Of a DNA stretch of 64,000 nucleotides, positions 1 to 64,000 are shown piece by piece. This DNA comes from Scenedesmus sp. PABB004. Taxonomy: Eukaryota. The stretch covers positions 248,001 to 312,000 of the forward strand of contig JABVCE010000013.1 in the NCBI GenBank assembly GCA_014905635.1, written 5' to 3'. The position numbers were made by a program, and so were the translations under genes. The notes under the pieces are model-generated. The model was not told where the DNA came from and searched no databases. It worked only from the letters and a program-made list of their open reading frames with translations. Every line of letters starts with the position of its first letter. Position 1 is the first letter of the stretch.

Positions 1-129
1 CGGCGCGCCGCGCGGGCGCGGGGGCGCCGGGCGGCGGGCACGCGGCGCGGCGGCGCGGCCCCCGGCGGGCGGCAGCAGCGGTGGCGCCGCTCCGCGCCGC
101 GCCGCGCGCCGCGCGGAGCGCCGCCGCAC

Positions 130-312
130 CTGCATGCTGGTCAGGGAGGGCGCGTTGGTCATGCAGATGGGGCACTTGTACTTGGCGTGCCCCACGGCGC
201 CGCCCTTGCGGTCCTGGAGGCCGGCCTTGCCGCCGCCCATGTTGGTGGTCGCGGCGTGCACCTTGGCCTTGATTTCCGCGGCCGTGTGCTTGGCGGGCTT
301 GGCCTTCCCCAT
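130..312 (-). CDS. MBS1: METHYLENE BLUE SENSITIVITY C2H2 zinc-finger protein (singlet-oxygen signalling), first exon; gene continues past the left edge
   Basis: Translates MGKAKPAKHTAAEIKAKVHAATTNMGGGKAGLQDRKGGAVGHAKYKCPICMTNAPSLTSMQ, matching the plant/algal MBS N-terminus; GT donor at 129. Absent from the ORF track. Confidence 0.88.
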
Positions 313-1173
313 GGCGAGCGGCCGCGCTGGCGCGCTGGCGGGGGCGGGGCGGCGCGCGCTGCGCTGCCGGGCTCGTCCTGGCGGGCGCTCGCTCTCGCCT
401 GCTCGCGCGGCGGCGGTGTGTCACGCTGCGTCGGTGCTGTGAGATCGCACCGCGGGCGCGCGGGGCTGTGCGAGCGAGCGTCAAGCGCGGTTCTCCCTGC
501 TGCTGCTCACCTCAGTGCCCCGCCGCTACCCGCCGCTGCCACACGCCGGTCTGCCGACAACAACACTCGCCGCACCGACCGCCCTGACGCGCGCCAGCAG
601 AACGCGCGCAGCAGCAGCACCGTTTGGTCACAGTCGAAAGGCGCTGCTGCGGCGCCGCCACCCTCAGGTGCGTCCCCACGCTGCGTTCCGGCTGGCCGGG
701 TGGCCGCGGCGGCGGGGTCACTCGGCAACGGAGGCGCTGGCGGAGAAATCTCGAGGCGCTGCCTGCCCGCGCCGAGCACCGGCCACGCCAGGCGCAGCCG
801 GGCCCGGCAGGGGCCGTCCCGGACCCCCTTCGTGGCAGGGAGCGTGCGGGGCCGGGCGCCGCACCGCTCGTCGCGCGGCGGCGGGGCCAAACGCACGCGA
901 TGCTGCTGTCCCGGCTCTCCGGGCGCGCGCGCGGGGCCCCCGCGCCCCCCGATCGGGGCCCTTCGCTCACGCCCCCGCCGCACGCTGCCCGTCCGCCGCA
1001 GGCCACGCCCGGGCGGCGCCGGTGGGGCGGCAACAGCAGGGGACGGCGGCGCGGCGATACCCCGCTGCCGGGGCATCTCGCGCCCTTGGCCGCCCCCGGC
1101 GCGCCCCTACGCGCGCCCTGCGGTGCCCCGCGCGGGTCGGCGCGGGCGCGGACCGCAGCACGTGAGCGCAGCG

Positions 1174-3804
1174 ATGCCGCCGGCGGGCGCGGCGGCGCCG
1201 CCCGCCGAGGAGTGCGCCGCCGCGGCCGGCGGCGACCCCGCGGCGGCGGCGCCCGCGGCGCCCGCGGCGCCCGCGGCGCCCATGCGCCGCGTCGCGTCGG
1301 CGCCGGCGTTCAAGCACGCGCACGCGCACCCGGCGCCCCTGGGCGCGGCGGCGGTCGCGCTCGCGCAGGCCGACGCGGAGGCGGAGGCCGCCGCGCAGGC
1401 GGCGGCGGCAGCGGCCGGCGCCGCGCCGGGCAGCGGCCGCGGCGCCGGCGCGCCGGCGCGGCGCGGCCTCTTTGGCTGGCGCGCCGGCGCGGCGAGCGCG
1501 GCGCGCGCGCCTGGGCGGCGGCGGCGCCCGCCGCAGCGCGCGCGCCGGCGCCGCCGCCGCGCTGCGCGACGTGCGCGGGCGGGCGGTGCAGCTGCCTCGA
1601 GGTCTACGTCGTGAGCCGCGCGTTCAGCGAGTTTGGGGGCGACGTGATCAAGCGGCTGCCGCCCGAGGCGAAGCAGCACCTCGTCGACATTGGCATCTGC
1701 CACTACATGACCGTTTTCCGAACGCCCGACGGACAGCTCGTGCAGTTTGACTTTGGCCCGCTCGGCGGCGACGTGCAGAAGGCGCACGGCCCCGTCGCGG
1801 CGCTCCTGCGCCGCGCGCACGCCGCGGCCGCGGCGGCGCAGGCGGCGGCGCGCGGCGGCGCGGCGGCGCCGCAGCTCGCGTGCGCGGGCGCGGCTGGCGG
1901 CGGCAGCGGCGACGGCCGCGGCGGCGACGGCGGCGGCGGCGGGCGCGGCATGGCGCACAGCGCCTCTGTGCCGCTGCTGCTGCCGCTTGCGAGCCTCGAC
2001 CTGGCGGGCGAGGCGGGCGAGGCGGCCAGCGCCGCGATGCGCGGCCAGCTCCACCCGGCGCGCCCCAGGAAGTGAGAGCCCGCGCGGCTGCCTGCGCCTG
2101 CACCTGCGCCGCGCCCCGCCGGCGCGCACGCGGCCGCCCACACCGCTTGCCGCCGCCGCGCCGCGCCGCGCACGCCGCAGGGGCGTCGCGGGTGAGATCC
2201 GGGAGCGTGTGCTCGACCGCCTGCCGGCGGCGTGCATGTACATGGGCCGCACGCCGCTGAGCCTCGCCGACATTCGGTGCTACAACGCCGCCGCGCGCGA
2301 CCTCACCTACACGCTGCACGACAACGACTGCCGGCACTACGTCAACAGCCTCGTGCAGTACGCGACCGGCGTGGAGCGCAGCACGCAGCACCTCAAGCGC
2401 CACTATTTTGCCGCGCGCCACGCCGACAGGTGGCTGTGGTACGGCTGGCTCATCTCGGCGACGCAGCTCGTCACCGACGTCGGCAACTGGGGCCACGTGC
2501 AGGCGGGCGCGGCGGTCACGCTGCTCGCGGTCACCGGGCGCAGCACGCTGGCGCAGCTCAAGACGTTCGCGCTGCCCGCGCTGCCGGCGCTCGCAAAGTC
2601 GCTCGCGCCCGCTGCCGGCGCCGCGGGCGCGGGCGGCCTCGCGACGGGGCTCAAGCTGCCGGCGTCGCTGCTGCTCAAGCGCCCGCTGGCGGGCTCGGTC
2701 GCGGCCGCGGGCAGCGCCGGCGCGGCGGCGGCCGCCATCCGCACCGCGCCCGCGGGCGCGGCCGACGCGGCGGCCAGCGGCGGCGGCGGCAGCTGGGGCC
2801 ACCCGCTGCGGCAGTGGCGCGACGGCGTCGGCCAGGGGCTCAAGGGCGCGGCGACAGCGGCGCTCTCGCTGCGCAGCGCGGCGCTGGGCCACGTGTCGGC
2901 GGTGCAGCAGCTCAACCCCGTGCGCGCGGCGGCCGCCGCCGCCGGCGGCGGCGCCCGCGGCGGCTGGCTGGGCCGCGCGCGGCGCGAGGGCGCGCTCGCG
3001 CCCGCCGCCGCGGCGCTCGCGGCCGCGCCGTCGCTGCCGACCAGCCCCACCGCGGCGCAGGCGCGGCGCAGCAGCGGCGGCGGCAGCGCGTTCAGCTCCT
3101 CTGGCGGCTCGGACGCGGACGCGGCGCAGCGGCGCCGCAGCGGCAGCGAGCGCGGCGCCAGCGGCGCCAGCGGCGACAGGGGCGACAGGGGCGGCTTCAT
3201 CTCTGGCCTGGGGCAGCAGTTCGGCCGGCACGTGGTGTGGCTGGGCTCCTCTGCCGCGCGCGCGACCGGCGCCATCGCGGTCCTGGCCGGCCGCCAGGTC
3301 GGATACCTGGTCGGCGGCGCGCGCGGCGCGCCCGGCGCGGCAGCGGCCGCCGCGGCGCTCGGCAGCGGCGCGGCGGGCCTGTCGCACAGCCCGAGCACGG
3401 CCAGCCTGCTGCGCGGCGTGGCGCGCGAGCGCGAGGCGGCGGCGCGCGGCGGCGGCGGCGCCGGCAGCGGCGGCATCGGGCGCAGCCGCTCGGCGCCGTC
3501 GCTGGCGGTCGTCGCCGCGGGCAGCGGCGGCGGCGGCGGCGGCCCGGCGGGGCCGGCGGGCGCGCCGCCGCACGCCGTCCCGATGCCGCCCGCCGGCAGC
3601 GCGCCGCAGCCGCAGCCCTTTGTCGCCTTTGTGGGCAGCCCCGCGCACGACGACGCGCTGCTGCTGGGCGGCGGCTGCGGCGGCAGCCTGACGTGCACCA
3701 GCGTCGGCGGCCGGCCGAGCGGCGTCGGGCGGCAGGTGCTCAACCTGCCCGCGCCGCGCCTCTCGTGGGGCCGGCGTGCCAGCCAGGCCGTGATTGTGGG
3801 CTAA
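1174..3804 (+). CDS. Uncharacterised protein with a putative permuted papain-like (PPPDE/LRAT-type) His...Cys core and Ala/Gly-rich tail; apparent frameshift near 1500
   Basis: Motifs GICHYMTVF...QFDFGP and YTLHDNDCRHYVNSL; GT-AG intron about 2072-2180; frame changes within a (GC)n run at about 1495-1511. Confidence 0.6.
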
Positions 3805-4762
3805 CCAGCGCACGGCGACCCGGGCGTGCAGCGGCGCACGCGCCGCACCACACGCACCCGCGGCGCCCTCGCGGGCGCTGCAGACACGGGCCGGGGGTGC
3901 GGCGCTGCTGTGATCTGCAGCGGCTGCACGGCGGCGGGGGGAGGGGGGGGACGGGCGGGCGGCACGCCTCTGTGGCAAGCGGCGGCGCCCAAACTGCATC
4001 CATCCATCCACTGGGGGCTGCCCACAACTGCAAGAGCTGTGCGTGCATCATGCGTGGGCGCCGCACGGCGGCACTCTCGACTCGCGGCCCCCAGCCGAGC
4101 GCGGCGCGCTCGGGCGCGGGGGAGGCCGTCGACGCGGCGCAGCGCTCCTGCGAGCGCGCCCCGCCGCGTGCGTGTGCGTGTGGATGTGTGTGCGTGTATT
4201 TGTCACAGGTAGGGTCCTCGGCCGTCGCGCGCTCGGTGCTCGGTGCAGACCCGGTCCGGGTCCGCCGCCGAGGGCGCGGGGCCCTGCGCATTGCTGCGGC
4301 GCCGGCCCACCATTCGGGCGCGCGCCGCTGACAAGTTTTGCGAGCGCGGGGATCGTGACGGCGGCGGCTCGCTCGCTGGGGGTGACCGCGCCGGTCCGCG
4401 TCGCGCAGCGCGCCGCCGCCGGTGCCGCCGCTGCCGCCGGCCCGCCAGGCCGCCGCGCCGCACCGGCGATGACGCGGCGGTCGCGCGCGTGACCAGGTAC
4501 GCTGCGGGCGGGCGGCAGAGATCGCGCACCGAGCTGCGACGTGCAGTAACACCGCGACGTGCCCCCGATCATTTGCGCGCTCGCCGCCGGTCAATTAAGC
4601 GGCCCCCGCTCTCGCCTCCCGCCACACGCGACGCCCCGCCCGTCACGCGCGCCTGCACCGCGCCTGCACCCGCACCCCCGGTGCCTCTGCTGCTGCTGCC
4701 GCCCTCGCCGGCGCGGCCACTCCCCGCGCCACCGCCCCCCGCCCCTCGGCCCAGCACATCCG

Positions 4763-6996
4763 ATGGCGCTCACCGCGACCGCGCAGGCGCAGAGCTGCGC
4801 CGCTCGCTCGCCCGCCGTCAAGGCGCGCCGCTCCGCCGTCGTCGCGCGCGTGGCTGCCGTGGAGAAGAGCAAGGTGCGACCCCGCACCCGCCACGGCGCC
4901 GGATCTCGGACAATGCGCCGCCCAGAGGCGGCCCGCAGCAGCAGCGCGATGCCCCGCGCCCCGGCCCCGACCGCGGCCATGCGCGGCGCGGGGCGGGCCC
5001 AGGGGGCATGGGCGGCCCACCCGCCGGCCGCCCGGCATCTGCCCACCATCGCCGCGCGCGCGCGCCGCGCCGCGCCCGATCTCGCCGCGCGCCGCTGCTG
5101 CGCCGCCGCTGCCGCCGCACCGCCGCCGCACCGCCGCCCCACGCCGCCGCCGCACCGCCGCCGCCGCGCCGCGCAGCCGATGAACTGGACCGAGAACTAC
5201 ATCGCGGAGGTGCCCAAGTCGCTGCTGCGCCCGGGCGTCGACACCGACGACACCGTGCGCGCCCAGTTTGAGCGGACCATCCGCGACGCCCAGGACTCCA
5301 TCTGCAAGGCCATCAGCGACATCGACGGCAAGCCCTTCCACCAGGTGCGGCCCGGCGCGGGCGCTGCCGGCCGGGGCTGCGCCGCGCCGCGTCGGCCCGT
5401 CGCGTGCCGCGCTGCGCCGGCCCTCTCACGCCCCTCTCACGCCGCGCCGCGCCGCGCCGCGGGCCGCAGGACGCGTGGACGCGCGAGGACGGCGGCGGCG
5501 GCATCACACGCGTGCTCGTCGACGGCAACGTGTGGGAGAAGGCGGGCGTCAACGTGAGCGTCGTGTATGGCAGCATGCCGCCCGAGGCCTACCGCGCCGC
5601 CGCGGGCACGCCGCCGGCGGAGCTTGAGAACGCCAAGGCCCAGGGCGGCCGGGTGCCGTTTTTCGCGGCCGGCATCAGCAGCGTGATGCACCCGCGCAAC
5701 CCGCACTGCCCCACGATGCACTTCAACTACAGGCGCGCGCCCCGGGGCAGCACCGCCAAGCGGCGCGCGCCCGTCCGCCGCCCGCCTCGCCCCCGCGCGC
5801 TGCGCCGCCCACGCCCCGCCCCGCCCCGCCCCCGCGCCGCCGCGCGCCCCCTTCCCCGCCCCGCCCCGCGCCGCCCTCCCCGCGCCGCAGGTTCTTCCAG
5901 ACCGAGGAGTGGAACGGCATCCCCGGGCAGTGGTGGTTTGGCGGCGGCACCGACATCACGCCCTGCTACGTCGTGCCGGAGGACCTGAAGCACTTCCACG
6001 GCACCTACAAGGCCGTCTGCGACAGGCGAGCACCACCCGCGCGCCGCTGCCGCGCCGCCGCGCCCTGCCGCCAGCGCGCGCCCGCCCGCGCTCAAAAACG
6101 CGCTCCAAACACTACTAATCAAACAGCTTCGCCCACCCCGCCCACCCCGCTGCCCCGCCCCGCCGCTGGCGCTGCCCCGCAGGCACGACCCCGCGTTCTA
6201 CCCCAAGTTCAAGGCCTGGTGCGACGAGTACTTCATGATCAAGCACCGCAAGGAGACGCGCGGCCTGGGCGGCATCTTCTTCGATGACCTCAACGACAGG
6301 CGCGCGGCGGCGGGGCAGGGGGGGGGGGGGGGGGGGGGGAGGAGCCCCGGGGGGGCGCGGCGCCGCGGCGGCGCGGGCCGCGGGGCGCTGCCCGGCGGCG
6401 GGCGGCGCCCGGCGCGCGGCGCGCGGGCAGCGGGGGAAGGGGAGAGAGCCCCGCGCCGCGCTCACGCGCCCGCACCCGCCGCCCCCGCCGCGCAGGCCGG
6501 CGGAGCAGATCCTCGCGTTCAGCAAGGAGTGCGTGAACAGCGTCGTCGACGCGTACTGCCCCATCGTGGTGCGGCACAAGGACGACGCGTTCACGGAGGA
6601 GCAGAAGCAGTGGCAGCAGATCCGCCGCGGCAGGCGCGCGCCGCCGCGCCGCGCCGCGCGCCGCTGCCCGCGGCCGCCGCGCCGCCGCCCGCGCGCCCTG
6701 CTCCGCCTCCCCGCGCGCGCGCGTGCGCGCCGCCGCCGCCGCCGCGCGCGGCTCACCGCGCCGCCCCTTGCGCCCCCGCCCGCCCCGTGCCCCGTGCCCC
6801 GCCCGGCAGGTACGTGGAGTTCAACCTCGTGTACGACCGCGGCACCACGTTTGGGCTGAAGACGGGCGGGCGCATCGAGTCGATCCTCATGTCGATGCCC
6901 CTCACCAGCCGCTGGGAGTACTGCCACGAGCCCGCGCCGGGCAGCCCCGAGGCCGACTTCCTCGACGCCGCGCGCCACGCGCGCAACTGGGTGTGA
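4763..6996 (+). CDS. CPX1: Oxygen-dependent coproporphyrinogen III oxidase, plastid-targeted, 7 exons
   Basis: [80 protein letters not shown]; exons about 4763-4873, 5177-5344, 5470-5732, 5891-6025, 6183-6299, 6496-6633, 6810-6996. Confidence 0.97.
6318..6339. repeat. Intronic G22 homopolymer (also G22 at 48547-48568 and G13 at 11649-11661)
   Basis: Read directly from the sequence. Confidence 0.9.
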
Positions 6997-7589
6997 GCGC
7001 CTGGCACGGGCGGCGCGCGCGGCGAGGGCCGCGCGCTGTGGGCGGGCCGGGCCGGCCGTGCGGCGGGCGGCGGCCCCGGACGCGGCGGGGGCGGGCGGGC
7101 GGGCGGGAGGGCAGGCGGGGGCGGGCGGCCCTGCAGGCGCAGGGCGGCCCGCGGTCTCTCTGCTCTGGGGCGCACGCCCGCGTGCGTGGGGAGCGCGGTG
7201 GGGGCGGGGGGCGCAGATTCGCGCCCGGTCGCCCGTGCAGGTTTCTGGCGGCGCAGCGGGGGCGCGCGGGGGCGGGCGCTGGGCTCTGGCGCCGGTGGTC
7301 ACCGGCGCGGCGGCGCCACGCCGCGCGGCGCGCGCGCCAGTCAGCGCGCGGTCGAGCGCCGCGCGCTGCAAGGCGGCCGCCGCCGGGCATTTTGGCTCGC
7401 GATGCAGGGCAGATGTTGACTGTGTGTACTGTCCGCCGCCTCTGCGCGGCGCCCTGACGGCCTCGGTGTGACGCCCAACTGTCCCGTCCCCCGGCCGCGC
7501 CGCGCCGCGCCGCGGACCAGAGTTACGCTCGACAGCGACAGCACAAAGCGCGCCCCGCGCCGCGCCGCGCCGCCCGATACTACGCCCGC

Positions 7590-9397
7590 TCAGCCGCGCG
7601 TGGCGAGCACGAGCTGGGTCTGGTCGTCGCGCGCGATGCCCATGTGAAGGTCGATGTCGGTGCGGCTGCGCCAGCCGCGCTCCTCCGCGATGGCCTTGTC
7701 CAGGACCACCTCCTCGAAACGCTTGCCGTTCTCAATCCTGCGCGCGTGACGGCCGCGCGCGGCGTGTCAGCGCGCGCGCGCGTGGAGCGTAGGGGGTGGG
7801 CGGGAGTGGGCGCGGGCGGCAGCGGGCCGCGCGCGGCGCGGCGCTGCGCTGCGCTGCGCGGCGCGCCTGTGCTCCGCGGCGAGCGCGGCGTAGTTGTCCG
7901 CCGACGCGGCGACAAAGCCCTTCTCCTCGGCGGAGAGTTTCCGCAGCAGCTTGGCGGGCGCGCCCGCCCACACCTCGCCGCTCTTGACGACCGAGCCTGC
8001 GCGGCGCGCGCGGCGCGCGCGGGCGCGCGCCGCGTCGGCGCGCGAGCGCGCGGCTGCTGCGCGCCCTGCTGCCGGCGCGCCTCCCGGGCGGCGACGCGCA
8101 CGCCTGCGCCGCGCGCACGCACCCGGCGGCACCACTGCGCCCGCTGCCACGATGCTGCCCGGCTCCATCACCACGCCGTCCAGCAGGGTCGCGCCCATGC
8201 CGACCTGAGAGATGCAGGCGGGGGCGGCGGCGCGAGCCCGCGCGTCGACCAAGCGCGGCACATGGGCGTACGCTGCCGCGGCAGGCGTGCGGGCGGGCGC
8301 GCGGCGCGGCGCGGCGCGCACCAGGCAGCCGTCGCCGATCTTGCAGGCGTGCAGCGTCGCGCCGTGGCCGACGGTGACCGACGCGCCGATGACGGTCGGC
8401 GCCGGCGCGGCCGACGCGGCGCTGTGGCGCGCGACGTGCACGACGACGTTGTCCTGGATGTTGGTCTTGTCGCCCACGACGATGGCGTTGATGTCGCCTG
8501 ACGGCGGCGGGCGCGCGGGCGGGCGCCGTGGGCGCGCGGGATGAGCGCGCGCCGTCGCCCGCGCCCCGCGCCGGCGCGCCGCCGCTGCCAGGCCCGCCGC
8601 CGCCGCCGCGCCGCCGCTCAACCCCGACCCCGCGGAGGCTCTCTCACCTCGCAGCACGGCGCCGTACCAGACCGAGGCGAGCGCGCCGAGCGTGACGTTG
8701 CCGAGCAGCTTGGCGTTGGGCGCGACAAACACGCCCTCGCCCTTGAGCGGCGACACGATGTCAAACGGCGCGCTCTCGCGCACGCGCGGGTTGAACGGCA
8801 CCCGCTGCTGCACGCCCGCCGACTTGACGTCAGCGCTCGCCTCAAACGGCATCCACGCGGTGTTGGGCGCGACTGCGGGCGGCGCGCGGCGCGGCGGCCG
8901 CTGGGCGCGGCGCGCGCGGGCCGCGCGCGGCGCGCGGCGCGCCCCCGCGCCGCGCGATCGCGGGCGCCGGCGACTACTGGCGCTCCGGCGCACGCCGCCG
9001 GCGCTCCGCGGCCGCCCGCCTCCGCCGGCCGGCGGCGGCGGCGCCGCCGGCGCGCGAGCAGCGGCGGCAGCGCCGGCGCCGGCGCTGCCGTCGCCGCGCC
9101 GCGCGCGCCGCTCGCCGGCCGGGCTCGCCGCGCCGGCTGGGGCTGGATCCGCCGCCGGACCGCCCGCTCGGCGCCCCAGGCACCCGAATGGGCGCCCCCT
9201 CGCGCGCGGGCGGGCGGCAGCAGCGCGCCATCCCACTCACGCGCGTCCTGCTTGGCGAAGGGGCCCTGCACCGCCGCGCCCAGGCTGTCCAGCGCGCCGC
9301 CCAGGCCCCGCATCATGCCACCGAGCGCGTAGAGCGTGCGGCCGATCGCGTCCTTCGGCTTTGGCCACCGCCCCAGGTACACCACCCGGGCGCTCAT
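7590..9397 (-). CDS. Gamma carbonic anhydrase (mitochondrial complex I type), 6 exons
   Basis: Hexapeptide repeats FVAPNAKLLGNVTLG, SVWYGAVLRGDINAIVVGDKTNIQDNVVVH, VTVGHGATLHAC (three His ligands present), VGMGATLLDG, EVWAGAPAK. Confidence 0.92.
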
Positions 9398-9698
9398 GCT
9401 GACGGCCCACAGCCGCCGCGCCTGCCGACGCTGCGCCCGTGCCCGCCGCGCCCCGCCTGGGCCGGGCGCCTGCTGCTGCCGCGGCGATCGAAGCGGCCTG
9501 CTGGCCCGCGTCTCGCGCAGACGCGTCGCGGGTGCTGCGTTCGAGGGCACCGACAGACCTGCCGCGGCGCCGAGGGGCCGTGGGGTGCCAACGGCACCGC
9601 GCGGCGCGCGGCCAACCCTCGCCACCGGGCCCTGCCGCCGGCGCCGCCCGCTGCGCGCCGGCGCCGGTGTCGCGCGGCGGCGCGTGCGAACGCCGCGC

Positions 9699-9703
9699 TT
9701 ACA
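9699..9703 (-). terminator. TGTAA polyadenylation signal (SULP2)
   Basis: TTACA on the plus strand, about 30 nt past the stop at 9735. Confidence 0.5.
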
Positions 9704-9734
9704 GGCGCGGCCCGCCGCCGCTGCGCCCCTTCCC

Positions 9735-11554
9735 CTACTTGGCCGCCTCTGCGGCGGCCGCCTGCTCGACCTTGTCCTTCACCCAGAGCGTGCAGAGCGC
9801 GAGCACCGACAGCAGCACCGCCGCCGCAAACGCGGCCTCGCTGTTGTACTCCTTGTACGCGCTCTCCACAAACAGCGTCAGCGTCTGCGTGCGACCGATG
9901 ATGTTGCCTGCGACGGAAGTGGGCCAGCCGGCCGCGGGGCGGGTGTGAGCCGCGCGTCGGCGCGGGCGTGCGCACGGGCGGAGGCGGCGGCGGCGCGGCG
10001 GCGCACCCGAGATGACGCTGACGGCGCCAAACTCGCCCATCGCGCGCGCGTTGGTGAGGATGACGCCGTAGAGCAGCCCCCACCGGATGTTGGGCAGCGT
10101 GACGTGCCAGAACACCTGCGCGCGGCCGGCGCGACCGCGCGGCGGGCCGGTCAGCACGGCCCGGCCGCCGCGCCGCGCGGCCGCGCGGCGCCCGCGCCCG
10201 CGCCCGCGCCCCCGGCCGCCGCGGCGCGCGCCTGCAGCGGGTTGGCGCCGAGCGAGCGCGCCGCCTCCTCCTGCGCGAGGTCCATCTGCTCCAGCGTGGG
10301 GATGAGCTCGCGCACGATGAAGGGCAGCGTCACAAACATCGTCGCCAGCGCCATGCCTGCGCCGCGCGGCGGCGCGCGGCGGCGCGTGCTCGGCGGGGCG
10401 CGCGAGCGCGCGCGCGTCCGTCCTGCGAGAGCGCGCGCGGCTGTCCTGCAAGAGCGCGCGCCGCGCCGCGCCGCGCCGCGCACCCGGGAAGGCAAACACG
10501 ATGTTCCAGCCGTTGTCCGCGAGCGCCTGGGCGAACCAGCCGGACCGGCCGTAGAGCAGCATGAGCATGAGCCCCGTCACGACGGGCGAGATGGAGAACG
10601 GCAGGTCCAGCAGCGACAGCAGCAGCACCTGCGGCGCGGCGGCGGCGGCGCTCGCGGCCGGCGCGTGCCGCGCCGCGTGCCGGGGCTGCATCATCCTCCC
10701 CGCCCGCGGCGCCGCCGCCGCCGCCGGTGCCGATCACCGCTGCGCACCTTGCCGGGGAACTCGTTGCGCGTGATGAGGATCGCGGCGACCGTGCCGAACA
10801 GCGTGTTCAGCGGCACCGAGATCGCGGCGAGCATGAGCGTGAGCTTGGTCGCGTGGATGAAGTCGTGCTCCATCACCGCCTCCAGGAACGGCCCCGCGCC
10901 CTTGGCAAACGCCTGCGAAGACGGCGGCGCGCCCGCGGCGTGGGCGGCGCGAGCGGCGTGAGCGGCGCGAGCGGCGCGAGTCGCGCCGGCAGCGCGCGGC
11001 GCTGCCGAGCGGGCTTGCCGACCTGGATGAAGACGTTGACGAAGGGCAGGATGACGGTGAGCACGATGTAGGCGAGCGCGATGCCCAGCAGCACCTTCTT
11101 CGGCAGCGTGTCCACCTGCGGCGCGGACCGGCGGTCAGCGGCAGCACAGCAGCGGGCGCTCACGCGACCCGCGCCGGCCTCCCCCGCCGCGCCGGCGGGG
11201 CGGCAGCGATCCCCTGGCACGGCGGGCCTGGTCCCCACGCCCCACGCCTGCGCACGCGCTGCCGGGCCTCACCGGCTCGCCGCGGCCGCCGCTGTGCCCG
11301 CCCATGCCGCCTGCCGGCCCCGAAGCGCGTATCACGAGCCGCCGACGGCTGCGTTCCGGGGCGCTCCGCACGGCTGCCAGTATGCCAGAGCTCTGGGGCT
11401 GCCGGCCGGGTGCGCACGCGCCCGCGCTGCGCTGGAATGCGGCCGAGTGCGGCGTGCTGCTGCTGCAGCACGCGCACGGCCGCGCGCTGGCGGCGCGCCC
11501 GCTCGCCCGGCGCGCCGCCAGCGACGCGCTGTCGGAGGCCGCCAGCGCCTGCAT
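9735..11554 (-). CDS. SULP2: Chloroplast sulfate ABC transporter permease, CysW-type
   Basis: Ala/Ser/Arg-rich transit-like N-terminus; LLDLPFSISPVVTGLM, FVTLPFIVRE, EAA loop QEEAARSLGANPLQVFWHVTLPNIRWG, ARAMGEFGAV. Confidence 0.93.
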
Positions 11555-11750
11555 GGCGGCGGCGGCGCCCGGGCGCCTGATGCTCCTCGCGCGGGCCCGA
11601 GCGGCGGCGGACGGCTGCTGCTGATCGCGTGTGCTGAAGCTTGCAGCTGGGGGGGGGGGGGACTGGGGCTGGGAGACTGCGTCTGCCTGCGCGTGGTGCC
11701 GATCACACCATCGACGCGCCGGCACTGCCGCCGCGGCAGGGCCCAGGGTT

Positions 11751-13799
11751 TTACTCTAGCGCGCCGCCGGCGCCCATGCGCTCGAGCGCGGCGCGCACGG
11801 CGGCGAGCTGCTCGTCGCTGTAGCCGGCGCGGCCCGCCGCGACCGCGGCAGCGACGTCGGCGCACAGCGCGTCGTCGGCGACGCACATGCCGGCGACCGC
11901 CTCGACCAGCGCCACCACGTCTGCCGGCTCAAACTCGCCGCAGCGCCGCGCCGCCTCCTTGGCGATCATCCACAGGCCGTAGGGGTCGTCGTACCTGCGG
12001 CGAGCGGGCGCGGCAGGGAGGCGGGGGCGGGGTGCGCCTCAGCGCGGCGGGGCGCCGCCGCCGCGGGCCGGGGCCCCCGGGGGGCCACGCGCGGCGCCCG
12101 CCCCGGCGGCCCCGTTCCCCGTCCCCGCCGCGCCGCGCCCCGCGCGCCTGTGCGTGCCGAGCAGGCACACCGCCTCGGCGAGCGCGCGCGGCGGCAGCGC
12201 GTCGGAGCAGCGGATGAGGCCCTCGGCGAGCGCCTTGAACCCGCGCTCCATGGTCAGCGCGCCCGCGGCGCCCTGCCCCGGCGCGCCGAGGTGCTCCACG
12301 AGCAGGCGCAGCACGCCGTGCACCTCGGCGGGGCCCAGCGACGCCGACACGCCCGCGACCGCCTGCGCCATCGCCGCGGCGAGCAGCGGGCTCTGCACCT
12401 CGCGGCTGTAGCACGCCTTGGCGAGCGCCGCGAGGCTGCCGGGCGAGCTCGACGCGCACAGCGTGTCGGCGAGCGCGGCCACGGCCGCCGCGCTCGACGC
12501 CGCGGCCGCGGCGGCCGCGCCGCCGGGCGCCCAGCGAGCCGCGGGCGGCGGCACGGCCGCAGCGGCGCCGGCCTCGAGGCGGCGCACGTGGACTTCGAGT
12601 GCGTTGCGCGCCATGGCCACCAGCGCCGTGTTGTCGGGCTGCGCCTGCAGCTGCTCCAGCAGCACCGTCACCGCGTCGGCGGCCGCCGCGGCCGCGCTCA
12701 GCGGCGGCTGCTGCGCGCCGCCCGGCGCCGTGCCGGCGCCGGCGGCCTGGCTGCTCGTCGCGCCGCGCCGCCGCCTGCTCACGCCCCAGGGGGCGCCTGC
12801 GGCGGGCTCGCCGCCGCCCCCGCCCGGCAGCTGCGCGCCTGCCGCCGCCGGCGCCGCCGCCGCCGGCGCCGCATCCGAGGCCGGCGACTCCTCCGCCGGC
12901 TCGGGCTGCGCCGCGGCCACCGCGGCCGCGGCCGCGGCGGGCGCGCGCGCCGCCGCCACCGCCGCGCCGGCCGCCTGCAGCGCGGCCGCGGCCGCGGCCG
13001 TGGCCGCCGCCGCCGCGGCGCGGCCCGCGTCGGAGGATTGCCAGTCGAGCAGGCGCGCCACGAGGTCGTCCTTGAGCCCGTCGTGCGGCAGCTTGTGCTG
13101 CCAGCACTGCTCCGCGAGCCAGGGCTTGTTGCGCCGCATGAGCTGGCTGCGCGTCATCACCGCCACGTCCTCGATTGCGGCGCGGCTCTCCTGCGCGCGC
13201 GGCGCGGCGTGAGAGCGGGCGGGCACGCGCCCGCGCCTGCCGCCCCGCCTCGCAGGCTTCATTCAAGCCGCGCCCGACCGCCCGCGCACCGTCGTGCGCC
13301 GGAGGACCGCCCGGCTCTCGGTCGTGCCGCGCCGCCGCCGTCGCGCGCCGCCCTCTGCGCCCGCCCCAGCATCGTCGCCGCCGCCACCGGGCTCGCCGGC
13401 GGCGCTGGAGTGGCTGCGCCAGCCAGCGGGCGCGGCGGCCGGCAGCGAGCTGGTCGTGGTGCGCCGGCGCCGGCTGCCTGCCCCAGCGCCGAGGGCCGCC
13501 GCGGCGCTGGCTGCCGCCTCCTCGTCGTCGCCCTCTGAGCAGGGCGCGCTGCTGAAGCCCCGCGGCCGCGCGCCGGCGCCGCTGCTGCGCGCCGCCCAGC
13601 AGCAGGCGTCGCGAGCGCCCAGCGCGAGCGACCGCCACTGCTGCCGCTGCTGGTGGGCGTGCAGGCCGTCAGGCACTGCCGGCTGGGACTGGGCCTGCGT
13701 GCCGCCGCCGCCGTGCCGCGCCAGCGCCGACAGCTGCTGCAAGGCGCCGACCGCCACTGCGGCCGGCAGCGAGCCACACAGCCGCAGCGCCAGCAGCAT
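11751..13799 (-). CDS. Organelle-targeted protein with SAP/HeH-like domain and C-terminal 37-aa helical repeats (HPR/OPR/FASTK-like), 3 exons
   Basis: Presequence-like MLLALRLCGSL...RGFSS; MTRSQLMRRNKPWLAEQCWQHKLPHDGLKDDLVARLLDW; repeats begin SSPGSL, LGPAEV, LPPRAL, FEPADV, YSDEQL; introns about 13289-13191 (GT) and from 12147 (GC). Confidence 0.65.
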
Positions 13800-14014
13800 C
13801 GCTCGACGTGTGCCACGCGCTGGCGCGCGGGCTGCTGGCGGCGGCGCGCCGCGGCGCAGCGGCGGTTGGCGTCGTGCGCACGCGGCGCGGGCGCGCAGCT
13901 GTGCGCGGTTGCTGCTGTTCGCTCAGGGGCGTGCTGGCATCAACCAGTTGCACGGTGGGGTCAACATCCTGCGGGGCGCCGCTGAACCGCCTCACTTGCT
14001 CGCGACGCGCCGGC

Positions 14015-15445
14015 TCACTTGCCGGCGAGGCCCGCCGCGCCGCCCGGCCAGGCGGGGCTGGCGTCGGGCGTCGCCCAGAGCCAGCCGCGCTCATCGTCGC
14101 CCCACGCGAGCTCGACGCTGCGCAGCTCGCAGTTGGCCCAATCAGTCGCGAACCGCCCGGCCAAGCTCGCGGCGTCGGCGCGCAGCGCGGCGGCCGCCGC
14201 GTCGTCCGAGGCGCCCGCGTCGCCGCCGTCGCGCTCGACGGCGCGCGCCAGCATGGCCTGCGACCACTTGGCGAGCATCTCCCTGCCCAGCGCGCGCATC
14301 GAGTGGACGAGGAAGCCGCAGTGGCTGACCACGGCGATGCAGCGCTCGGGGCGGGTCATGACCCAGCGCCAGAAGTTGACCGCGCGCTCCTCCGCCGCCG
14401 CCTCCGACTCGCCCACGGCGTAGCAGCCGCCGTCCTGGCGGCGCCCGGCGGCGCGGCGGCGGCGTGAGCGGCGGCGCCCGCGGCAGCCAGCTGCGGCGCG
14501 AGTCCCCCCGGCCGCGCCGGCGCACCTGCGCGGCGCCGGAGAGGCGCTCCCACTCGACGTCGCGGTCGTGGCGCAGCAGGGTGAAGTCGACGCCTGGGAA
14601 GTCGCGCGCCTGGAGGTGAATGTCGCGGAAGCGGTCGCACGCGTTGGGCCCTGCGCGGGCGGCGGCGGCGTGGGCGCGCGGAGGCGCGGGCGCGCGGCGC
14701 GGGCTCACGGCGCGGGCGCGGCGCGGGAGCGGGGCGAGGCCTCTGCGCGGCGCTCACCGATGCGCTCGCGGCAGCCCTCGTGCGCGAGCAGGCGCAGCGG
14801 CGCAGCGGCGCGCGACCCCGCGCCGCCCGGGCTGGCGCCGCCGCCAGCCGCGGCGGCCGCGGCGGCGGCCGGCAGGTAGATCAGCGCGCGGCGCGTGACC
14901 TCGAGCGGCTTGTGCGGCTGCGGGTGCATGAGCGTCCACGAGTCCAGCGCCGCCGCGTGCGCGGCGGCGGCGGCGCCCGCGGCCAGCGCGGGCGGCGCGC
15001 TCGCGCGGCCAAACACGCCGGCCGCGGTCTCGAGCGTGCGCCGCAGCGGCGAGACCACCACCAGCTGCGGCGGGGCGCGGGCGGGCGCGGGCGGGCGCGG
15101 GCTTCGCAGGCCGCACGGCGCGCGCTGGCGCCGGCGCGTCCGCGCAGGGCCCTCCCCCTGCCCCACCTCGACGCCCCCCAGGTCGGGCGGCAGCGCGGCC
15201 GCGAGCGCCCCGGTCTGGGCCCAGCCGCGCGGCGCGAGGTGCGCGTCGACGTTGTGGTCGTAGCCCAGGTTGTGCCAGCCCTCGCCGTGCCGGATCAGCA
15301 GCAGCGTCTTGCGCGCGCCCGCCGGCGGCAGCGACAGCTGCCGCGCCGCGGCGCCGGCGGCGCGCAGCGCGGCGGCGGGCCTGCCGACGCCGGCGCCGGG
15401 CGCGGCCGCCGCGGCGGCGGCGGCGGCGCCGTCTGGCCAGGTCAT
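14015..15445 (-). CDS. Histidine phosphatase superfamily, phosphoglycerate-mutase-like protein
   Basis: LLLIRHGEGWHN, VVVSPLRRTLETA, CRERIGPNACD, IAVVSHCGFL, WANCELRS. Confidence 0.88.
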
Positions 15446-16322
15446 GCGGCTGCGGAGCAGCGGCGAGTCGGCGAGGCGGGAAACGCGCGCGCCAACGCTG
15501 CTCCTCACGGCACGTGGCGCGGAGTTGCGAGCTGGGGAGCTGGGGGGGGAGCTCAGGGGAGAGTGGCGGCGCTGGCGGCGAGCGCAGCCACGGGACGGCG
15601 CCGCCGCGCGCCGCTGAAACTCAACCCCCGAGCGAGTCATCGCTGCCGATCAAGGACCAGGGGCGTGCAGGACGGCTGGGAGACGGGGACAGGGACTGGA
15701 AGGGGACTGGGAGGCTTGTGGCGCACGAATCATTGCGGCCGCGGCAATCGGGGCCGCGGCGCCAGTACGGCGCGCCGAGTTTGCTCTCGCAGCACTTTTT
15801 CTTACAGACGGCCACGGGAAAAGGGCCGCCTGTCGGACTTGAGCTGCACACGATGGTGGGCGGCGCGCAGCGCGTGCAGCGCGCACCGGCAGCGGCAGCG
15901 CGCAGCAGCAGCAGCAGCCGCCGGCGCGCGCGCGGCGCGCGCGCCGCGCGTTGCTTTGCTCTGCAAGGCGGCGCCGCGGAGGGCGTGCGCCACGGGAAAC
16001 CCTGGAGCCCTCTGGGCGCGGAGAGGGGCGCTCTGCGCAGCGCCTGCCCCCGCAGAGATGCTGCCGGCGGCCGCGTCGTCGGCGCTCGCGTGCGCATGGC
16101 CAGCGACGCACGCGACGACTCAGAGAGACTGGCGCGGGAGCTCGGCAGGGGATGGAGCCGACGACTGGCCGGCCGGCCCTGGCTGCTCGCCTGCCCGCGC
16201 CCCCCGCGCTGCTCTGCCGCTCAGCTCCGCTCAGCGCCACGCCGCGCAGGCGTGAGGCATGATCGCTGCCTCAGCGCCGCCGCCGCCGCCGCTGTGCGAG
16301 GGCGCTCCGCGTGCGGTCAAAC

Positions 16323-18137
16323 ATGGCGGTCCGCCGCCTGCGGCTCGCGCTCGCGCTCGCGTTCTGCGCCGCCGCTGCCGCTGCGCAGGCGCCCCCGGAG
16401 GGCGACGAGGCCCTCTCTGGCGACGCGCTGGCGGCGGTGGCGGCCGCGACCAACGCGTACGAGGGGGAGGAGCGCGGCGCGCGTTTCGGCCACGCCGCGG
16501 CGCTGCCGGCGCAGCAGCCGGCCGCCAAGGCGGCGGCGGTGAGCATCGACGACCTCACGCTCGGCATGCCGGCGCGCACCGCACCGGCGCCGGCCGGGGC
16601 AGCGCGGCGTGAGGCGGCGCCCGGCGCGGCGGCGGCGGGGCTGACGCCTCTGCCGTCGTCCGGCTCGGACGCGCCCGGCGCCTTCACGGGCGGCCCGACG
16701 GCGGCGCCGCAGCACGCGGCCTGGCAGGCCGACAGCCCCACCCACGCGCACGGTGCGCACGCCGCGGCGCGACGGGCCGCGGCCGCGCGCGCGGCGGCGC
16801 CGCGCCGCGCAATGCATGCTCCCGGCCCGTTGGGCCGACCGTGCCCGCGCACACCGCAGCCGCCGACGGCACGTTTGTGGCGAGCCGCGGCGCTCCCGGC
16901 GCGCTGGACCGCGCGGTGCTGGCCAGCCTGAACGAAGTCCTCGCGCTGCACCAGAGGTGCGCGCACGCGCAGCCGGCAGGCCCGCGGCCGGGCATGTCCA
17001 GCGTGCGCGCGCGCCCGCACGACGCGCCGCGCCCTGACGCGCGCCGCTCGCTGCCGCGCGCGGCAGCGCCGCGAGCGCGGCCGGCCGGCGGCGGCTGCTC
17101 AACACCTACGAGGGCGACACTGTGCCGGCAGAGGAGCTCGCCGACGCCGCGGCGGGGCGCGCCGCGGCGTCCGCCGCCGGCGGCTGGGAGCGCGGCTCGG
17201 CGCCGCAGCGGCGGCCGGCCGCTGAGCCGGGGCCCGCAGCGCTGGGCGCCGATGCGGCTGCCGACGAGGGCGCGGTTGACTATGGCGAGGACGACGCACC
17301 GAGCGGCGAGCCCGCCGCCGGCGCGAGGTTTGCAGAGACGGCCTTTGACCTGACGCCGGCGGCGGCAGCGGAGGCGGCGGCGCAGGTGGCAGAGCTGGCA
17401 GCGGCGCTTGCGGCGCGGCTGGCGCCCCGCGCGGCCGAGCAGGTGCGCAGGCGCGGCGCGCGCGGCGGGCGGGTGGGGGCCGCCTTCCTGCCCGGGCACC
17501 GCCGAGCCGCACCCGCTGGCGGGCGCGCAGGCGCTCGAGCCCGACGCCGGCGCGCTGCCGGGCAGCAATGTCGGCAGCGAGCCGCCCGCCGCCGCCGCGT
17601 CCGCCAAGCCGGGCGGGAACCGGAGGCTCATGGCTGCTGCCCTGGCGCCCGCCGCCGCCATCGCGCCGGCGGCCGAGGGCCTCACGCTGCTCGGCGGCGA
17701 GGGCGGGCGCGGCGACAGGCCCATGTGGGGCGTCACGTACAGCTGGCGCCGCGCGGAGGTGGGCGGCGCGGCGCGCGGACGCCGCCGTACGGCTGCTCAC
17801 CTCGTGCCGTGCCGGCGCCGCGCAGGGCTGCGACGGCGCTCGCTCGGTGTGCCGCTGCCCCCACCCGGACGAGCTGGAGGACGACCTGGCACACCTCCAC
17901 AGGCGAGTGGGGCGTGGCAGCGCGCGGGACGGTGCAGGCGGGCCCCGCTGGCAGCCAGCTGGCCTGACGGCGCCGCGCCGCGCCGCGCCGCAGGTACGCG
18001 CACCGCGTCCGCACGTTTGCGCTGGAGTGCCCCGAGCTGCTGGCCATGCTGGCGCACCACGTGACCGCCGACCCGCGCGCGTCGTGGCTGCTGGGGCTGT
18101 GGTTTGGCCGCAACGCGGCCGCCAACAAGGAGCAGGC

Positions 18138-18184
<47 letters not shown>

Positions 18185-19124
18185 GCCCCCGGGGCGGCCG
18201 ACCCTGGGGCGGGCGGCCGACCCGCAGCCCGCCCCCGCCGCCGCTGCGCAGGTCCGCGCGCTCAGCCGGCTGCTGCGCGAGCACCCCGGCGCCAGCATCG
18301 CCGGCATTGCCGTCGGCAGCGAGGCGGTCAGCCGCGGCGACGCGACGCCGGCCGAGCTCGCAGCGGCGGTCGGCGAGGTGCGCACCCTGGTGCGCGCCGC
18401 GGCCGCGGCGCCTGGCGGCGCGGCGCTCGCGCGCGTGCCCGTGCTGGCCGTGGAGGCGCCGGAGGCCTTCACGCCAGAGCTGGTCGCCGCGGTGGACGTG
18501 GTCGGCCTCGCGCTGGCGCCCTTCTACGCCGCGCCAGTCGACACCGCGCGCGAGGGGTGCGGCGGGGGCTGCCGGGCGCGCGCGCGGGGCCGCCCACCGT
18601 GCCGCGCGGCGCGGCGCGCCGCGGCTGACCGACCGCGCCCGACCGCCGGGCCGCAGCTGGGCCGACCGCGCCGCGGCGGCCGCGGTGCAGCAGGCGGCCG
18701 CGCTCGCGGCCGCGCACCCCGGGAAGCAGGTGCTTGTCGCCGAGGTCGGCTGGCCCAGCGCGAGCGGCGAGCTCGACACCAACCGCGGCGGCGCGGACGA
18801 GGCGGCCGCGTTTGCTCGCGCGTGGACGCAGGCGCGTGCGCGCGCCGCGGTGCCCGACGGGTCGCGAATGCCCGCGCGCGCGGCCGCCGCCCACGCCGCG
18901 CCCTGCTGCGCCGCACGCAGGCCGCCGAGGCGGCAGGCCTGCCTTATTACTATCACGAGCTCGCCGACGCGGGCTGGAAGGGTGCGCTGCGCACGGGCGC
19001 GGCCGCGGCCGCCGGCGCGGGCCGGCGGCAGCCGAGCGTGCTCGCGCTTGGCGTCCTCGCGGACGAGCACTTTGGCCTGGTCACCGCCGACCGGCGCGCC
19101 GACAAGGGCCTGCTGCCCGCCTGA
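16323..19124 (+). CDS. Secreted glycoside hydrolase family 17 (beta-1,3-glucanase/glucanosyltransferase) with long N-terminal pro-region, about 9 exons
   Basis: Signal peptide MAVRRLRLALALAFCAAAAAA; GVTYS, RVRTF, LLGLWF, GIAVGSE (acid/base), VLVAEVGWPS (nucleophile), DEHFGL. Confidence 0.85.
18139..18181. repeat. (CGC)n microsatellite in a GH17 intron
   Basis: About 14 perfect units directly after a GC donor. Confidence 0.9.
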
Positions 19125-19396
19125 GGCAGGGAGTTGCGCGCGGGCACGGCGTGCTGCGCGAGACGCGGGAGTCGGGCGGTCGAGAACCCCGGCGCCGAGG
19201 TGACCGCTGTGGGTTGCCATGCCCCAGACAGAGCGCCCCGCTTCACACGGACAGCGCCGCACGACGCACACGCGCGTGCCGCGCGGCAGCAGCAGCTGCG
19301 GCAGCAGCGCCAGCGGCCGCCTCGCGCGAGCTGCGGCGAGTCCCGCCGCTGCCACGAGCTCCTCGCGCCGGCCGCGCCGGTCGTGCCCTGGTCGCC

Positions 19397-22186
19397 ATGC
19401 GGTCGTCCCTGGTGGCGGCGGCCGCAGCCGCGGCGAGCAGCGCCGGCTCGTCGTCGCACGTTCCCGGCGCGCTCGCCAAGTTCAACGTGCGCGGCGGCGC
19501 GCACCAGACGCTGCGAGCCGGCATCCTCGACGTGGCGCGCCGGCGGGCCACGGCGGGCGGCGCAGCGGCGCTGCTGAGCACCGCGCCGCCACCCCCGCCG
19601 CGCCGCGCAGGACATCGTCGTCGCCAAGGGCCTGGGCAGCTGGGTGTGGGACACGGCGGGCAACAAGTACCTGGACATGACCTGCGGTGCGGCCGCGGCC
19701 GCGCGGCAGCACGCGCGGCAGCTGGCGACGCGGCAGCTGGTTAGGCCAGCAGGCGGTGCCGCTCCCCGCCCAGCACGGCGGCGCCGCCTCCGCATCCGCC
19801 GCTGCCGCCGCCGGTGCCGCCGCGCGCGCGCAGGCATCGGCGTGACCTCGACGGGGCACTGCCACCCCGCCGTCGTCGCGGCGGTGCGCGAGCAGGCGGG
19901 CACGATCGTGCACGCGCAGCAGAACATCTTCGCGGGCCACACCAAGCAGGCGCGGCGCCGCAGCCGCTGCAGCCGCTGCAGTCGCCGCCGCAGCCGCCGG
20001 CGCCGGCGCCGGCGCCGGCGCGCCGCCGGCGCGGCGCCGAGCGTGCGCTCGCCGCGCGGCGCAGGTCGAGCTGGACGGCCACCTGTCGCGCATCATGCCG
20101 CCGCGCCTGACCAAGTACTTTTACTGCAATAGCGGCAGCGAGGCGGTGGACAACGCGGTCAAGATCGCGCGCGCCGCGACGGGGCGGCAGGCCGTCATTG
20201 CCTTTGACGTGAGGCGCGCACGCGCGCCCGCCGCCCGCCGCTGCCCGCCGCCGGACCCGCCGGCCCGAGCGCCCGCGGCGGCGCTCTCCATCGCGGCCGC
20301 GCCCACGCCCGCGGCCGCGGCGCGCGGCGCGGCGGCGCAGGGCGGCTTCCACGGGCGCACGCTGGGCGCGATGGCGCTGACGAGCAGCAAGGTCGTCTAC
20401 CGCCAGCACTTTGGCCCGCTCATGCCCGGCGTGCACATCGCGCCCTACCCCTACTGCCTGCACTGCAAGGTGCAGGTCGAGAAGGTGCGGCGCGGCGGCG
20501 CGCGTGCGAGGGCGCGCCCGCGCGGCGCGGCGGCGGCGCGGGGCCGCTGACGCTGGCGCTGCCGCGCCGCCGCGCTCGCCCCCGCGCAGGGCCACAGCGG
20601 CTACCACGTCGCGCCGTACTGCCAGCCGTTTGACGACCCCGCCAACCGCGTGTGCTGCAACGCGCCGCTCGAGGTGCGCCGCCGCCGCCGCCGGCGCCGC
20701 CGCCGCCGGGGCGGGCGCGGCGCCGGCCCCACGCCGCCGACGCGGCCCGGCGCGGCGCGGCGCAGGCGCTGGAGTGGATGCTCGCGCAGCAGGTGCACCC
20801 CGGCGACGTCGCGGCACTGATCATCGAGCCGGTGCTCGGCGAGGGCGGCTTCCTCACTCCGCCGCCGGGCTTCCTGGCAGGCCTGCGCCGCCTCGCGGAC
20901 GCGCACGGCATGCTGCTCATCGCCGACGAGGTGCGACCTGCGCGCGCTGCGCGCGCTGTGCGCACGCGTGGACGTGCGCATTCACATGCGCACGCGCGGA
21001 GGCGTGCGCGCGCGCGCGTGGCGGGCAGGGCAGCCCACGCCGCCGGGCGCGCCCGACCCCGCGCCGCGCGCGCGCGCCGCGCGCGCGCGCAGGTCCAGTC
21101 GGGCGCGGGGCGCACGGGCACGTGGTGGGGGCACCAGCAGTTTGACGGCGCCGACCCGGACATGGTCATTTTTGCAAAGGGCATCGCCAGCGGCTACCCC
21201 ATGGCGGGTGAGCGGGAGCAGCGTGTGCGAAGGGAGGGCCCGCGCGGCGCCGCCGAGCCCCCGCGCCCGTGCCCACGCGGCGCCGAGCCACGTCACGCGC
21301 CGCGCAGGCGTCGCGACCAAGGAGCACCTCTTTGACAACATGCAGCCCGGCACGATGGGCGGGACGTACGGCGGCAACGCCGTCGCCTGCGCCGCCGCGG
21401 TCGCCACGATCGAGGCGCGCCGCGCGCCGCGCGCCCCGCGCGCCGCGCGCCGCGGCTGGCCGGGGCGGGGCGCGCAGTCCGCTGCACGCGCTGCGCGCAG
21501 CCCACGCCGTCCGTGCCGCCGCCGCCGCCGCCAGGCGATTGAGGGCGAGGGCATGCTGGGCAACGCGGCGGCGCGAGGCGTGCAGCTCATGCGGGGCCTC
21601 GTGGCGCTGGCCGACAAGTGCGGCGCTGGCGCGCGGGCGCCGCCGCCAGGGGGACTGTCCAGGGGGCTCGCTACGCGCGCCCGCGCAGCTGGCGGGGCCG
21701 GGGTGGGGTCGGGGTGTCTCGGGCGCGCCTCGGGCCCAGCGTTTGCTGTGCGTTTCCTTGGGGCGCCCGCACGACGCAGCCCCTGTCGCCGTGCGCGCGC
21801 CCCGCGCAGGTACCCCATCACCGACGTGCGCGGCCGGGGGCTCATGGTCGGCGCCGAGTTTGGCAGCGGCGCGTCTGGCGCGGCGCGGCTCAAGGCTGAG
21901 AAGGGCCTCGCCGGGGTGCGCGGCGCGCAGCGCTGCGCGTGCCGCGCTGCGCCGGCTGCACCGCGGCGAGGGGCGCGGCTGACGCCGCCGCGCCGCGCGC
22001 CGTGCCACACCGCGCCGGCCGCAGCGCATCACGGCGGCCGCGTTCAAGCGCAGCAAGCTGCTGCTCATGGCCGCCGGCGCGCGCGAGAGCATCCGCGTGC
22101 TGCCGCCGCTCAACGTGAGCGAGGCCGAGGTCGACGCCGCGCTGGGCGGCCTGGAGGACGCGTGCAAGGACGTCTTCGGGCGCTGA
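19397..22186 (+). CDS. Class-III PLP aminotransferase, 4-aminobutyrate aminotransferase (GabT-like), 12 exons
   Basis: KYLDMTCGIGVTSTGHCHP, NSGSEAVDNAVKIAR, GGFHGRT, IEPVLGEGG, LIADEVQSGAGRTG, FAKGIASGYP (PLP Lys), GGTYGGNAVACAAA. Confidence 0.9.
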
Positions 22187-22454
22187 GCTGCGTGCCGGGC
22201 GCCCGCGCCAGCCCGCGGGCCTGGGGCCGGGGCGCCGGCGCTGAAACGCCGTCATTTGAGCCGGCCGCGCCGGGATCGAGCGCCGCTCCCGCTGCAGGCA
22301 GAGGCCACAGCCGCCAGCTGCCACGCACGCGACCACGCACTCGACCAGCCGCCGCAGTCGGCCCGCCGGCAGCGGCCGCCGCTGCCGTGGCAGCAGCGCC
22401 GCAGACGCGCCGCCGCAGCAGCCCGTCCGCGCGCCCGCCAGTCGTTCGCAGCGC

Positions 22455-25400
22455 ATGGGACGCAATCAGCGGCGCGGCGGCGGCAGCAGCGCCGGCGCTG
22501 CGGCAGCCGCCGCTGCTGGCGCGGCTGCCGCCGGCGCCAGCAGCGCCGCCGCAAACGCAGCAGCCGGTGCCGCAAACGCAGCAGCCGACCCGCTCCCCGG
22601 CCTGCTGGCCTGGTTCCGGGAGGCCGGCGTGTGGCTCAACCCGGCGCGCGTGGAGCTGCGGCGCGGCGTGCCCGGTGTGAGCGGCCCGGGGCTCGGCGTG
22701 TTTGCGCGCGCAGACGCGGGCGTGCCCGAGGGCGCGCTCCTCGGGTTCATCCCGCGCGCCGCCATCCTCTCGCCGCGCACCGCCGCGCTCGCGCGCGTGC
22801 TCGAGGCGGAGCGCCTCGGCGGCGGGCTCGCGCTCGCGGTGGCGGTCATGCACGAGGCCAGCCTGGGCGCGGAGAGCAAGTGGTGCGGCCGCCGCCGGGG
22901 GCGGCGGCGGGCGCCGCTGCAAAAACATCGGGCGGCGGCGGGGCGCTCACGCGCGCGCACGCGCGCGCACGCGCGCGCCGCGTGCTGTGCGCGCCCCGCC
23001 GTGCAGGGCGGGCTACCTCGCGTCGCTGCCCCCGCGGGAATACCTGCCGCTTTTTTGGGCGCCGGACGAGCTGGCGCTGCTGCAGGGCACCGCGCTGGAG
23101 GGCGCGGCCGACGAGGACAGGCGCGTGGCAGCGACGCCGCGCCCAGCGCGCGCGCGGGCCGCCACGCCGCGCCGCGCCGCGCCCACGTGCGCGCCCGCGC
23201 AGGCGTGACACCGCGGATGACTACGACACCCACGTCGCGCCGCTGCTCGTGCGCCACCCGCACGCCTTCCCGCACCCCGAGCGCTGCGGGCTGGAGCAGT
23301 TCCGCGTCGCCACGAGCTGGGTGGCGAGCCGGTCCTTCCACGTGGACGCCTGGCACGGTGCGGCGCGGCGCGGCGCCGCCGCACCAGCGCCGCAGCCGCA
23401 GCGCCGCAGCCGCAGCGCCGCAACGCGCTGCGCGCCCGCCAGGCGACGCGATGCTGCCGCTGGCCGACATCTTCAACCACAAGGCCAGGTGCGCGCGGCG
23501 GCGGGCGGCAGGCCGCGCGCAGCGCGACGCCGCCGGCGCGACGCCGCCGGCGCGACGCCGCCAGCGCGACGCTCACAGCGCGGCGCCGCCCGCAGCCTGG
23601 TGCTGCTCGAGGACGGCTGGGAGGTGGCGGAGGATGCCGACGCGGCGGCGGCGGGCGGCGGGCGCCGGCGGCGCGGCCCCCGCGGCGGCGCGGCGCTGCA
23701 GCAGCAGCAGGCGCCGGGCCAGGGCGAGAGCGCAGCTAAGCCGGAGGGCAGCGAGCCGGAGGGCAGCGGCGACGATGACGGCAGCGGCGACGAGGGAAGC
23801 GGCGACGACGGCAGCAGCAGCAGCAGCGGCAGCGAGGCGGGGGAGGGCGAGGCGGGCAGCGAGGGCGCTGACGAGGACGAGGAGGAGGAGGAGGGCAGCG
23901 AGGACCCGCAGCATGGCTTTGCTGTCGGCGGAATGCCTATCATCGCTGCTGCCCCCGCGGCGGCGCACGGCGGCGGCGGCGGCATCGTGCAGCGCGCAGG
24001 TGCGGCGCGGGCGCGGGGCCACCCACCGCGGCGGCGCGGCGCGGCGCCGCCCCCGGCCCGCGGCGGCGGCGCGCAGACGGCTGCCCCGCGCGCTGCCGCG
24101 CCGCAGCGGGGTCCTGGGTGCGGGACGGCGTCAACCTGCGGCTGGAGATCGGCATCTGCAGCCTCGGCGACCCGGACGCGCGCCTCGCGCCGGGGCCGGC
24201 GCCCGCCGGCGCGGCGGCGGCCGAGGCGGAGGAGGACGCCGCGGGCGGCGCGGACGCCGGGGAGCAGCCCCATGCGCACGCCGGCGGCGGTGACTGCGGC
24301 GGCTGCGCTAGCGGGGCGTGCGGCAAGCGCAAGGCGGGCGAGCAGCAGCTTGGCGGTGGCGGCAAGAAGGCCAGGCAGGAGCAGGGGCAGGAGCAGGGGC
24401 AGGGGCAGGAGCAGGAGCAGGAGCAGCAGGAGCAGGAGCAGCAGGAGCAGCCGGAGTTCCCTGCAGAGCGGCTAGACATCATCGCAGCGAGCCCCATCGC
24501 GCCCGGCGCCGAGGTGCACAACACGTGAGCAGCTGCCGCCGCCGCCGCCGCCGCCGCTGCGTCTCTGCTGCCGCCGGCGCCTCGACCCGCGGCGCGGCCG
24601 CTGAGGCCACCCCTGCCGCCCTGCCGCCGCCGCCGCCGCCAGCTACGGCGAGCTGTCCAACTCGCAGCTCGTCCACAAGTACGGCTTCTGCCTGCCCGCC
24701 AACCCCTTTGATGAGGTGCAGCTCGGCCCGAGCTGGGGCTGGCTGCTCGGTGAGGTCGAGCGCGACGCGGGGCTGGCGCGCAAGCTCGCCCCGCACGTGC
24801 GCTGGCTGCGGAAGCACAGGTGCGCGCGCCGGCACGCCGCGCGGGCGGCGGCGGGCGCGGCGTCGTGGGCGCGGTCCCGCCCACGCGCCTGCCGCCGCTG
24901 CGCGCGCAGCAACCTGCTCGTGCCGGCCGCTGGCGGCGCGGACGGTGCGGCGGACGAGGACGAGGACGAGGGCGAGGACGAGGACGAGGAGCCGGCCGAC
25001 CCGCCGGCCGTCGCGCCCGGCGGCCGCCTGCCAGCCGAGGTCGCGGCGGCGGTGCGGCTGCTGGGCGCGAGCGCGGCGCAGCTCAAGCGCTGGACGAGCC
25101 TGGAGGACGCGCTCGAAGGCGCCGACGGGGCGGCGAGCTCCGGCAGCGGCGAGGCCCCGGCGCTTGCCCAGCACTTCAACGACCTCGCGATCGCCGCGGC
25201 GCCGCGGGCGTGGTGGGGCGCGGCGGGGCTGGAGCTGCTGCGCGCGGGCGTCGCGGCGCGCCTGGCGCGCTACCCGGGCGGGCCGAGCGTGGAGTCGGAC
25301 GAGCGCGCGCTGCGGCAGCTGCGCGAGCCGGGCGGCGGCGGCGGCGGCGGCGGCGGCGAGCACGCGGCGGCGGTCGCGGCGGCGCTGCAGCTGCGGGTGT

Positions 25401-25462
25401 GCGAGCAGCGCATCCTGCAGCAGGCGCTGGACGCGGTCGAGCAGGTGCTGGCCGCCGCATGA
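22455..25462 (+). CDS. SET-domain protein lysine methyltransferase (SETD6/Rkm/LSMT-like) with a long acidic insertion
   Basis: GLGVFA, YLASLP...LPLFW, SWVASRSFHVD, MLPLADIFNHK, EVHNTYGELSNSQLVHKYGF; C-terminal substrate-binding-like helices. Confidence 0.88.
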
Positions 25463-25472
25463 GCCGGTCGCA

Positions 25473-25477
25473 TGTAA
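25473..25477 (+). terminator. TGTAA chlorophyte polyadenylation signal (SET gene)
   Basis: Lies 10 nt after the stop at 25462. Confidence 0.5.
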
Positions 25478-25830
25478 CCTGAACAGGGCCTCCGCTCAAC
25501 GGCCAACGCTGCGCCAGGGAAGAATCAATCAATTGGGGGCCCCCTGGGCGCGGCCTCGCGGCGCGCCTCGCGGCGCGCCGAGAACAACAAAACACGTCCG
25601 CCGCAGGCGCGCGTCACAGCGCCCGCGCCGCTCTCTCTACCCTAGCGCAGGTGGTGGCGGTGGCCGCCCACCGCCTCCCCGGCGTGTCGCAGCCGGGGCA
25701 AATCTGGTTGGCGGCGCCGCGCGCGCGCGCGCGCGCCTCAGGCGGTCTCTCTGTGCCGCGGCGGCGGCGCGCCCGGTCGGCGCCCCGCCGCGCGCGGCCC
25801 CCGCCCGGCGCTCAGCCCACGGCTCGGCGC

Positions 25831-26824
25831 TCAGCCCAGCTTGGGGACGGGGAAGGGCGTGAGCACGGTGTCGATGCCGTACGCGACCGCGCTGCCGCAC
25901 GTCGCCACGCGCTCGACGCCCGCGGGCACGCCCATCATCGACTTGACCACCGGCGCGTCGCCCACGGCGTTCACGCTGCGGCGGCGCGCGGGTGGGCGGG
26001 GGGCCATTGGCGCCTGCGGCGCCTGCGGCGGCGGCGTGCGGCTGCCCCGCGCGCGGGCCCCCGCCCCGCGGCGCGCACCTGAGGCGCGCGCCAAAGTAGT
26101 TGGTGTTGAAGGTCTTGCCCACGGTCCAGTCGGCGAGCGGGAACGCGCCGTTGACGATGTGGTACTTGAGGAAGTTGCACATCACGGCCTTCAGGTCGGG
26201 GCCGATCACCTTCTCCACGGGCAGGCCGATGTGCGCGGCGATGCCCTCGATCGCCTGCGCGGCGCGCGCGGCGTCGGCGGCGCGCGCGGTCAGCGGCGCC
26301 GCCCTGCGGCGTCGGCTGCGGCGCGGCGCGCCCCGGGCGGCGCGCCAGCTTGGTCCCGCGCCCGCCCCGCGCACCGCGTTCGAGGGCACGAAGAAGGTCT
26401 TCACCAGCGACGCGTCGCTCTGCATCGCCTGCAGGTCGGGGCAGTTGGAGAGCGCCGTCGCGGTGTGGCTGTAGCCCGGGATCGAGGCCAGCGCCTCCGT
26501 GCAGGTCGCAAAGTGACCGTCGTCCGAGGGCGCGGCTGCGAGGGCGGGCGACGGCGGGCGGGGGCGCTCAGGCGGGCGGGGCGGGGCGAGCCAGCCTGGC
26601 GGGCGGGAGATGGGCGCCCGGCGCGTGTGCTGCGGCTCGGCCGCCGCGGGCCCTGGCGCGAGTTGGAGGGAGCTCTTCCGACCACGCACGCGCGACGGCC
26701 GGCCGACACGCCGCGCGGGCGCGGCCCGCTGCCGGCGCGAGCCGCCCGCCCGCGGCGCGCGCGCACCCAGCGCGGGCGCCAGCAGCGCGAGCGCCACAAC
26801 GGCCGTGAGCTTGAGGAGGGCCAT
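25831..26824 (-). CDS. Secreted fasciclin (FAS1) domain protein
   Basis: Signal peptide MALLKLTAVVALALLAPALA; H1 KTFFVPSNAAI, FLKYHIVNG, H2 AVAYGIDTVLTP. Confidence 0.88.
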
Positions 26825-27144
26825 GGCGAGGTCTGACGACAGCGACGGGCGGCTGGGGGCTGGTGTCGGGTGCGATGCCGACAGCCGCGAGCGCTGGAAG
26901 GGAGGGCGTGCAGGGGAGGAGGTCCGTGGTGAGCTGGGTGAGAGCTGGGCGGCGCGGGGGGCCGGGCGCGCTTAAGAGGGCGGCGCTAGACGGGGCTGGA
27001 CTCCGGCTGTCGACCGGGCCGCCCGCCCGGTGTCCCCGCGTCCCCGAGCCGTCCGGCAGCGTCAGATCGCCACGTACGTGACGCCCCGACCGTCCGCACG
27101 CAGGCGCGGGGCGCGCTGCTGGCTGTGTGGGGCGGCGCGCGGCG

Positions 27145-28270
27145 TCAAGACCAACGCGCTGTCGGTCGGCGCGCCGCCAGGCACTGCGGCCCCACGCAGC
27201 AGCAGTAGGAGCGCTTGCACACGTACACGTACGCCGCGTCCGGCGGCACCGCCAGCGCCGCACTCCAGTCGCGCACGACGACCCCCTCGCCGCCGCCGCC
27301 CGCGGCGAGCGCGTCCAGGCGCGGCGGCAGCAGCACCTTGACCTGCACGCCGCCCTCCCAGCGCTGGCGCTCCAGCAGCGGCAGGCGCAGCTCCGGGCCC
27401 GCGTGGCTGACCATGATGAACACGCCTGATGGCGAAGACTGCTTCACGTTGGCGTGCACGTGCGACAGCGCCGCCGCGGCGTCGTCCATGCCGCGCTCGC
27501 GGCAGGCGACGCAGTCCAGCGTGCCCTGCGGCCGGCGGGCCGGGGCGGTGGGCCGGCGCGCGCTGCGCCAGCACGCTGTGTGCACCGCGCTTGGCGGTCG
27601 GCGCGGCGCTCGGCGCTCGGCGCTGGGCAGTCGGCGCGGCGCGGCACCTTGTCGATGATCGCATCGTACGGGCAGTGCTCGTACGGCAGCCCCTCGACAA
27701 TGTCCGCGAGCTGGAACCGGAGGCTGCTGCGCCCGCCGTCGGCGGCGCGCTGCCGCCACGCCTGCAGCACCTGCGCCGGCCGCGGCGCGCGGCGGCAGGC
27801 CGGTCGTGGCTGAGCGCGAGCGCAGCGCAGCGACGCAGCATGCCGCCGCCTCTGGCCACCGGCCGCCTCCGGCCGCCGCCTCCGCAGCTGTCGCGCCGGC
27901 GCCGTTGCCGGGGGCGGCCGCTGCCGGGGCGGCGGCAGCGAGCGCCGCCGCGCCGCGCGCGCCTTGGCGTTGAGGTCGACGCACGTGACGCCCCGGTAGC
28001 CGCTGTCGTACAACGCTTCTTGCAGGGACGACGCGCCCGGACCCAGCACCAGCAGGCTGTCGGTGAGGGAGATGTGGCGCCGGAGCAGGGGCTGCAGCGC
28101 GTCGAAGCCCGCGTACCTGCACGCGGGCGCGGTCAACCTTTTGCCGCGCGCCCCGGCCGGCCGGCGCCTGCGCACCACTCGAGCGGCGCCTCGCCCGGCG
28201 CCAGGGCGCAGGAGTCGTAGTGGGCCGCGTCGCCGTGGGCCGGCGGCGCCGCGGGCGCGCCAGCCGCCAT
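27145..28270 (-). CDS. Class I SAM-dependent methyltransferase, EEF1AKMT4/METTL13-like
   Basis: EWYAGF, LLVLGPGASSL, VTCVDL, YDAIIDKGTLDC, GVFIMVSHAGPELR. Confidence 0.87.
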
Positions 28271-28618
28271 GCGCGCTGCTGACGCGCCGCGCGCGCGGGC
28301 CGGCGGCGGCGGCGCTCGCCCGCGCTGCCGCTGTTCGAGTGGGGGCAGCTGGCTGGTGACCAGCCAGCGTGTGGCAGCGGCGCCGCCAAACCGCGGCGGC
28401 GCAGCGGCGTGCCGAGCGGCGGCGTCAGCCGTGACCACCGCGCCGCGCCGGCGCACACCCGCGCCGCCCGCCCGCGCTCCGACACGACCGTGCCGCCGCC
28501 CGGCCAGCCCACGGCGAGCGGCAGCCCACGCGCCCCGGAGAGCGCCCCCGGCCTCCCGCCACAGCTCCCCCCGCGGCGCCCGGCCGCCCATTGAGGCCCC
28601 GACCGCCCCCGGCCCGCC

Positions 28619-29377
28619 ATGGCCGAGGAGGAGGAGCCGCTGCAGATACGCTTCCGCCACAGCAGCGGCACCGACCTCGGGCCCTTCCCCTTCGACGAGG
28701 CGGCCTCCATAGCGGCCGTGAAGGAGCTGGTGTTCGCCCGCTGGCCGAGTGGTGCGCCGGGTGCCGCCAGCGCGCCGCCTCGGCCGCTGCGGGGGCGGGC
28801 ATGCGCGCGGCTCCGCCGCAACAGCAGCAGCCGCTCGCGGCGCAGCCCCACCCCCCTCCGCTCGCGCGCGCGGCCGCAGACGGCCCCCTCGCAAAGGAGG
28901 CGCCCTCCGCAGCCTCCGACCTGCGCATTCTGTGCTCGGGGCAGTTCCTGGACAACGGCAAGACGCTCAAGGGTGCGCGCTGCCGCGCGGCGGCAGCAGC
29001 AACCGCAGCAGCGGCGCCGGGCGCGGCACCGGCGGCGCGCGCGGGCTAGTCGGGGCGGCGCCGGCGGCTTGGGCCCTTGCCCCGCCGCCTCGGCGCGGCC
29101 CGCCCACCCCGCGCCGCGCCGCGCGGCCCGCAGACTACCGGAAACTGATGGGCAGCAGCGAGGCGCTCGCGGTCGTGACCATGCACGTGCTGGTGCGCCC
29201 GCCGCAGGCTGGCAAGGCAGCAGGTGAGCGCGCGGCGCAGGTGCCGGCGCCGGCGCCGGCGCGCCGCCCGCCGCGCGGCGCGCCGAGGCCGCCGCCCGCC
29301 CGCCCGCGAGCGCAGACAAAGCAGACGTGGAGGGCGCCAAGCCGCAGAAAAGCGGCTGCGCGTGCGTCATCTGCTGA
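28619..29377 (+). CDS. MUB: Membrane-anchored ubiquitin-fold protein, 4 exons, C-terminal CaaX
   Basis: LQIRFRHSSGTDLGPF, VKELVFARWP, LRILCSGQFLDNGKTL, VVTMHVLVRP, ending GCACVIC*. Confidence 0.9.
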
Positions 29378-30055
29378 GGCTGAGGCGGGCGGCACTGCAA
29401 TGGCAGCACTTTGGCGCCAGCAGCAGCAGCAGCAGCCGCGCGCACGCGCCTGGCGGCCCGCTGCCGGCGAGCACTGCGCGCGCAGCCCAGGCGCGGCCGG
29501 GCGCCAGACCGCGGTGTGGGGGCTGCGGCGGGGGAGTTGGCGCCGCGGCAGTTGCGGCGTTGGCGCGGCGTCGCAGCCTGACGGGGTGGGGAGCGCACTA
29601 CTCATCCTGCGATCTGTCGTGCCGCCGCGCCGCCCGGGCGCCCCCAGCCCCGGGCAGCGCGGCGGCGGCGTGCACGGGGCGCGGAGCACGCAGCAGGCAT
29701 TTTGCTGTGCCCTCCCCTCGCCGCTGCACGGGGGGGCTTGCTTGCTGCTGCCGCGTGCGCATGTACAACCAGCGCCGCCGTGGGGGCGCGGCGGGGTAGG
29801 CGTAGCATCTGCAGCGGCTAGACGCCAGAATTGCGGCGCGCCACGCGGCGCGCCGGCGGTTTGTTCACGCGCGGCGGCGGCGGCGCCGCCGTCGCGCCAG
29901 GTGACGCGTCCCTCGTCCGCTTGCCCGCTCGCGGCCGGGCCGGCCTGCCCCCTCGCTCGACAAACAGGCCCAGCCGCCGCAGCTCGCCCGCCAGCGGCGC
30001 TGCGCGCCCCGCATCCCGCGTCGCGCGCCCCAGGCGGCGGCGGGCCCGCCGCCGC

Positions 30056-32947
30056 TCACGCTCCCTCCTGCTCCGCCATCTGGCGCGCGGCCACGGCGGC
30101 GAAGGCATCCGCGAGCCGCTGCTTCGCGTCCGGCGCCTCGGCGGCCTGCACGCCGCAGAAGATGGCGCCCGCCTCCCTGCGGCGCGGCGCGGCGGGCGTG
30201 GGCCATGTGACGTGCGCTGGCAGCGCCCGCCCGCCCGCCGCCAGCTGGGTGGGTGCGGCGCGTGCCCCGCCCCGCACCTCAGCGCGAGCGCGCGCAGCTG
30301 CCGCGCCGCCGCGCTGGCGGCGGGGTCGTGCAGCACGCCGCGGCACACGGCGTCGAGCGTGGCGCGGATGTCGAGCACGTTGGCCGCCCACATGACATCC
30401 AGAAAGGCTGCCATCGACGCGTCCTCCAGCGCCGCGCGCTGCAGCAGCTCCTCCATGCTGCCGCCACCGCCACCGCCGGCCGCGGCGCCTGCTGCCGCGC
30501 CCTCGCCAGCGCCGGCGGCGGCCGCGGCGCCTGCTGCCGCGCCCTCGCCAGCGCCGGCGGCGGCCGCGGCGGCCGCGGCGCTGTGCGCGCCGCAGCGCAC
30601 CGACACGCGGCACGCCGGGCCGCCGCCGCTCGTCGGCTTGTCGCCGCTGCCCGGCTGCTCCTCCGGCCCGGCCGCGGCGGGGCTGGTGGCGCCGCTATGG
30701 TCGCCAAACCACAGCGCGTCCAGCACCTCTGCCGGGCACGCCTGCTGCTCCTCCTGCTGCCCCTGCTGCTGCTGCCGCTGCTCCGGCAGCTGCTCCTGCG
30801 GCTGCTGCGCCTCCTGCTGCTGCGCCGCGGCGTTCGGCCGCGCCGCCGGGCGCCGCCGCGCCTTGCAGCCGCGGTCAAACGCGGCCACGCGCTCCTGCTC
30901 CTGCATCGCCCTGATTGCCGCGCTGGCGACGTCCAGGTGGGACCGCAGCGCGTCGCGGCCCTGCCGCACGCGCGCGAGCGCGCCGCCCAGCAGGCCGCCG
31001 AGCGCGATGTCGGCCTGAGACGCGTACACGCCGCCGATGCAGCGCAGCAGCGCGGGGCCCGACGCCGCCGCGGCGAGGCGCTCCGCCTCTGCCGCCATGG
31101 CGAGCTGCGCGGCACGCGCGCGCGGCGGCGGCGGCGGCGGCGGGGGCAGTTGGCTGCCGCCGGCGCGCGTGCGGGCGCGCGTGCCGGCGCGCCCCGGAGG
31201 CGTGTGGTGAGGCACGACGGCGCCGCTGCCCGGCCGCGCGCACCCTGAACCCTTCGGCGTCGCCCTCCACGTATCGCCGCAGCAGCGCCGCCAGGTAGGT
31301 CGTCAGCCGCGCCACGCGCGCCTCCTGCGCCGCGCGCACCTCGGCCGACGCGAGGGCCGTCGGTGAGTCGTCCCCGAGCCTTGGCGGCGGCGGCGGCGGC
31401 GGCAGCGGCAGCAGCGGCGGCGGCGGCCCGCCGGTGTGAAAGGCCCGCCGGCGCGCGGCCCGCCCGCCGCTCGCCGCGCCGCCGCCGGCGCCTGCCCCGC
31501 GCGCCGGCGCGCGGCGCCGTGCGTGCTGCGCGCGCGGGCGCGGGCGCGCGCCCTTCCAACCCACCGCGCGACCGTCGCGATGGCGAGCTCGCCGATTAGG
31601 TGCTCAAACGCGTCGCTGCCAAAGAGGGCCGAGTAGAACTCTGCGGCGTCGGCGAGCTCCACGTCACCCAGGCCCGCCGCGCCGCCGGCGTCGTAGCGGC
31701 GGCGCAGCTCGGGCTTGGACAGCACCTGCGTCGGCGCGCGGCGCGGCGCGTGGCGCGGCGGTCTGAGCGGGCGCGCGAGCGGGCAGGCAGCCGACGGGGC
31801 ACGCGAGCGCGCGCCGCGCGCCCTCAAACCGCCGCCGCCGCGCCTGGAACGCCTCGCCGAGCTCCTGGAAGCGCGCGTGCGCGTCCGGGTCGGCGTTCTT
31901 GTCGGGGTGGAGCCTGCGGCGGGCGGGTGGCGGCGCCGCCACGTCTGCCGCCCGCCGCCGCACGCGCCCGTCCGCCGCCGCGCGCCCGTCCGCGGCGGCC
32001 GCTCACCGCCGCGCCAGCAGGTAGTAGGAGCGCTTGATGGCCGCCGCGTCAGCGTCGCGCGGCACCTGCAGCACGGCGTAGTAGTCCGGGCCGCCGCCGC
32101 CGGGCGCGCCGCCCCCGGCGCGCCGCGCCCGCGCCCCTGGCCGCTGCTGCTGCGCCTGGCCGAGGCGCGCGCGCCGCGCCGCGGCGGCGGCGTCGTACGC
32201 CGCGAGCGCCGCGCCGGGCTGCTCCACCCAGGCGCGCTGCGCCTGGGGGCGGGCGGCGGCGCGTCAGCCGCGCGCGCGCGGTGCCGCTGGCGCCGCCGCC
32301 GCCGCCGCCCGCCGCCGCCGCCGCCGCCGCCCGCGCACCTCGTCCCAGACGCGGCCCTTGTTGCTCTCAACCAGCGCGGCTGGCTGGTTGGCGATGCCCC
32401 GCGCGACCTGCACCACGCCCACGGTCACGCCCGTCACGGGCAGCAGCACCGCGCCCGCCACGCCCGCCGCCACGCCCTGGGCAAACCCGGGCAGCCCCGA
32501 CTGCACTGCGCCGACGACGGGCGCCGCGACGAGGCCGACCGCGCCGCCCAGGATGCCCTTGCCCACCGACTTGAGCCCGCTCGCCACGCCTGCGCCCCGC
32601 GGCGGCGGTCGCGCGTGGGCGGCGGCGAGCGCCACGCGCGGGGCGCTCGCTGGCGGCGCGCCGCACCGGCCCGGATGTCGCGCGGCCGGCGCAGGCTGAA
32701 GATGTCGTCCAGCCGGGGCTGGCCGTCCGCCGCCTCCTCCTGCGGTGCGGCCGGCGCGGCGCGGCGGCGCTCGGCGCGCGGAGCAGCGGCGGCGCTCGGC
32801 GTGCGTCGCCGGGGGCCAGCGGCTGCGTGCGTCCTGGGTTCCAGTCGTTGCGGGAGACCATGGGCGCGCGGGCGCGCCGGCACGCGCCCCCTGCTGCGCG
32901 CAGGGCGCGGTGCGGCGCCGTGCTCGCACCTCCCCGTCCTCTGGCAT
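30056..32947 (-). CDS. J-domain co-chaperone with DnaJ-X domain and N-terminal Gly-rich amphipathic region
   Basis: DYYAVLQV...YYLLARRLHPDKN...FQELGEAFQVLS; FYSALFGSDAFEHLIGEL; MWAANVLDIRATLDAVCRGVL...RALALREAGAIF. Confidence 0.88.
30479..30566. repeat. 42-bp in-frame coding tandem duplication in the DnaJ gene
   Basis: Encodes AAAGAGEGAAAGAA twice. Confidence 0.8.
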
Positions 32948-33416
32948 CGCGCCTGGAGTCCCGGCACACGGCAGGCGGCCCGCCGTCGCCGGCCTCTCCT
33001 CACTGTCTCCCGGCCTGGCTGGCTGGCAGCGTGCGGCGGCGGCGCTGCTGCTGCTGTGCACGCGGCGCGCGAGCCTGGCGCGGCAGGCCAAGCCGCGTGT
33101 GTGGAGCGTGGGCGCTGTGTGTGGAGTGCCGGCAACGAGCTTCCCGCACGGTTGAGTTGCAACCTCGCGCGCCACCGCCCGCGTCGGAGCAGGCTTGAGC
33201 CCTGCGCCCCGGCTACCCCGATGGTCGTACAGCCCGCCCGCCCGCCCGCCTAGCCTGGCGCAGTCTCCTCCTCCACCAACCGCCTGGCAATGCTCTGTCA
33301 CGCGCCCCTGCAGTCACGTCACGTCATCCCGGGCGCGGCGGCGGCGGCGGGCGCGACGGCGGGCGCGCCGCCCGGCGCCCCCGCCCCGAAAAAGCGCCGC
33401 CGCCGCCGGCCGCGTT

Positions 33417-35215
33417 TCAGCGCGCGCCGCCGGCCAGCAGCGGCTGCCCCGCGGCGCTCTCCTCGTCCCGCGCGTCGGCGCCGGCGGCGCCGTTGGCGGT
33501 GCCCACGCCCGACAAGCTCACGCGCGACCCCGCGCCGTTGCCGTGCGCCTTGGCCGCCGGCTCCTTGTCCTTGCCGTCCTTGCCCTCCTTCCCGTGGCTG
33601 CCGTGGTCCTTGGTCGCGCTCTGGTAGTAGAGCGCAGCCACGACCACGCCCGTGCCCGCCCTGCGCGCCGCCGGGCGGGGCCGCGTCGGTGGCCGCGCGC
33701 GCCGCGCGCCGCGCACCCTGCGCCCGCGCGCCCGCGCGCGCCGCACCACTGCCCCGCGGTCAGCGGGCTGCCGAAGAAGAGGCTGGAGAGGAGGATGCTG
33801 AGGAACTGGCGCGTGGTCATGATGATGGCAAACACGAGCGCGCCAAAGGTCTTGATGGTGTACGAGATGAACAGCGAGCCTGCGCCGCACGCCGCGCGGC
33901 GCGGTGGCGCGTGAGCGCAGCCGCCCGCGCCCGCTGCCGCCGCCGCTAGCGTCCGCCCGCTGCTGCGCCCGTGGCCGCCGCGCACCGCAGCTGGACGCGC
34001 AGGAGAGGAGGATCATGGCCGACAGCGCGTCGGGGTGGCGCGTGATGAAGCCGAGCGTCGCGGTCAGCTGCCCCGACGTCAGCAGGCCTGCGCGCGGCGG
34101 CACGCGGCGGCGCACGTGGGCCCGCGCCGCGCGCGCGCGCGCGGCGCGGGCTCCTCCGCCGCGCCTGCTGCCCCCTCCGCCCGCGCGCGCCGCCGCCGCC
34201 GCCGCGCACCGAACGAGCTGAGCACGATGGAGCAGAGCGAGACGTAGAGCACCTGGTTGTAGCTCGTCATCGCGTAGCCCTTGAACATCTTCTGCTGGAA
34301 CGTCGACGTGTAGCCGTCGGCGGTGAGGTAGCCGACCATGAGCAGGATGCCAAACATGCTGCTGTTCTTGTCCGTCGCCACGCGCGACGCGGTGGGGCCG
34401 GTCATGAAAAAGATGAAGCACCCGCCCGTGATCGCGACCGCGAGCGCGACGTCGCGCAGGCTGTAGCGCTTCTTGAGGATGATGTAGCCCCAGATCATGA
34501 CCGGGAACATCTTGGCGCACTTGCCGAGCGTCTGCACCGCAAATGTGACGTGCTTGAGCGCCTCGTACTGGCACGTCGTCGCGACGACGTTGGAGAGCGA
34601 CACGCTCGCGTACGACAGGATCGGCGCGACGGGCTTGAGCTCGTCGGTGCGGCCCTTGATCTGCGCGGCCGGCCAAGCGGGGCGGCGGGCGGGCGGGCGG
34701 GCACGCGCGCGGCGGTTGGGCGCGCGCCGCTGCGGTGACGCCGCCGCGCGCGGCGGCCGCGCGGACCGTGCGGACCGCTCGGACCGCGCCCCCACGCAAC
34801 GCCCATTGGCGCCCCGGGCGCGGGCGCCCCGGCTGCGGGCGGCGGCGGCGTCGGCAGCGCGCGCACCACGAGCGTGAGCGCCGCGATGGTGGCGGCGACG
34901 CTGCGGTTGCAGAAGACCAGGAACAGGCTGTACTTGAACACCTCCGCGTTCTCGCCCACGCCGTAGGGGATGGTCATGATGCGCTCCTGCGGCGCGCGCG
35001 GGCTGTGCGTTACCGGCCGGCGCGGGCCTTGGCCGAGGCATCGCCGTCCCTCGCCCGCCGCGCGCCCCGGGGCGCGCCTGCAGGACGCCATAGAGCAGGA
35101 GGCTGCCCACGACGCCCACGACACAGAACGCGAGGTGCAGGGCATCGTTCTTGAACAGCGGCGCCGCGACGCTCGCGACGCCCGGCAGCGGCTGTTTTTC
35201 GGCCTTGGCCGCCAT
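33417..35215 (-). CDS. SLC35B/UAA-family nucleotide-sugar or PAPS transporter (SLC35B2/UTR-like)
   Basis: YGVLQERIMT, FLVFCNR, SNVVATTCQYEALKHVTFAVQTLGKCAKMFPVMIWG, DGYTSTFQ, YTIKTFGALVFAIIMTTRQ. Confidence 0.92.
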
Positions 35216-35609
35216 GGCTGCGTCGGCTGGCCTTGGCGGGCGACGGGTGGTGGGAACTCGTCGGCGAGGCGCGGACACCGAGCGCGCCCCGCACGCGCGG
35301 GAAGCCGCGAGTTTGTCAGGCCGGGTTCTGCTGCTGCTGCTCTCGAGCTCCGTACACCGCCGTCCACTCGCTCCCCACGCAGAGCTGGGGCCCTGCGACG
35401 TCAGCAGCACCCGCACGCACGCAGCCCGCCGTGCGCGCCGCGCCGCCGCCGTGCAATCTGCTGCTGCCCCCCTCCCTGCACGCCCAGCCCCGCGCCCCCG
35501 TCTTGCGCAGTCGCCCCGCTTGCAGCCGCACCGCCGGCTCTGCAGCAGCGTGGGCGCGGAGGAGCAGCGGCGCCGCTCGGCGGGGCAGCAGCGCCGGCGC
35601 GCCGTCGCG

Positions 35610-37736
35610 ATGGCGGCGCTGCCGCCGGGCATGGTCATGCACCCCGCCATGCTCACGCAGGCGCAGGCGCAGGCCCTGGTCGCGCGGCCGGGCATGGCGG
35701 GGCCCGCGGCGGCGGCCGCGGCGGCGGCCGCGGCGGCCGCGGCGCAGCAGCAGCAGCGCGCGGCGGGCGCCGCCGGCAGGGCCGCGCCGAAAAAGCGCAA
35801 GGCCGCGGAGAAGGCGGCCAGCGAGAAGGTGCATGCGGCGCCGCGTCCGCGCCACCGCCGGCGCCCGCCGCTCGGGCTTTGCTTGCGCGCGGCGCGCGCG
35901 CGACCGCCGCGCCGGCGCGAGACCGCCGCGACCGCGCCGCCGCGCCGCCCGCAGCCGCTCGCGCTCATCCCCGAGAGTGCGCTCTTCAACAGCCTGGCCA
36001 TGCAGGAGCGCGAGCTCGACTACCAGCTGCGCCGGCGGCGGCTCGAGGTGCAGGCCGCCGCGGCGCCGTACGAGCACCCCGCGCACAAGCGGCTGCGCGT
36101 GTACATCTACACCACGCACGCCAACCAGCCGCGCCCGGGCGCGGCCGCGCGCGGCGGCGCCGACGCGGAGCCGCCGTCGTGGACGCTCAACCTGTGGGGC
36201 CGCCTCGTCGACGCCGACGACCCGCCGCCGCCGCCCGGCAGCGACGCGGCGGCGCTGCTCGAGGCCGCGGCCGCGAGCGCCGCGCCGCCGGGCCCCGCGC
36301 CGCCGGCGCCGGCGGGCGGCGCCGCGGGCGGCGCCAAGTCGCACGCGTTCACGAGCTTCTTCCGGCGCATCACCGTGGAGCTCGAGCCGGAGCAGCCCGA
36401 CGAGCAGCAGCAGGGCGGCGCGCGCTTCGTGTGGGAGCGCCTGCACCACCGCGGCGCGCACAAGGAGCGGCTCGAGATCAAGCGCCGCGGCGCGCGCAGC
36501 GTGGCCGCGACCATCACGCTCGAGCAGGAGTTCAGCCCACCCGCGTACGCCGTCGACCCGCGGCTCGCGCAGGTGCGCGCGGCGGCGGCGGCGGCGCGCG
36601 GCGCCGCGCAGCCCCCGCCGCCAAGCGCGGCGCGGCCGTCCGCTCGCCCGCCCGCCCGCCCGACGCCCGCCCGCCCGCCCGCCTGTCTGCGCGCAGCTGG
36701 TGGGCGTGACGTTTGGGCAGCAGAACAGCGTGCTGGCGCGCGTGTGGACCTACATCCACAAGGCCAAGCCGCAGGTTCGCCGCGCCGCCCCCGCTGCCTG
36801 CCGTCCGGCGTCCGCCCACGCGCCCGACCCGCCGCGCTCACGCGCCGCCGCCGCCGCCGCGCCCCGGCGCGCAGGGCGGCCCCGGCGCGCCGCTGGAGCT
36901 GGACGAGCGCATGGCGGGCGTGCTGGGGTCGGCCCAGATGCCACGCGACGCGCTGCCGGGCGCGGTGGGCAAGCTGCTGAGCCCTATGCAGCCCATCACG
37001 CTCGACTACACCATCGAGTGAGCAACAACAACAACAGCGCGCCCCGCAGCCCGCCGACGGGCCCCGCGCTCGGCCCGCCGCCGGGCGCCGCCGGCGCCCA
37101 CGCCGCCGCGCGCCCGCGCCGCCGCGCAGCGTGAGCGGCGCCAGCCCCGGCGCCGTGACGGTGCTAGACGTGGACGTGCTGCTGCCCGCGAAGCTGCAGG
37201 ACCGGCTCGTGCCCGGCCTCGACGCGCTCGAGGGCGACAAGGCGGTGCGCCCCGCTTGCCCGCCCGCGCGCGCGGCGCCCCCGCCCGGCCGCCAGCGCGC
37301 CGCGCGCCCGGCGGCCCGGCCGCCGAGACGCCGCCCGCCCGCGCCGCACGCGCCAGACGGAGGCGATCGACGCGCGCATGGCGGCGCCGCTGGCCAAGCT
37401 CAACGAGGCGCGGCGGCGGCGCGCCATGCTGCTGGGCTTTGCCGAGGCGCCGGTCGCCTTCCTGAACGCCGCCATCGCCGGCCAGGTGCGCCGGCGGCTG
37501 CGCCCGCGCCGCGCGCGCGCCGCGGCAGCCGCCCGCCAGCCGCGGGGCGCGCCGGCGGCGCCGCCGCTGACCGCACCGCGCGCGTGCACGCGCGCGCGCA
37601 GGGGCTCCGCGACCTGCGTGTGCTGCGCACGGACGCCAAGGACCTGGAGCGCCGCAGCGACGTGTTTGCCGAGGCGTGGGTCGAGGAGGCGGCCGCGAAG
37701 CTGCTGGCCAAGAAGAACGGCGTGCCGCTGGCCTGA
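35610..37736 (+). CDS. SWI/SNF complex BAF60/SNF12 (SMARCD-like) subunit
   Basis: ALIPESALFNSLAMQERELD, RLRVYIYTTHANQ, WTLNLWGRL, FTSFFRRITVEL, SWIB-like VLARVWTYIH, PITLDYTI, RRRAMLLGFAEAPVAFL. Confidence 0.87.
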
Positions 37737-37810
37737 CGCGGCGCCTCGGCGGCGGGCGCGCGGGGTGGGGCCGTCGTGGCGCTGCAATCCGGCTCGCGCC
37801 CCACGCCGGC

Positions 37811-38586
37811 CGGGCCCACTCGGCTGGCAGCGCTGCGCAGCGCGGCGCGGCGCGGCGGTGGAGGCGGTGCAGATGCGGCTCGCGCGGCTGCGGGCCGAGC
37901 AGCAGCAGCAGTCAACCGGCGGCGCGCCGGCAGCGTGGGTCGGCGGCGCAGCCCCGCGCGGCGCCGCGCCGTGTGTCGCGCGGCACTGACGCGCGCGGGA
38001 GCCTCCAGTGTGGCGGGGCCGGTCGCCCCGTGGCGCGCGCGTGGGCTGCAGGCCCTGGGCTGCCGGCGCGTTCCTCGCGGCCGCGCCTGGGCTGCCGGCG
38101 ATGCGGCGGTGCGCGCGCCTGCGGGGCGCGCCGGCGGCGCGCGCCCGATTCTGGGGCGCCGCCGCCGCCCGCGGGGGCGGCTGGGGGCCGCCGCGCGGCC
38201 CCACCGCCAGCCCGGGGCGCGCGGACTGGGCACGCACGCGCGTGTGGGCGGCGCGCGCCCGGCGGCGAGCGCGCGGCGCTGCGGGCGCGGCGTGAATCGG
38301 TGTGTTAAAGTGCCGCCCCGCTGATTCTGACGCGGGCTCCGCCAACCGCCCCGAGGCGCCCGCGCGCCGCGCCGCCGCCAGGCTTCCCCGCACGAGGTCG
38401 ACGACTCCCGAAAGCACGCCGCCATGGCGAGAGACGCGCAGCGAGCTCGCCCGGACTCTGCCCCGCCCCCCGCGCTCTGAGCGACGCGCGGGAGGCATGG
38501 ATGCGGACGCCCAGGCCTTTGCCGCGCTGGTTGGCAGCTCCCTGAGCGGGCAGCGCGGCCCGCCCGCCCCGGACGGCTTCCCGGCG
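37811..38586 (+). repeat. Copy 1 of ~775-bp inverted duplication: frameshifted last exon of the coiled-coil gene plus live promoter and first exon of the MYB gene
   Basis: Reverse complement of 44655-45428, with about 15 substitutions and two small indels by manual comparison. Confidence 0.97.
38424..38480 (+). promoter_or_regulatory. Candidate uORF (18 aa, MARDAQRARPDSAPPPAL) in the leader of the LHY-like gene
   Basis: gccATGg context; stops 16 nt before the main ATG at 38497; AT-rich GTTAAAG upstream at about 38304. Confidence 0.5.
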
Positions 38587-41500
38587 AGCGACAGCGGGCG
38601 CGCGCCCAAGGTGCGCACGCGGGGCACGCTGCTGGGTCAGCGCGGCGCCCAATTGGCAGGAGGAGCTGACATATGCCCACAGCGCCGGCGCCGAGCCGCG
38701 ACTGCGCCCGACCGCGGCGCGGGGGCGTCGCCGGCACATGCGGAGCGCGGCGCCCTCACGCCTCACCGCGCTCTCGCAGACGCGCAAGCCCTACACCATC
38801 ACCAAGCAGCGCGAGCGCTGGTCGGAAGAGGAGCACCTGCGGTGCGCGCCGCGCACGCGCCCGCCGGCCGCGCCCGCCCGCCCCCGCCGCGCCGCTCACG
38901 CGCCCCGCCCCGGCGCTGCCGAGCAGCTTCGTGGAGGCCCTGCGCCTGCACGGCCGCGCCTGGCGCAAGATTGAGGGTGCGGCGGCACGCCGCGCCGCTG
39001 CCAGGCGGACGCGCGCCTGGCCGCAGCCCCGCTCACCGCCGCCCGCACGCCCGCACGCCCGCCGCGCAGAGCACATAGGCACCAAGACGGCCGTGCAGAT
39101 TCGCAGCCATGCACAGAAGTTCTTCAACAAGCTGGAGAAGAAGAAGGAGGCCGGCGAGGTGGCCGACGGAGGTGCGGCGCAGCAGGCCTCGCGGCGGCGC
39201 GCCGGCGGCGGCGGCGCGGCGACGGCGGCAGGCAGCCACCCCTGCGCGGGCAGCGGCCGCAGCCGCGACGACGCCGGCGGCGGCGCCGGCAGGGGCGGCG
39301 CCGGCAGGGGCGGCGCCGGCAGGGGCGGCGCCGGCAGGGGCGCCCGGCGGCGCGGCCCGGCCCCGCCCGCCGCGCGCCGCGCCAGGCTCGCCTTACCCCG
39401 CCCGCGCGCGGCCCGCCGCGCAGAGGAGGAGCTGACCATCCCGCCGCCGCGCCCCAAGCGCAAGTCGGCCAAGCCCTTCCCCCGCAAGGAGGGGCTGAGC
39501 TCGTCGGGCTGCCACACCGGCACGAGCAGCCTGCCGCCGAGCAGCCTCGCGCTGCTGACGCGGCTCGCGCAGCCCGGCGGCGCCGCGTCGGAGGTCACCG
39601 ACGCGACCGTTGCGGCGGTCACCGCGGCCGCGTCGGCGGCCGCGGCCGCGGCGGCCGCCGCGGTCGTCGCCGCGGCGGGGCAGGAGGTGCAGACGCACCT
39701 GCAGGTCCACCCGCCCAGCTGCTTCCCCTTCTTCGGCATGCCCCCGAGCGCGCTCGCGCGCGTCACGCCCGCGAGCGCGGCGAGCCTGGACGCCGCGGCG
39801 GCGCTGTCGCAGCAGCAGGCCGCGGCGGCGGTCCGCGCGGCCGCGGCGCAGCAGGCCGCCGCGGCGGCCTGGCCCGCGCGCGGCGCGGCGGCGGCGCCGG
39901 CGCTACGGTTTGACGGCGCCGCCGCCGCCGGCGCGGCCGCGGCCGCGGCCGCGCGCGACCCGCCGGCCGACGGCGACCGCGGCCTGGTGGAGGCGACGGG
40001 CACGACCGACGGCACGCACGTGAGCGCGTACGCGCAGCAGCGCGGCAGCGACGGCGACAGCGCGTGCTCGCGCGAGACCGACAACCCGGACGCGCACCCG
40101 AGCGCCGGCATGGACGCGAGCTGGCAGAGCCGGCTGCACCACGCGGCGCTGCTGCAGCAGCGCCAGGACATGGGCAGCAGCAGCCCCTCCGCCGCCGCGG
40201 CGCGCGGCCTCGCGGGCCTCGCGGCGAGCGGGTTTGACCCCGGCAGCCTGCAGTGGGGCGCCGCCGCGGGGTACGACACCAGCAGCGCGGGCAGCGCCGT
40301 CGCGCTCACGCCCGCGGCGGCGCTGGCGCTGCTCAGCAGCCCGCTGTTTTTCGCGCAGCAGTCGGCGCTGCAGGCCGCCGCGGCCGCGGCGGCGGCGGGC
40401 CTCGGCGGCGCGGCGTGCGGCAGCGGCGGCGCCGCCGCCGCCGGCGCGGGCGCGCCGCGCTCGAGCGGCGGCGGCGGCAGCGGCCGCACCAAGAGCCGCC
40501 GCACGGCGCCGTCGGTCAACAGCGGCAGCACGGGCCCGCCGCTCGGCGCGAAGCGCGCGCACGAGGGCGGCAGCGAGGGCGAGCGCTCGCGGCCGGCGGC
40601 CAAGAAGGCCGCGCGCGAGCGCAGAGACACGGGCGAGGAGGGCGAGGGCCTGGAGGCCAGCCCCAGCAGCCCCAGCATCCAGGAGAAAGACCACAAGGCC
40701 GCCAGCCAGCCCAGCAACACCAACGGCAACACCAGCGGCTCCAACGAGTCGGACGGCAGCAAGCGGTGCGGCGCGGCGGCGGCGCGGCGCGCGGGGCTGC
40801 GGCCGGCCGGCTCCCCCTGCGCCGCGGCCGCGGCGCGCGAGCGCCGTGCGGGGGCGGGGGCGGTCTGCTGACGCCGGCGCGCGCGTCGCCGCCCGCCGCG
40901 GCACAGGCGCCAGGGCACCGCCGGCGGCGAGGGCAGCAACCCCACCAACGGGAACTCGAGCGTCAAGGACAGCAACACCGGCACCAACGGCCACACCACC
41001 AACGGCTACGGGCACGGCTACAGCTGCGGTGCGCAACGCCGCCGCCGCCGCCGCCCAGGCCGCGGCGCACTCGCGCTGCCCGCGCGCCGCGCGGCACGCG
41101 CCCCCTGCGCCGGCCCCGGCCTGACCCCCGCCGCCCGCCGCCCGCCCGCGGCGCGCAGGCAACGGCACGAGCGCGTTCAACCCGGTCGGCGGCCACCACC
41201 ACCACGCCCACCACCACGCCCACCGCCACGGCCACGCGCTGCACGCGCAGGCAGCCACCGGCGCGGGCGGCGCGGGCGGCGCCGGCGCGGAGGCCAGCAA
41301 CGGCGGCACGCGCGACGAGGGCCGCTCCAGCAGCGACCTGGAGGGCCCGCCGTCGGCGCTGCAGCAGCCGCGCCTGCGGGGCGCGGCCGAGGACGACGCC
41401 ATGCCCGACGCGCCGCCGCTGGCGCCGGGCGGCGCGGGCGCCGCGCCCTCGGCGCAGCGCAGCGAGCCCGCGGCGCAGCTGCAGGCGCTGATGGCGTCGC

Positions 41501-41964
41501 TGCACGGCATGTGCGGCACCCCGCTGGCGCTGCAGCAGGCGTACGGCGCGGCCGCGGCCGCGGCGACGGCGCAGGCCGTGGCCAGCGCCATGGACGCGGG
41601 CGGGCAGCTCGCGCAGCCCAGCGCCGCGCCCGCGGCGCAGGGCTTCACGCCCTGGCACGCCGGCGCGGCCGCTTCGGCGGCGGCGACGACGCAACAGCTC
41701 CAGGCCGCGGCGGGGCTCATGGGCCTGGCCGGCGGCTGGGGCGGCGCTGGCGCGGCCTTCAGCGACCACCACCACCACGCTGCAGCCGCAGCGGTGGCGG
41801 CGGCGCACGCGCGCGCGGCGGGCCTGCTGCCGGGGCTGGGCAGCGACGCCGACGTGGCGGCGGCGGTGGCAGCGGTCGCCGGCGCGGCCACGCTGCAGCA
41901 GCTGCACGCCGCCGGCGCGCTGGGCGGCGGCGAGGGCGCCGCGGCCAGGGCGGCCGCCGACTGA
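38497..41964 (+). CDS. LHY/CCA1/REVEILLE-family single-MYB (SHAQKF) circadian transcription factor (ROC40-like)
   Basis: Spliced [57 protein letters not shown], followed by IPPPRPKRKSAKPFPRK and ATVAAVTAAASAA. Confidence 0.93.
39281..39340. repeat. 15-bp minisatellite (CGGCGCCGGCAGGGG)x4 in a MYB intron
   Basis: Read directly from the sequence. Confidence 0.9.
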
Positions 41965-43492
41965 TCCCGCGCGCGAGCGCGCGGGCGCGCCATTGCCGTG
42001 CTGCTGCCGGCTCTTTATCGGCGGTGTGGGTGGGAGCGCGTGGGACTGCGTGGCTTGCGTACGAGCTGTGGTCGGGCGGAGCGGGGGAGCGCGTGAGCGC
42101 GGGAGTGGTGGTCCTGCCGCGGCGAGTGGCTGCCTGGCGCGACGATAGCCCCCTGCGGGCGAGGGAGGGACGGGGCGCGCCGGGCGCTCCTCATCATCGA
42201 GTTGCCTGGTGGGAGCGGAGCGCTGCTGGGTGGGCCCTGCGTGCACGCACACGCCGCGCGCCGCCTGCGCGGAGGGGCGCTTGGGAGCGTCGGGCGCCGG
42301 CGTTTGCTCGAGCGCCGCGTCCCGGCTGCTGCCAGCATGCCTCGATTGCCGTGCGCGCGCGCGCCCTTCTCGGAACACACACGCGCACAGCACTGCTGCT
42401 GCGTCGAGCGAGGCGCATGGGATGCCGGGGGCCGCCGGCGCGGCGGGCATGCACCCGCGTGCCCTCGTCGGCGGCCGCTGCGAACAATAAAAGAACTGAG
42501 GCCCCGCGTGATAGCGCGGGCTTGCGTGACTGAGTGCCTTGGTCCCTGCATCGGTTGCTGGCGGAGGCGCCGCCACGGCTGCGGCCCGAGGTGCGCTGCC
42601 CCGCGGGGCAGCGCGGCTGGCCGGCGCCGCGCCGCGCGCGCGCCTCCGCCCGGACCCCGCAGTCTGTGCGTGAGGCAGAGGCGCGAGGCAGAGGGCGAGG
42701 GTCTGAGCCCCCGCGGGCACTCACTCAGCTGCAGCTGACTGCGCGCGCTTCGAGCGCGCACAGCGTTTGCTTGCACAAACTCTTGCGGCGCCTAGGCGTG
42801 TCCCCGCAGGCCGCGGCGCTGCTGCTGCTGTCAGCCTACGATTGCTGCTGTCTCGCTCCGTTCCGACGCGGCCGGCGTGCTGTCGCTGGCAGCCGCCGCC
42901 ACCGCCTTGCATGACTTTGCGCGATCGCGCACCACTCGCGAGTGGATGGAGGCACACGTGAGCCACGTGCTGCACCTGCCAACAGCATCACCCAGTCGGC
43001 ATTGGCGCCGGCGCGGGCTGCGTCTCTCTCTCTCTCTCTCGGTTCTGGGGCAGCCCGCTGTGTGACGTCAAGCCGCTAGCTGCCGGGCCTGCGGCGCAAG
43101 CCGGACGACCACACCGCCCGCCGTCGCGCAGTCAGTCAGCGGGGGCTGCAGCCACAGCAGCCAGTCCGTGAGGTATCAGGTTTTACCGAGCGCAGTGCGT
43201 GTTCAGACCCCACAAGGCGCGCGCGCCTCGCTCAGGAGGCAGCGACGCGCCGCCGCGCACAGCGCAGTCGCGCGCCGCCCGTGCAGCACCCGACGCTGTC
43301 CCCGGGCGCCCGAGTTGACCACCCGCGGTCGTTGATCCGCCGCCCCAGACCTCTTTTTCTTTTTCTTCTTCTCTCCCTCCTGCACACCCGCGGCAGCAGC
43401 AGCAGCGACCCACAAATTCGTTGAGGCGGGGCCCCCGGGCCGGGCCCGCCGCGCGTTCGTTGATCGGCCCGCTGGCTGTTGGAGGGAGGTCC

Positions 43493-44429
43493 TCACGCCA
43501 GCAGCGCCAGCAGCGCCAGGCCAGCAGCCTGCGCAGCGCGGGTCGGCGAGGCGTCGCGCGCGCGTTTGCGACAGGCGGCGGCGCGCGGGCGCCGCGCGTG
43601 CGGCGGGCGCGGTCGACACCCCGGCACACAGGCCCACCAGCAGCGCGGCGCCGCCCGCGCGGCCGGCCGGCGCGGCGGCGTTGACGACGGAGTTGGTGCC
43701 GGTCGCGGGCGTGCTGCGCGGCGCGCACGCGGCGGTGATGTGTTTGTGTGTCGCGTTCTTGTAGATGCGGCAGGACATCCTGGCCGATGCGTAGCACGCC
43801 ACGGTGGCGCCCTTGGGCGCGGCCTCGGGCAGGTCCTTGTCCGCGCCGGCGGGGCACTTGGTCTTGTTGAACGGCGACTTGTCCGGCAGGCACTCGGCCA
43901 GCGCGGCGCCCTTCTTGGTATCGTCAGAGTAGGGACATCCACCCACGAAGGCCGCGCAGTCGTCCTTGGCGTAGCAGGCGGTGTTGCCGTAGCAGCAGCC
44001 CAGGTCCGGACCGCAGTGGCTCTCCGTCTGCGCCGCGGCAGCAGGGGCGCCTCAGCCGCTGACGCCTGCTGCCAACTGGCCCTCGCTGGCCGCACGGCGC
44101 GGCACGAACGCGAGAGGCGCGGCGGCTGAGGCGGCAGCAGCGGCGCAACCGGTGACGCTGGCGGCACGCAGCGCTGGCCGCACGGCGCGGCAGCAACGCG
44201 GCCGCAGAGGCTGTACCGTTCAGCCGGGCGCTGTCGGGCGATGGCGCGGTGGCCGTGCTGGCGCGGCCGCCGTGCGATGGCGAGCGCCCGCCGGGCCCCG
44301 GCCATCCACGCGCGCCAGCGCTGCCGCGGCACTCACCTCGGCGATCCAACACGCGTCACCGGGCTTGGCGGCCCGCGCCTGCAGGAGCAGGCCCGCGGCG
44401 CAGAGCAGCAGGAGCGGGAGGCGCGGCAT
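43493..44429 (-). CDS. Small secreted Cys-rich protein with hydrophobic C-terminus (putative GPI anchor), unknown family
   Basis: Signal MPRLPLLLLCAAGLLLQARA; intron 44336-44028; mature region has 12 Cys; a probable last intron gives the tail AAGLALLALLA*. Confidence 0.72.
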
Positions 44430-44654
44430 GGCGGCTCGGCTCGAGCGTCAGGAGAGGCAGCGGAGGGCGCGAGGGGCGCGTGGGCGGCTCGTCGGCGCGG
44501 CTGGCGGCTCGGCCCGAGCTGGTTGACTGTGTGCTGACTGCGCGGTCAGTGACGGCGCAGAGGCGTCACTGCTCCACAGCGCAAGGCGCCCCGCGGTCCA
44601 AAGGGGTCAAGGCAGCTGTAGAACGGCCTGGAGGTGCGCCGCGGTGGCGCACGG

Positions 44655-45428
44655 CGCCGGGAAGCCGTCCGGGGCGGGCGGGCCGCGCTGCCCGCTCAGG
44701 GAGCTGCCAACCAGCGCGGCAAAGGCCTGGGCGTCGGCATCCATGCCTCCCGCGCGTCGCTCAGAGCGCGGGGGGTGGGGCAGAGTCCGGGCGAGCTCGC
44801 TGCGCGTCTCTCGCCATGGCGGCGTGCTTTCGGGAGTCGTCGACCTCGTGCGGGGAAGCCTGGCGGCGGCGCGGCGCGCGGGCGCCTCGGGGCGGTTGGC
44901 GGAGCCCGCGTCAGAATCAGCGGGGCGGCACTTTAACACACCGATTCACGCCGCGCCCGCAGCGCCGCGCGCTCGCCGCGGGGCGCGCGCCGCCCACACG
45001 CGCGTGCGTGCCCAGTCCGCGCGCCCCGGGCTGGCGGCAGGGCCGCGCGGCGCCCCCCAGCCGCCCCCGCGGGCGGCGGCGGCGCCCCAGAATCGGGGGC
45101 GCGCCGCCGGCGCGCCCCGCAGGCGGGCGCACCGCCGCAGCGCCAGCAGCCGAGGCACGGCCGCGAGGAACGCGCCGGCAGCCCAGGGCCTGCAGCCCAC
45201 GCGCGCGCCACGGGGCGACCGGCCCCGCCACACTGGAGGCTCCCGCGCGCGTCAGTGCCGCGCGACACACGGCGCGGCGCCGCGCGGGGCTGCGCCGCCG
45301 ACCCACGCTGCCGGCGCGCCGCCGGTTGACTGCTGCTGCTGCTCGGCCCGCAGCCGCGCGAGCCGCGTCTGCACCGCCGCCTCCACCGCCGCGCCGCGCT
45401 GCGCAGCGCTGCCAGCCGAGTCGGCCCG
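44655..45428 (-). repeat. Copy 2 of the inverted duplication: live last exon of the coiled-coil gene plus orphan MYB promoter and first 30 codons
   Basis: Contains ATG 44744 MDADAQAFAALVGSSLSGQRGPPAPDGFPA, which runs into unrelated sequence and stops at 44607. Confidence 0.97.
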
Positions 45429-47719
45429 AGCGGCCCTCGCCTGCGAGGGGGCGCCAACGGACAGGCAGCGTCAGTGCAGTTCGGCAGCTTGGCAACCTTA
45501 CAGGCAGGCGGCGATCGCTTCAGCAGCGCCGGCCGCGCCTGCTCGCGCACGGACTGGCGCATCACCGCCGCCAGCTCCTGCTGATGCTGCTGCCGCAGCA
45601 GGTCCAGGTCGCGCTGTCGCTGCTGCGCCGCGGCGTCGCTGGCCGCGCGCGCCGCGTCAGCCGCAGCTGCGGCGTCGGTGGCTGCGCCCGCGGCGGCGTG
45701 CAGCTCGTCCAGCGCCCTATGGCCGGGCGCGGCAGCGCGGCGGAGCAGCTCAGCCGAACGGAACAAAGCTGCGGCGGGCCCGTGCGCTGGCTGTGCCAAT
45801 TCTTGCGCCCGCGCACCTGCGCAGGTGCAGCAGCTCTGCCGCCTGCTGGCCCAGCTGCCAGCGCAGCTCGCCCGCCTCGCGCTGGGGCGTGGCAGCGCAG
45901 CCGGCCGGCGCCTGCGCCGGCAGCACCAGCGCCGCGCCTGGCCGTTGCGGCGAGGGCGGACCTGCCAGGCGGTCCGCGAGCGCCTGGCGCTCCCGCTCGA
46001 GGCGCGCCAGCCGCTCGTGCAGCGCCTGCTGCTGCGCTGCCGCGCCCTGCTCGCGCTGCAACGCGGCGGTGGGGCGCGCCGCCGCGGGGGCCGACGTGAG
46101 CCAGCGGCGCAGCGGAGCCGCGACCAGCGCCCGTCCGGCCGGGCCCCACCTGCAGCGCGGCCGCGGTGTGCTCGGCAGTGAGCCTGGCCACGAGGGCGTC
46201 CCGCTCAGCCTGCCACACCTGGCGCTCCTTCTCCAGCGACTGCTGCGACACCACGCGCACCTGCGGCGCCGCGCAGCGCCGCGGGCGGGCGCGCGTGCCG
46301 CCGTCGCCGCCTCGGCGGCCGGCGGCTGGCCCCCTGCCCCTCTGACGCCCCCGCGCGCCGCGCGCACACGGCCACCGACCTGCATCACGGCACTGGCATG
46401 GCTGCGCTCGAGCGCCGCGCGCTCCTTGTCCCACGCCTGCCGCGCAGCCGCGAGCGCCGCCGCGCCGTCCGCTGCCGCCTGCTGCAGCGCGGCCGCCGTC
46501 TGCGAAAGCTGCTGCTCGAGCGCCGCCGCCCGCGCCGCCGCCATCGCCGCCCGCTCGTCGGAGGCCGCCAGCTCGCGCCTGAGCTCCTGCAGCTGCGCGC
46601 GCAGCTCCTGCTCGGCGCACCGCGCGCGCTCCGCCGCCGCCGACTGTGCCTCCGCCGCGCTCGCCTGCGCTGCATCGTGGCTCGCGACCAGCGACGCGCG
46701 CAGCCGCTCGCGCTCGTCGGCCGCCGCCGCTGCGTCGCCGGCGCGCTCGCGCCGCAGCTCCGCGGCTGCCTCGCGCTCGCGGGCCGCCACGGCCTCAGCG
46801 TCGCGCGCCGCCGCGTGCGCCTGCTGGAGCTCCGCGCGCAGCTGCTCCAGCTCCGCGGCGGCCGCCGCCAGCTGCGCCGCGCTCTTGCCCGCCGCCGCCG
46901 CCCCCGCCGCCGTCGCGTCGTTCGCGCGGCGGCGGTCGCGCGCTGGCGCTCCGCGTCGGCCAGCAGCAGCTGCTCCACCGCCGCCGCCGCCGCCGCCAGC
47001 GGCGCCGGGGCGCCGTCCGGCGCCGCGTCATCGCCCCCGCAGCGCTCCCGCCGCCAGCGCAGCAGCGGCCGCAGCACCGCGTCGCGCAGCTCCCGCTCCT
47101 GCCCCGGCCTCGCCGCCAGCTGCCGCTGCGCCGCCTTCAGCTCGCGCCCCAGGCGCACGTTGGCCGCCGCCTGATCCACGAGCTGCTGCGCCTGCGCCGC
47201 CAGCGCGCGACCGCTGTCCGCCAGCCGCGCGTTGGCCGCCTCTGCCACGCCCGCGGCCTGCTGCGCGGCGAGTCTCCAGGCCTCGACGTCGCGCCGCAGC
47301 GCGTGGCGCTGCTTGACCGCCGCCGCGCGCGCCGCGGACAGCTGCGCGTGCAGCGCGGCCTGGGCCGCCTGCGACGACGCGAGCTCGGCCAGCAGCCCGC
47401 CCAGGCCCGCGCCGCGCCCGGGCGACCGCCGGCGCACGGTCGCCGCGGCGACCTCGGCCGACAGCTCGGCGCGCAGCGCCTCGAGCGCCGCCGCCGGCTT
47501 TGGCGGCGCGTCTGGCTGCGACGCCGCCGCAGGCACGGCGTCGACGGCGGCATCACAGCCGTCCAGGCTGCTGCCGGCGTCGTCCTCGGCCTCCAGCACC
47601 GCGCGCAGCCGGCGCAGCAGCTGCGCCGCGCGCTGCTGCTGCGAGCACGTGTCCGCCACCGCCGCGTACAGCTCCTGCCGCGCCGCCTGCAGCTGCTGAT
47701 CGCGCGCCAGGGCGGCCAT
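45252..47719 (-). CDS. Long coiled-coil protein of unknown function; apparent frameshift at about 46920-46945
   Basis: A/E/Q/R/L-rich heptad sequence ([18 protein letters not shown]...); last intron GC-AG 45538-45441 with CTGAC branch point; last exon [10 protein letters not shown]...CVARH*. Confidence 0.7.
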
Positions 47720-48141
47720 GCGGGCACGACGCGGGGCGGCGCAGCCGGTCCGCAGCTGGCGCGCGTTGGCGTGCGAGCGCGCAGCCGACGGCGCTCGCCG
47801 CCGCGCAGCGCGGCTGCCTGGTCGGCGGGCTGGCAGCGTGGCGAGGGCGGCGAGGGCACTCGACCGACCGCCGCGCGCCCGCGCGCGGAGCGCTTGTGCC
47901 GCCGCTTGTGCCGCTCGCGTGACTGCCGCTCGCGTGACGACCTTGCCGGGGCGGCGCGGACTGCCGCGCGGCCCCCCACGGCGCACACGTGCGAGCGCTC
48001 GCCAGACGTCGCCTGCCAGCGAGGAGTCGCCGCTGCACGCAGCGCCGTCCGCCGGCCGCAGCGCCAGCCGCCGCCGCCGCAGCAGCAGCAGCAGCAGCAG
48101 CAGACGCAGACGCAGCAGACGCAGCAGCAGGAGCAGCAGCC

Positions 48142-51006
48142 ATGGGGATCCTAGAAAAGTGCGGGCGCAGCGGCGCCGGCCGCCGGCGGGCGCGGGCGGC
48201 GGCAGCAGCGGCGCGCGCCGCTGCGCGCCGAGCCCGCCGCGCGGCGCGGCGCCCCGCAGGATCAAGGAGATCGAGGCGGAAATGGCGCGGACGCAACGGA
48301 ACAAGGTGCGGCCCTGGTTCCGGCGCGCCCGCCGTCGGAGCGGCGCAGCGGCGGCAGCCGCAGCTGGCGGCAGGAGCGGCTGCGCGCCGCGGCGACACGC
48401 GCGCCGCGGTGCGCGCCGCGGTGCGCCGCAGGCCACGGAGTACCACCTGGGCCAGCTCAAGGCGCGCCTTGCCAAGCTGCGCACGGAGCTGCAGGCGCCG
48501 TCGTCAAAGGTGCGGCGGCGCTGCCGTGCTGCGTCAGGCAGTGCAAGGGGGGGGGGGGGGGGGGGGGGCTGCGCGCACGCAGGGCCGCCCACCGCCCACC
48601 TGCGCGCGCGCCGCCGCTCGCGCGCGCAGGGCGGCGCGGGCGAGGGCTTCGACGTGCAGAAGTACGGCGACGGCCGCGTGGCGCTCATCGGTAGGGCCAC
48701 ATCTCGCCAGGCGGCAGCGGCGGCTGCGGCGGGCCCTGCGGGGCGCCGGCCGGCCCGCCCGCCCGCCCGCCCGCCCGCCCGCCTGCCCGCAGCGGCGGCG
48801 CGCGGCCCACGCGCCCGCGCGCCCACCGCGCGGCCGCGCCCGCCTCCCGCAGGCTTCCCGTCGGTCGGCAAGTCGTCGCTGCTGACCATCCTCACGGGCA
48901 CGGAGAGCGAGGCGGCGGCGTACGAGTTCACCACGCTCACCTGCATCCCGGGCGTCATCCACTACAACGACGCCAAGATCCAGCTGCTCGACCTGCCCGG
49001 CATCATCGAGGGCGCCGCCGAGGGCAAGGGCCGCGGCCGGCAGGCACGAAACAGCGGCGGCCGCGCGGCGGCGGCGCGGCGGCCCCGCACTCCCTGCCGA
49101 CGCGGCGCCGACACGGCGTGCCACACGTGGCGCAGGTCATCGCTGTGTGCAAGAGCGCCGACCTGCTGCTGATGGTGCTCGACGCGACCAAGCCGTGGTA
49201 CCACCGGGAGATCCTCACGCGCGAGCTCGAGAGCGTCGGCATGCGCCTCAACCGGTGCGCCCGCGGCGGCGGCGCCGCGGCGGGCGCGGCGGCGCGGCGT
49301 GCGGGGGTGCGCCCGCGCGCCCACCGCCGCACGTGCGGTGCGCCGCGCGGGGGTGCGCGCGCGGCGGCGCCCACCGCCCGCCGCCGTGCGGCGCCGCGCC
49401 GCCGCGCGTCGCGGGGCGGTGGCCAGGTCGCCGCCGAACATCTACTTCAAGAAGAAGAAGACTGGCGGCGTGGGCATCAACAGCACGGTGCCGCTCACGC
49501 GCATGGACGAGAAGATGGTGCTGCGCGTGCTGCAGGAGTACAAGATCCACAACTGCGAGGTGCGCGGCCGGGCGGGCGGCGGGCACGTGCTCGGGCGGCG
49601 GGCGGCGGGCGGCGGCGCGGCCGCACGTGTGCGCGGGTGCACGGGTGCGGGGGTGCGGGGGTGCGCGGCGAGGGCGTGCGGGGCGCGGGCGCTGAGCGGC
49701 GGCGCGTCGTGCCGCGCCGCGCCGCGTCGCGCAGCTGCTGTTCAAGGAGGACTGCAGCGTGGACGACCTCATCGACGTCATCGAGGGCAACCGGCGCTAC
49801 GTCAAGTGCCTCTACGTCTACAACAAGGTGCGCCGCGTGCGCGGGCGTGGCCTGCGTGTGTGTGCGGCGCGTGCGGCGTGTGCGCCGCGTGCGGGCGTGG
49901 CGTGTGTGTGTGCGGCGTGTGCGCTGTGTGGCTGGTGTGTGGGGCCAGCGCGCACGCGCAAGCGCGCCGCGCCGCTGCCCCGCCGCTGCGCGCCATCTGC
50001 GGGGGCGTCTGCCGACGCGTTGCGCGCCGCGCGCCACGCGTCCCGCACCGCGCCCCGCGCGCCCAGGTTGACATGTGCAGCATGGAGGAGGTCGACGAGA
50101 TCGCGCGGCGCGCCAACTCCATCCCCATCAGCTGCAGCCTGAAGCTCAACATGGACGGCCTGCTCGCGCGCATCTGGGACATGATGGCCCTGGTGCGACG
50201 CGCGCGGGGCGTGGCGGCGCGGAGCGGCGCGGGCCTGCGCGGCGCGGCGCGTGCCTGCGCGGCGCGGGCAGTGGGCGGGGCTGGCGCGGCGGGGGCAGCG
50301 GCACGCCTACCCGGCCTCTTGCGGCGCGGCGCGGCGCGGCACGCCTACCCGGCCTCTTGCGGCGCGGCGCGGCGCGGCGCGCCCACCCGCGTGCGGCGCG
50401 GCGCAGGTGCGCGTGTATACCAAGAAGGTCGGCCACAAGCCCGACTTTGCCGAGCCCGTGGTGCTGACGTCGGACCGGTGCGGCGGCGCCGCAACGCGGT
50501 CGCGGTCGCGCGCGCCGCCGCCCCCTCCCCCGCCTCCCCCGGCGCCGCCCCGCCGCGCGGTCGACCCCGCCGCGCGCGTGCGCCGCAGCGGCGGCACGAC
50601 GATGGAGGCGATGTGCAAGCAGATCCACAACACGCTGAGCCGGGAGTTCAAGTATGCGCTCGTGTGGGGCGCGAGCGCCAAGCACTACCCGCAGCGCGTC
50701 GGCATGACGCACCAGCTCGCCGACGAGGACGTCGTGCAGGCGCGGCGCGGCCGCTGCTGCGCGGCGCTGCTGCGCGATTCGGCTGCTGTGCGGGCGGGGC
50801 GCGCCGGCCGCCTGCAAAAAGGGGCGGCGCCGCGGGCCGGGGCCGTGCGCCGCGCCCGCCGACGCGCCCGCGCGCGCGGCGCCACGCGCGCGCAGGTGGT
50901 CAAGGCCAAGGTGCAGACGGAGGAGGGGCGGGGACGGTTCAAGACGACCAGCGACAAGCCGCTGCGCATCGCCGACCGCGAGAAGAAGGCGGCGCTCAAG
51001 ACGTAG
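48142..51006 (+). CDS. DRG2: Developmentally regulated GTP-binding protein, DRG2/Rbg2 type, 12 exons
   Basis: [63 protein letters not shown] domain FKYALVWG. Confidence 0.95.
50298..50380. repeat. About 38-bp tandem duplication in a DRG intron
   Basis: GCGGCACGCCTACCCGGCCTCTTGCGGCGCGGCGCGG occurs twice. Confidence 0.8.
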
Positions 51007-51430
51007 CGCGCGCAGCGCACGGCGCGCGGCGGGGCGCTCGGCAGCGCGGCGCGGTGGAGGGGAGGGGCGTTGGACTGTACAGGCACCGGCGCTCACCCCC
51101 GGCGGCCGCTGAGACACGCGGCGCCGCGCCAGGCAGCGTGGCCCTTTCACGCGGGCGCCGCAACAACCCTGATCGCCGCCCCTGATCGCGTGCCGGCGCT
51201 GATCACGGTGCTTGCATCGCTGCCGACCCGCTGCCGCGCCGCCGGGCGGCCTCGGCGCGGCGTGGCCCCGTGCGGCGCGCGGCCGTTTTGACGCTGCACC
51301 GCCGCCGCCCAAAGACCCACGGGCCGGTGCCTGCACGCCCGCGCAGCCGGCGTGCAGACGACCACACCAGCACCGTGGCGGCGGCGTCGGCCACGGCTTC
51401 CGGGGCAGCCCACAACGCAGGCAACAGAAT

Positions 51431-53079
51431 ATGGCATCGTCCGCGCTCCTCGCTCGCAGCCGGGCCGCCGCCGGCACGCGGCCAGGCGGCCGCGGCGTGG
51501 CGGTCCCGGCGGTGCGCCGGCCCGCGGCGCGCAGCAGGTGCGTGCGACGCCGGGCGGCCGCACGCCTCGACGGCATCAGCCAGCTGGCGCGCCGCGCTCA
51601 CGCCGCTCCGCGGCCCGCCCGCCATCACAGCGCGCCCGTCGCGGTCTCGGCGTCGCCCAGGCGCAGCAGCACCAGGTGCGGCCCGACGGGTGGGGCCGCA
51701 ACGGCCGCAGCAGCAGGGCGGGATGCCGGCAGCCCCTCACGCCCCCGACGCGCGGCCGTTGCCGCAGGGCGGCGGCCACCAACAACGGCGCGACCGCGAC
51801 CGCCGACAAGGCGGCGGGCAGCGGTCCGGTGCCCATCGTGAAGATCGACAACATGTCCGACCCGTTCGCCACCAAGGCGCGCCGCTGGCGCTGGCGCCGC
51901 AGGCCAACCCCGCGCCGCCGCCGCGCGGCCGCCTGACGCCGCCGCCGCACTGCAGGTGACGGTGGAGTTTGGCGACAAGCTGGGGGAGCTGCTGGACACG
52001 GTGAGGAGCGGCGGCCCCCGATCGCCGACGACAGCAGCAGCACGCTGCCACGCGGCGGCGCGGGGCGGCGGCGCATGCGCGATCGCGGCGCCGGCGGGAC
52101 GGCAGTGGCAACGGCGCAGCGGCGGCGGCGCCAGCGGGACCGGCGGCCGTGGCGCTGCAGCAGCGGCCACGGGCGCGGCGGCCGCGGGCAGCGCCCGCGC
52201 GCTCATGCGCGCGCCCCGCGCGCCGCGCCGCGCCGCGCCCAGATCACTGCGCTCAAGAACCTGAACCTCAACATCCGCAAGGCTGCGCTCGCGGACCAGT
52301 CGTCGTCGAAGAACAAGTCGACCTTCTACATCACTGACGCCGACACCAGCGAAAAGGTGGTCAAGTCGGCGCGCCTGGAGGAGATCCGCATGACCATCAT
52401 CAACAACATGCTCTACTTCCACCCCGTGAGCGCGGCGGCGGCGCGCGCTCGCCGCCTGGCGCGCTGGCCGGCGGCGGGCGGGGCCGAGGGGCGCGCGCTC
52501 GCGCGCGGGCGCCGGCCGCGGCCCACGCGCGCGGCGCGACCGCCACGCGCCCCGCCCCCGGCGCGCAGGAGAGCTCCGAGTCGCTGGCGGCGGGCAAGTC
52601 CTTCGCGCCGGCGCAGCGCGACCAGACCCACCCGCTGGGGCCCAAGGCGCGCGTGGTGGTGCAGACGACCATCGAGGTGCGCGCGCCGCAGCAGCTTCGG
52701 CAGCGCGCCGCAGCGGCGACGGCAGCGGGCGGGCGCCACCGCGGGGCAGCCGACGCGGCGGGCACCGACGCCCCGCCCCGCGCCCCGGCCCGGCGCCGCG
52801 CGCGCGCAGGTCAAGGAGGCGCCGAGCGGCAGCTGCAGCATCCTGCTCGTCTCCACGACCGACCGCCCGGGGCTGCTCGTGGACATCGTGTCGGTGCTGA
52901 AGGACATCAACGTCAACGTCGTGTCGGCCGAGATCGACACCGTCGGCAGCGAGGCGCGCGACGAGTTCTTCGTGACGTACCACGGCGAGCCGCTCAACCC
53001 GCCGATGGTGCAGCTCGTCACCAACTCGCTGCAGTACTACCTCAGCCTCGCCGAGGTGGAGAAGGAGGAGTCCTACTGA
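51431..53079 (+). CDS. Plastid ACT-domain protein, ACR11/ACR12-like
   Basis: Transit-like N-terminus; VEFGDKLGELLDT, SARLEEIRMTIINNMLYFHPESSE, TTDRPGLLVDIV, VSAEIDTVGSEARDEFFVTYHGEPL. Confidence 0.9.
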
Positions 53080-53809
53080 GCTCGGCGCCCGCCCGAGCCG
53101 GCGCGCGGGGCGCGGTGATCTCTTGGGCGCGCCGCGGCGGCGCGCGCCGCGCGCGCGGCGGCGCGGGCAAGAAGTGCGCGCGCCCCGGCGGCGCGCGCGC
53201 GGGCGCTGCCCCGGAGCAATTTCGTGCGCGCGCGCCCGCCGCGGCGCGGCGCGGCGCGGCGGGCCGGCAGGGTCTGGGCGGGGTCTGCCAGCCAGGGGGC
53301 GGGGGCTGCAGGTGCGCGATTGATGCTTGCGGCGGTGCTGGGGTGGTGGGGCAGGGGGCGGTGCGTGCGCAGCGGTGGTCTTGATCTTCGCCCTGTATAC
53401 TAGCCGCGGCTGGCGGCGCCGGCGGTCACCCTCGTGGCCGGCGGCGCCGCCGCCTCGACCCCGTGCGCGCGTGTAATCATGCCGTACGGCGCGCCCGCGG
53501 CCGCGGGCAGCCGGGGACGCTGCGCCGGGGGGCCGCGGAGGCGCTGATGGGGAGGGCTGCGGGTGGCGCTGCCGCCGTCATCCGCCGTCAGTGCCAACTC
53601 CAGGCGCGGGTCCTGAGCGCGCGGCGCGCATCGCCCGTCCAAGCTCTAGATCACACGCAGCGACCACACCATCGCACACGACCGCGCACTGCGCCAGCGC
53701 GTCACCCGACAGTGAAGACTGATCCAGCACAGCGCCCAGCGCCCGCACGGCCTCCCAGCCGGCCGCAACAGGTGCCAACCGCAGCGCCGTCGGCGTCGGG
53801 GCGGGAAAT

Positions 53810-56517
53810 ATGCACCTCTTCAAGGGCCTGCTGCACCGCAAGGCCGGGGACGCCAAGGCGCCGGGAGGTGCGTGCGGCGACGCGCACGCAGGGCCGGGCG
53901 ATGCGGGCGGGACCGGCGCGGCGCGATGGCCGGGCCGGCGCGGGTCCTGGCGCAGCGGCGGGCGGGCCCGCGGCAGCATGCGCCCGCCGAAACGGCCCAG
54001 GCCCGGCCGATCCGGGGCCGTGCGCGCGCGTGCGGATGCCTGACGGCCCGCCGGACCGCAGGCAGCAGCGCCGCGGCGGTGGTCAAGGCCAACGGCGCCG
54101 CAGGGCCCGCCCATGGCGCGCCTGCAGCGCACAAGGGCCGCGCCGTCGTGCCGGTGAGGCCGGGGGGCGGGAGCGAGGCCGGGGCGAGCTGGCCGCTGCA
54201 CCAGCCGCGCAGGCCCCCGGCGCCGCGCGTGCGCCGCGCCGCCGCGCCACGTGGCAGCGGCCGCTGCGCGCCAGGTGGCGGCGGCGCGCGGCGCACGCAC
54301 CGCCGGTCCGCAGCGCGCTGCGGGACAGGGCCGTGCCTGGCGCTGTGGGCAGCGCATGCGCGCGCCCCCCGGCGCGCGAGGGCGCGCGTGGCCGCCAACC
54401 GCTGCCGCCCCCACTGCTCCCGCCGCTGCTGCCGCCGCGCCCGCGACCGCCGCCAGGGCACGCAGCCCGCCGACAAGGACCTGGACCACCTTCACTCCAT
54501 CCCCGTGACCAAGCTGCGCGCCGCGGCGGCCGCCACGGGCGCGCTGAGCGTGCCGGACACCTACCCCCACTTCACGCCCTTTGTGGAGAACAAGAAGCAG
54601 GCGCGCACCACCACCCCGCACCCCCACCCGCACCCCCACCCCCACCCGCACCCGCACCCGCACCCGCCGCACCCCCACCCCGCCGCGCGTGCGGCTGGCC
54701 AGCGGCGCGCCGCCGCCGCCGCCGCCACCGCGGCCGCGCGGCAGCCGCCCGCCCGCCAGCGGAGCTCGACCCGCCGCCGCGTCACCCGCGCCCGCGCCCG
54801 CAGTACGACGAGATGTACGCGCGCTCCATCCAGGACCCCAACGGCTTCTGGGGCGACATGGCCAAGGAGTTTGTGTGGGACAAACCGGTGCGGCGGCGCC
54901 GCCGGAGCCGCGCGCGCCCTGGACCGCTGCCCCGCAGCGCGCGCCCACCGCGCGCCGGCTGGCTCACGCGCCGCCGCCGCCGCCGCCGCCGCATCATCGT
55001 CAGTTTGACGAGGAGCACATCGCCTGGAACTTTGACGTGCGCAAGGGCCCCATCAGCGTGGAGTGGTACAAGGGCGGCACGACCAACATCTGCTACAACG
55101 CGCTCGACAGGCGCGCGCGCTCGCAGGACGGCGCCCGCCGCGGCGCGCGCTCGCAGGACGGCGGCCGCCGCAGCGCGGGCGCCCGTGCGCCCACTGCCGG
55201 CCGACCGCCGGCCCACCGCCGGCCCGCGCGCCGCCGCGGCGCAGGCACGTCAAGGCGGGGCACGGCGAGCGCGTCGCGTTCCTGTGGGAGGGCAACGACC
55301 TCGACGAGGACCGGCGCATGACCTACCAGGAGGTGCTGGACGAGGTCTGCCAGCTGGTGAGCACCCGCCCGCGCGCCACACACACACACACACCACGCGC
55401 GCCGCCGCCCCGCACGCAGCGGCGGCCCCGCCCCGCGGCGGCGTTCCGCGCCCAGCGCCAAGCGCCCCGCGCCGCCGCGCCGGCGCGCGCCGCAGGCCAA
55501 CTACCTGCGCGGCCTGGGCGTGGGCAAGGGCGACGCGGTGAGCATCTACATGCCCATGGTCTGCGAGCTGCCCATCGCGATGCTCGCGTGCGCGCGCATC
55601 GGCGCGGTGCACAGCGTCGTGTTCGGCGGCTTCTCCGCCGAGGCGCTCGCGGGTGCGCGGCGCGGCGCGCCGGCGGCGCCGGCGGCGCTGGCGGCGGCGG
55701 CGGCGCGCGCCTCCGCGCGGGGGAGCGGCGGCGCCGGCGGCGGAGGCCGGGGCGCGCGCGCGTGCGCGCGTGCGGCCACGCACGCCGAGGCCGCCGCCGC
55801 GTCCGCGCTGCGGCGCAGGGCGCATGGCCGACTGCAAGGCCAAGGTGCTCATCACCGCGAGCGGCGTGATGCGGGGGAACAAGAAGATCGACCTCAAGGC
55901 CATCGCGGGTGAGTGTGTGTGTGGGAGGCACGGGGAGGGGGGCTGCGGGGCTTGACGGGCGCCCAGCCGGCGGCTCCACACACCGGGGGCCTGCCGTCCG
56001 GCCAGACGGCAGGCAGCCGGCGGCGAGGCCCGCGCGCGGTGCGGCCGGCCGAGCGCGCGCGCCGCGCCGCTGCTGTGTGCCGCGCCGCGCAGACGCGGGG
56101 CTGGAGATGGCGGCCAAGGCGGGGCACGCCGTGCCCACTGTGGTGGTGTACGAGAACGAGCGCGCCGCGCCGCGCGCGGCGACGGCCTTCAAGGAGGGCC
56201 GCGACGTCTGGTGCGGCGCCCCGCCGGGCGCCGCCGCGCGCCGCGCGCCCGGCCACGCGCACCGCGCAGCCCCGCCCGCCGACGCGCAGCCCCGCCCGCC
56301 GACGCGCCCCGCCCCGCCCCGCCCCGCCCCGCCCCGCCGCGCCGCGCCGCACCGCGCGGCCGCAGGTACGCCGACGCGGTGTCGTCGCAGCCCAAGGAGT
56401 GCCCCGTGGAGTGGGTGGAGGCCGAGCACCCGCTCTTCCTGCTCTACACCTCCGGCTCAACCGGTGCGCGCGCACGCACTGCCGCCGCCGCCGCCGCGCG
56501 GCCCAGCCGGCGCCCGC

Positions 56518-56557
<40 letters not shown>

Positions 56558-58952
56558 GCGGCCCAGCCGGCGCCCGCCCGTTGCGCCGCGCAGCGCAGCG
56601 CAGCGCAGTGCAGCGCAGCGCGCCGCCCACACCCCCGCCGCCCATCCTCCCCCCCCCCCCTCCTGCGCCCCCCCAATCCCGCGCGTCGCGCAGGCAAGCC
56701 CAAGGGCGTGGTGCACTGCACGGGCGGCTACATGGTGTACGCCCACACGACCACCAAGTACGTCTTCAACATGCAGCCCGGCGACGTCTACTGGTGCACC
56801 GCGGGTGCGGCCGCGGCCGTGCGCACCGCCGCCCCGCCTGCGCCGGCGCGCCGCCCTGCGCGCCGCCGCTCGCCCGCCCCCACGCCCGCGTTGCGCGCGC
56901 CCGCCTGCCCGCACGCGCCCACACGCAGACTGCGGGTGGATCACGGGGCACACGTACCTCACGTACGGCCCGCTGCTCGTGGGCGCGACCCAGGTCGTGT
57001 TTGAGGGCGTGCCCACCTACCCCGGCCCCGACCGCTGCTGGCGCGTGGTCGACAAGTACGGCGTGAGTCCCTCCCTGGGGCGGCGGGGGCTGCACGCACG
57101 GCTGGCCCGATCACAGCTCGCCGCTCCGCCCGCGCCCCTCGCCGCGCCTCCCGCCGCCCCCGCGCCCTCCGCCGCCGCCCCCGCGCCCTCCGCCGCCGCC
57201 TCCCTCCCTCCCTCCGCTGCCGCACATCCCCGCGCTGGCACCCACCCGCACCCGCCGCACTCCCGCCCCGCCCCGCCCCCGCCCCCTCTCCCCCCGGGTC
57301 ACCAACCCACCAACCAACCAGGTGAACCAGTTTTACACCGCGCCCACCGCCATCCGCAGCCTCATGCGTGCGGGCGACCTCTACGTCAAGGAGCACCTCC
57401 GCGACAGCCTGCGCATCCTCGGCTCAGTCGGCGAGCCGATCAACCCAGAGGCCTGGCGGTGCGCCGCGTGCCGCGCCGCGTGCCGCCGCGCCGCGCCGCG
57501 CCATCGCCCGCGCCGCCCGCGCCGCCGCCAGCCCCCGCTGGCGAATCTCAGCGTTGTCACTCATGTAACGCAACGACCTGACAACGTGACGCGCTCCCGC
57601 CCGCCCCGCAGGTGGTACCACGACATCGTCGGCGACGGGCGCTGCCCCGTGGTGGACACGTGGTGGCAGACCGAGACTGGCGGCCACATGATCACGCCCC
57701 TGCCCAACGCGTGGCCGCAGAAGCCCGGCAGCGCGACGCACCCCTTCTTCGGCGTCGTGCCGGCGCTCGTGGACGAGAAGGGCAACGAGGTGCGGCCCCA
57801 CGCGCGCGCGCGCGCGCGCGCATGTGCAACGAGGGAGTGTTGGCCTGCGCGGGCTGGGAGTGCGGGTGGGAAGGGCGGGAGGGGACGGAGGGGAGGCGGG
57901 GAGCGCTGCGGCCGCGGCGCGCCCCCCGCCGAGCGCCGGCCCGCCCGCCGCGCCCGTGCGCGCAGGTGGTGGGCGAGGGCGAGGGCTACCTGTGCATCAA
58001 GCAGGCCTGGCCCGGCGCGCTGCGCACCGTGTACGGCGACCACGAGCGGTGCGCGCACCGGCGCGCCGCCGCCGCCGCCGCCGCGCGGCCCCCTCGCCGC
58101 CGCTCCCGCACTCGGCCTCGCCCTCGCCCCCACATCCCCACCCGCCCACCCACCCACCCACCCACCCGCCCACCGCACCCACCCACCCGCCCGCCCACCA
58201 CACCCACCCGCCCGCCCGCCCACCCACCCGCGGCTGGCCCGCCCACAGGTACGAGACCAACTACTTCAAGCCCTTCCCCGGGTACTACTTCAGCGGCGAC
58301 GGCGCGCGGCGCGACAAGGACGGCTACATCTGGATCACCGGCCGCGTCGACGACGTCATCAACGTCAGCGGGCACAGGTCGGCGGCGGCACGCGCGCGCG
58401 CGTGCGCGCGGCGGTGGCGGCGCGGGGCGGGGCTGCGCGCCGCGGGCGGCCGGGCGCGCCAGGCGGCGGCCGGGCGGGGGCGCGCCGGGGCGGTGAGTCC
58501 GCGGCGGGCGGGGGCCGGCGCCCTCCCGCCCGCCCAACGCCCACCCGCGCCCGCGCCGCTGCCGCGCGCCCCTCGCAGGATCGGCACGGCGGAGGTCGAG
58601 AGCGCGCTCGTCGCGCACGCCAAGTGCGCCGAGGCGGCGGTGGTGGGGTACGAGCACCCGATCAAGGGCCAGGGCATCTACGCGTACGTGAGCCTCATGG
58701 AGGGCGTGGAGCCGACGGAGGACCTGCGGCGCGAGCTCATCCAGTCGGTGCGCGGCATCATCGGCGCGTTTGCCGCGCCCGACGTCATCCACTGGGTGCG
58801 GCGCGCGGCGGCGGGGCGGCGGCGGCGCGGCGTGGGGCGGGAGGCTCGGCGCGCGGCGCGGGGAGGCTTGGCACGGCGGCGCGCCGCGGGGAGGCGGCGG
58901 CGAGGCTCATGCGCGCGTGTCACACACACGTGCGCGCGCGCAGGCGCCGGGG

Positions 58953-58988
<36 letters not shown>

Positions 58989-59093
58989 GTGCTGCGCAAG
59001 ATCGCTGCCAAGGAGGAGCACGAGCTCGGCGACACCTCCACGCTCGCCGACCCGACCGTCGTCGAGCAGCTCGTCGCGCTGCGCGGCCACTGA
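53810..59093 (+). CDS. ACS: Acetyl-CoA synthetase (AMP-forming), about 15 exons
   Basis: [87 protein letters not shown]. Confidence 0.96.
54612..54680. repeat. (CACCCS)n hexamer microsatellite in an ACS intron
   Basis: Read directly; a similar (CCCA)n tract lies at about 58140-58230. Confidence 0.85.
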
Positions 59094-59901
59094 GACGCGC
59101 GCGATGGGCCTGCGGCGGGCGCGGGGGCCCGGCGGGCGGGGCGCCTGCGGCGGCGCGGCGCGGGGGCGCGAGGGGCGCCCGCGCCGCCGCGCACGGCAGT
59201 TTTTGCGGGGCGCTCGCTGAGCGGGCGCCCCGGGCGGGCGGGCGCGGGGCGGGGCGGAGGCCGCGGCGCGTCCGGCGCCGCGGCGCTCGGTGAATTGGCG
59301 CGGTCGCGCGCGCCGCGAGCGTGCGCGCGCGTGACCGTCGGGCGTGTTGACGGCAGCTGTGTTGACGGCAGCTGGCCGCGGCTGCCGCGGGGGAGCCTCT
59401 TGCTGCAGCGGTGCTGATGAGCGGAGTCTGGCGCAGCTCTGACGGCGCGCGGGCGCTGCCAGCACTGCAGCTGTGTGTTCGTGTGCCTTGTGCTTGGGGG
59501 CGGGGAGGGGGGATCGAGAGGCGCACTGCCCTCGCTGCGCTCGCGCGCACGCGGCCGCCCCCGCGCTGGGGGTGCCGCCGCCGACGCGAACATCGTCATC
59601 ATCATCAGCTGATGCTGGCCGTCCCCATCACCAACTTGATAGCGCAACCCGATCGGTAAAGGTCTCGTAGGAGGAGCACCAACGCCGGGGCTTTGGCCGC
59701 GTGAGACGCGCCCGCCCGCTCGCCTGCCGTGCGCGCGGCAACACACGCCGCTCGCCGACAACACCACACGTCTCCCTCCCTCCCTCCGCACCAGCAGCAG
59801 CCCCACTCCCTGCAGCGATGGTGGGCGCGTGAGCTGAGAGGGCGGCGCCGGTCTCGCCGCTGCTCGCTGGGGACGGCTGCGTGCTCCCCCGGCCGATCGC
59901 C

Positions 59902-60408
59902 ATGCCGCAGCGGACGACGGTGAAGCTCATCAGTGCGGAGGGCCACGAGTTTGTGATAGACTACAAGGCGGCGTGCGTGTCCAACACCATCCGCAACATG
60001 CTGAGCTCCCAGGGTGCGGCCAGCGCCCGGCGCGCCCCGTGGGGCCGCGCCACGCCGAGCCCTGACGCCCCGCCACCGCCCGGTGCAGGCAGCTTCACCG
60101 AGACCGAGCAGGGCGAGGTGCGGTTCCCCGAAATCAGCACGCCCATACTCGAGAAGGTCTGCCAGTACTTTTACTACAAGCTACGCTACCAGAACTCGTG
60201 AGCGGGTCGCCGGGGGTGGTGGCAGGCGCCTCGGCCTCGCAGCGGGCCGCGGCAGGGGCGCCGCCGCACGCACGCGCCCGCGGCGCGCGCGGAGCAGCAG
60301 CGCCGGCGCCGCCGCGCCCGCAGCACGACGCGCAACATCCCGGAGTTCAAGGTCGCCCCGGACATCGCGCTGGAACTGCTCATGGCCGCAAACTTCCTGG
60401 ACGCGTGA
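59902..60408 (+). CDS. ELOC: Elongin C (Skp1 family), 3 exons
   Basis: VKLISAEGHEFVI...SNTIRNMLSSQGSFTE...FPEISTPILEKVCQYFYYKLRY...IPEFKVAPDIALELLMAANFLD. Confidence 0.95.
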
Positions 60409-60487
60409 ACAGCCGCGCAGCAGCAGCGGGCGCAGCGGGCGGGCGGCAGCAGCACTGTTGACGATCGGTTGGCGTTGAGGCCCCGGC

Positions 60488-61726
60488 ATGCCGGCGGGGC
60501 AGGAGGAGCCGCAGGACCAGGAGCCGCAGGACCAGGACCAGGGCGAGCAGCAGCGCGCCGCCGGCGAGCAGCAGCAGCGCGCCCCCGGCGCGCCGCCGCC
60601 GGCCGAGGTGCTGGCGCTGGTGCTGGCGCTGCTGGAGCCGCGGCAGCTGCACCGCGCGGCGCCGGTGTGCGCCGAGTGGCGCGGCGCGGTGGCCGCGGCG
60701 GCGTACGGCGGCGGCCGCCCGCTGGCGGTCAACGGGCTGCGGCTCGACGCGGCCGGCGCGGCCGCCCTCGCGGCGTGGCTGGCCCGCCACGGCGGCTCCG
60801 TTGCCGTGCTGGCGCTGGGCGGCCTGCGCAGCGGCCTCGCCCTGCCCTGGTGGCGCGACGTGTGCGGCGCGCCCTTCGCGAGCCTGCGCGAGCTCAGCCT
60901 GCGCTCGTGCGGCCCGGCCGGCGCGCCGCTGCCGCTGCAGCTCCTCGCCGGCGCGCGTGCGCTGCGCTGCGTGAGGCTGGAGCACTGCCCAGTGCCGCCC
61001 GACCCGGGCGCGCTGGCGGCGCTGTCGCAGCTGACGGCGCTCCACGCGCGCCGGTGCGGCCTGGGCCTCCCACACCTCGCCGCGATCTGCGGCCTGCCCG
61101 GGCTGGAGGAGCTCGGGCTGGGAGCCAACACCTTTGCGCCGGCGCCCGGCGGCGCCGCCTGGGCGGGCGGGCTGCAGCGCCTGCGCCGCCTGCGCCGCCT
61201 CGACCTGTCGGCGTGCGCCCTCGCACCGGGCCTGCTGGACGGGGTGCCGGCGCTGGCCGCGCTAACGCGCCTGTGCCTGCGCAGCGCGCAGCTAGACGCC
61301 GGCGGCGCAGCGGGCTTTGCGGGCGACGCCACGGGCTCGCGGCTGCGCCGCCTCGCCCTGGATGACCCGGCGGCGCGCGGCGGTGGCAGCGTCGGCGCCG
61401 GCGTGCTCGCGCTCGGCGGCGGCACGGCGGCGAGCTGCGCCGCCGTGGGCCGCGCGGCGGCGCTGGTCGACCTGGACGCGAGCTTTGTCGTCGGCGCGTG
61501 CGAGCAGCTGCTCGCAGGCGCGCGCGCCGCCGGCGCCCCGCTCGCGCTGCGGTCGCTGGGCCTCGCCTGCACGTCGTGCGGCGAGGGCGCGCTCGTCGCG
61601 CTCGCGCTGCGCTGCCCGTGGCTGACGGCGCTGCACGCGCCCGGCAACGCCGGCGTGGACCGCGCCCGCGTGGCGGCGGCGCTCGCCGGCGGCGGGCTGC
61701 GCGGCCTCGTGACGCTCGACGTGTGA
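60488..61726 (+). CDS. F-box/leucine-rich-repeat protein, intronless, 412 aa
   Basis: F-box PPAEVLALVLALLEPRQLHRAAPVCAEWR; LRRs LRELSLRSC, LEELGLGAN, LRRLDLSAC, LTRLCLRS. Confidence 0.87.
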   Translation: MPAGQEEPQDQEPQDQDQGEQQRAAGEQQQRAPGAPPPAEVLALVLALLEPRQLHRAAPVCAEWRGAVAAAAYGGGRPLAVNGLRLDAAGAAALAAWLARHGGSVAVLALGGLRSGLALPWWRDVCGAPFASLRELSLRSCGPAGAPLPLQLLAGARALRCVRLEHCPVPPDPGALAALSQLTALHARRCGLGLPHLAAICGLPGLEELGLGANTFAPAPGGAAWAGGLQRLRRLRRLDLSACALAPGLLDGVPALAALTRLCLRSAQLDAGGAAGFAGDATGSRLRRLALDDPAARGGGSVGAGVLALGGGTAASCAAVGRAAALVDLDASFVVGACEQLLAGARAAGAPLALRSLGLACTSCGEGALVALALRCPWLTALHAPGNAGVDRARVAAALAGGGLRGLVTLDV

Positions 61727-61963
61727 GGGAGGGAGAGCCCTCTCAGCGGGAGAGCGAGCGCGAGGGTCGCGCGCCGCACCGGCGGTTCCACAGGGTAACA
61801 GCCGACGGCCCGCCTTTGCCACACAGAGTGCAGGGAGCGGCAAGCCCCGATCGCAGAGGCGGCAGCAGCAGCACGCGAGCGACAATCCCCACCCCGTCAG
61901 TGCTGGTTCGTTCACCCCCGGTCGTCGCTGGCCACCATGGTGTCTGCCCCGGGCCGGCCGCGC

Positions 61964-63367
61964 TCAGCCGCCGCCGCCGCCGCGCGCGGCCCGGCCCTGC
62001 TGCTGTCCGGCGTCAAACAGCATGTTTGCCATCTCTGCGTCGTCCGGCGGCGGCGGTTTGTACCTGCGCGCGTGTGCAGCCGCTCGACGCGCGACGCGCA
62101 CCGCGCCGCGCGCGGCGCCGGGCACGGCGCCGCGCGCAGCCCACGCAGCCGCAAGCGCCGCACCGGTCGGGCGTTTTGCTCGGGTACGCGATGCACAGCC
62201 CGACCTGCAGCGCGCCAAACACCGCCCCCACCTGCGCAGAGCGCCGCGGGGCACTGCGTGGGCGGCCCATGGCGCACGCCCTGCCTGCCCCGCCCCCTCC
62301 TCACCCACCCGCCCACCCACCGCGCCGCCCTGCCCCGCCGCCGCGCGCGCGGCGCACCATGTTTGGCCCGTAAATGAACGCGTCCCCGAGCGCGAGGCCG
62401 TACCCGCTCCAGAGCAGGCCGTTGACGGCGTTCATGCACGCAAAGGGCAGGTGCAGCGCCGCCGCGCTGCGCGTGGCCAGCACCTCGGCGAGCACGCTCA
62501 GCGGCGCGCAGTAGAAGATGATCAGGATGAACACCGTGGTGCTGCCCCTGTTGTGAGGGGCGGTTCGTTTTGCCCGGCATCGGGGCGTGTGTGTGTTTGG
62601 GTGGGTGTGTGGGGGGGGGGCGGGGCGCTGCGCTGAGGGGCGGCCGCGCTCGCGGGCGGCACCAAGCGCGACGGGGCCGCGCACCAGATGTTGACGGTGC
62701 CCGCGTGGTCGAAGCGCCCGAAGCTCACCGCCGCGCCCGCGGCGGTCAGCAGCGCGGCAAAGGCCATGACGCCCTGCAGCATGCGGTCGCGCGTCTGCGC
62801 GGCGCGCGGCGCGCGGCGTCGGCGCGGGGTGGGCGCCGGGCGCCGGGCGCCGCGCCGGCCACGCCGCCGCCGCCGCCGTCGGCACCGCGACCGCCGCCGC
62901 GGCGCCGTTGCGGCGCGCCGGCGCGCACCCGGTCGTCGGCGAAGCCGTAGCAGCTGATGGCCATGAACGACCCCAGCAGCAGGCCCGGCACGTTGCTCGC
63001 GAGCACGTAGGGGTCGACGGTGATGAACGAGTAGACCAGCCACGCCACGCAGTTGGCCCACATCGCCACCAGCGGCAGCGGGTTGAGGCTCTGGCGCGGC
63101 GCGGCGCGGCGCGGCGCGGCGCGGCGGGCGAGCGCCACGGCGGCGGCAGCGGCGGCGCGGGAGCAGCGGCTCGGCGGCGCGGCGCCCGGCGGCGCGCCGG
63201 CGCCCGCCCCGGGACCGCGGATCCGCGGCGTCGGCCCGTGCGCCGCTCACCCCCAGGGCCTTGGCGCCGCGCACGGCCAGCACGGCCTGGAAGGGGCTCG
63301 CGAAGAGCGCCCATGCCACCAGGCAGCCCAGCCCGGGCACAACGTGCTTCATGATCAGGTCCCCCAT
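61964..63367 (-). CDS. SWEET: SWEET (MtN3/saliva) sugar transporter, 6 exons
   Basis: LFASPF, LNPLPLVAMWANCVAWLVY, ASNVPG, IFYCAPLS, NGLLWSGYG, IYGPNMVG. Confidence 0.92.
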
Positions 63368-63685
63368 CGCGCCGCCGCCCCGCCCTGCCGCCGCGACACG
63401 GCGGGCGGGCGGGCGGGCGGCCAGGCGGCGGCGGCAGGCGGCACGAGGCGGCAGCAGCGGGCGCGGCGCGGCGCGGCGCGGCGCACGGTGCGGTCGACGG
63501 GGCCTTTGTGGCCGTGCGGCGCGGCGTGGGGAGTGGAGAACACTAGGACCGGCGGCGCTGCCGTTGCGCCGGCGGGGTTTGGCGACAGGTCAAACGGCGG
63601 CGTCTGCGGCGGCCCGGCGCGCGGCCGCCCCGCCACAGCCATTGCGCCCGGCCGTCGCCGCCCGCCGCTCCCGCACAGGGCCACG

Positions 63686-63945
63686 ATGGCGGCGGCGCCC
63701 GCGCCGCCGGCGGCCCGCGCCGCCGCTGCCGGCGGCGGCGCCGCGACGGAGGCGGAGCTGCTCGGCCTCGCGCCGCCGCCGCAGCTGGTGGACCGCGTGC
63801 GGCCGGGGCCGTCGGGCACCGTGGCGTCCACAGCGGCAGCGGCGGCCGTGCGTCTCGCGGCGTGCGTGCGCGCGGCGCCGGAGCGCGCGCCAGGCGGGCT
63901 GGCCGCGGCGCCGCCGGCCCGCCGCCGCCCGGGGGCGTCATGCAG
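63686..63945 (+). CDS. Probable first exon of an unknown gene running off the right edge
   Basis: ATG 63686 MAAAPAPP...TEAELLGLAPPPQLVDRVRPG..., ending at CAG|GTGCGG; divergent from SWEET. Confidence 0.45.
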
Positions 63946-64000
63946 GTGCGGCCGCGGTGACGCGGCGCGGCGCGGCGCGGCGGCGAAGAGCCCGGCGCCG

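Follow-up and report, generated by a model that had tools for sequence, protein, structure and literature searches.

What kind of event leaves the junction between two neighboring genes present twice, in opposite orientations and some 6 kb apart, with each copy continuing a different one of the two genes? The question is raised by a single pair of inverted repeats in the window (the whole 64-kb stretch of DNA that was analyzed). Over 782 aligned columns the two copies are 97.3% identical, with a bit score of 1314 (MAFFT, blastn). The repeats and the DNA between them are as follows.

37805..38586, plus strand: copy 1 (U1), comprising a 3′-end fragment of a coiled-coil (CC) gene, a spacer, and the 5′ region and first 30 codons of a MYB gene
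44655..45434, minus strand: copy 2 (U2), the reverse complement of copy 1
38587..44654, no strand: the block between the copies (6068 nt), holding the rest of MYB (plus) and a Cys-rich gene (minus) in convergent orientation; the putatively inverted segment

A first-pass annotation had reported an inverted duplicate at 37811-38586 and 44655-45428 with about 97% identity, and MAFFT, blastn and a repeat search all bear this out. For those coordinates (37811-38586 / 45428-44655) megablast gives 97.55% over 776 columns; the repeat search returns arms of 745 nt (37842-38586 / 44655-45399, 97% complementary) together with a 48-nt extension offset by an indel (37805-37852 / 45387-45434, 94%). The inner boundary is sharp and the outer one fuzzy by ∼6 nt (37805 or 37811). 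No homology was detected beyond either end: the local alignment score of the inner flanks was matched or exceeded by 64%, and that of the outer flanks by 84%, of 2000 random window pairs. It is the sole long repeat in the window, blastn finding no other repeat of at least 150 nt and no third copy in the 64 kb. The copies differ at 21 of the 782 columns, with a net length difference of 2 nt at 37850-37862. The differences are clustered (P = 0.0005; top-two-gaps test, 20,000 permutations), leaving stretches of 209 and 203 nt in which the copies are identical, a pattern that could stem from gene conversion or from constraint.

The content ascribed to the unit at first pass (last CC exon, intergenic DNA, 30 MYB codons) is confirmed by direct reading of the sequence: the 3′ end of the CC gene is followed by a 507-nt spacer and then by the first 30 MYB codons. 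Copy 2 runs on into the CC gene and copy 1 into the rest of MYB; the other sides abut foreign sequence, and four distinct unique flanks surround the two copies. Because each copy continues one gene and meets foreign sequence at the opposite end, the unit is best explained by a single ancestral CC-to-MYB junction. The CC side consists of the following features.

45551..47719, minus strand: upstream CC exons, Ala/Gln/Arg/Leu/Glu-rich and coiled-coil-like; candidate ATG at 47719; internal exon boundaries approximate
45252..45440, minus strand: CC terminal exon in copy 2, 62 codons plus a stop (TGA at 45254-45252), predicted to be in frame with the previous exon
37805..37989, plus strand: dead CC terminal-exon fragment in copy 1, without acceptor and first codons; net +2 nt frameshift at 37850-37862; equivalent of the stop at 37987-37989

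The acceptor AG of the terminal exon lies at 45442-45441, 6 nt outside the repeat. The first-pass prediction that in copy 2 this exon is spliced in and stops at 45252 stands; compared with the GC donor then assigned to it (45538), an in-frame canonical GT donor (GTGCGC) at 45550 fits better. MYB introns 1 and 2 use the identical hexamer as donor, and the GT-AG intron 45550-45441 is probably a better model than the GC-AG intron 45538-45441, which is also in frame. A GTAAGG donor at 45501 was rejected: it would shift the terminal exon into a frame of about 180 codons of Arg/Gly/Ala filler. The reading frame of the penultimate exon stays open up to copy 2, and whichever splicing model holds, the CC coding sequence must therefore terminate within that copy. 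The position-specific GC content of the 62-codon exon (0.87/0.74/0.89) fits coding sequence. Its 62-aa product had no match among 1.84 billion representative proteins, and a 231-aa CC exon compared with longer proteins gave none at E ≤ 0.001. In copy 1 the acceptor is missing and the indels described earlier are present, +5/−3 being an equally valid way of writing the net 2 nt.

The MYB side shows the reverse arrangement: the start belongs to a gene in copy 1 and is orphaned in copy 2.

38497..41964, plus strand: predicted MYB coding region of the CCA1/LHY/RVE type; stop at 41962-41964
38497..38610, plus strand: MYB exon 1, ATG at 38497; 38 codons, of which exactly the first 30 (38497-38586) lie in copy 1; donor AAG/GTGCGC
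38780..38841 and 38927..38976, plus strand: predicted MYB exons 2 and 3
39067, plus strand: start of the long MYB exon, marked by a 19-residue peptide; a further intron lies near 40790-40915
44607..44744, minus strand: orphan MYB start in copy 2, ATG at 44744; 30 MYB codons, 15 foreign codons and a stop

The motif SHAQK(Y/F)F in a Myb domain is the signature of CCA1/LHY/RVE-type single-MYB proteins, and it is found in the peptides (19, 16 and 19 residues) read from the MYB exons. Taken singly, the exons of the window fall below the cut-off of Pfam Myb_DNA-binding (E 0.0018 and 0.038). Scanning metagenomes with a degenerate MYB exon-4 pattern returned three related loci (L001, L002 and L003), none from the same species, with MYB exon identities to the window of 87% or less. 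The unsplit homologous exon of L002 scores 34.1 bits against the Pfam family (cut-off 24.4), and the MYB exons of the window are 68-90% identical to that exon. Exon 1 itself is coding-like (GC3 = 0.92), and exons 2 to 4 hold no in-frame ATG. L002 requires an upstream coding exon, since an in-frame stop, and no ATG, precedes its exon 2; the two loci have the exon 1 donor context CC(C/A)AAG/GTGCGC in common, and the exon 1 peptides show no significant similarity (E 4.9). An in-frame ATG at 38737, within intron 1 and outside the repeat, is a possible alternative MYB start.

Outside the CC and MYB genes, the rearranged region involves two further genes.

35976..37736, plus strand: verified part of an SNF12/BAF60 (SMARCD)-like gene; stop TGA at 37734-37736, 68 nt before copy 1
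43600..44429, minus strand: Cys-rich gene, ATG at 44429-44427; signal-peptide-like N-terminus; main Cys-rich exon at about 44030-43640; 3′ end approximate

Judged by its sequence, the former appears to have both the conserved N-terminal region and the SWIB domain of the SNF12/BAF60 (SMARCD) subunit of SWI/SNF. In a PDB sequence search its conserved exon (35976-36548) hit SMARCD at E 1e-5 and RSC6 at E 1.7e-4, and a SWIB fragment at 36685-36780 (E 0.048) stays under the Pfam cut-off because introns split the domain. The Cys-rich exon matched no Pfam family and had no useful Atlas neighbor (best score 0.78). We note that TGTAA, considered as a polyadenylation signal, is not enriched; with only 7 sites in 64 kb it is unusable for placing 3′ ends. 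The orphan MYB ATG sits 315 nt upstream of the ATG of the Cys-rich gene and points at that gene. If 37804 is rejoined to 44654, the distance from the SNF12-like stop to the Cys-rich ATG (37737-37804 plus 44654-44430) is 293 nt, in line with the earlier estimate of about 300 nt.

Together these features are, in our view, best explained by a micro-inversion, about 6.8 kb long, in which staggered breaks duplicated the sequence at one of the two breakpoints, a reading that we hold with moderate confidence. The ancestral order would have been SNF12> Cys-rich> <MYB <CC, where arrowheads give the direction of transcription: CC followed on the same strand by MYB, with 507 nt from stop to ATG, and the SNF12-like gene followed ∼290 nt later by the Cys-rich gene. 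One break would have fallen between SNF12 and the Cys-rich gene, at 37804/37805; the other side would have broken at two points separated by 0.78 kb, the first a few codons inside the CC terminal exon and the second behind MYB codon 30. Fill-in and end joining would then invert the block from the Cys-rich gene to MYB and leave it bounded on either side by the 0.78-kb junction, in opposite orientations. Thanks to this duplication every gene would have stayed whole: CC would retain its last exon and 3′ flank in copy 2, and MYB its 5′ flank and start in copy 1. The spare halves would be the frameshifted CC fragment behind SNF12 and the orphan MYB start before the Cys-rich gene. A staggered-break inversion had already been proposed at first pass; the geometry is as then described, one new junction is present in a second strain, and the size of the duplication falls within the range known from Drosophila, and the ancestral order and the one-step mechanism, together with any consequence for expression, are what we infer from these findings. 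No short inverted duplication was found at the other breakpoint (score 18; 63% of random pairs score at least as high), and the signature that separates inversion from copy-and-paste is for that reason missing.

An assembly artefact, in which mis-joined haplotypes or strains make one locus appear twice, had also been raised at first pass. The window comes from a probably rare organism, which was seen in two freshwater-metagenome runs with shares of 0.14 and 0.06 of sampled words, and this lends the idea some substance. However, a metagenome contig of 466 nt (X1 record 7, covering 44323-44786) bridges 44654/44655, extending 332 nt to one side of the junction and 132 nt to the other. Set against the window it shows 4 substitutions and 28 gap letters, every one of them in the unique part; because it bridges the new junction yet differs from the window, that junction is present in another, diverged strain, which makes an artefact unlikely. 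A second metagenome contig (X2 record 10) bridges 38586/38587. The other new junction, 37804/37805, is bridged by none of the 16 contig pieces listed among 533; contig joints with sides of 20-24 nt were set aside, as they look like GC-rich cross-matches from other organisms. Moreover, 21 columns distinguish the copies, whose four flanks are all unique and all different, and 37804/37805 would be absent from any mixture of simpler haplotypes, leaving an assembler without reads from which to build it. We consider an artefact very improbable.

Still less probable, to the point of being barely worth entertaining, is that the segment is a 7.6-kb transposon-like unit with the copies as its terminal inverted repeats: inverted repeats do bound it, but these ‘repeats’ are parts of two host genes, the flanks (CCCAC and CCTCG) form no target-site duplication, none of the 37 ORFs scanned shows a transposase-like family, and there is no further copy in 64 kb. 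Neither in nor between the copies was a tRNA, an Rfam family, a target-site duplication or a transposase-like Pfam match found, and scans of the 36-47 kb interval for tRNAs, Rfam families and tandem repeats gave no RNA genes, only GC-rich low-complexity arrays. A more serious competitor, although we think it unlikely, involves two steps from the same ancestral order: first, template switching or repair from an ectopic template would have placed a second, inverted CC-MYB junction between SNF12 and the Cys-rich gene; homologous recombination between the two copies would then have flipped the block. The end product is identical by sequence to that of the one-step inversion and geometry leaves all four genes intact in either orientation. 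The long perfect tracts and clustered differences fit ongoing exchange between the arms, but constraint on both copies could give the same clustering. Two events are needed where one suffices, and no target-site duplication surrounds copy 1.

It is also conceivable that there was no inversion: the present order would be old and a 0.78-kb piece would have been copied in inverted orientation, giving either CC a new 3′ end, derived from MYB upstream sequence, or MYB a new 5′ end. None of the three related metagenome MYB loci contradicts this, and none displays the ancestral order that we propose for the inversion. None adjoins a CC, SNF12 or Cys-rich homolog or has a neighbor in common with the window: in the taxon of L001 and L002 a sterol methyltransferase lies upstream of MYB, and in L003 the neighbor is a divergent saccharopine-dehydrogenase-like gene. 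Our searches found no conservation of either the CC terminal exon or MYB exon 1, and the ATG at 38737 offers MYB another start. Against this, the CC case needs foreign sequence to supply a lucky in-frame exon and stop behind an existing acceptor, for a frame that has no stop before the repeat, and the MYB case needs a lucky promoter and in-frame start joined mid-exon, again from foreign sequence. Furthermore, the donor context in common with L002 suggests that MYB exon 1 is old. We regard this explanation as improbable, more so than the two-step route.

If a micro-inversion did take place, the locus is a clean, young and small case in which a breakpoint duplication lets an inversion cut two coding exons with neither gene destroyed. 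It also places a spare MYB 5′ region, accompanied by an upstream ORF of 45 codons, before an unrelated gene. More speculatively, and we would not expect it to prove correct, the arms may still recombine, in which case the 6-kb MYB/Cys-rich block would occur in both orientations in the population, a nuclear flip-flop with gene conversion keeping the long tracts identical. Such a flip-flop would leave all four genes intact in either state; in both, the Cys-rich gene would lie directly behind the spare 5′ region of a clock-type MYB gene, and its regulation may have been rewired through promoter capture. The footprint belongs to a known type and opens no question of long standing; what the locus offers is a worked case and, possibly, a marker for structural polymorphism in the organism.

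The closest parallels are in Drosophila, where Ranz et al. 2007 (PMC1885836) describe inverted duplications of unique sequence at the breakpoints of 17 of 29 inversions (median 321 bp, range 46 bp to about 1.9 kb), in 12 cases at one breakpoint only. As in the staggered-break inversions of that account, the two ends of the block carry inverted duplicates of genic sequence that is otherwise unique and non-repetitive; as in those 12 cases, the duplication is confined to one breakpoint. Its length, ∼780 nt, falls within the Drosophila range, and the spare copies similarly decay through substitutions and small indels. Unlike the large cytological inversions described for flies, the block is only ∼6 kb and holds two genes, the copies are more alike (97% versus a mean of about 88%), and the host is an alga-like genome of 80% GC. 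Set against the Drosophila cases, both breaks of the staggered pair would here lie inside coding exons, with both genes whole. Our literature search returned no paper joining staggered breaks, an inversion breakpoint and an alga. With this locus, a pattern for which flies provide ample documentation would reach an alga-like genome that is very rich in GC. There is also a likeness to the human polymorphic inversions between inverted segmental duplications described in PMC3961182: highly similar inverted repeats flank a flippable block, and the mosaic of perfect and divergent tracts is that expected from gene conversion between the arms of such duplications. Unlike the inversions described there, however, the repeat in the window is a gene junction that can be explained by the rearrangement itself, and it need not pre-date it.

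At ∼80% G+C throughout, and with stop-free stretches in all six frames, the window is one in which chance similarity between GC-rich sequences is common. One pair of sequences stands well above this background. A repeat search of the window returned an inverted pair of 745 nt at 97% identity and a 48-nt extension, with an indel offset between them; aligned in full (alignment and blastn), 37805–38586 and 45434–44655 are 97.3% identical over 782 columns (bit score 1314). The remaining blastn matches to the unit within the window are stretches of ∼70% identity, and self-megablast found no other repeat of at least 150 nt in the 64 kb. Homology ends sharply on both sides: alignment scores were no better than those of 64% (inner flanks) and 84% (outer flanks) of 2000 random pairs. 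The inverted gene-junction repeat described in the first-pass annotation is thus borne out. Its unit comprises the 3′ end of a coiled-coil gene, a spacer and the first 30 codons of a MYB gene, in the following setting:

37734–37736, plus strand: stop codon of the SNF12-like gene, 68 nt ahead of the repeat
37805–38586, plus strand: copy 1
38497, plus strand: ATG of the MYB gene, read from the sequence
38497–38610, plus strand: MYB exon 1, 38 codons, exactly 30 of them within copy 1; donor AAG/GTGCGC
38780–38841, 38927–38976 and from 39067, plus strand: next MYB exons, carrying the MYB domain
41964, plus strand: end of the MYB coding sequence
44429, minus strand: signal-peptide-like start of the Cys-rich gene, inside the block between the copies and neighbouring copy 2
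44655–45434, minus strand: copy 2
from ∼47719, minus strand: coiled-coil gene, by sequence reading

The gene upstream of copy 1 is SNF12/BAF60-like, with matches to SMARCD (E 1e-5) and RSC6 (E 1.7e-4) plus a SWIB fragment. Divergent from it is a UAA-family nucleotide-sugar transporter (34216–34636, minus strand, E 1.7e-30), and past the 5′ end of the coiled-coil gene lies an MMR_HSR1 GTPase domain (48853–49050, plus strand, E 1.6e-14). A family search gave no assignment for the Cys-rich gene. Where this gene and the MYB converge (42000–44000), G+C falls to 0.73 as against ∼0.80 elsewhere; the interval includes a purine-rich run near 43380 that reads as Lys6 on the minus strand.

The MYB exons after exon 1 encode the domain (12 residues, not shown, ... 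SHAQKFF) of CCA1/LHY/RVE-type MYBs, for which a SHAQKFF-type motif is the family signature. Pfam evidence for a Myb domain is weak for the window's split exons and clear for their homologue at a related locus, where the exon is unsplit and reaches 34.1 bits (cut-off 24.4). Position-specific GC in exon 1 (0.76/0.66/0.92) fits what would be expected of coding sequence. Several codons in the MYB-domain exon at 39067–39125 end in A or T (ATA, ATT, CAT, GCA), while GC3 in the remainder of the gene is 0.95–1.0. Within 40790–40915 an in-frame TGA (40869–40871) is flanked on both sides by strong coding periodicity; it is best explained as lying within a putative short intron with donor GTGCGG and acceptor CACAG.

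A degenerate pattern built on the invariant MYB exon recovered three related loci from metagenomes, all with further MYB motifs in common with the window. Two of these, L001 and L002, are 99.6% identical and represent one taxon of ∼74% GC; the third, L003, is 64% GC. Similarity between exon 1 of the window MYB and that of L002 was not significant. An in-frame ATG at 38737, within intron 1, would allow an alternative start 14 codons ahead of exon 2 were that intron retained; L002 has no counterpart, an in-frame stop intervening. Relatives of the SNF12-like, coiled-coil or Cys-rich genes were found at none of the three loci. Upstream of the MYB, L002 carries instead the 3′ end of a sterol methyltransferase gene in tandem (332–466, E 3.6e-14), and L003 a divergent saccharopine-dehydrogenase-like gene (5349–7625; a weak Pfam match, E 0.013, below cut-off, plus an ORF reading). 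Gene order around this MYB is thus not conserved among these GC-rich taxa and changes quickly.

The coiled-coil gene ends in copy 2. The frame of its penultimate exon is stop-free until it enters the repeat, so coding must end within copy 2 whatever the splicing. If splicing runs from a GT donor at 45550 to the acceptor AG at 45442–45441, the frame stays open for 62 more codons, up to a TGA at 45254–45252. An in-frame terminal exon had been proposed previously and stands, but its GC donor at 45538, although also in frame, is non-canonical, and GT–AG is therefore preferred. MYB introns 1 and 2 have the same donor hexamer (GTGCGC) as the site at 45550. Position-specific GC of the terminal exon (0.87/0.74/0.89) is likewise compatible with coding. 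This exon has no relatives among 1.84 billion representative proteins, and a protein search with the longer coiled-coil exon also found none.

The other half of each copy appears spare. Copy 1 lacks the coiled-coil acceptor and first codons, and a net change of +2 nt at 37850–37862 shifts the frame. In copy 2 the MYB ATG (44744) is followed by its 30 codons, 15 foreign codons and a stop at 44607; this orphan start points towards the ATG of the Cys-rich gene, which lies 315 nt beyond it. As sequence logic, the earlier claim that each copy would keep one live half is correct. A GTGCGC, the donor hexamer of MYB introns 1 and 2 and the preferred coiled-coil intron, occurs two bases outside copy 2 on its inner side, reading along the orphan frame (44643–44654, minus strand); transcripts starting in copy 2 could use it as a cryptic donor.

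The 21 differing columns are unevenly distributed: 9 fall in the outer 70 nt, 10 in 38084–38261 and 2 in the last 325 nt. Between the clusters lie stretches of 209 and 203 nt without a single difference, and a sum of at least 412 nt for the two longest such stretches arises by chance with P = 0.0005 (20,000 permutations). Two explanations would fit the clustering: gene conversion between the arms, or constraint acting on the two copies. The latter is conceivable if the SNF12-like gene now uses copy 1 as its 3′ flank and the Cys-rich gene uses copy 2 as its 5′ flank. Conversion, if real, would mean that the arms still pair and that the block between them could flip; by geometry, all four genes would stay whole in either orientation.

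Could the arrangement be an artefact of mis-joined haplotypes? Contigs from two metagenome runs with small shares of the window were aligned to it. One (44323–44786) spans the new junction on the Cys-rich side, 44654/44655, covering 332 nt to one side of it and 132 nt to the other. Relative to the window this contig has four substitutions and 28 gap letters, every one in the unique part, and the junction is therefore present in a diverged strain. A second contig (38455–38711) spans 38586/38587 and has C at 38505, the copy-2 state, so the G of copy 1 is probably a change confined to the strain of the window. Another (45418–45609) reaches 17 nt into copy 2, too short to count as bridging. The other new junction, 37804/37805, on the SNF12 side, is covered by none of the 16 pieces listed out of 533. 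An artefact is nonetheless unlikely, because mis-joined simpler haplotypes would contain no such junction. Both inner-side contigs stop at the equivalent position of the repeat, 132 nt in (38455 and 44786), which may reflect an assembly-graph branch or polymorphism.

Since the unit runs from the 3′ end of one gene into the 5′ end of another, both genes were presumably once tandem neighbours. The simplest history would be inversion of the block from the Cys-rich gene to the MYB, by one blunt break on the SNF12 side and a pair of breaks 0.78 kb apart on the coiled-coil/MYB side, the ends then being filled in and joined. One signature would tell inversion from copy-and-paste: a further short inverted duplication, derived from the other breakpoint. 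A search for one found none, and no target-site duplication is present. Insertion of an inverted copy followed by recombination between the arms would yield the identical product from the identical ancestral order. Pure duplication without inversion, in which the coiled-coil or MYB gene acquired its working end from foreign sequence, is less likely, given that the MYB exon-1 donor context is common to the window and L002 and that the coiled-coil frame stays open right to the repeat.

Inversion with a one-sided breakpoint duplication is the most economical interpretation, its key premise being a presumed ancestral gene order, and it matches a well-described mechanism. According to a Drosophila study (PMC1885836), inverted duplications of unique sequence occur at 17 of 29 inversions (median 321 bp, maximum ∼1.9 kb), in 12 cases at a single breakpoint only, and fill-in and end joining of staggered breaks is the model proposed. 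In form and size the window repeat fits the duplications reported there, and the locus would be a further case of an already known mechanism.
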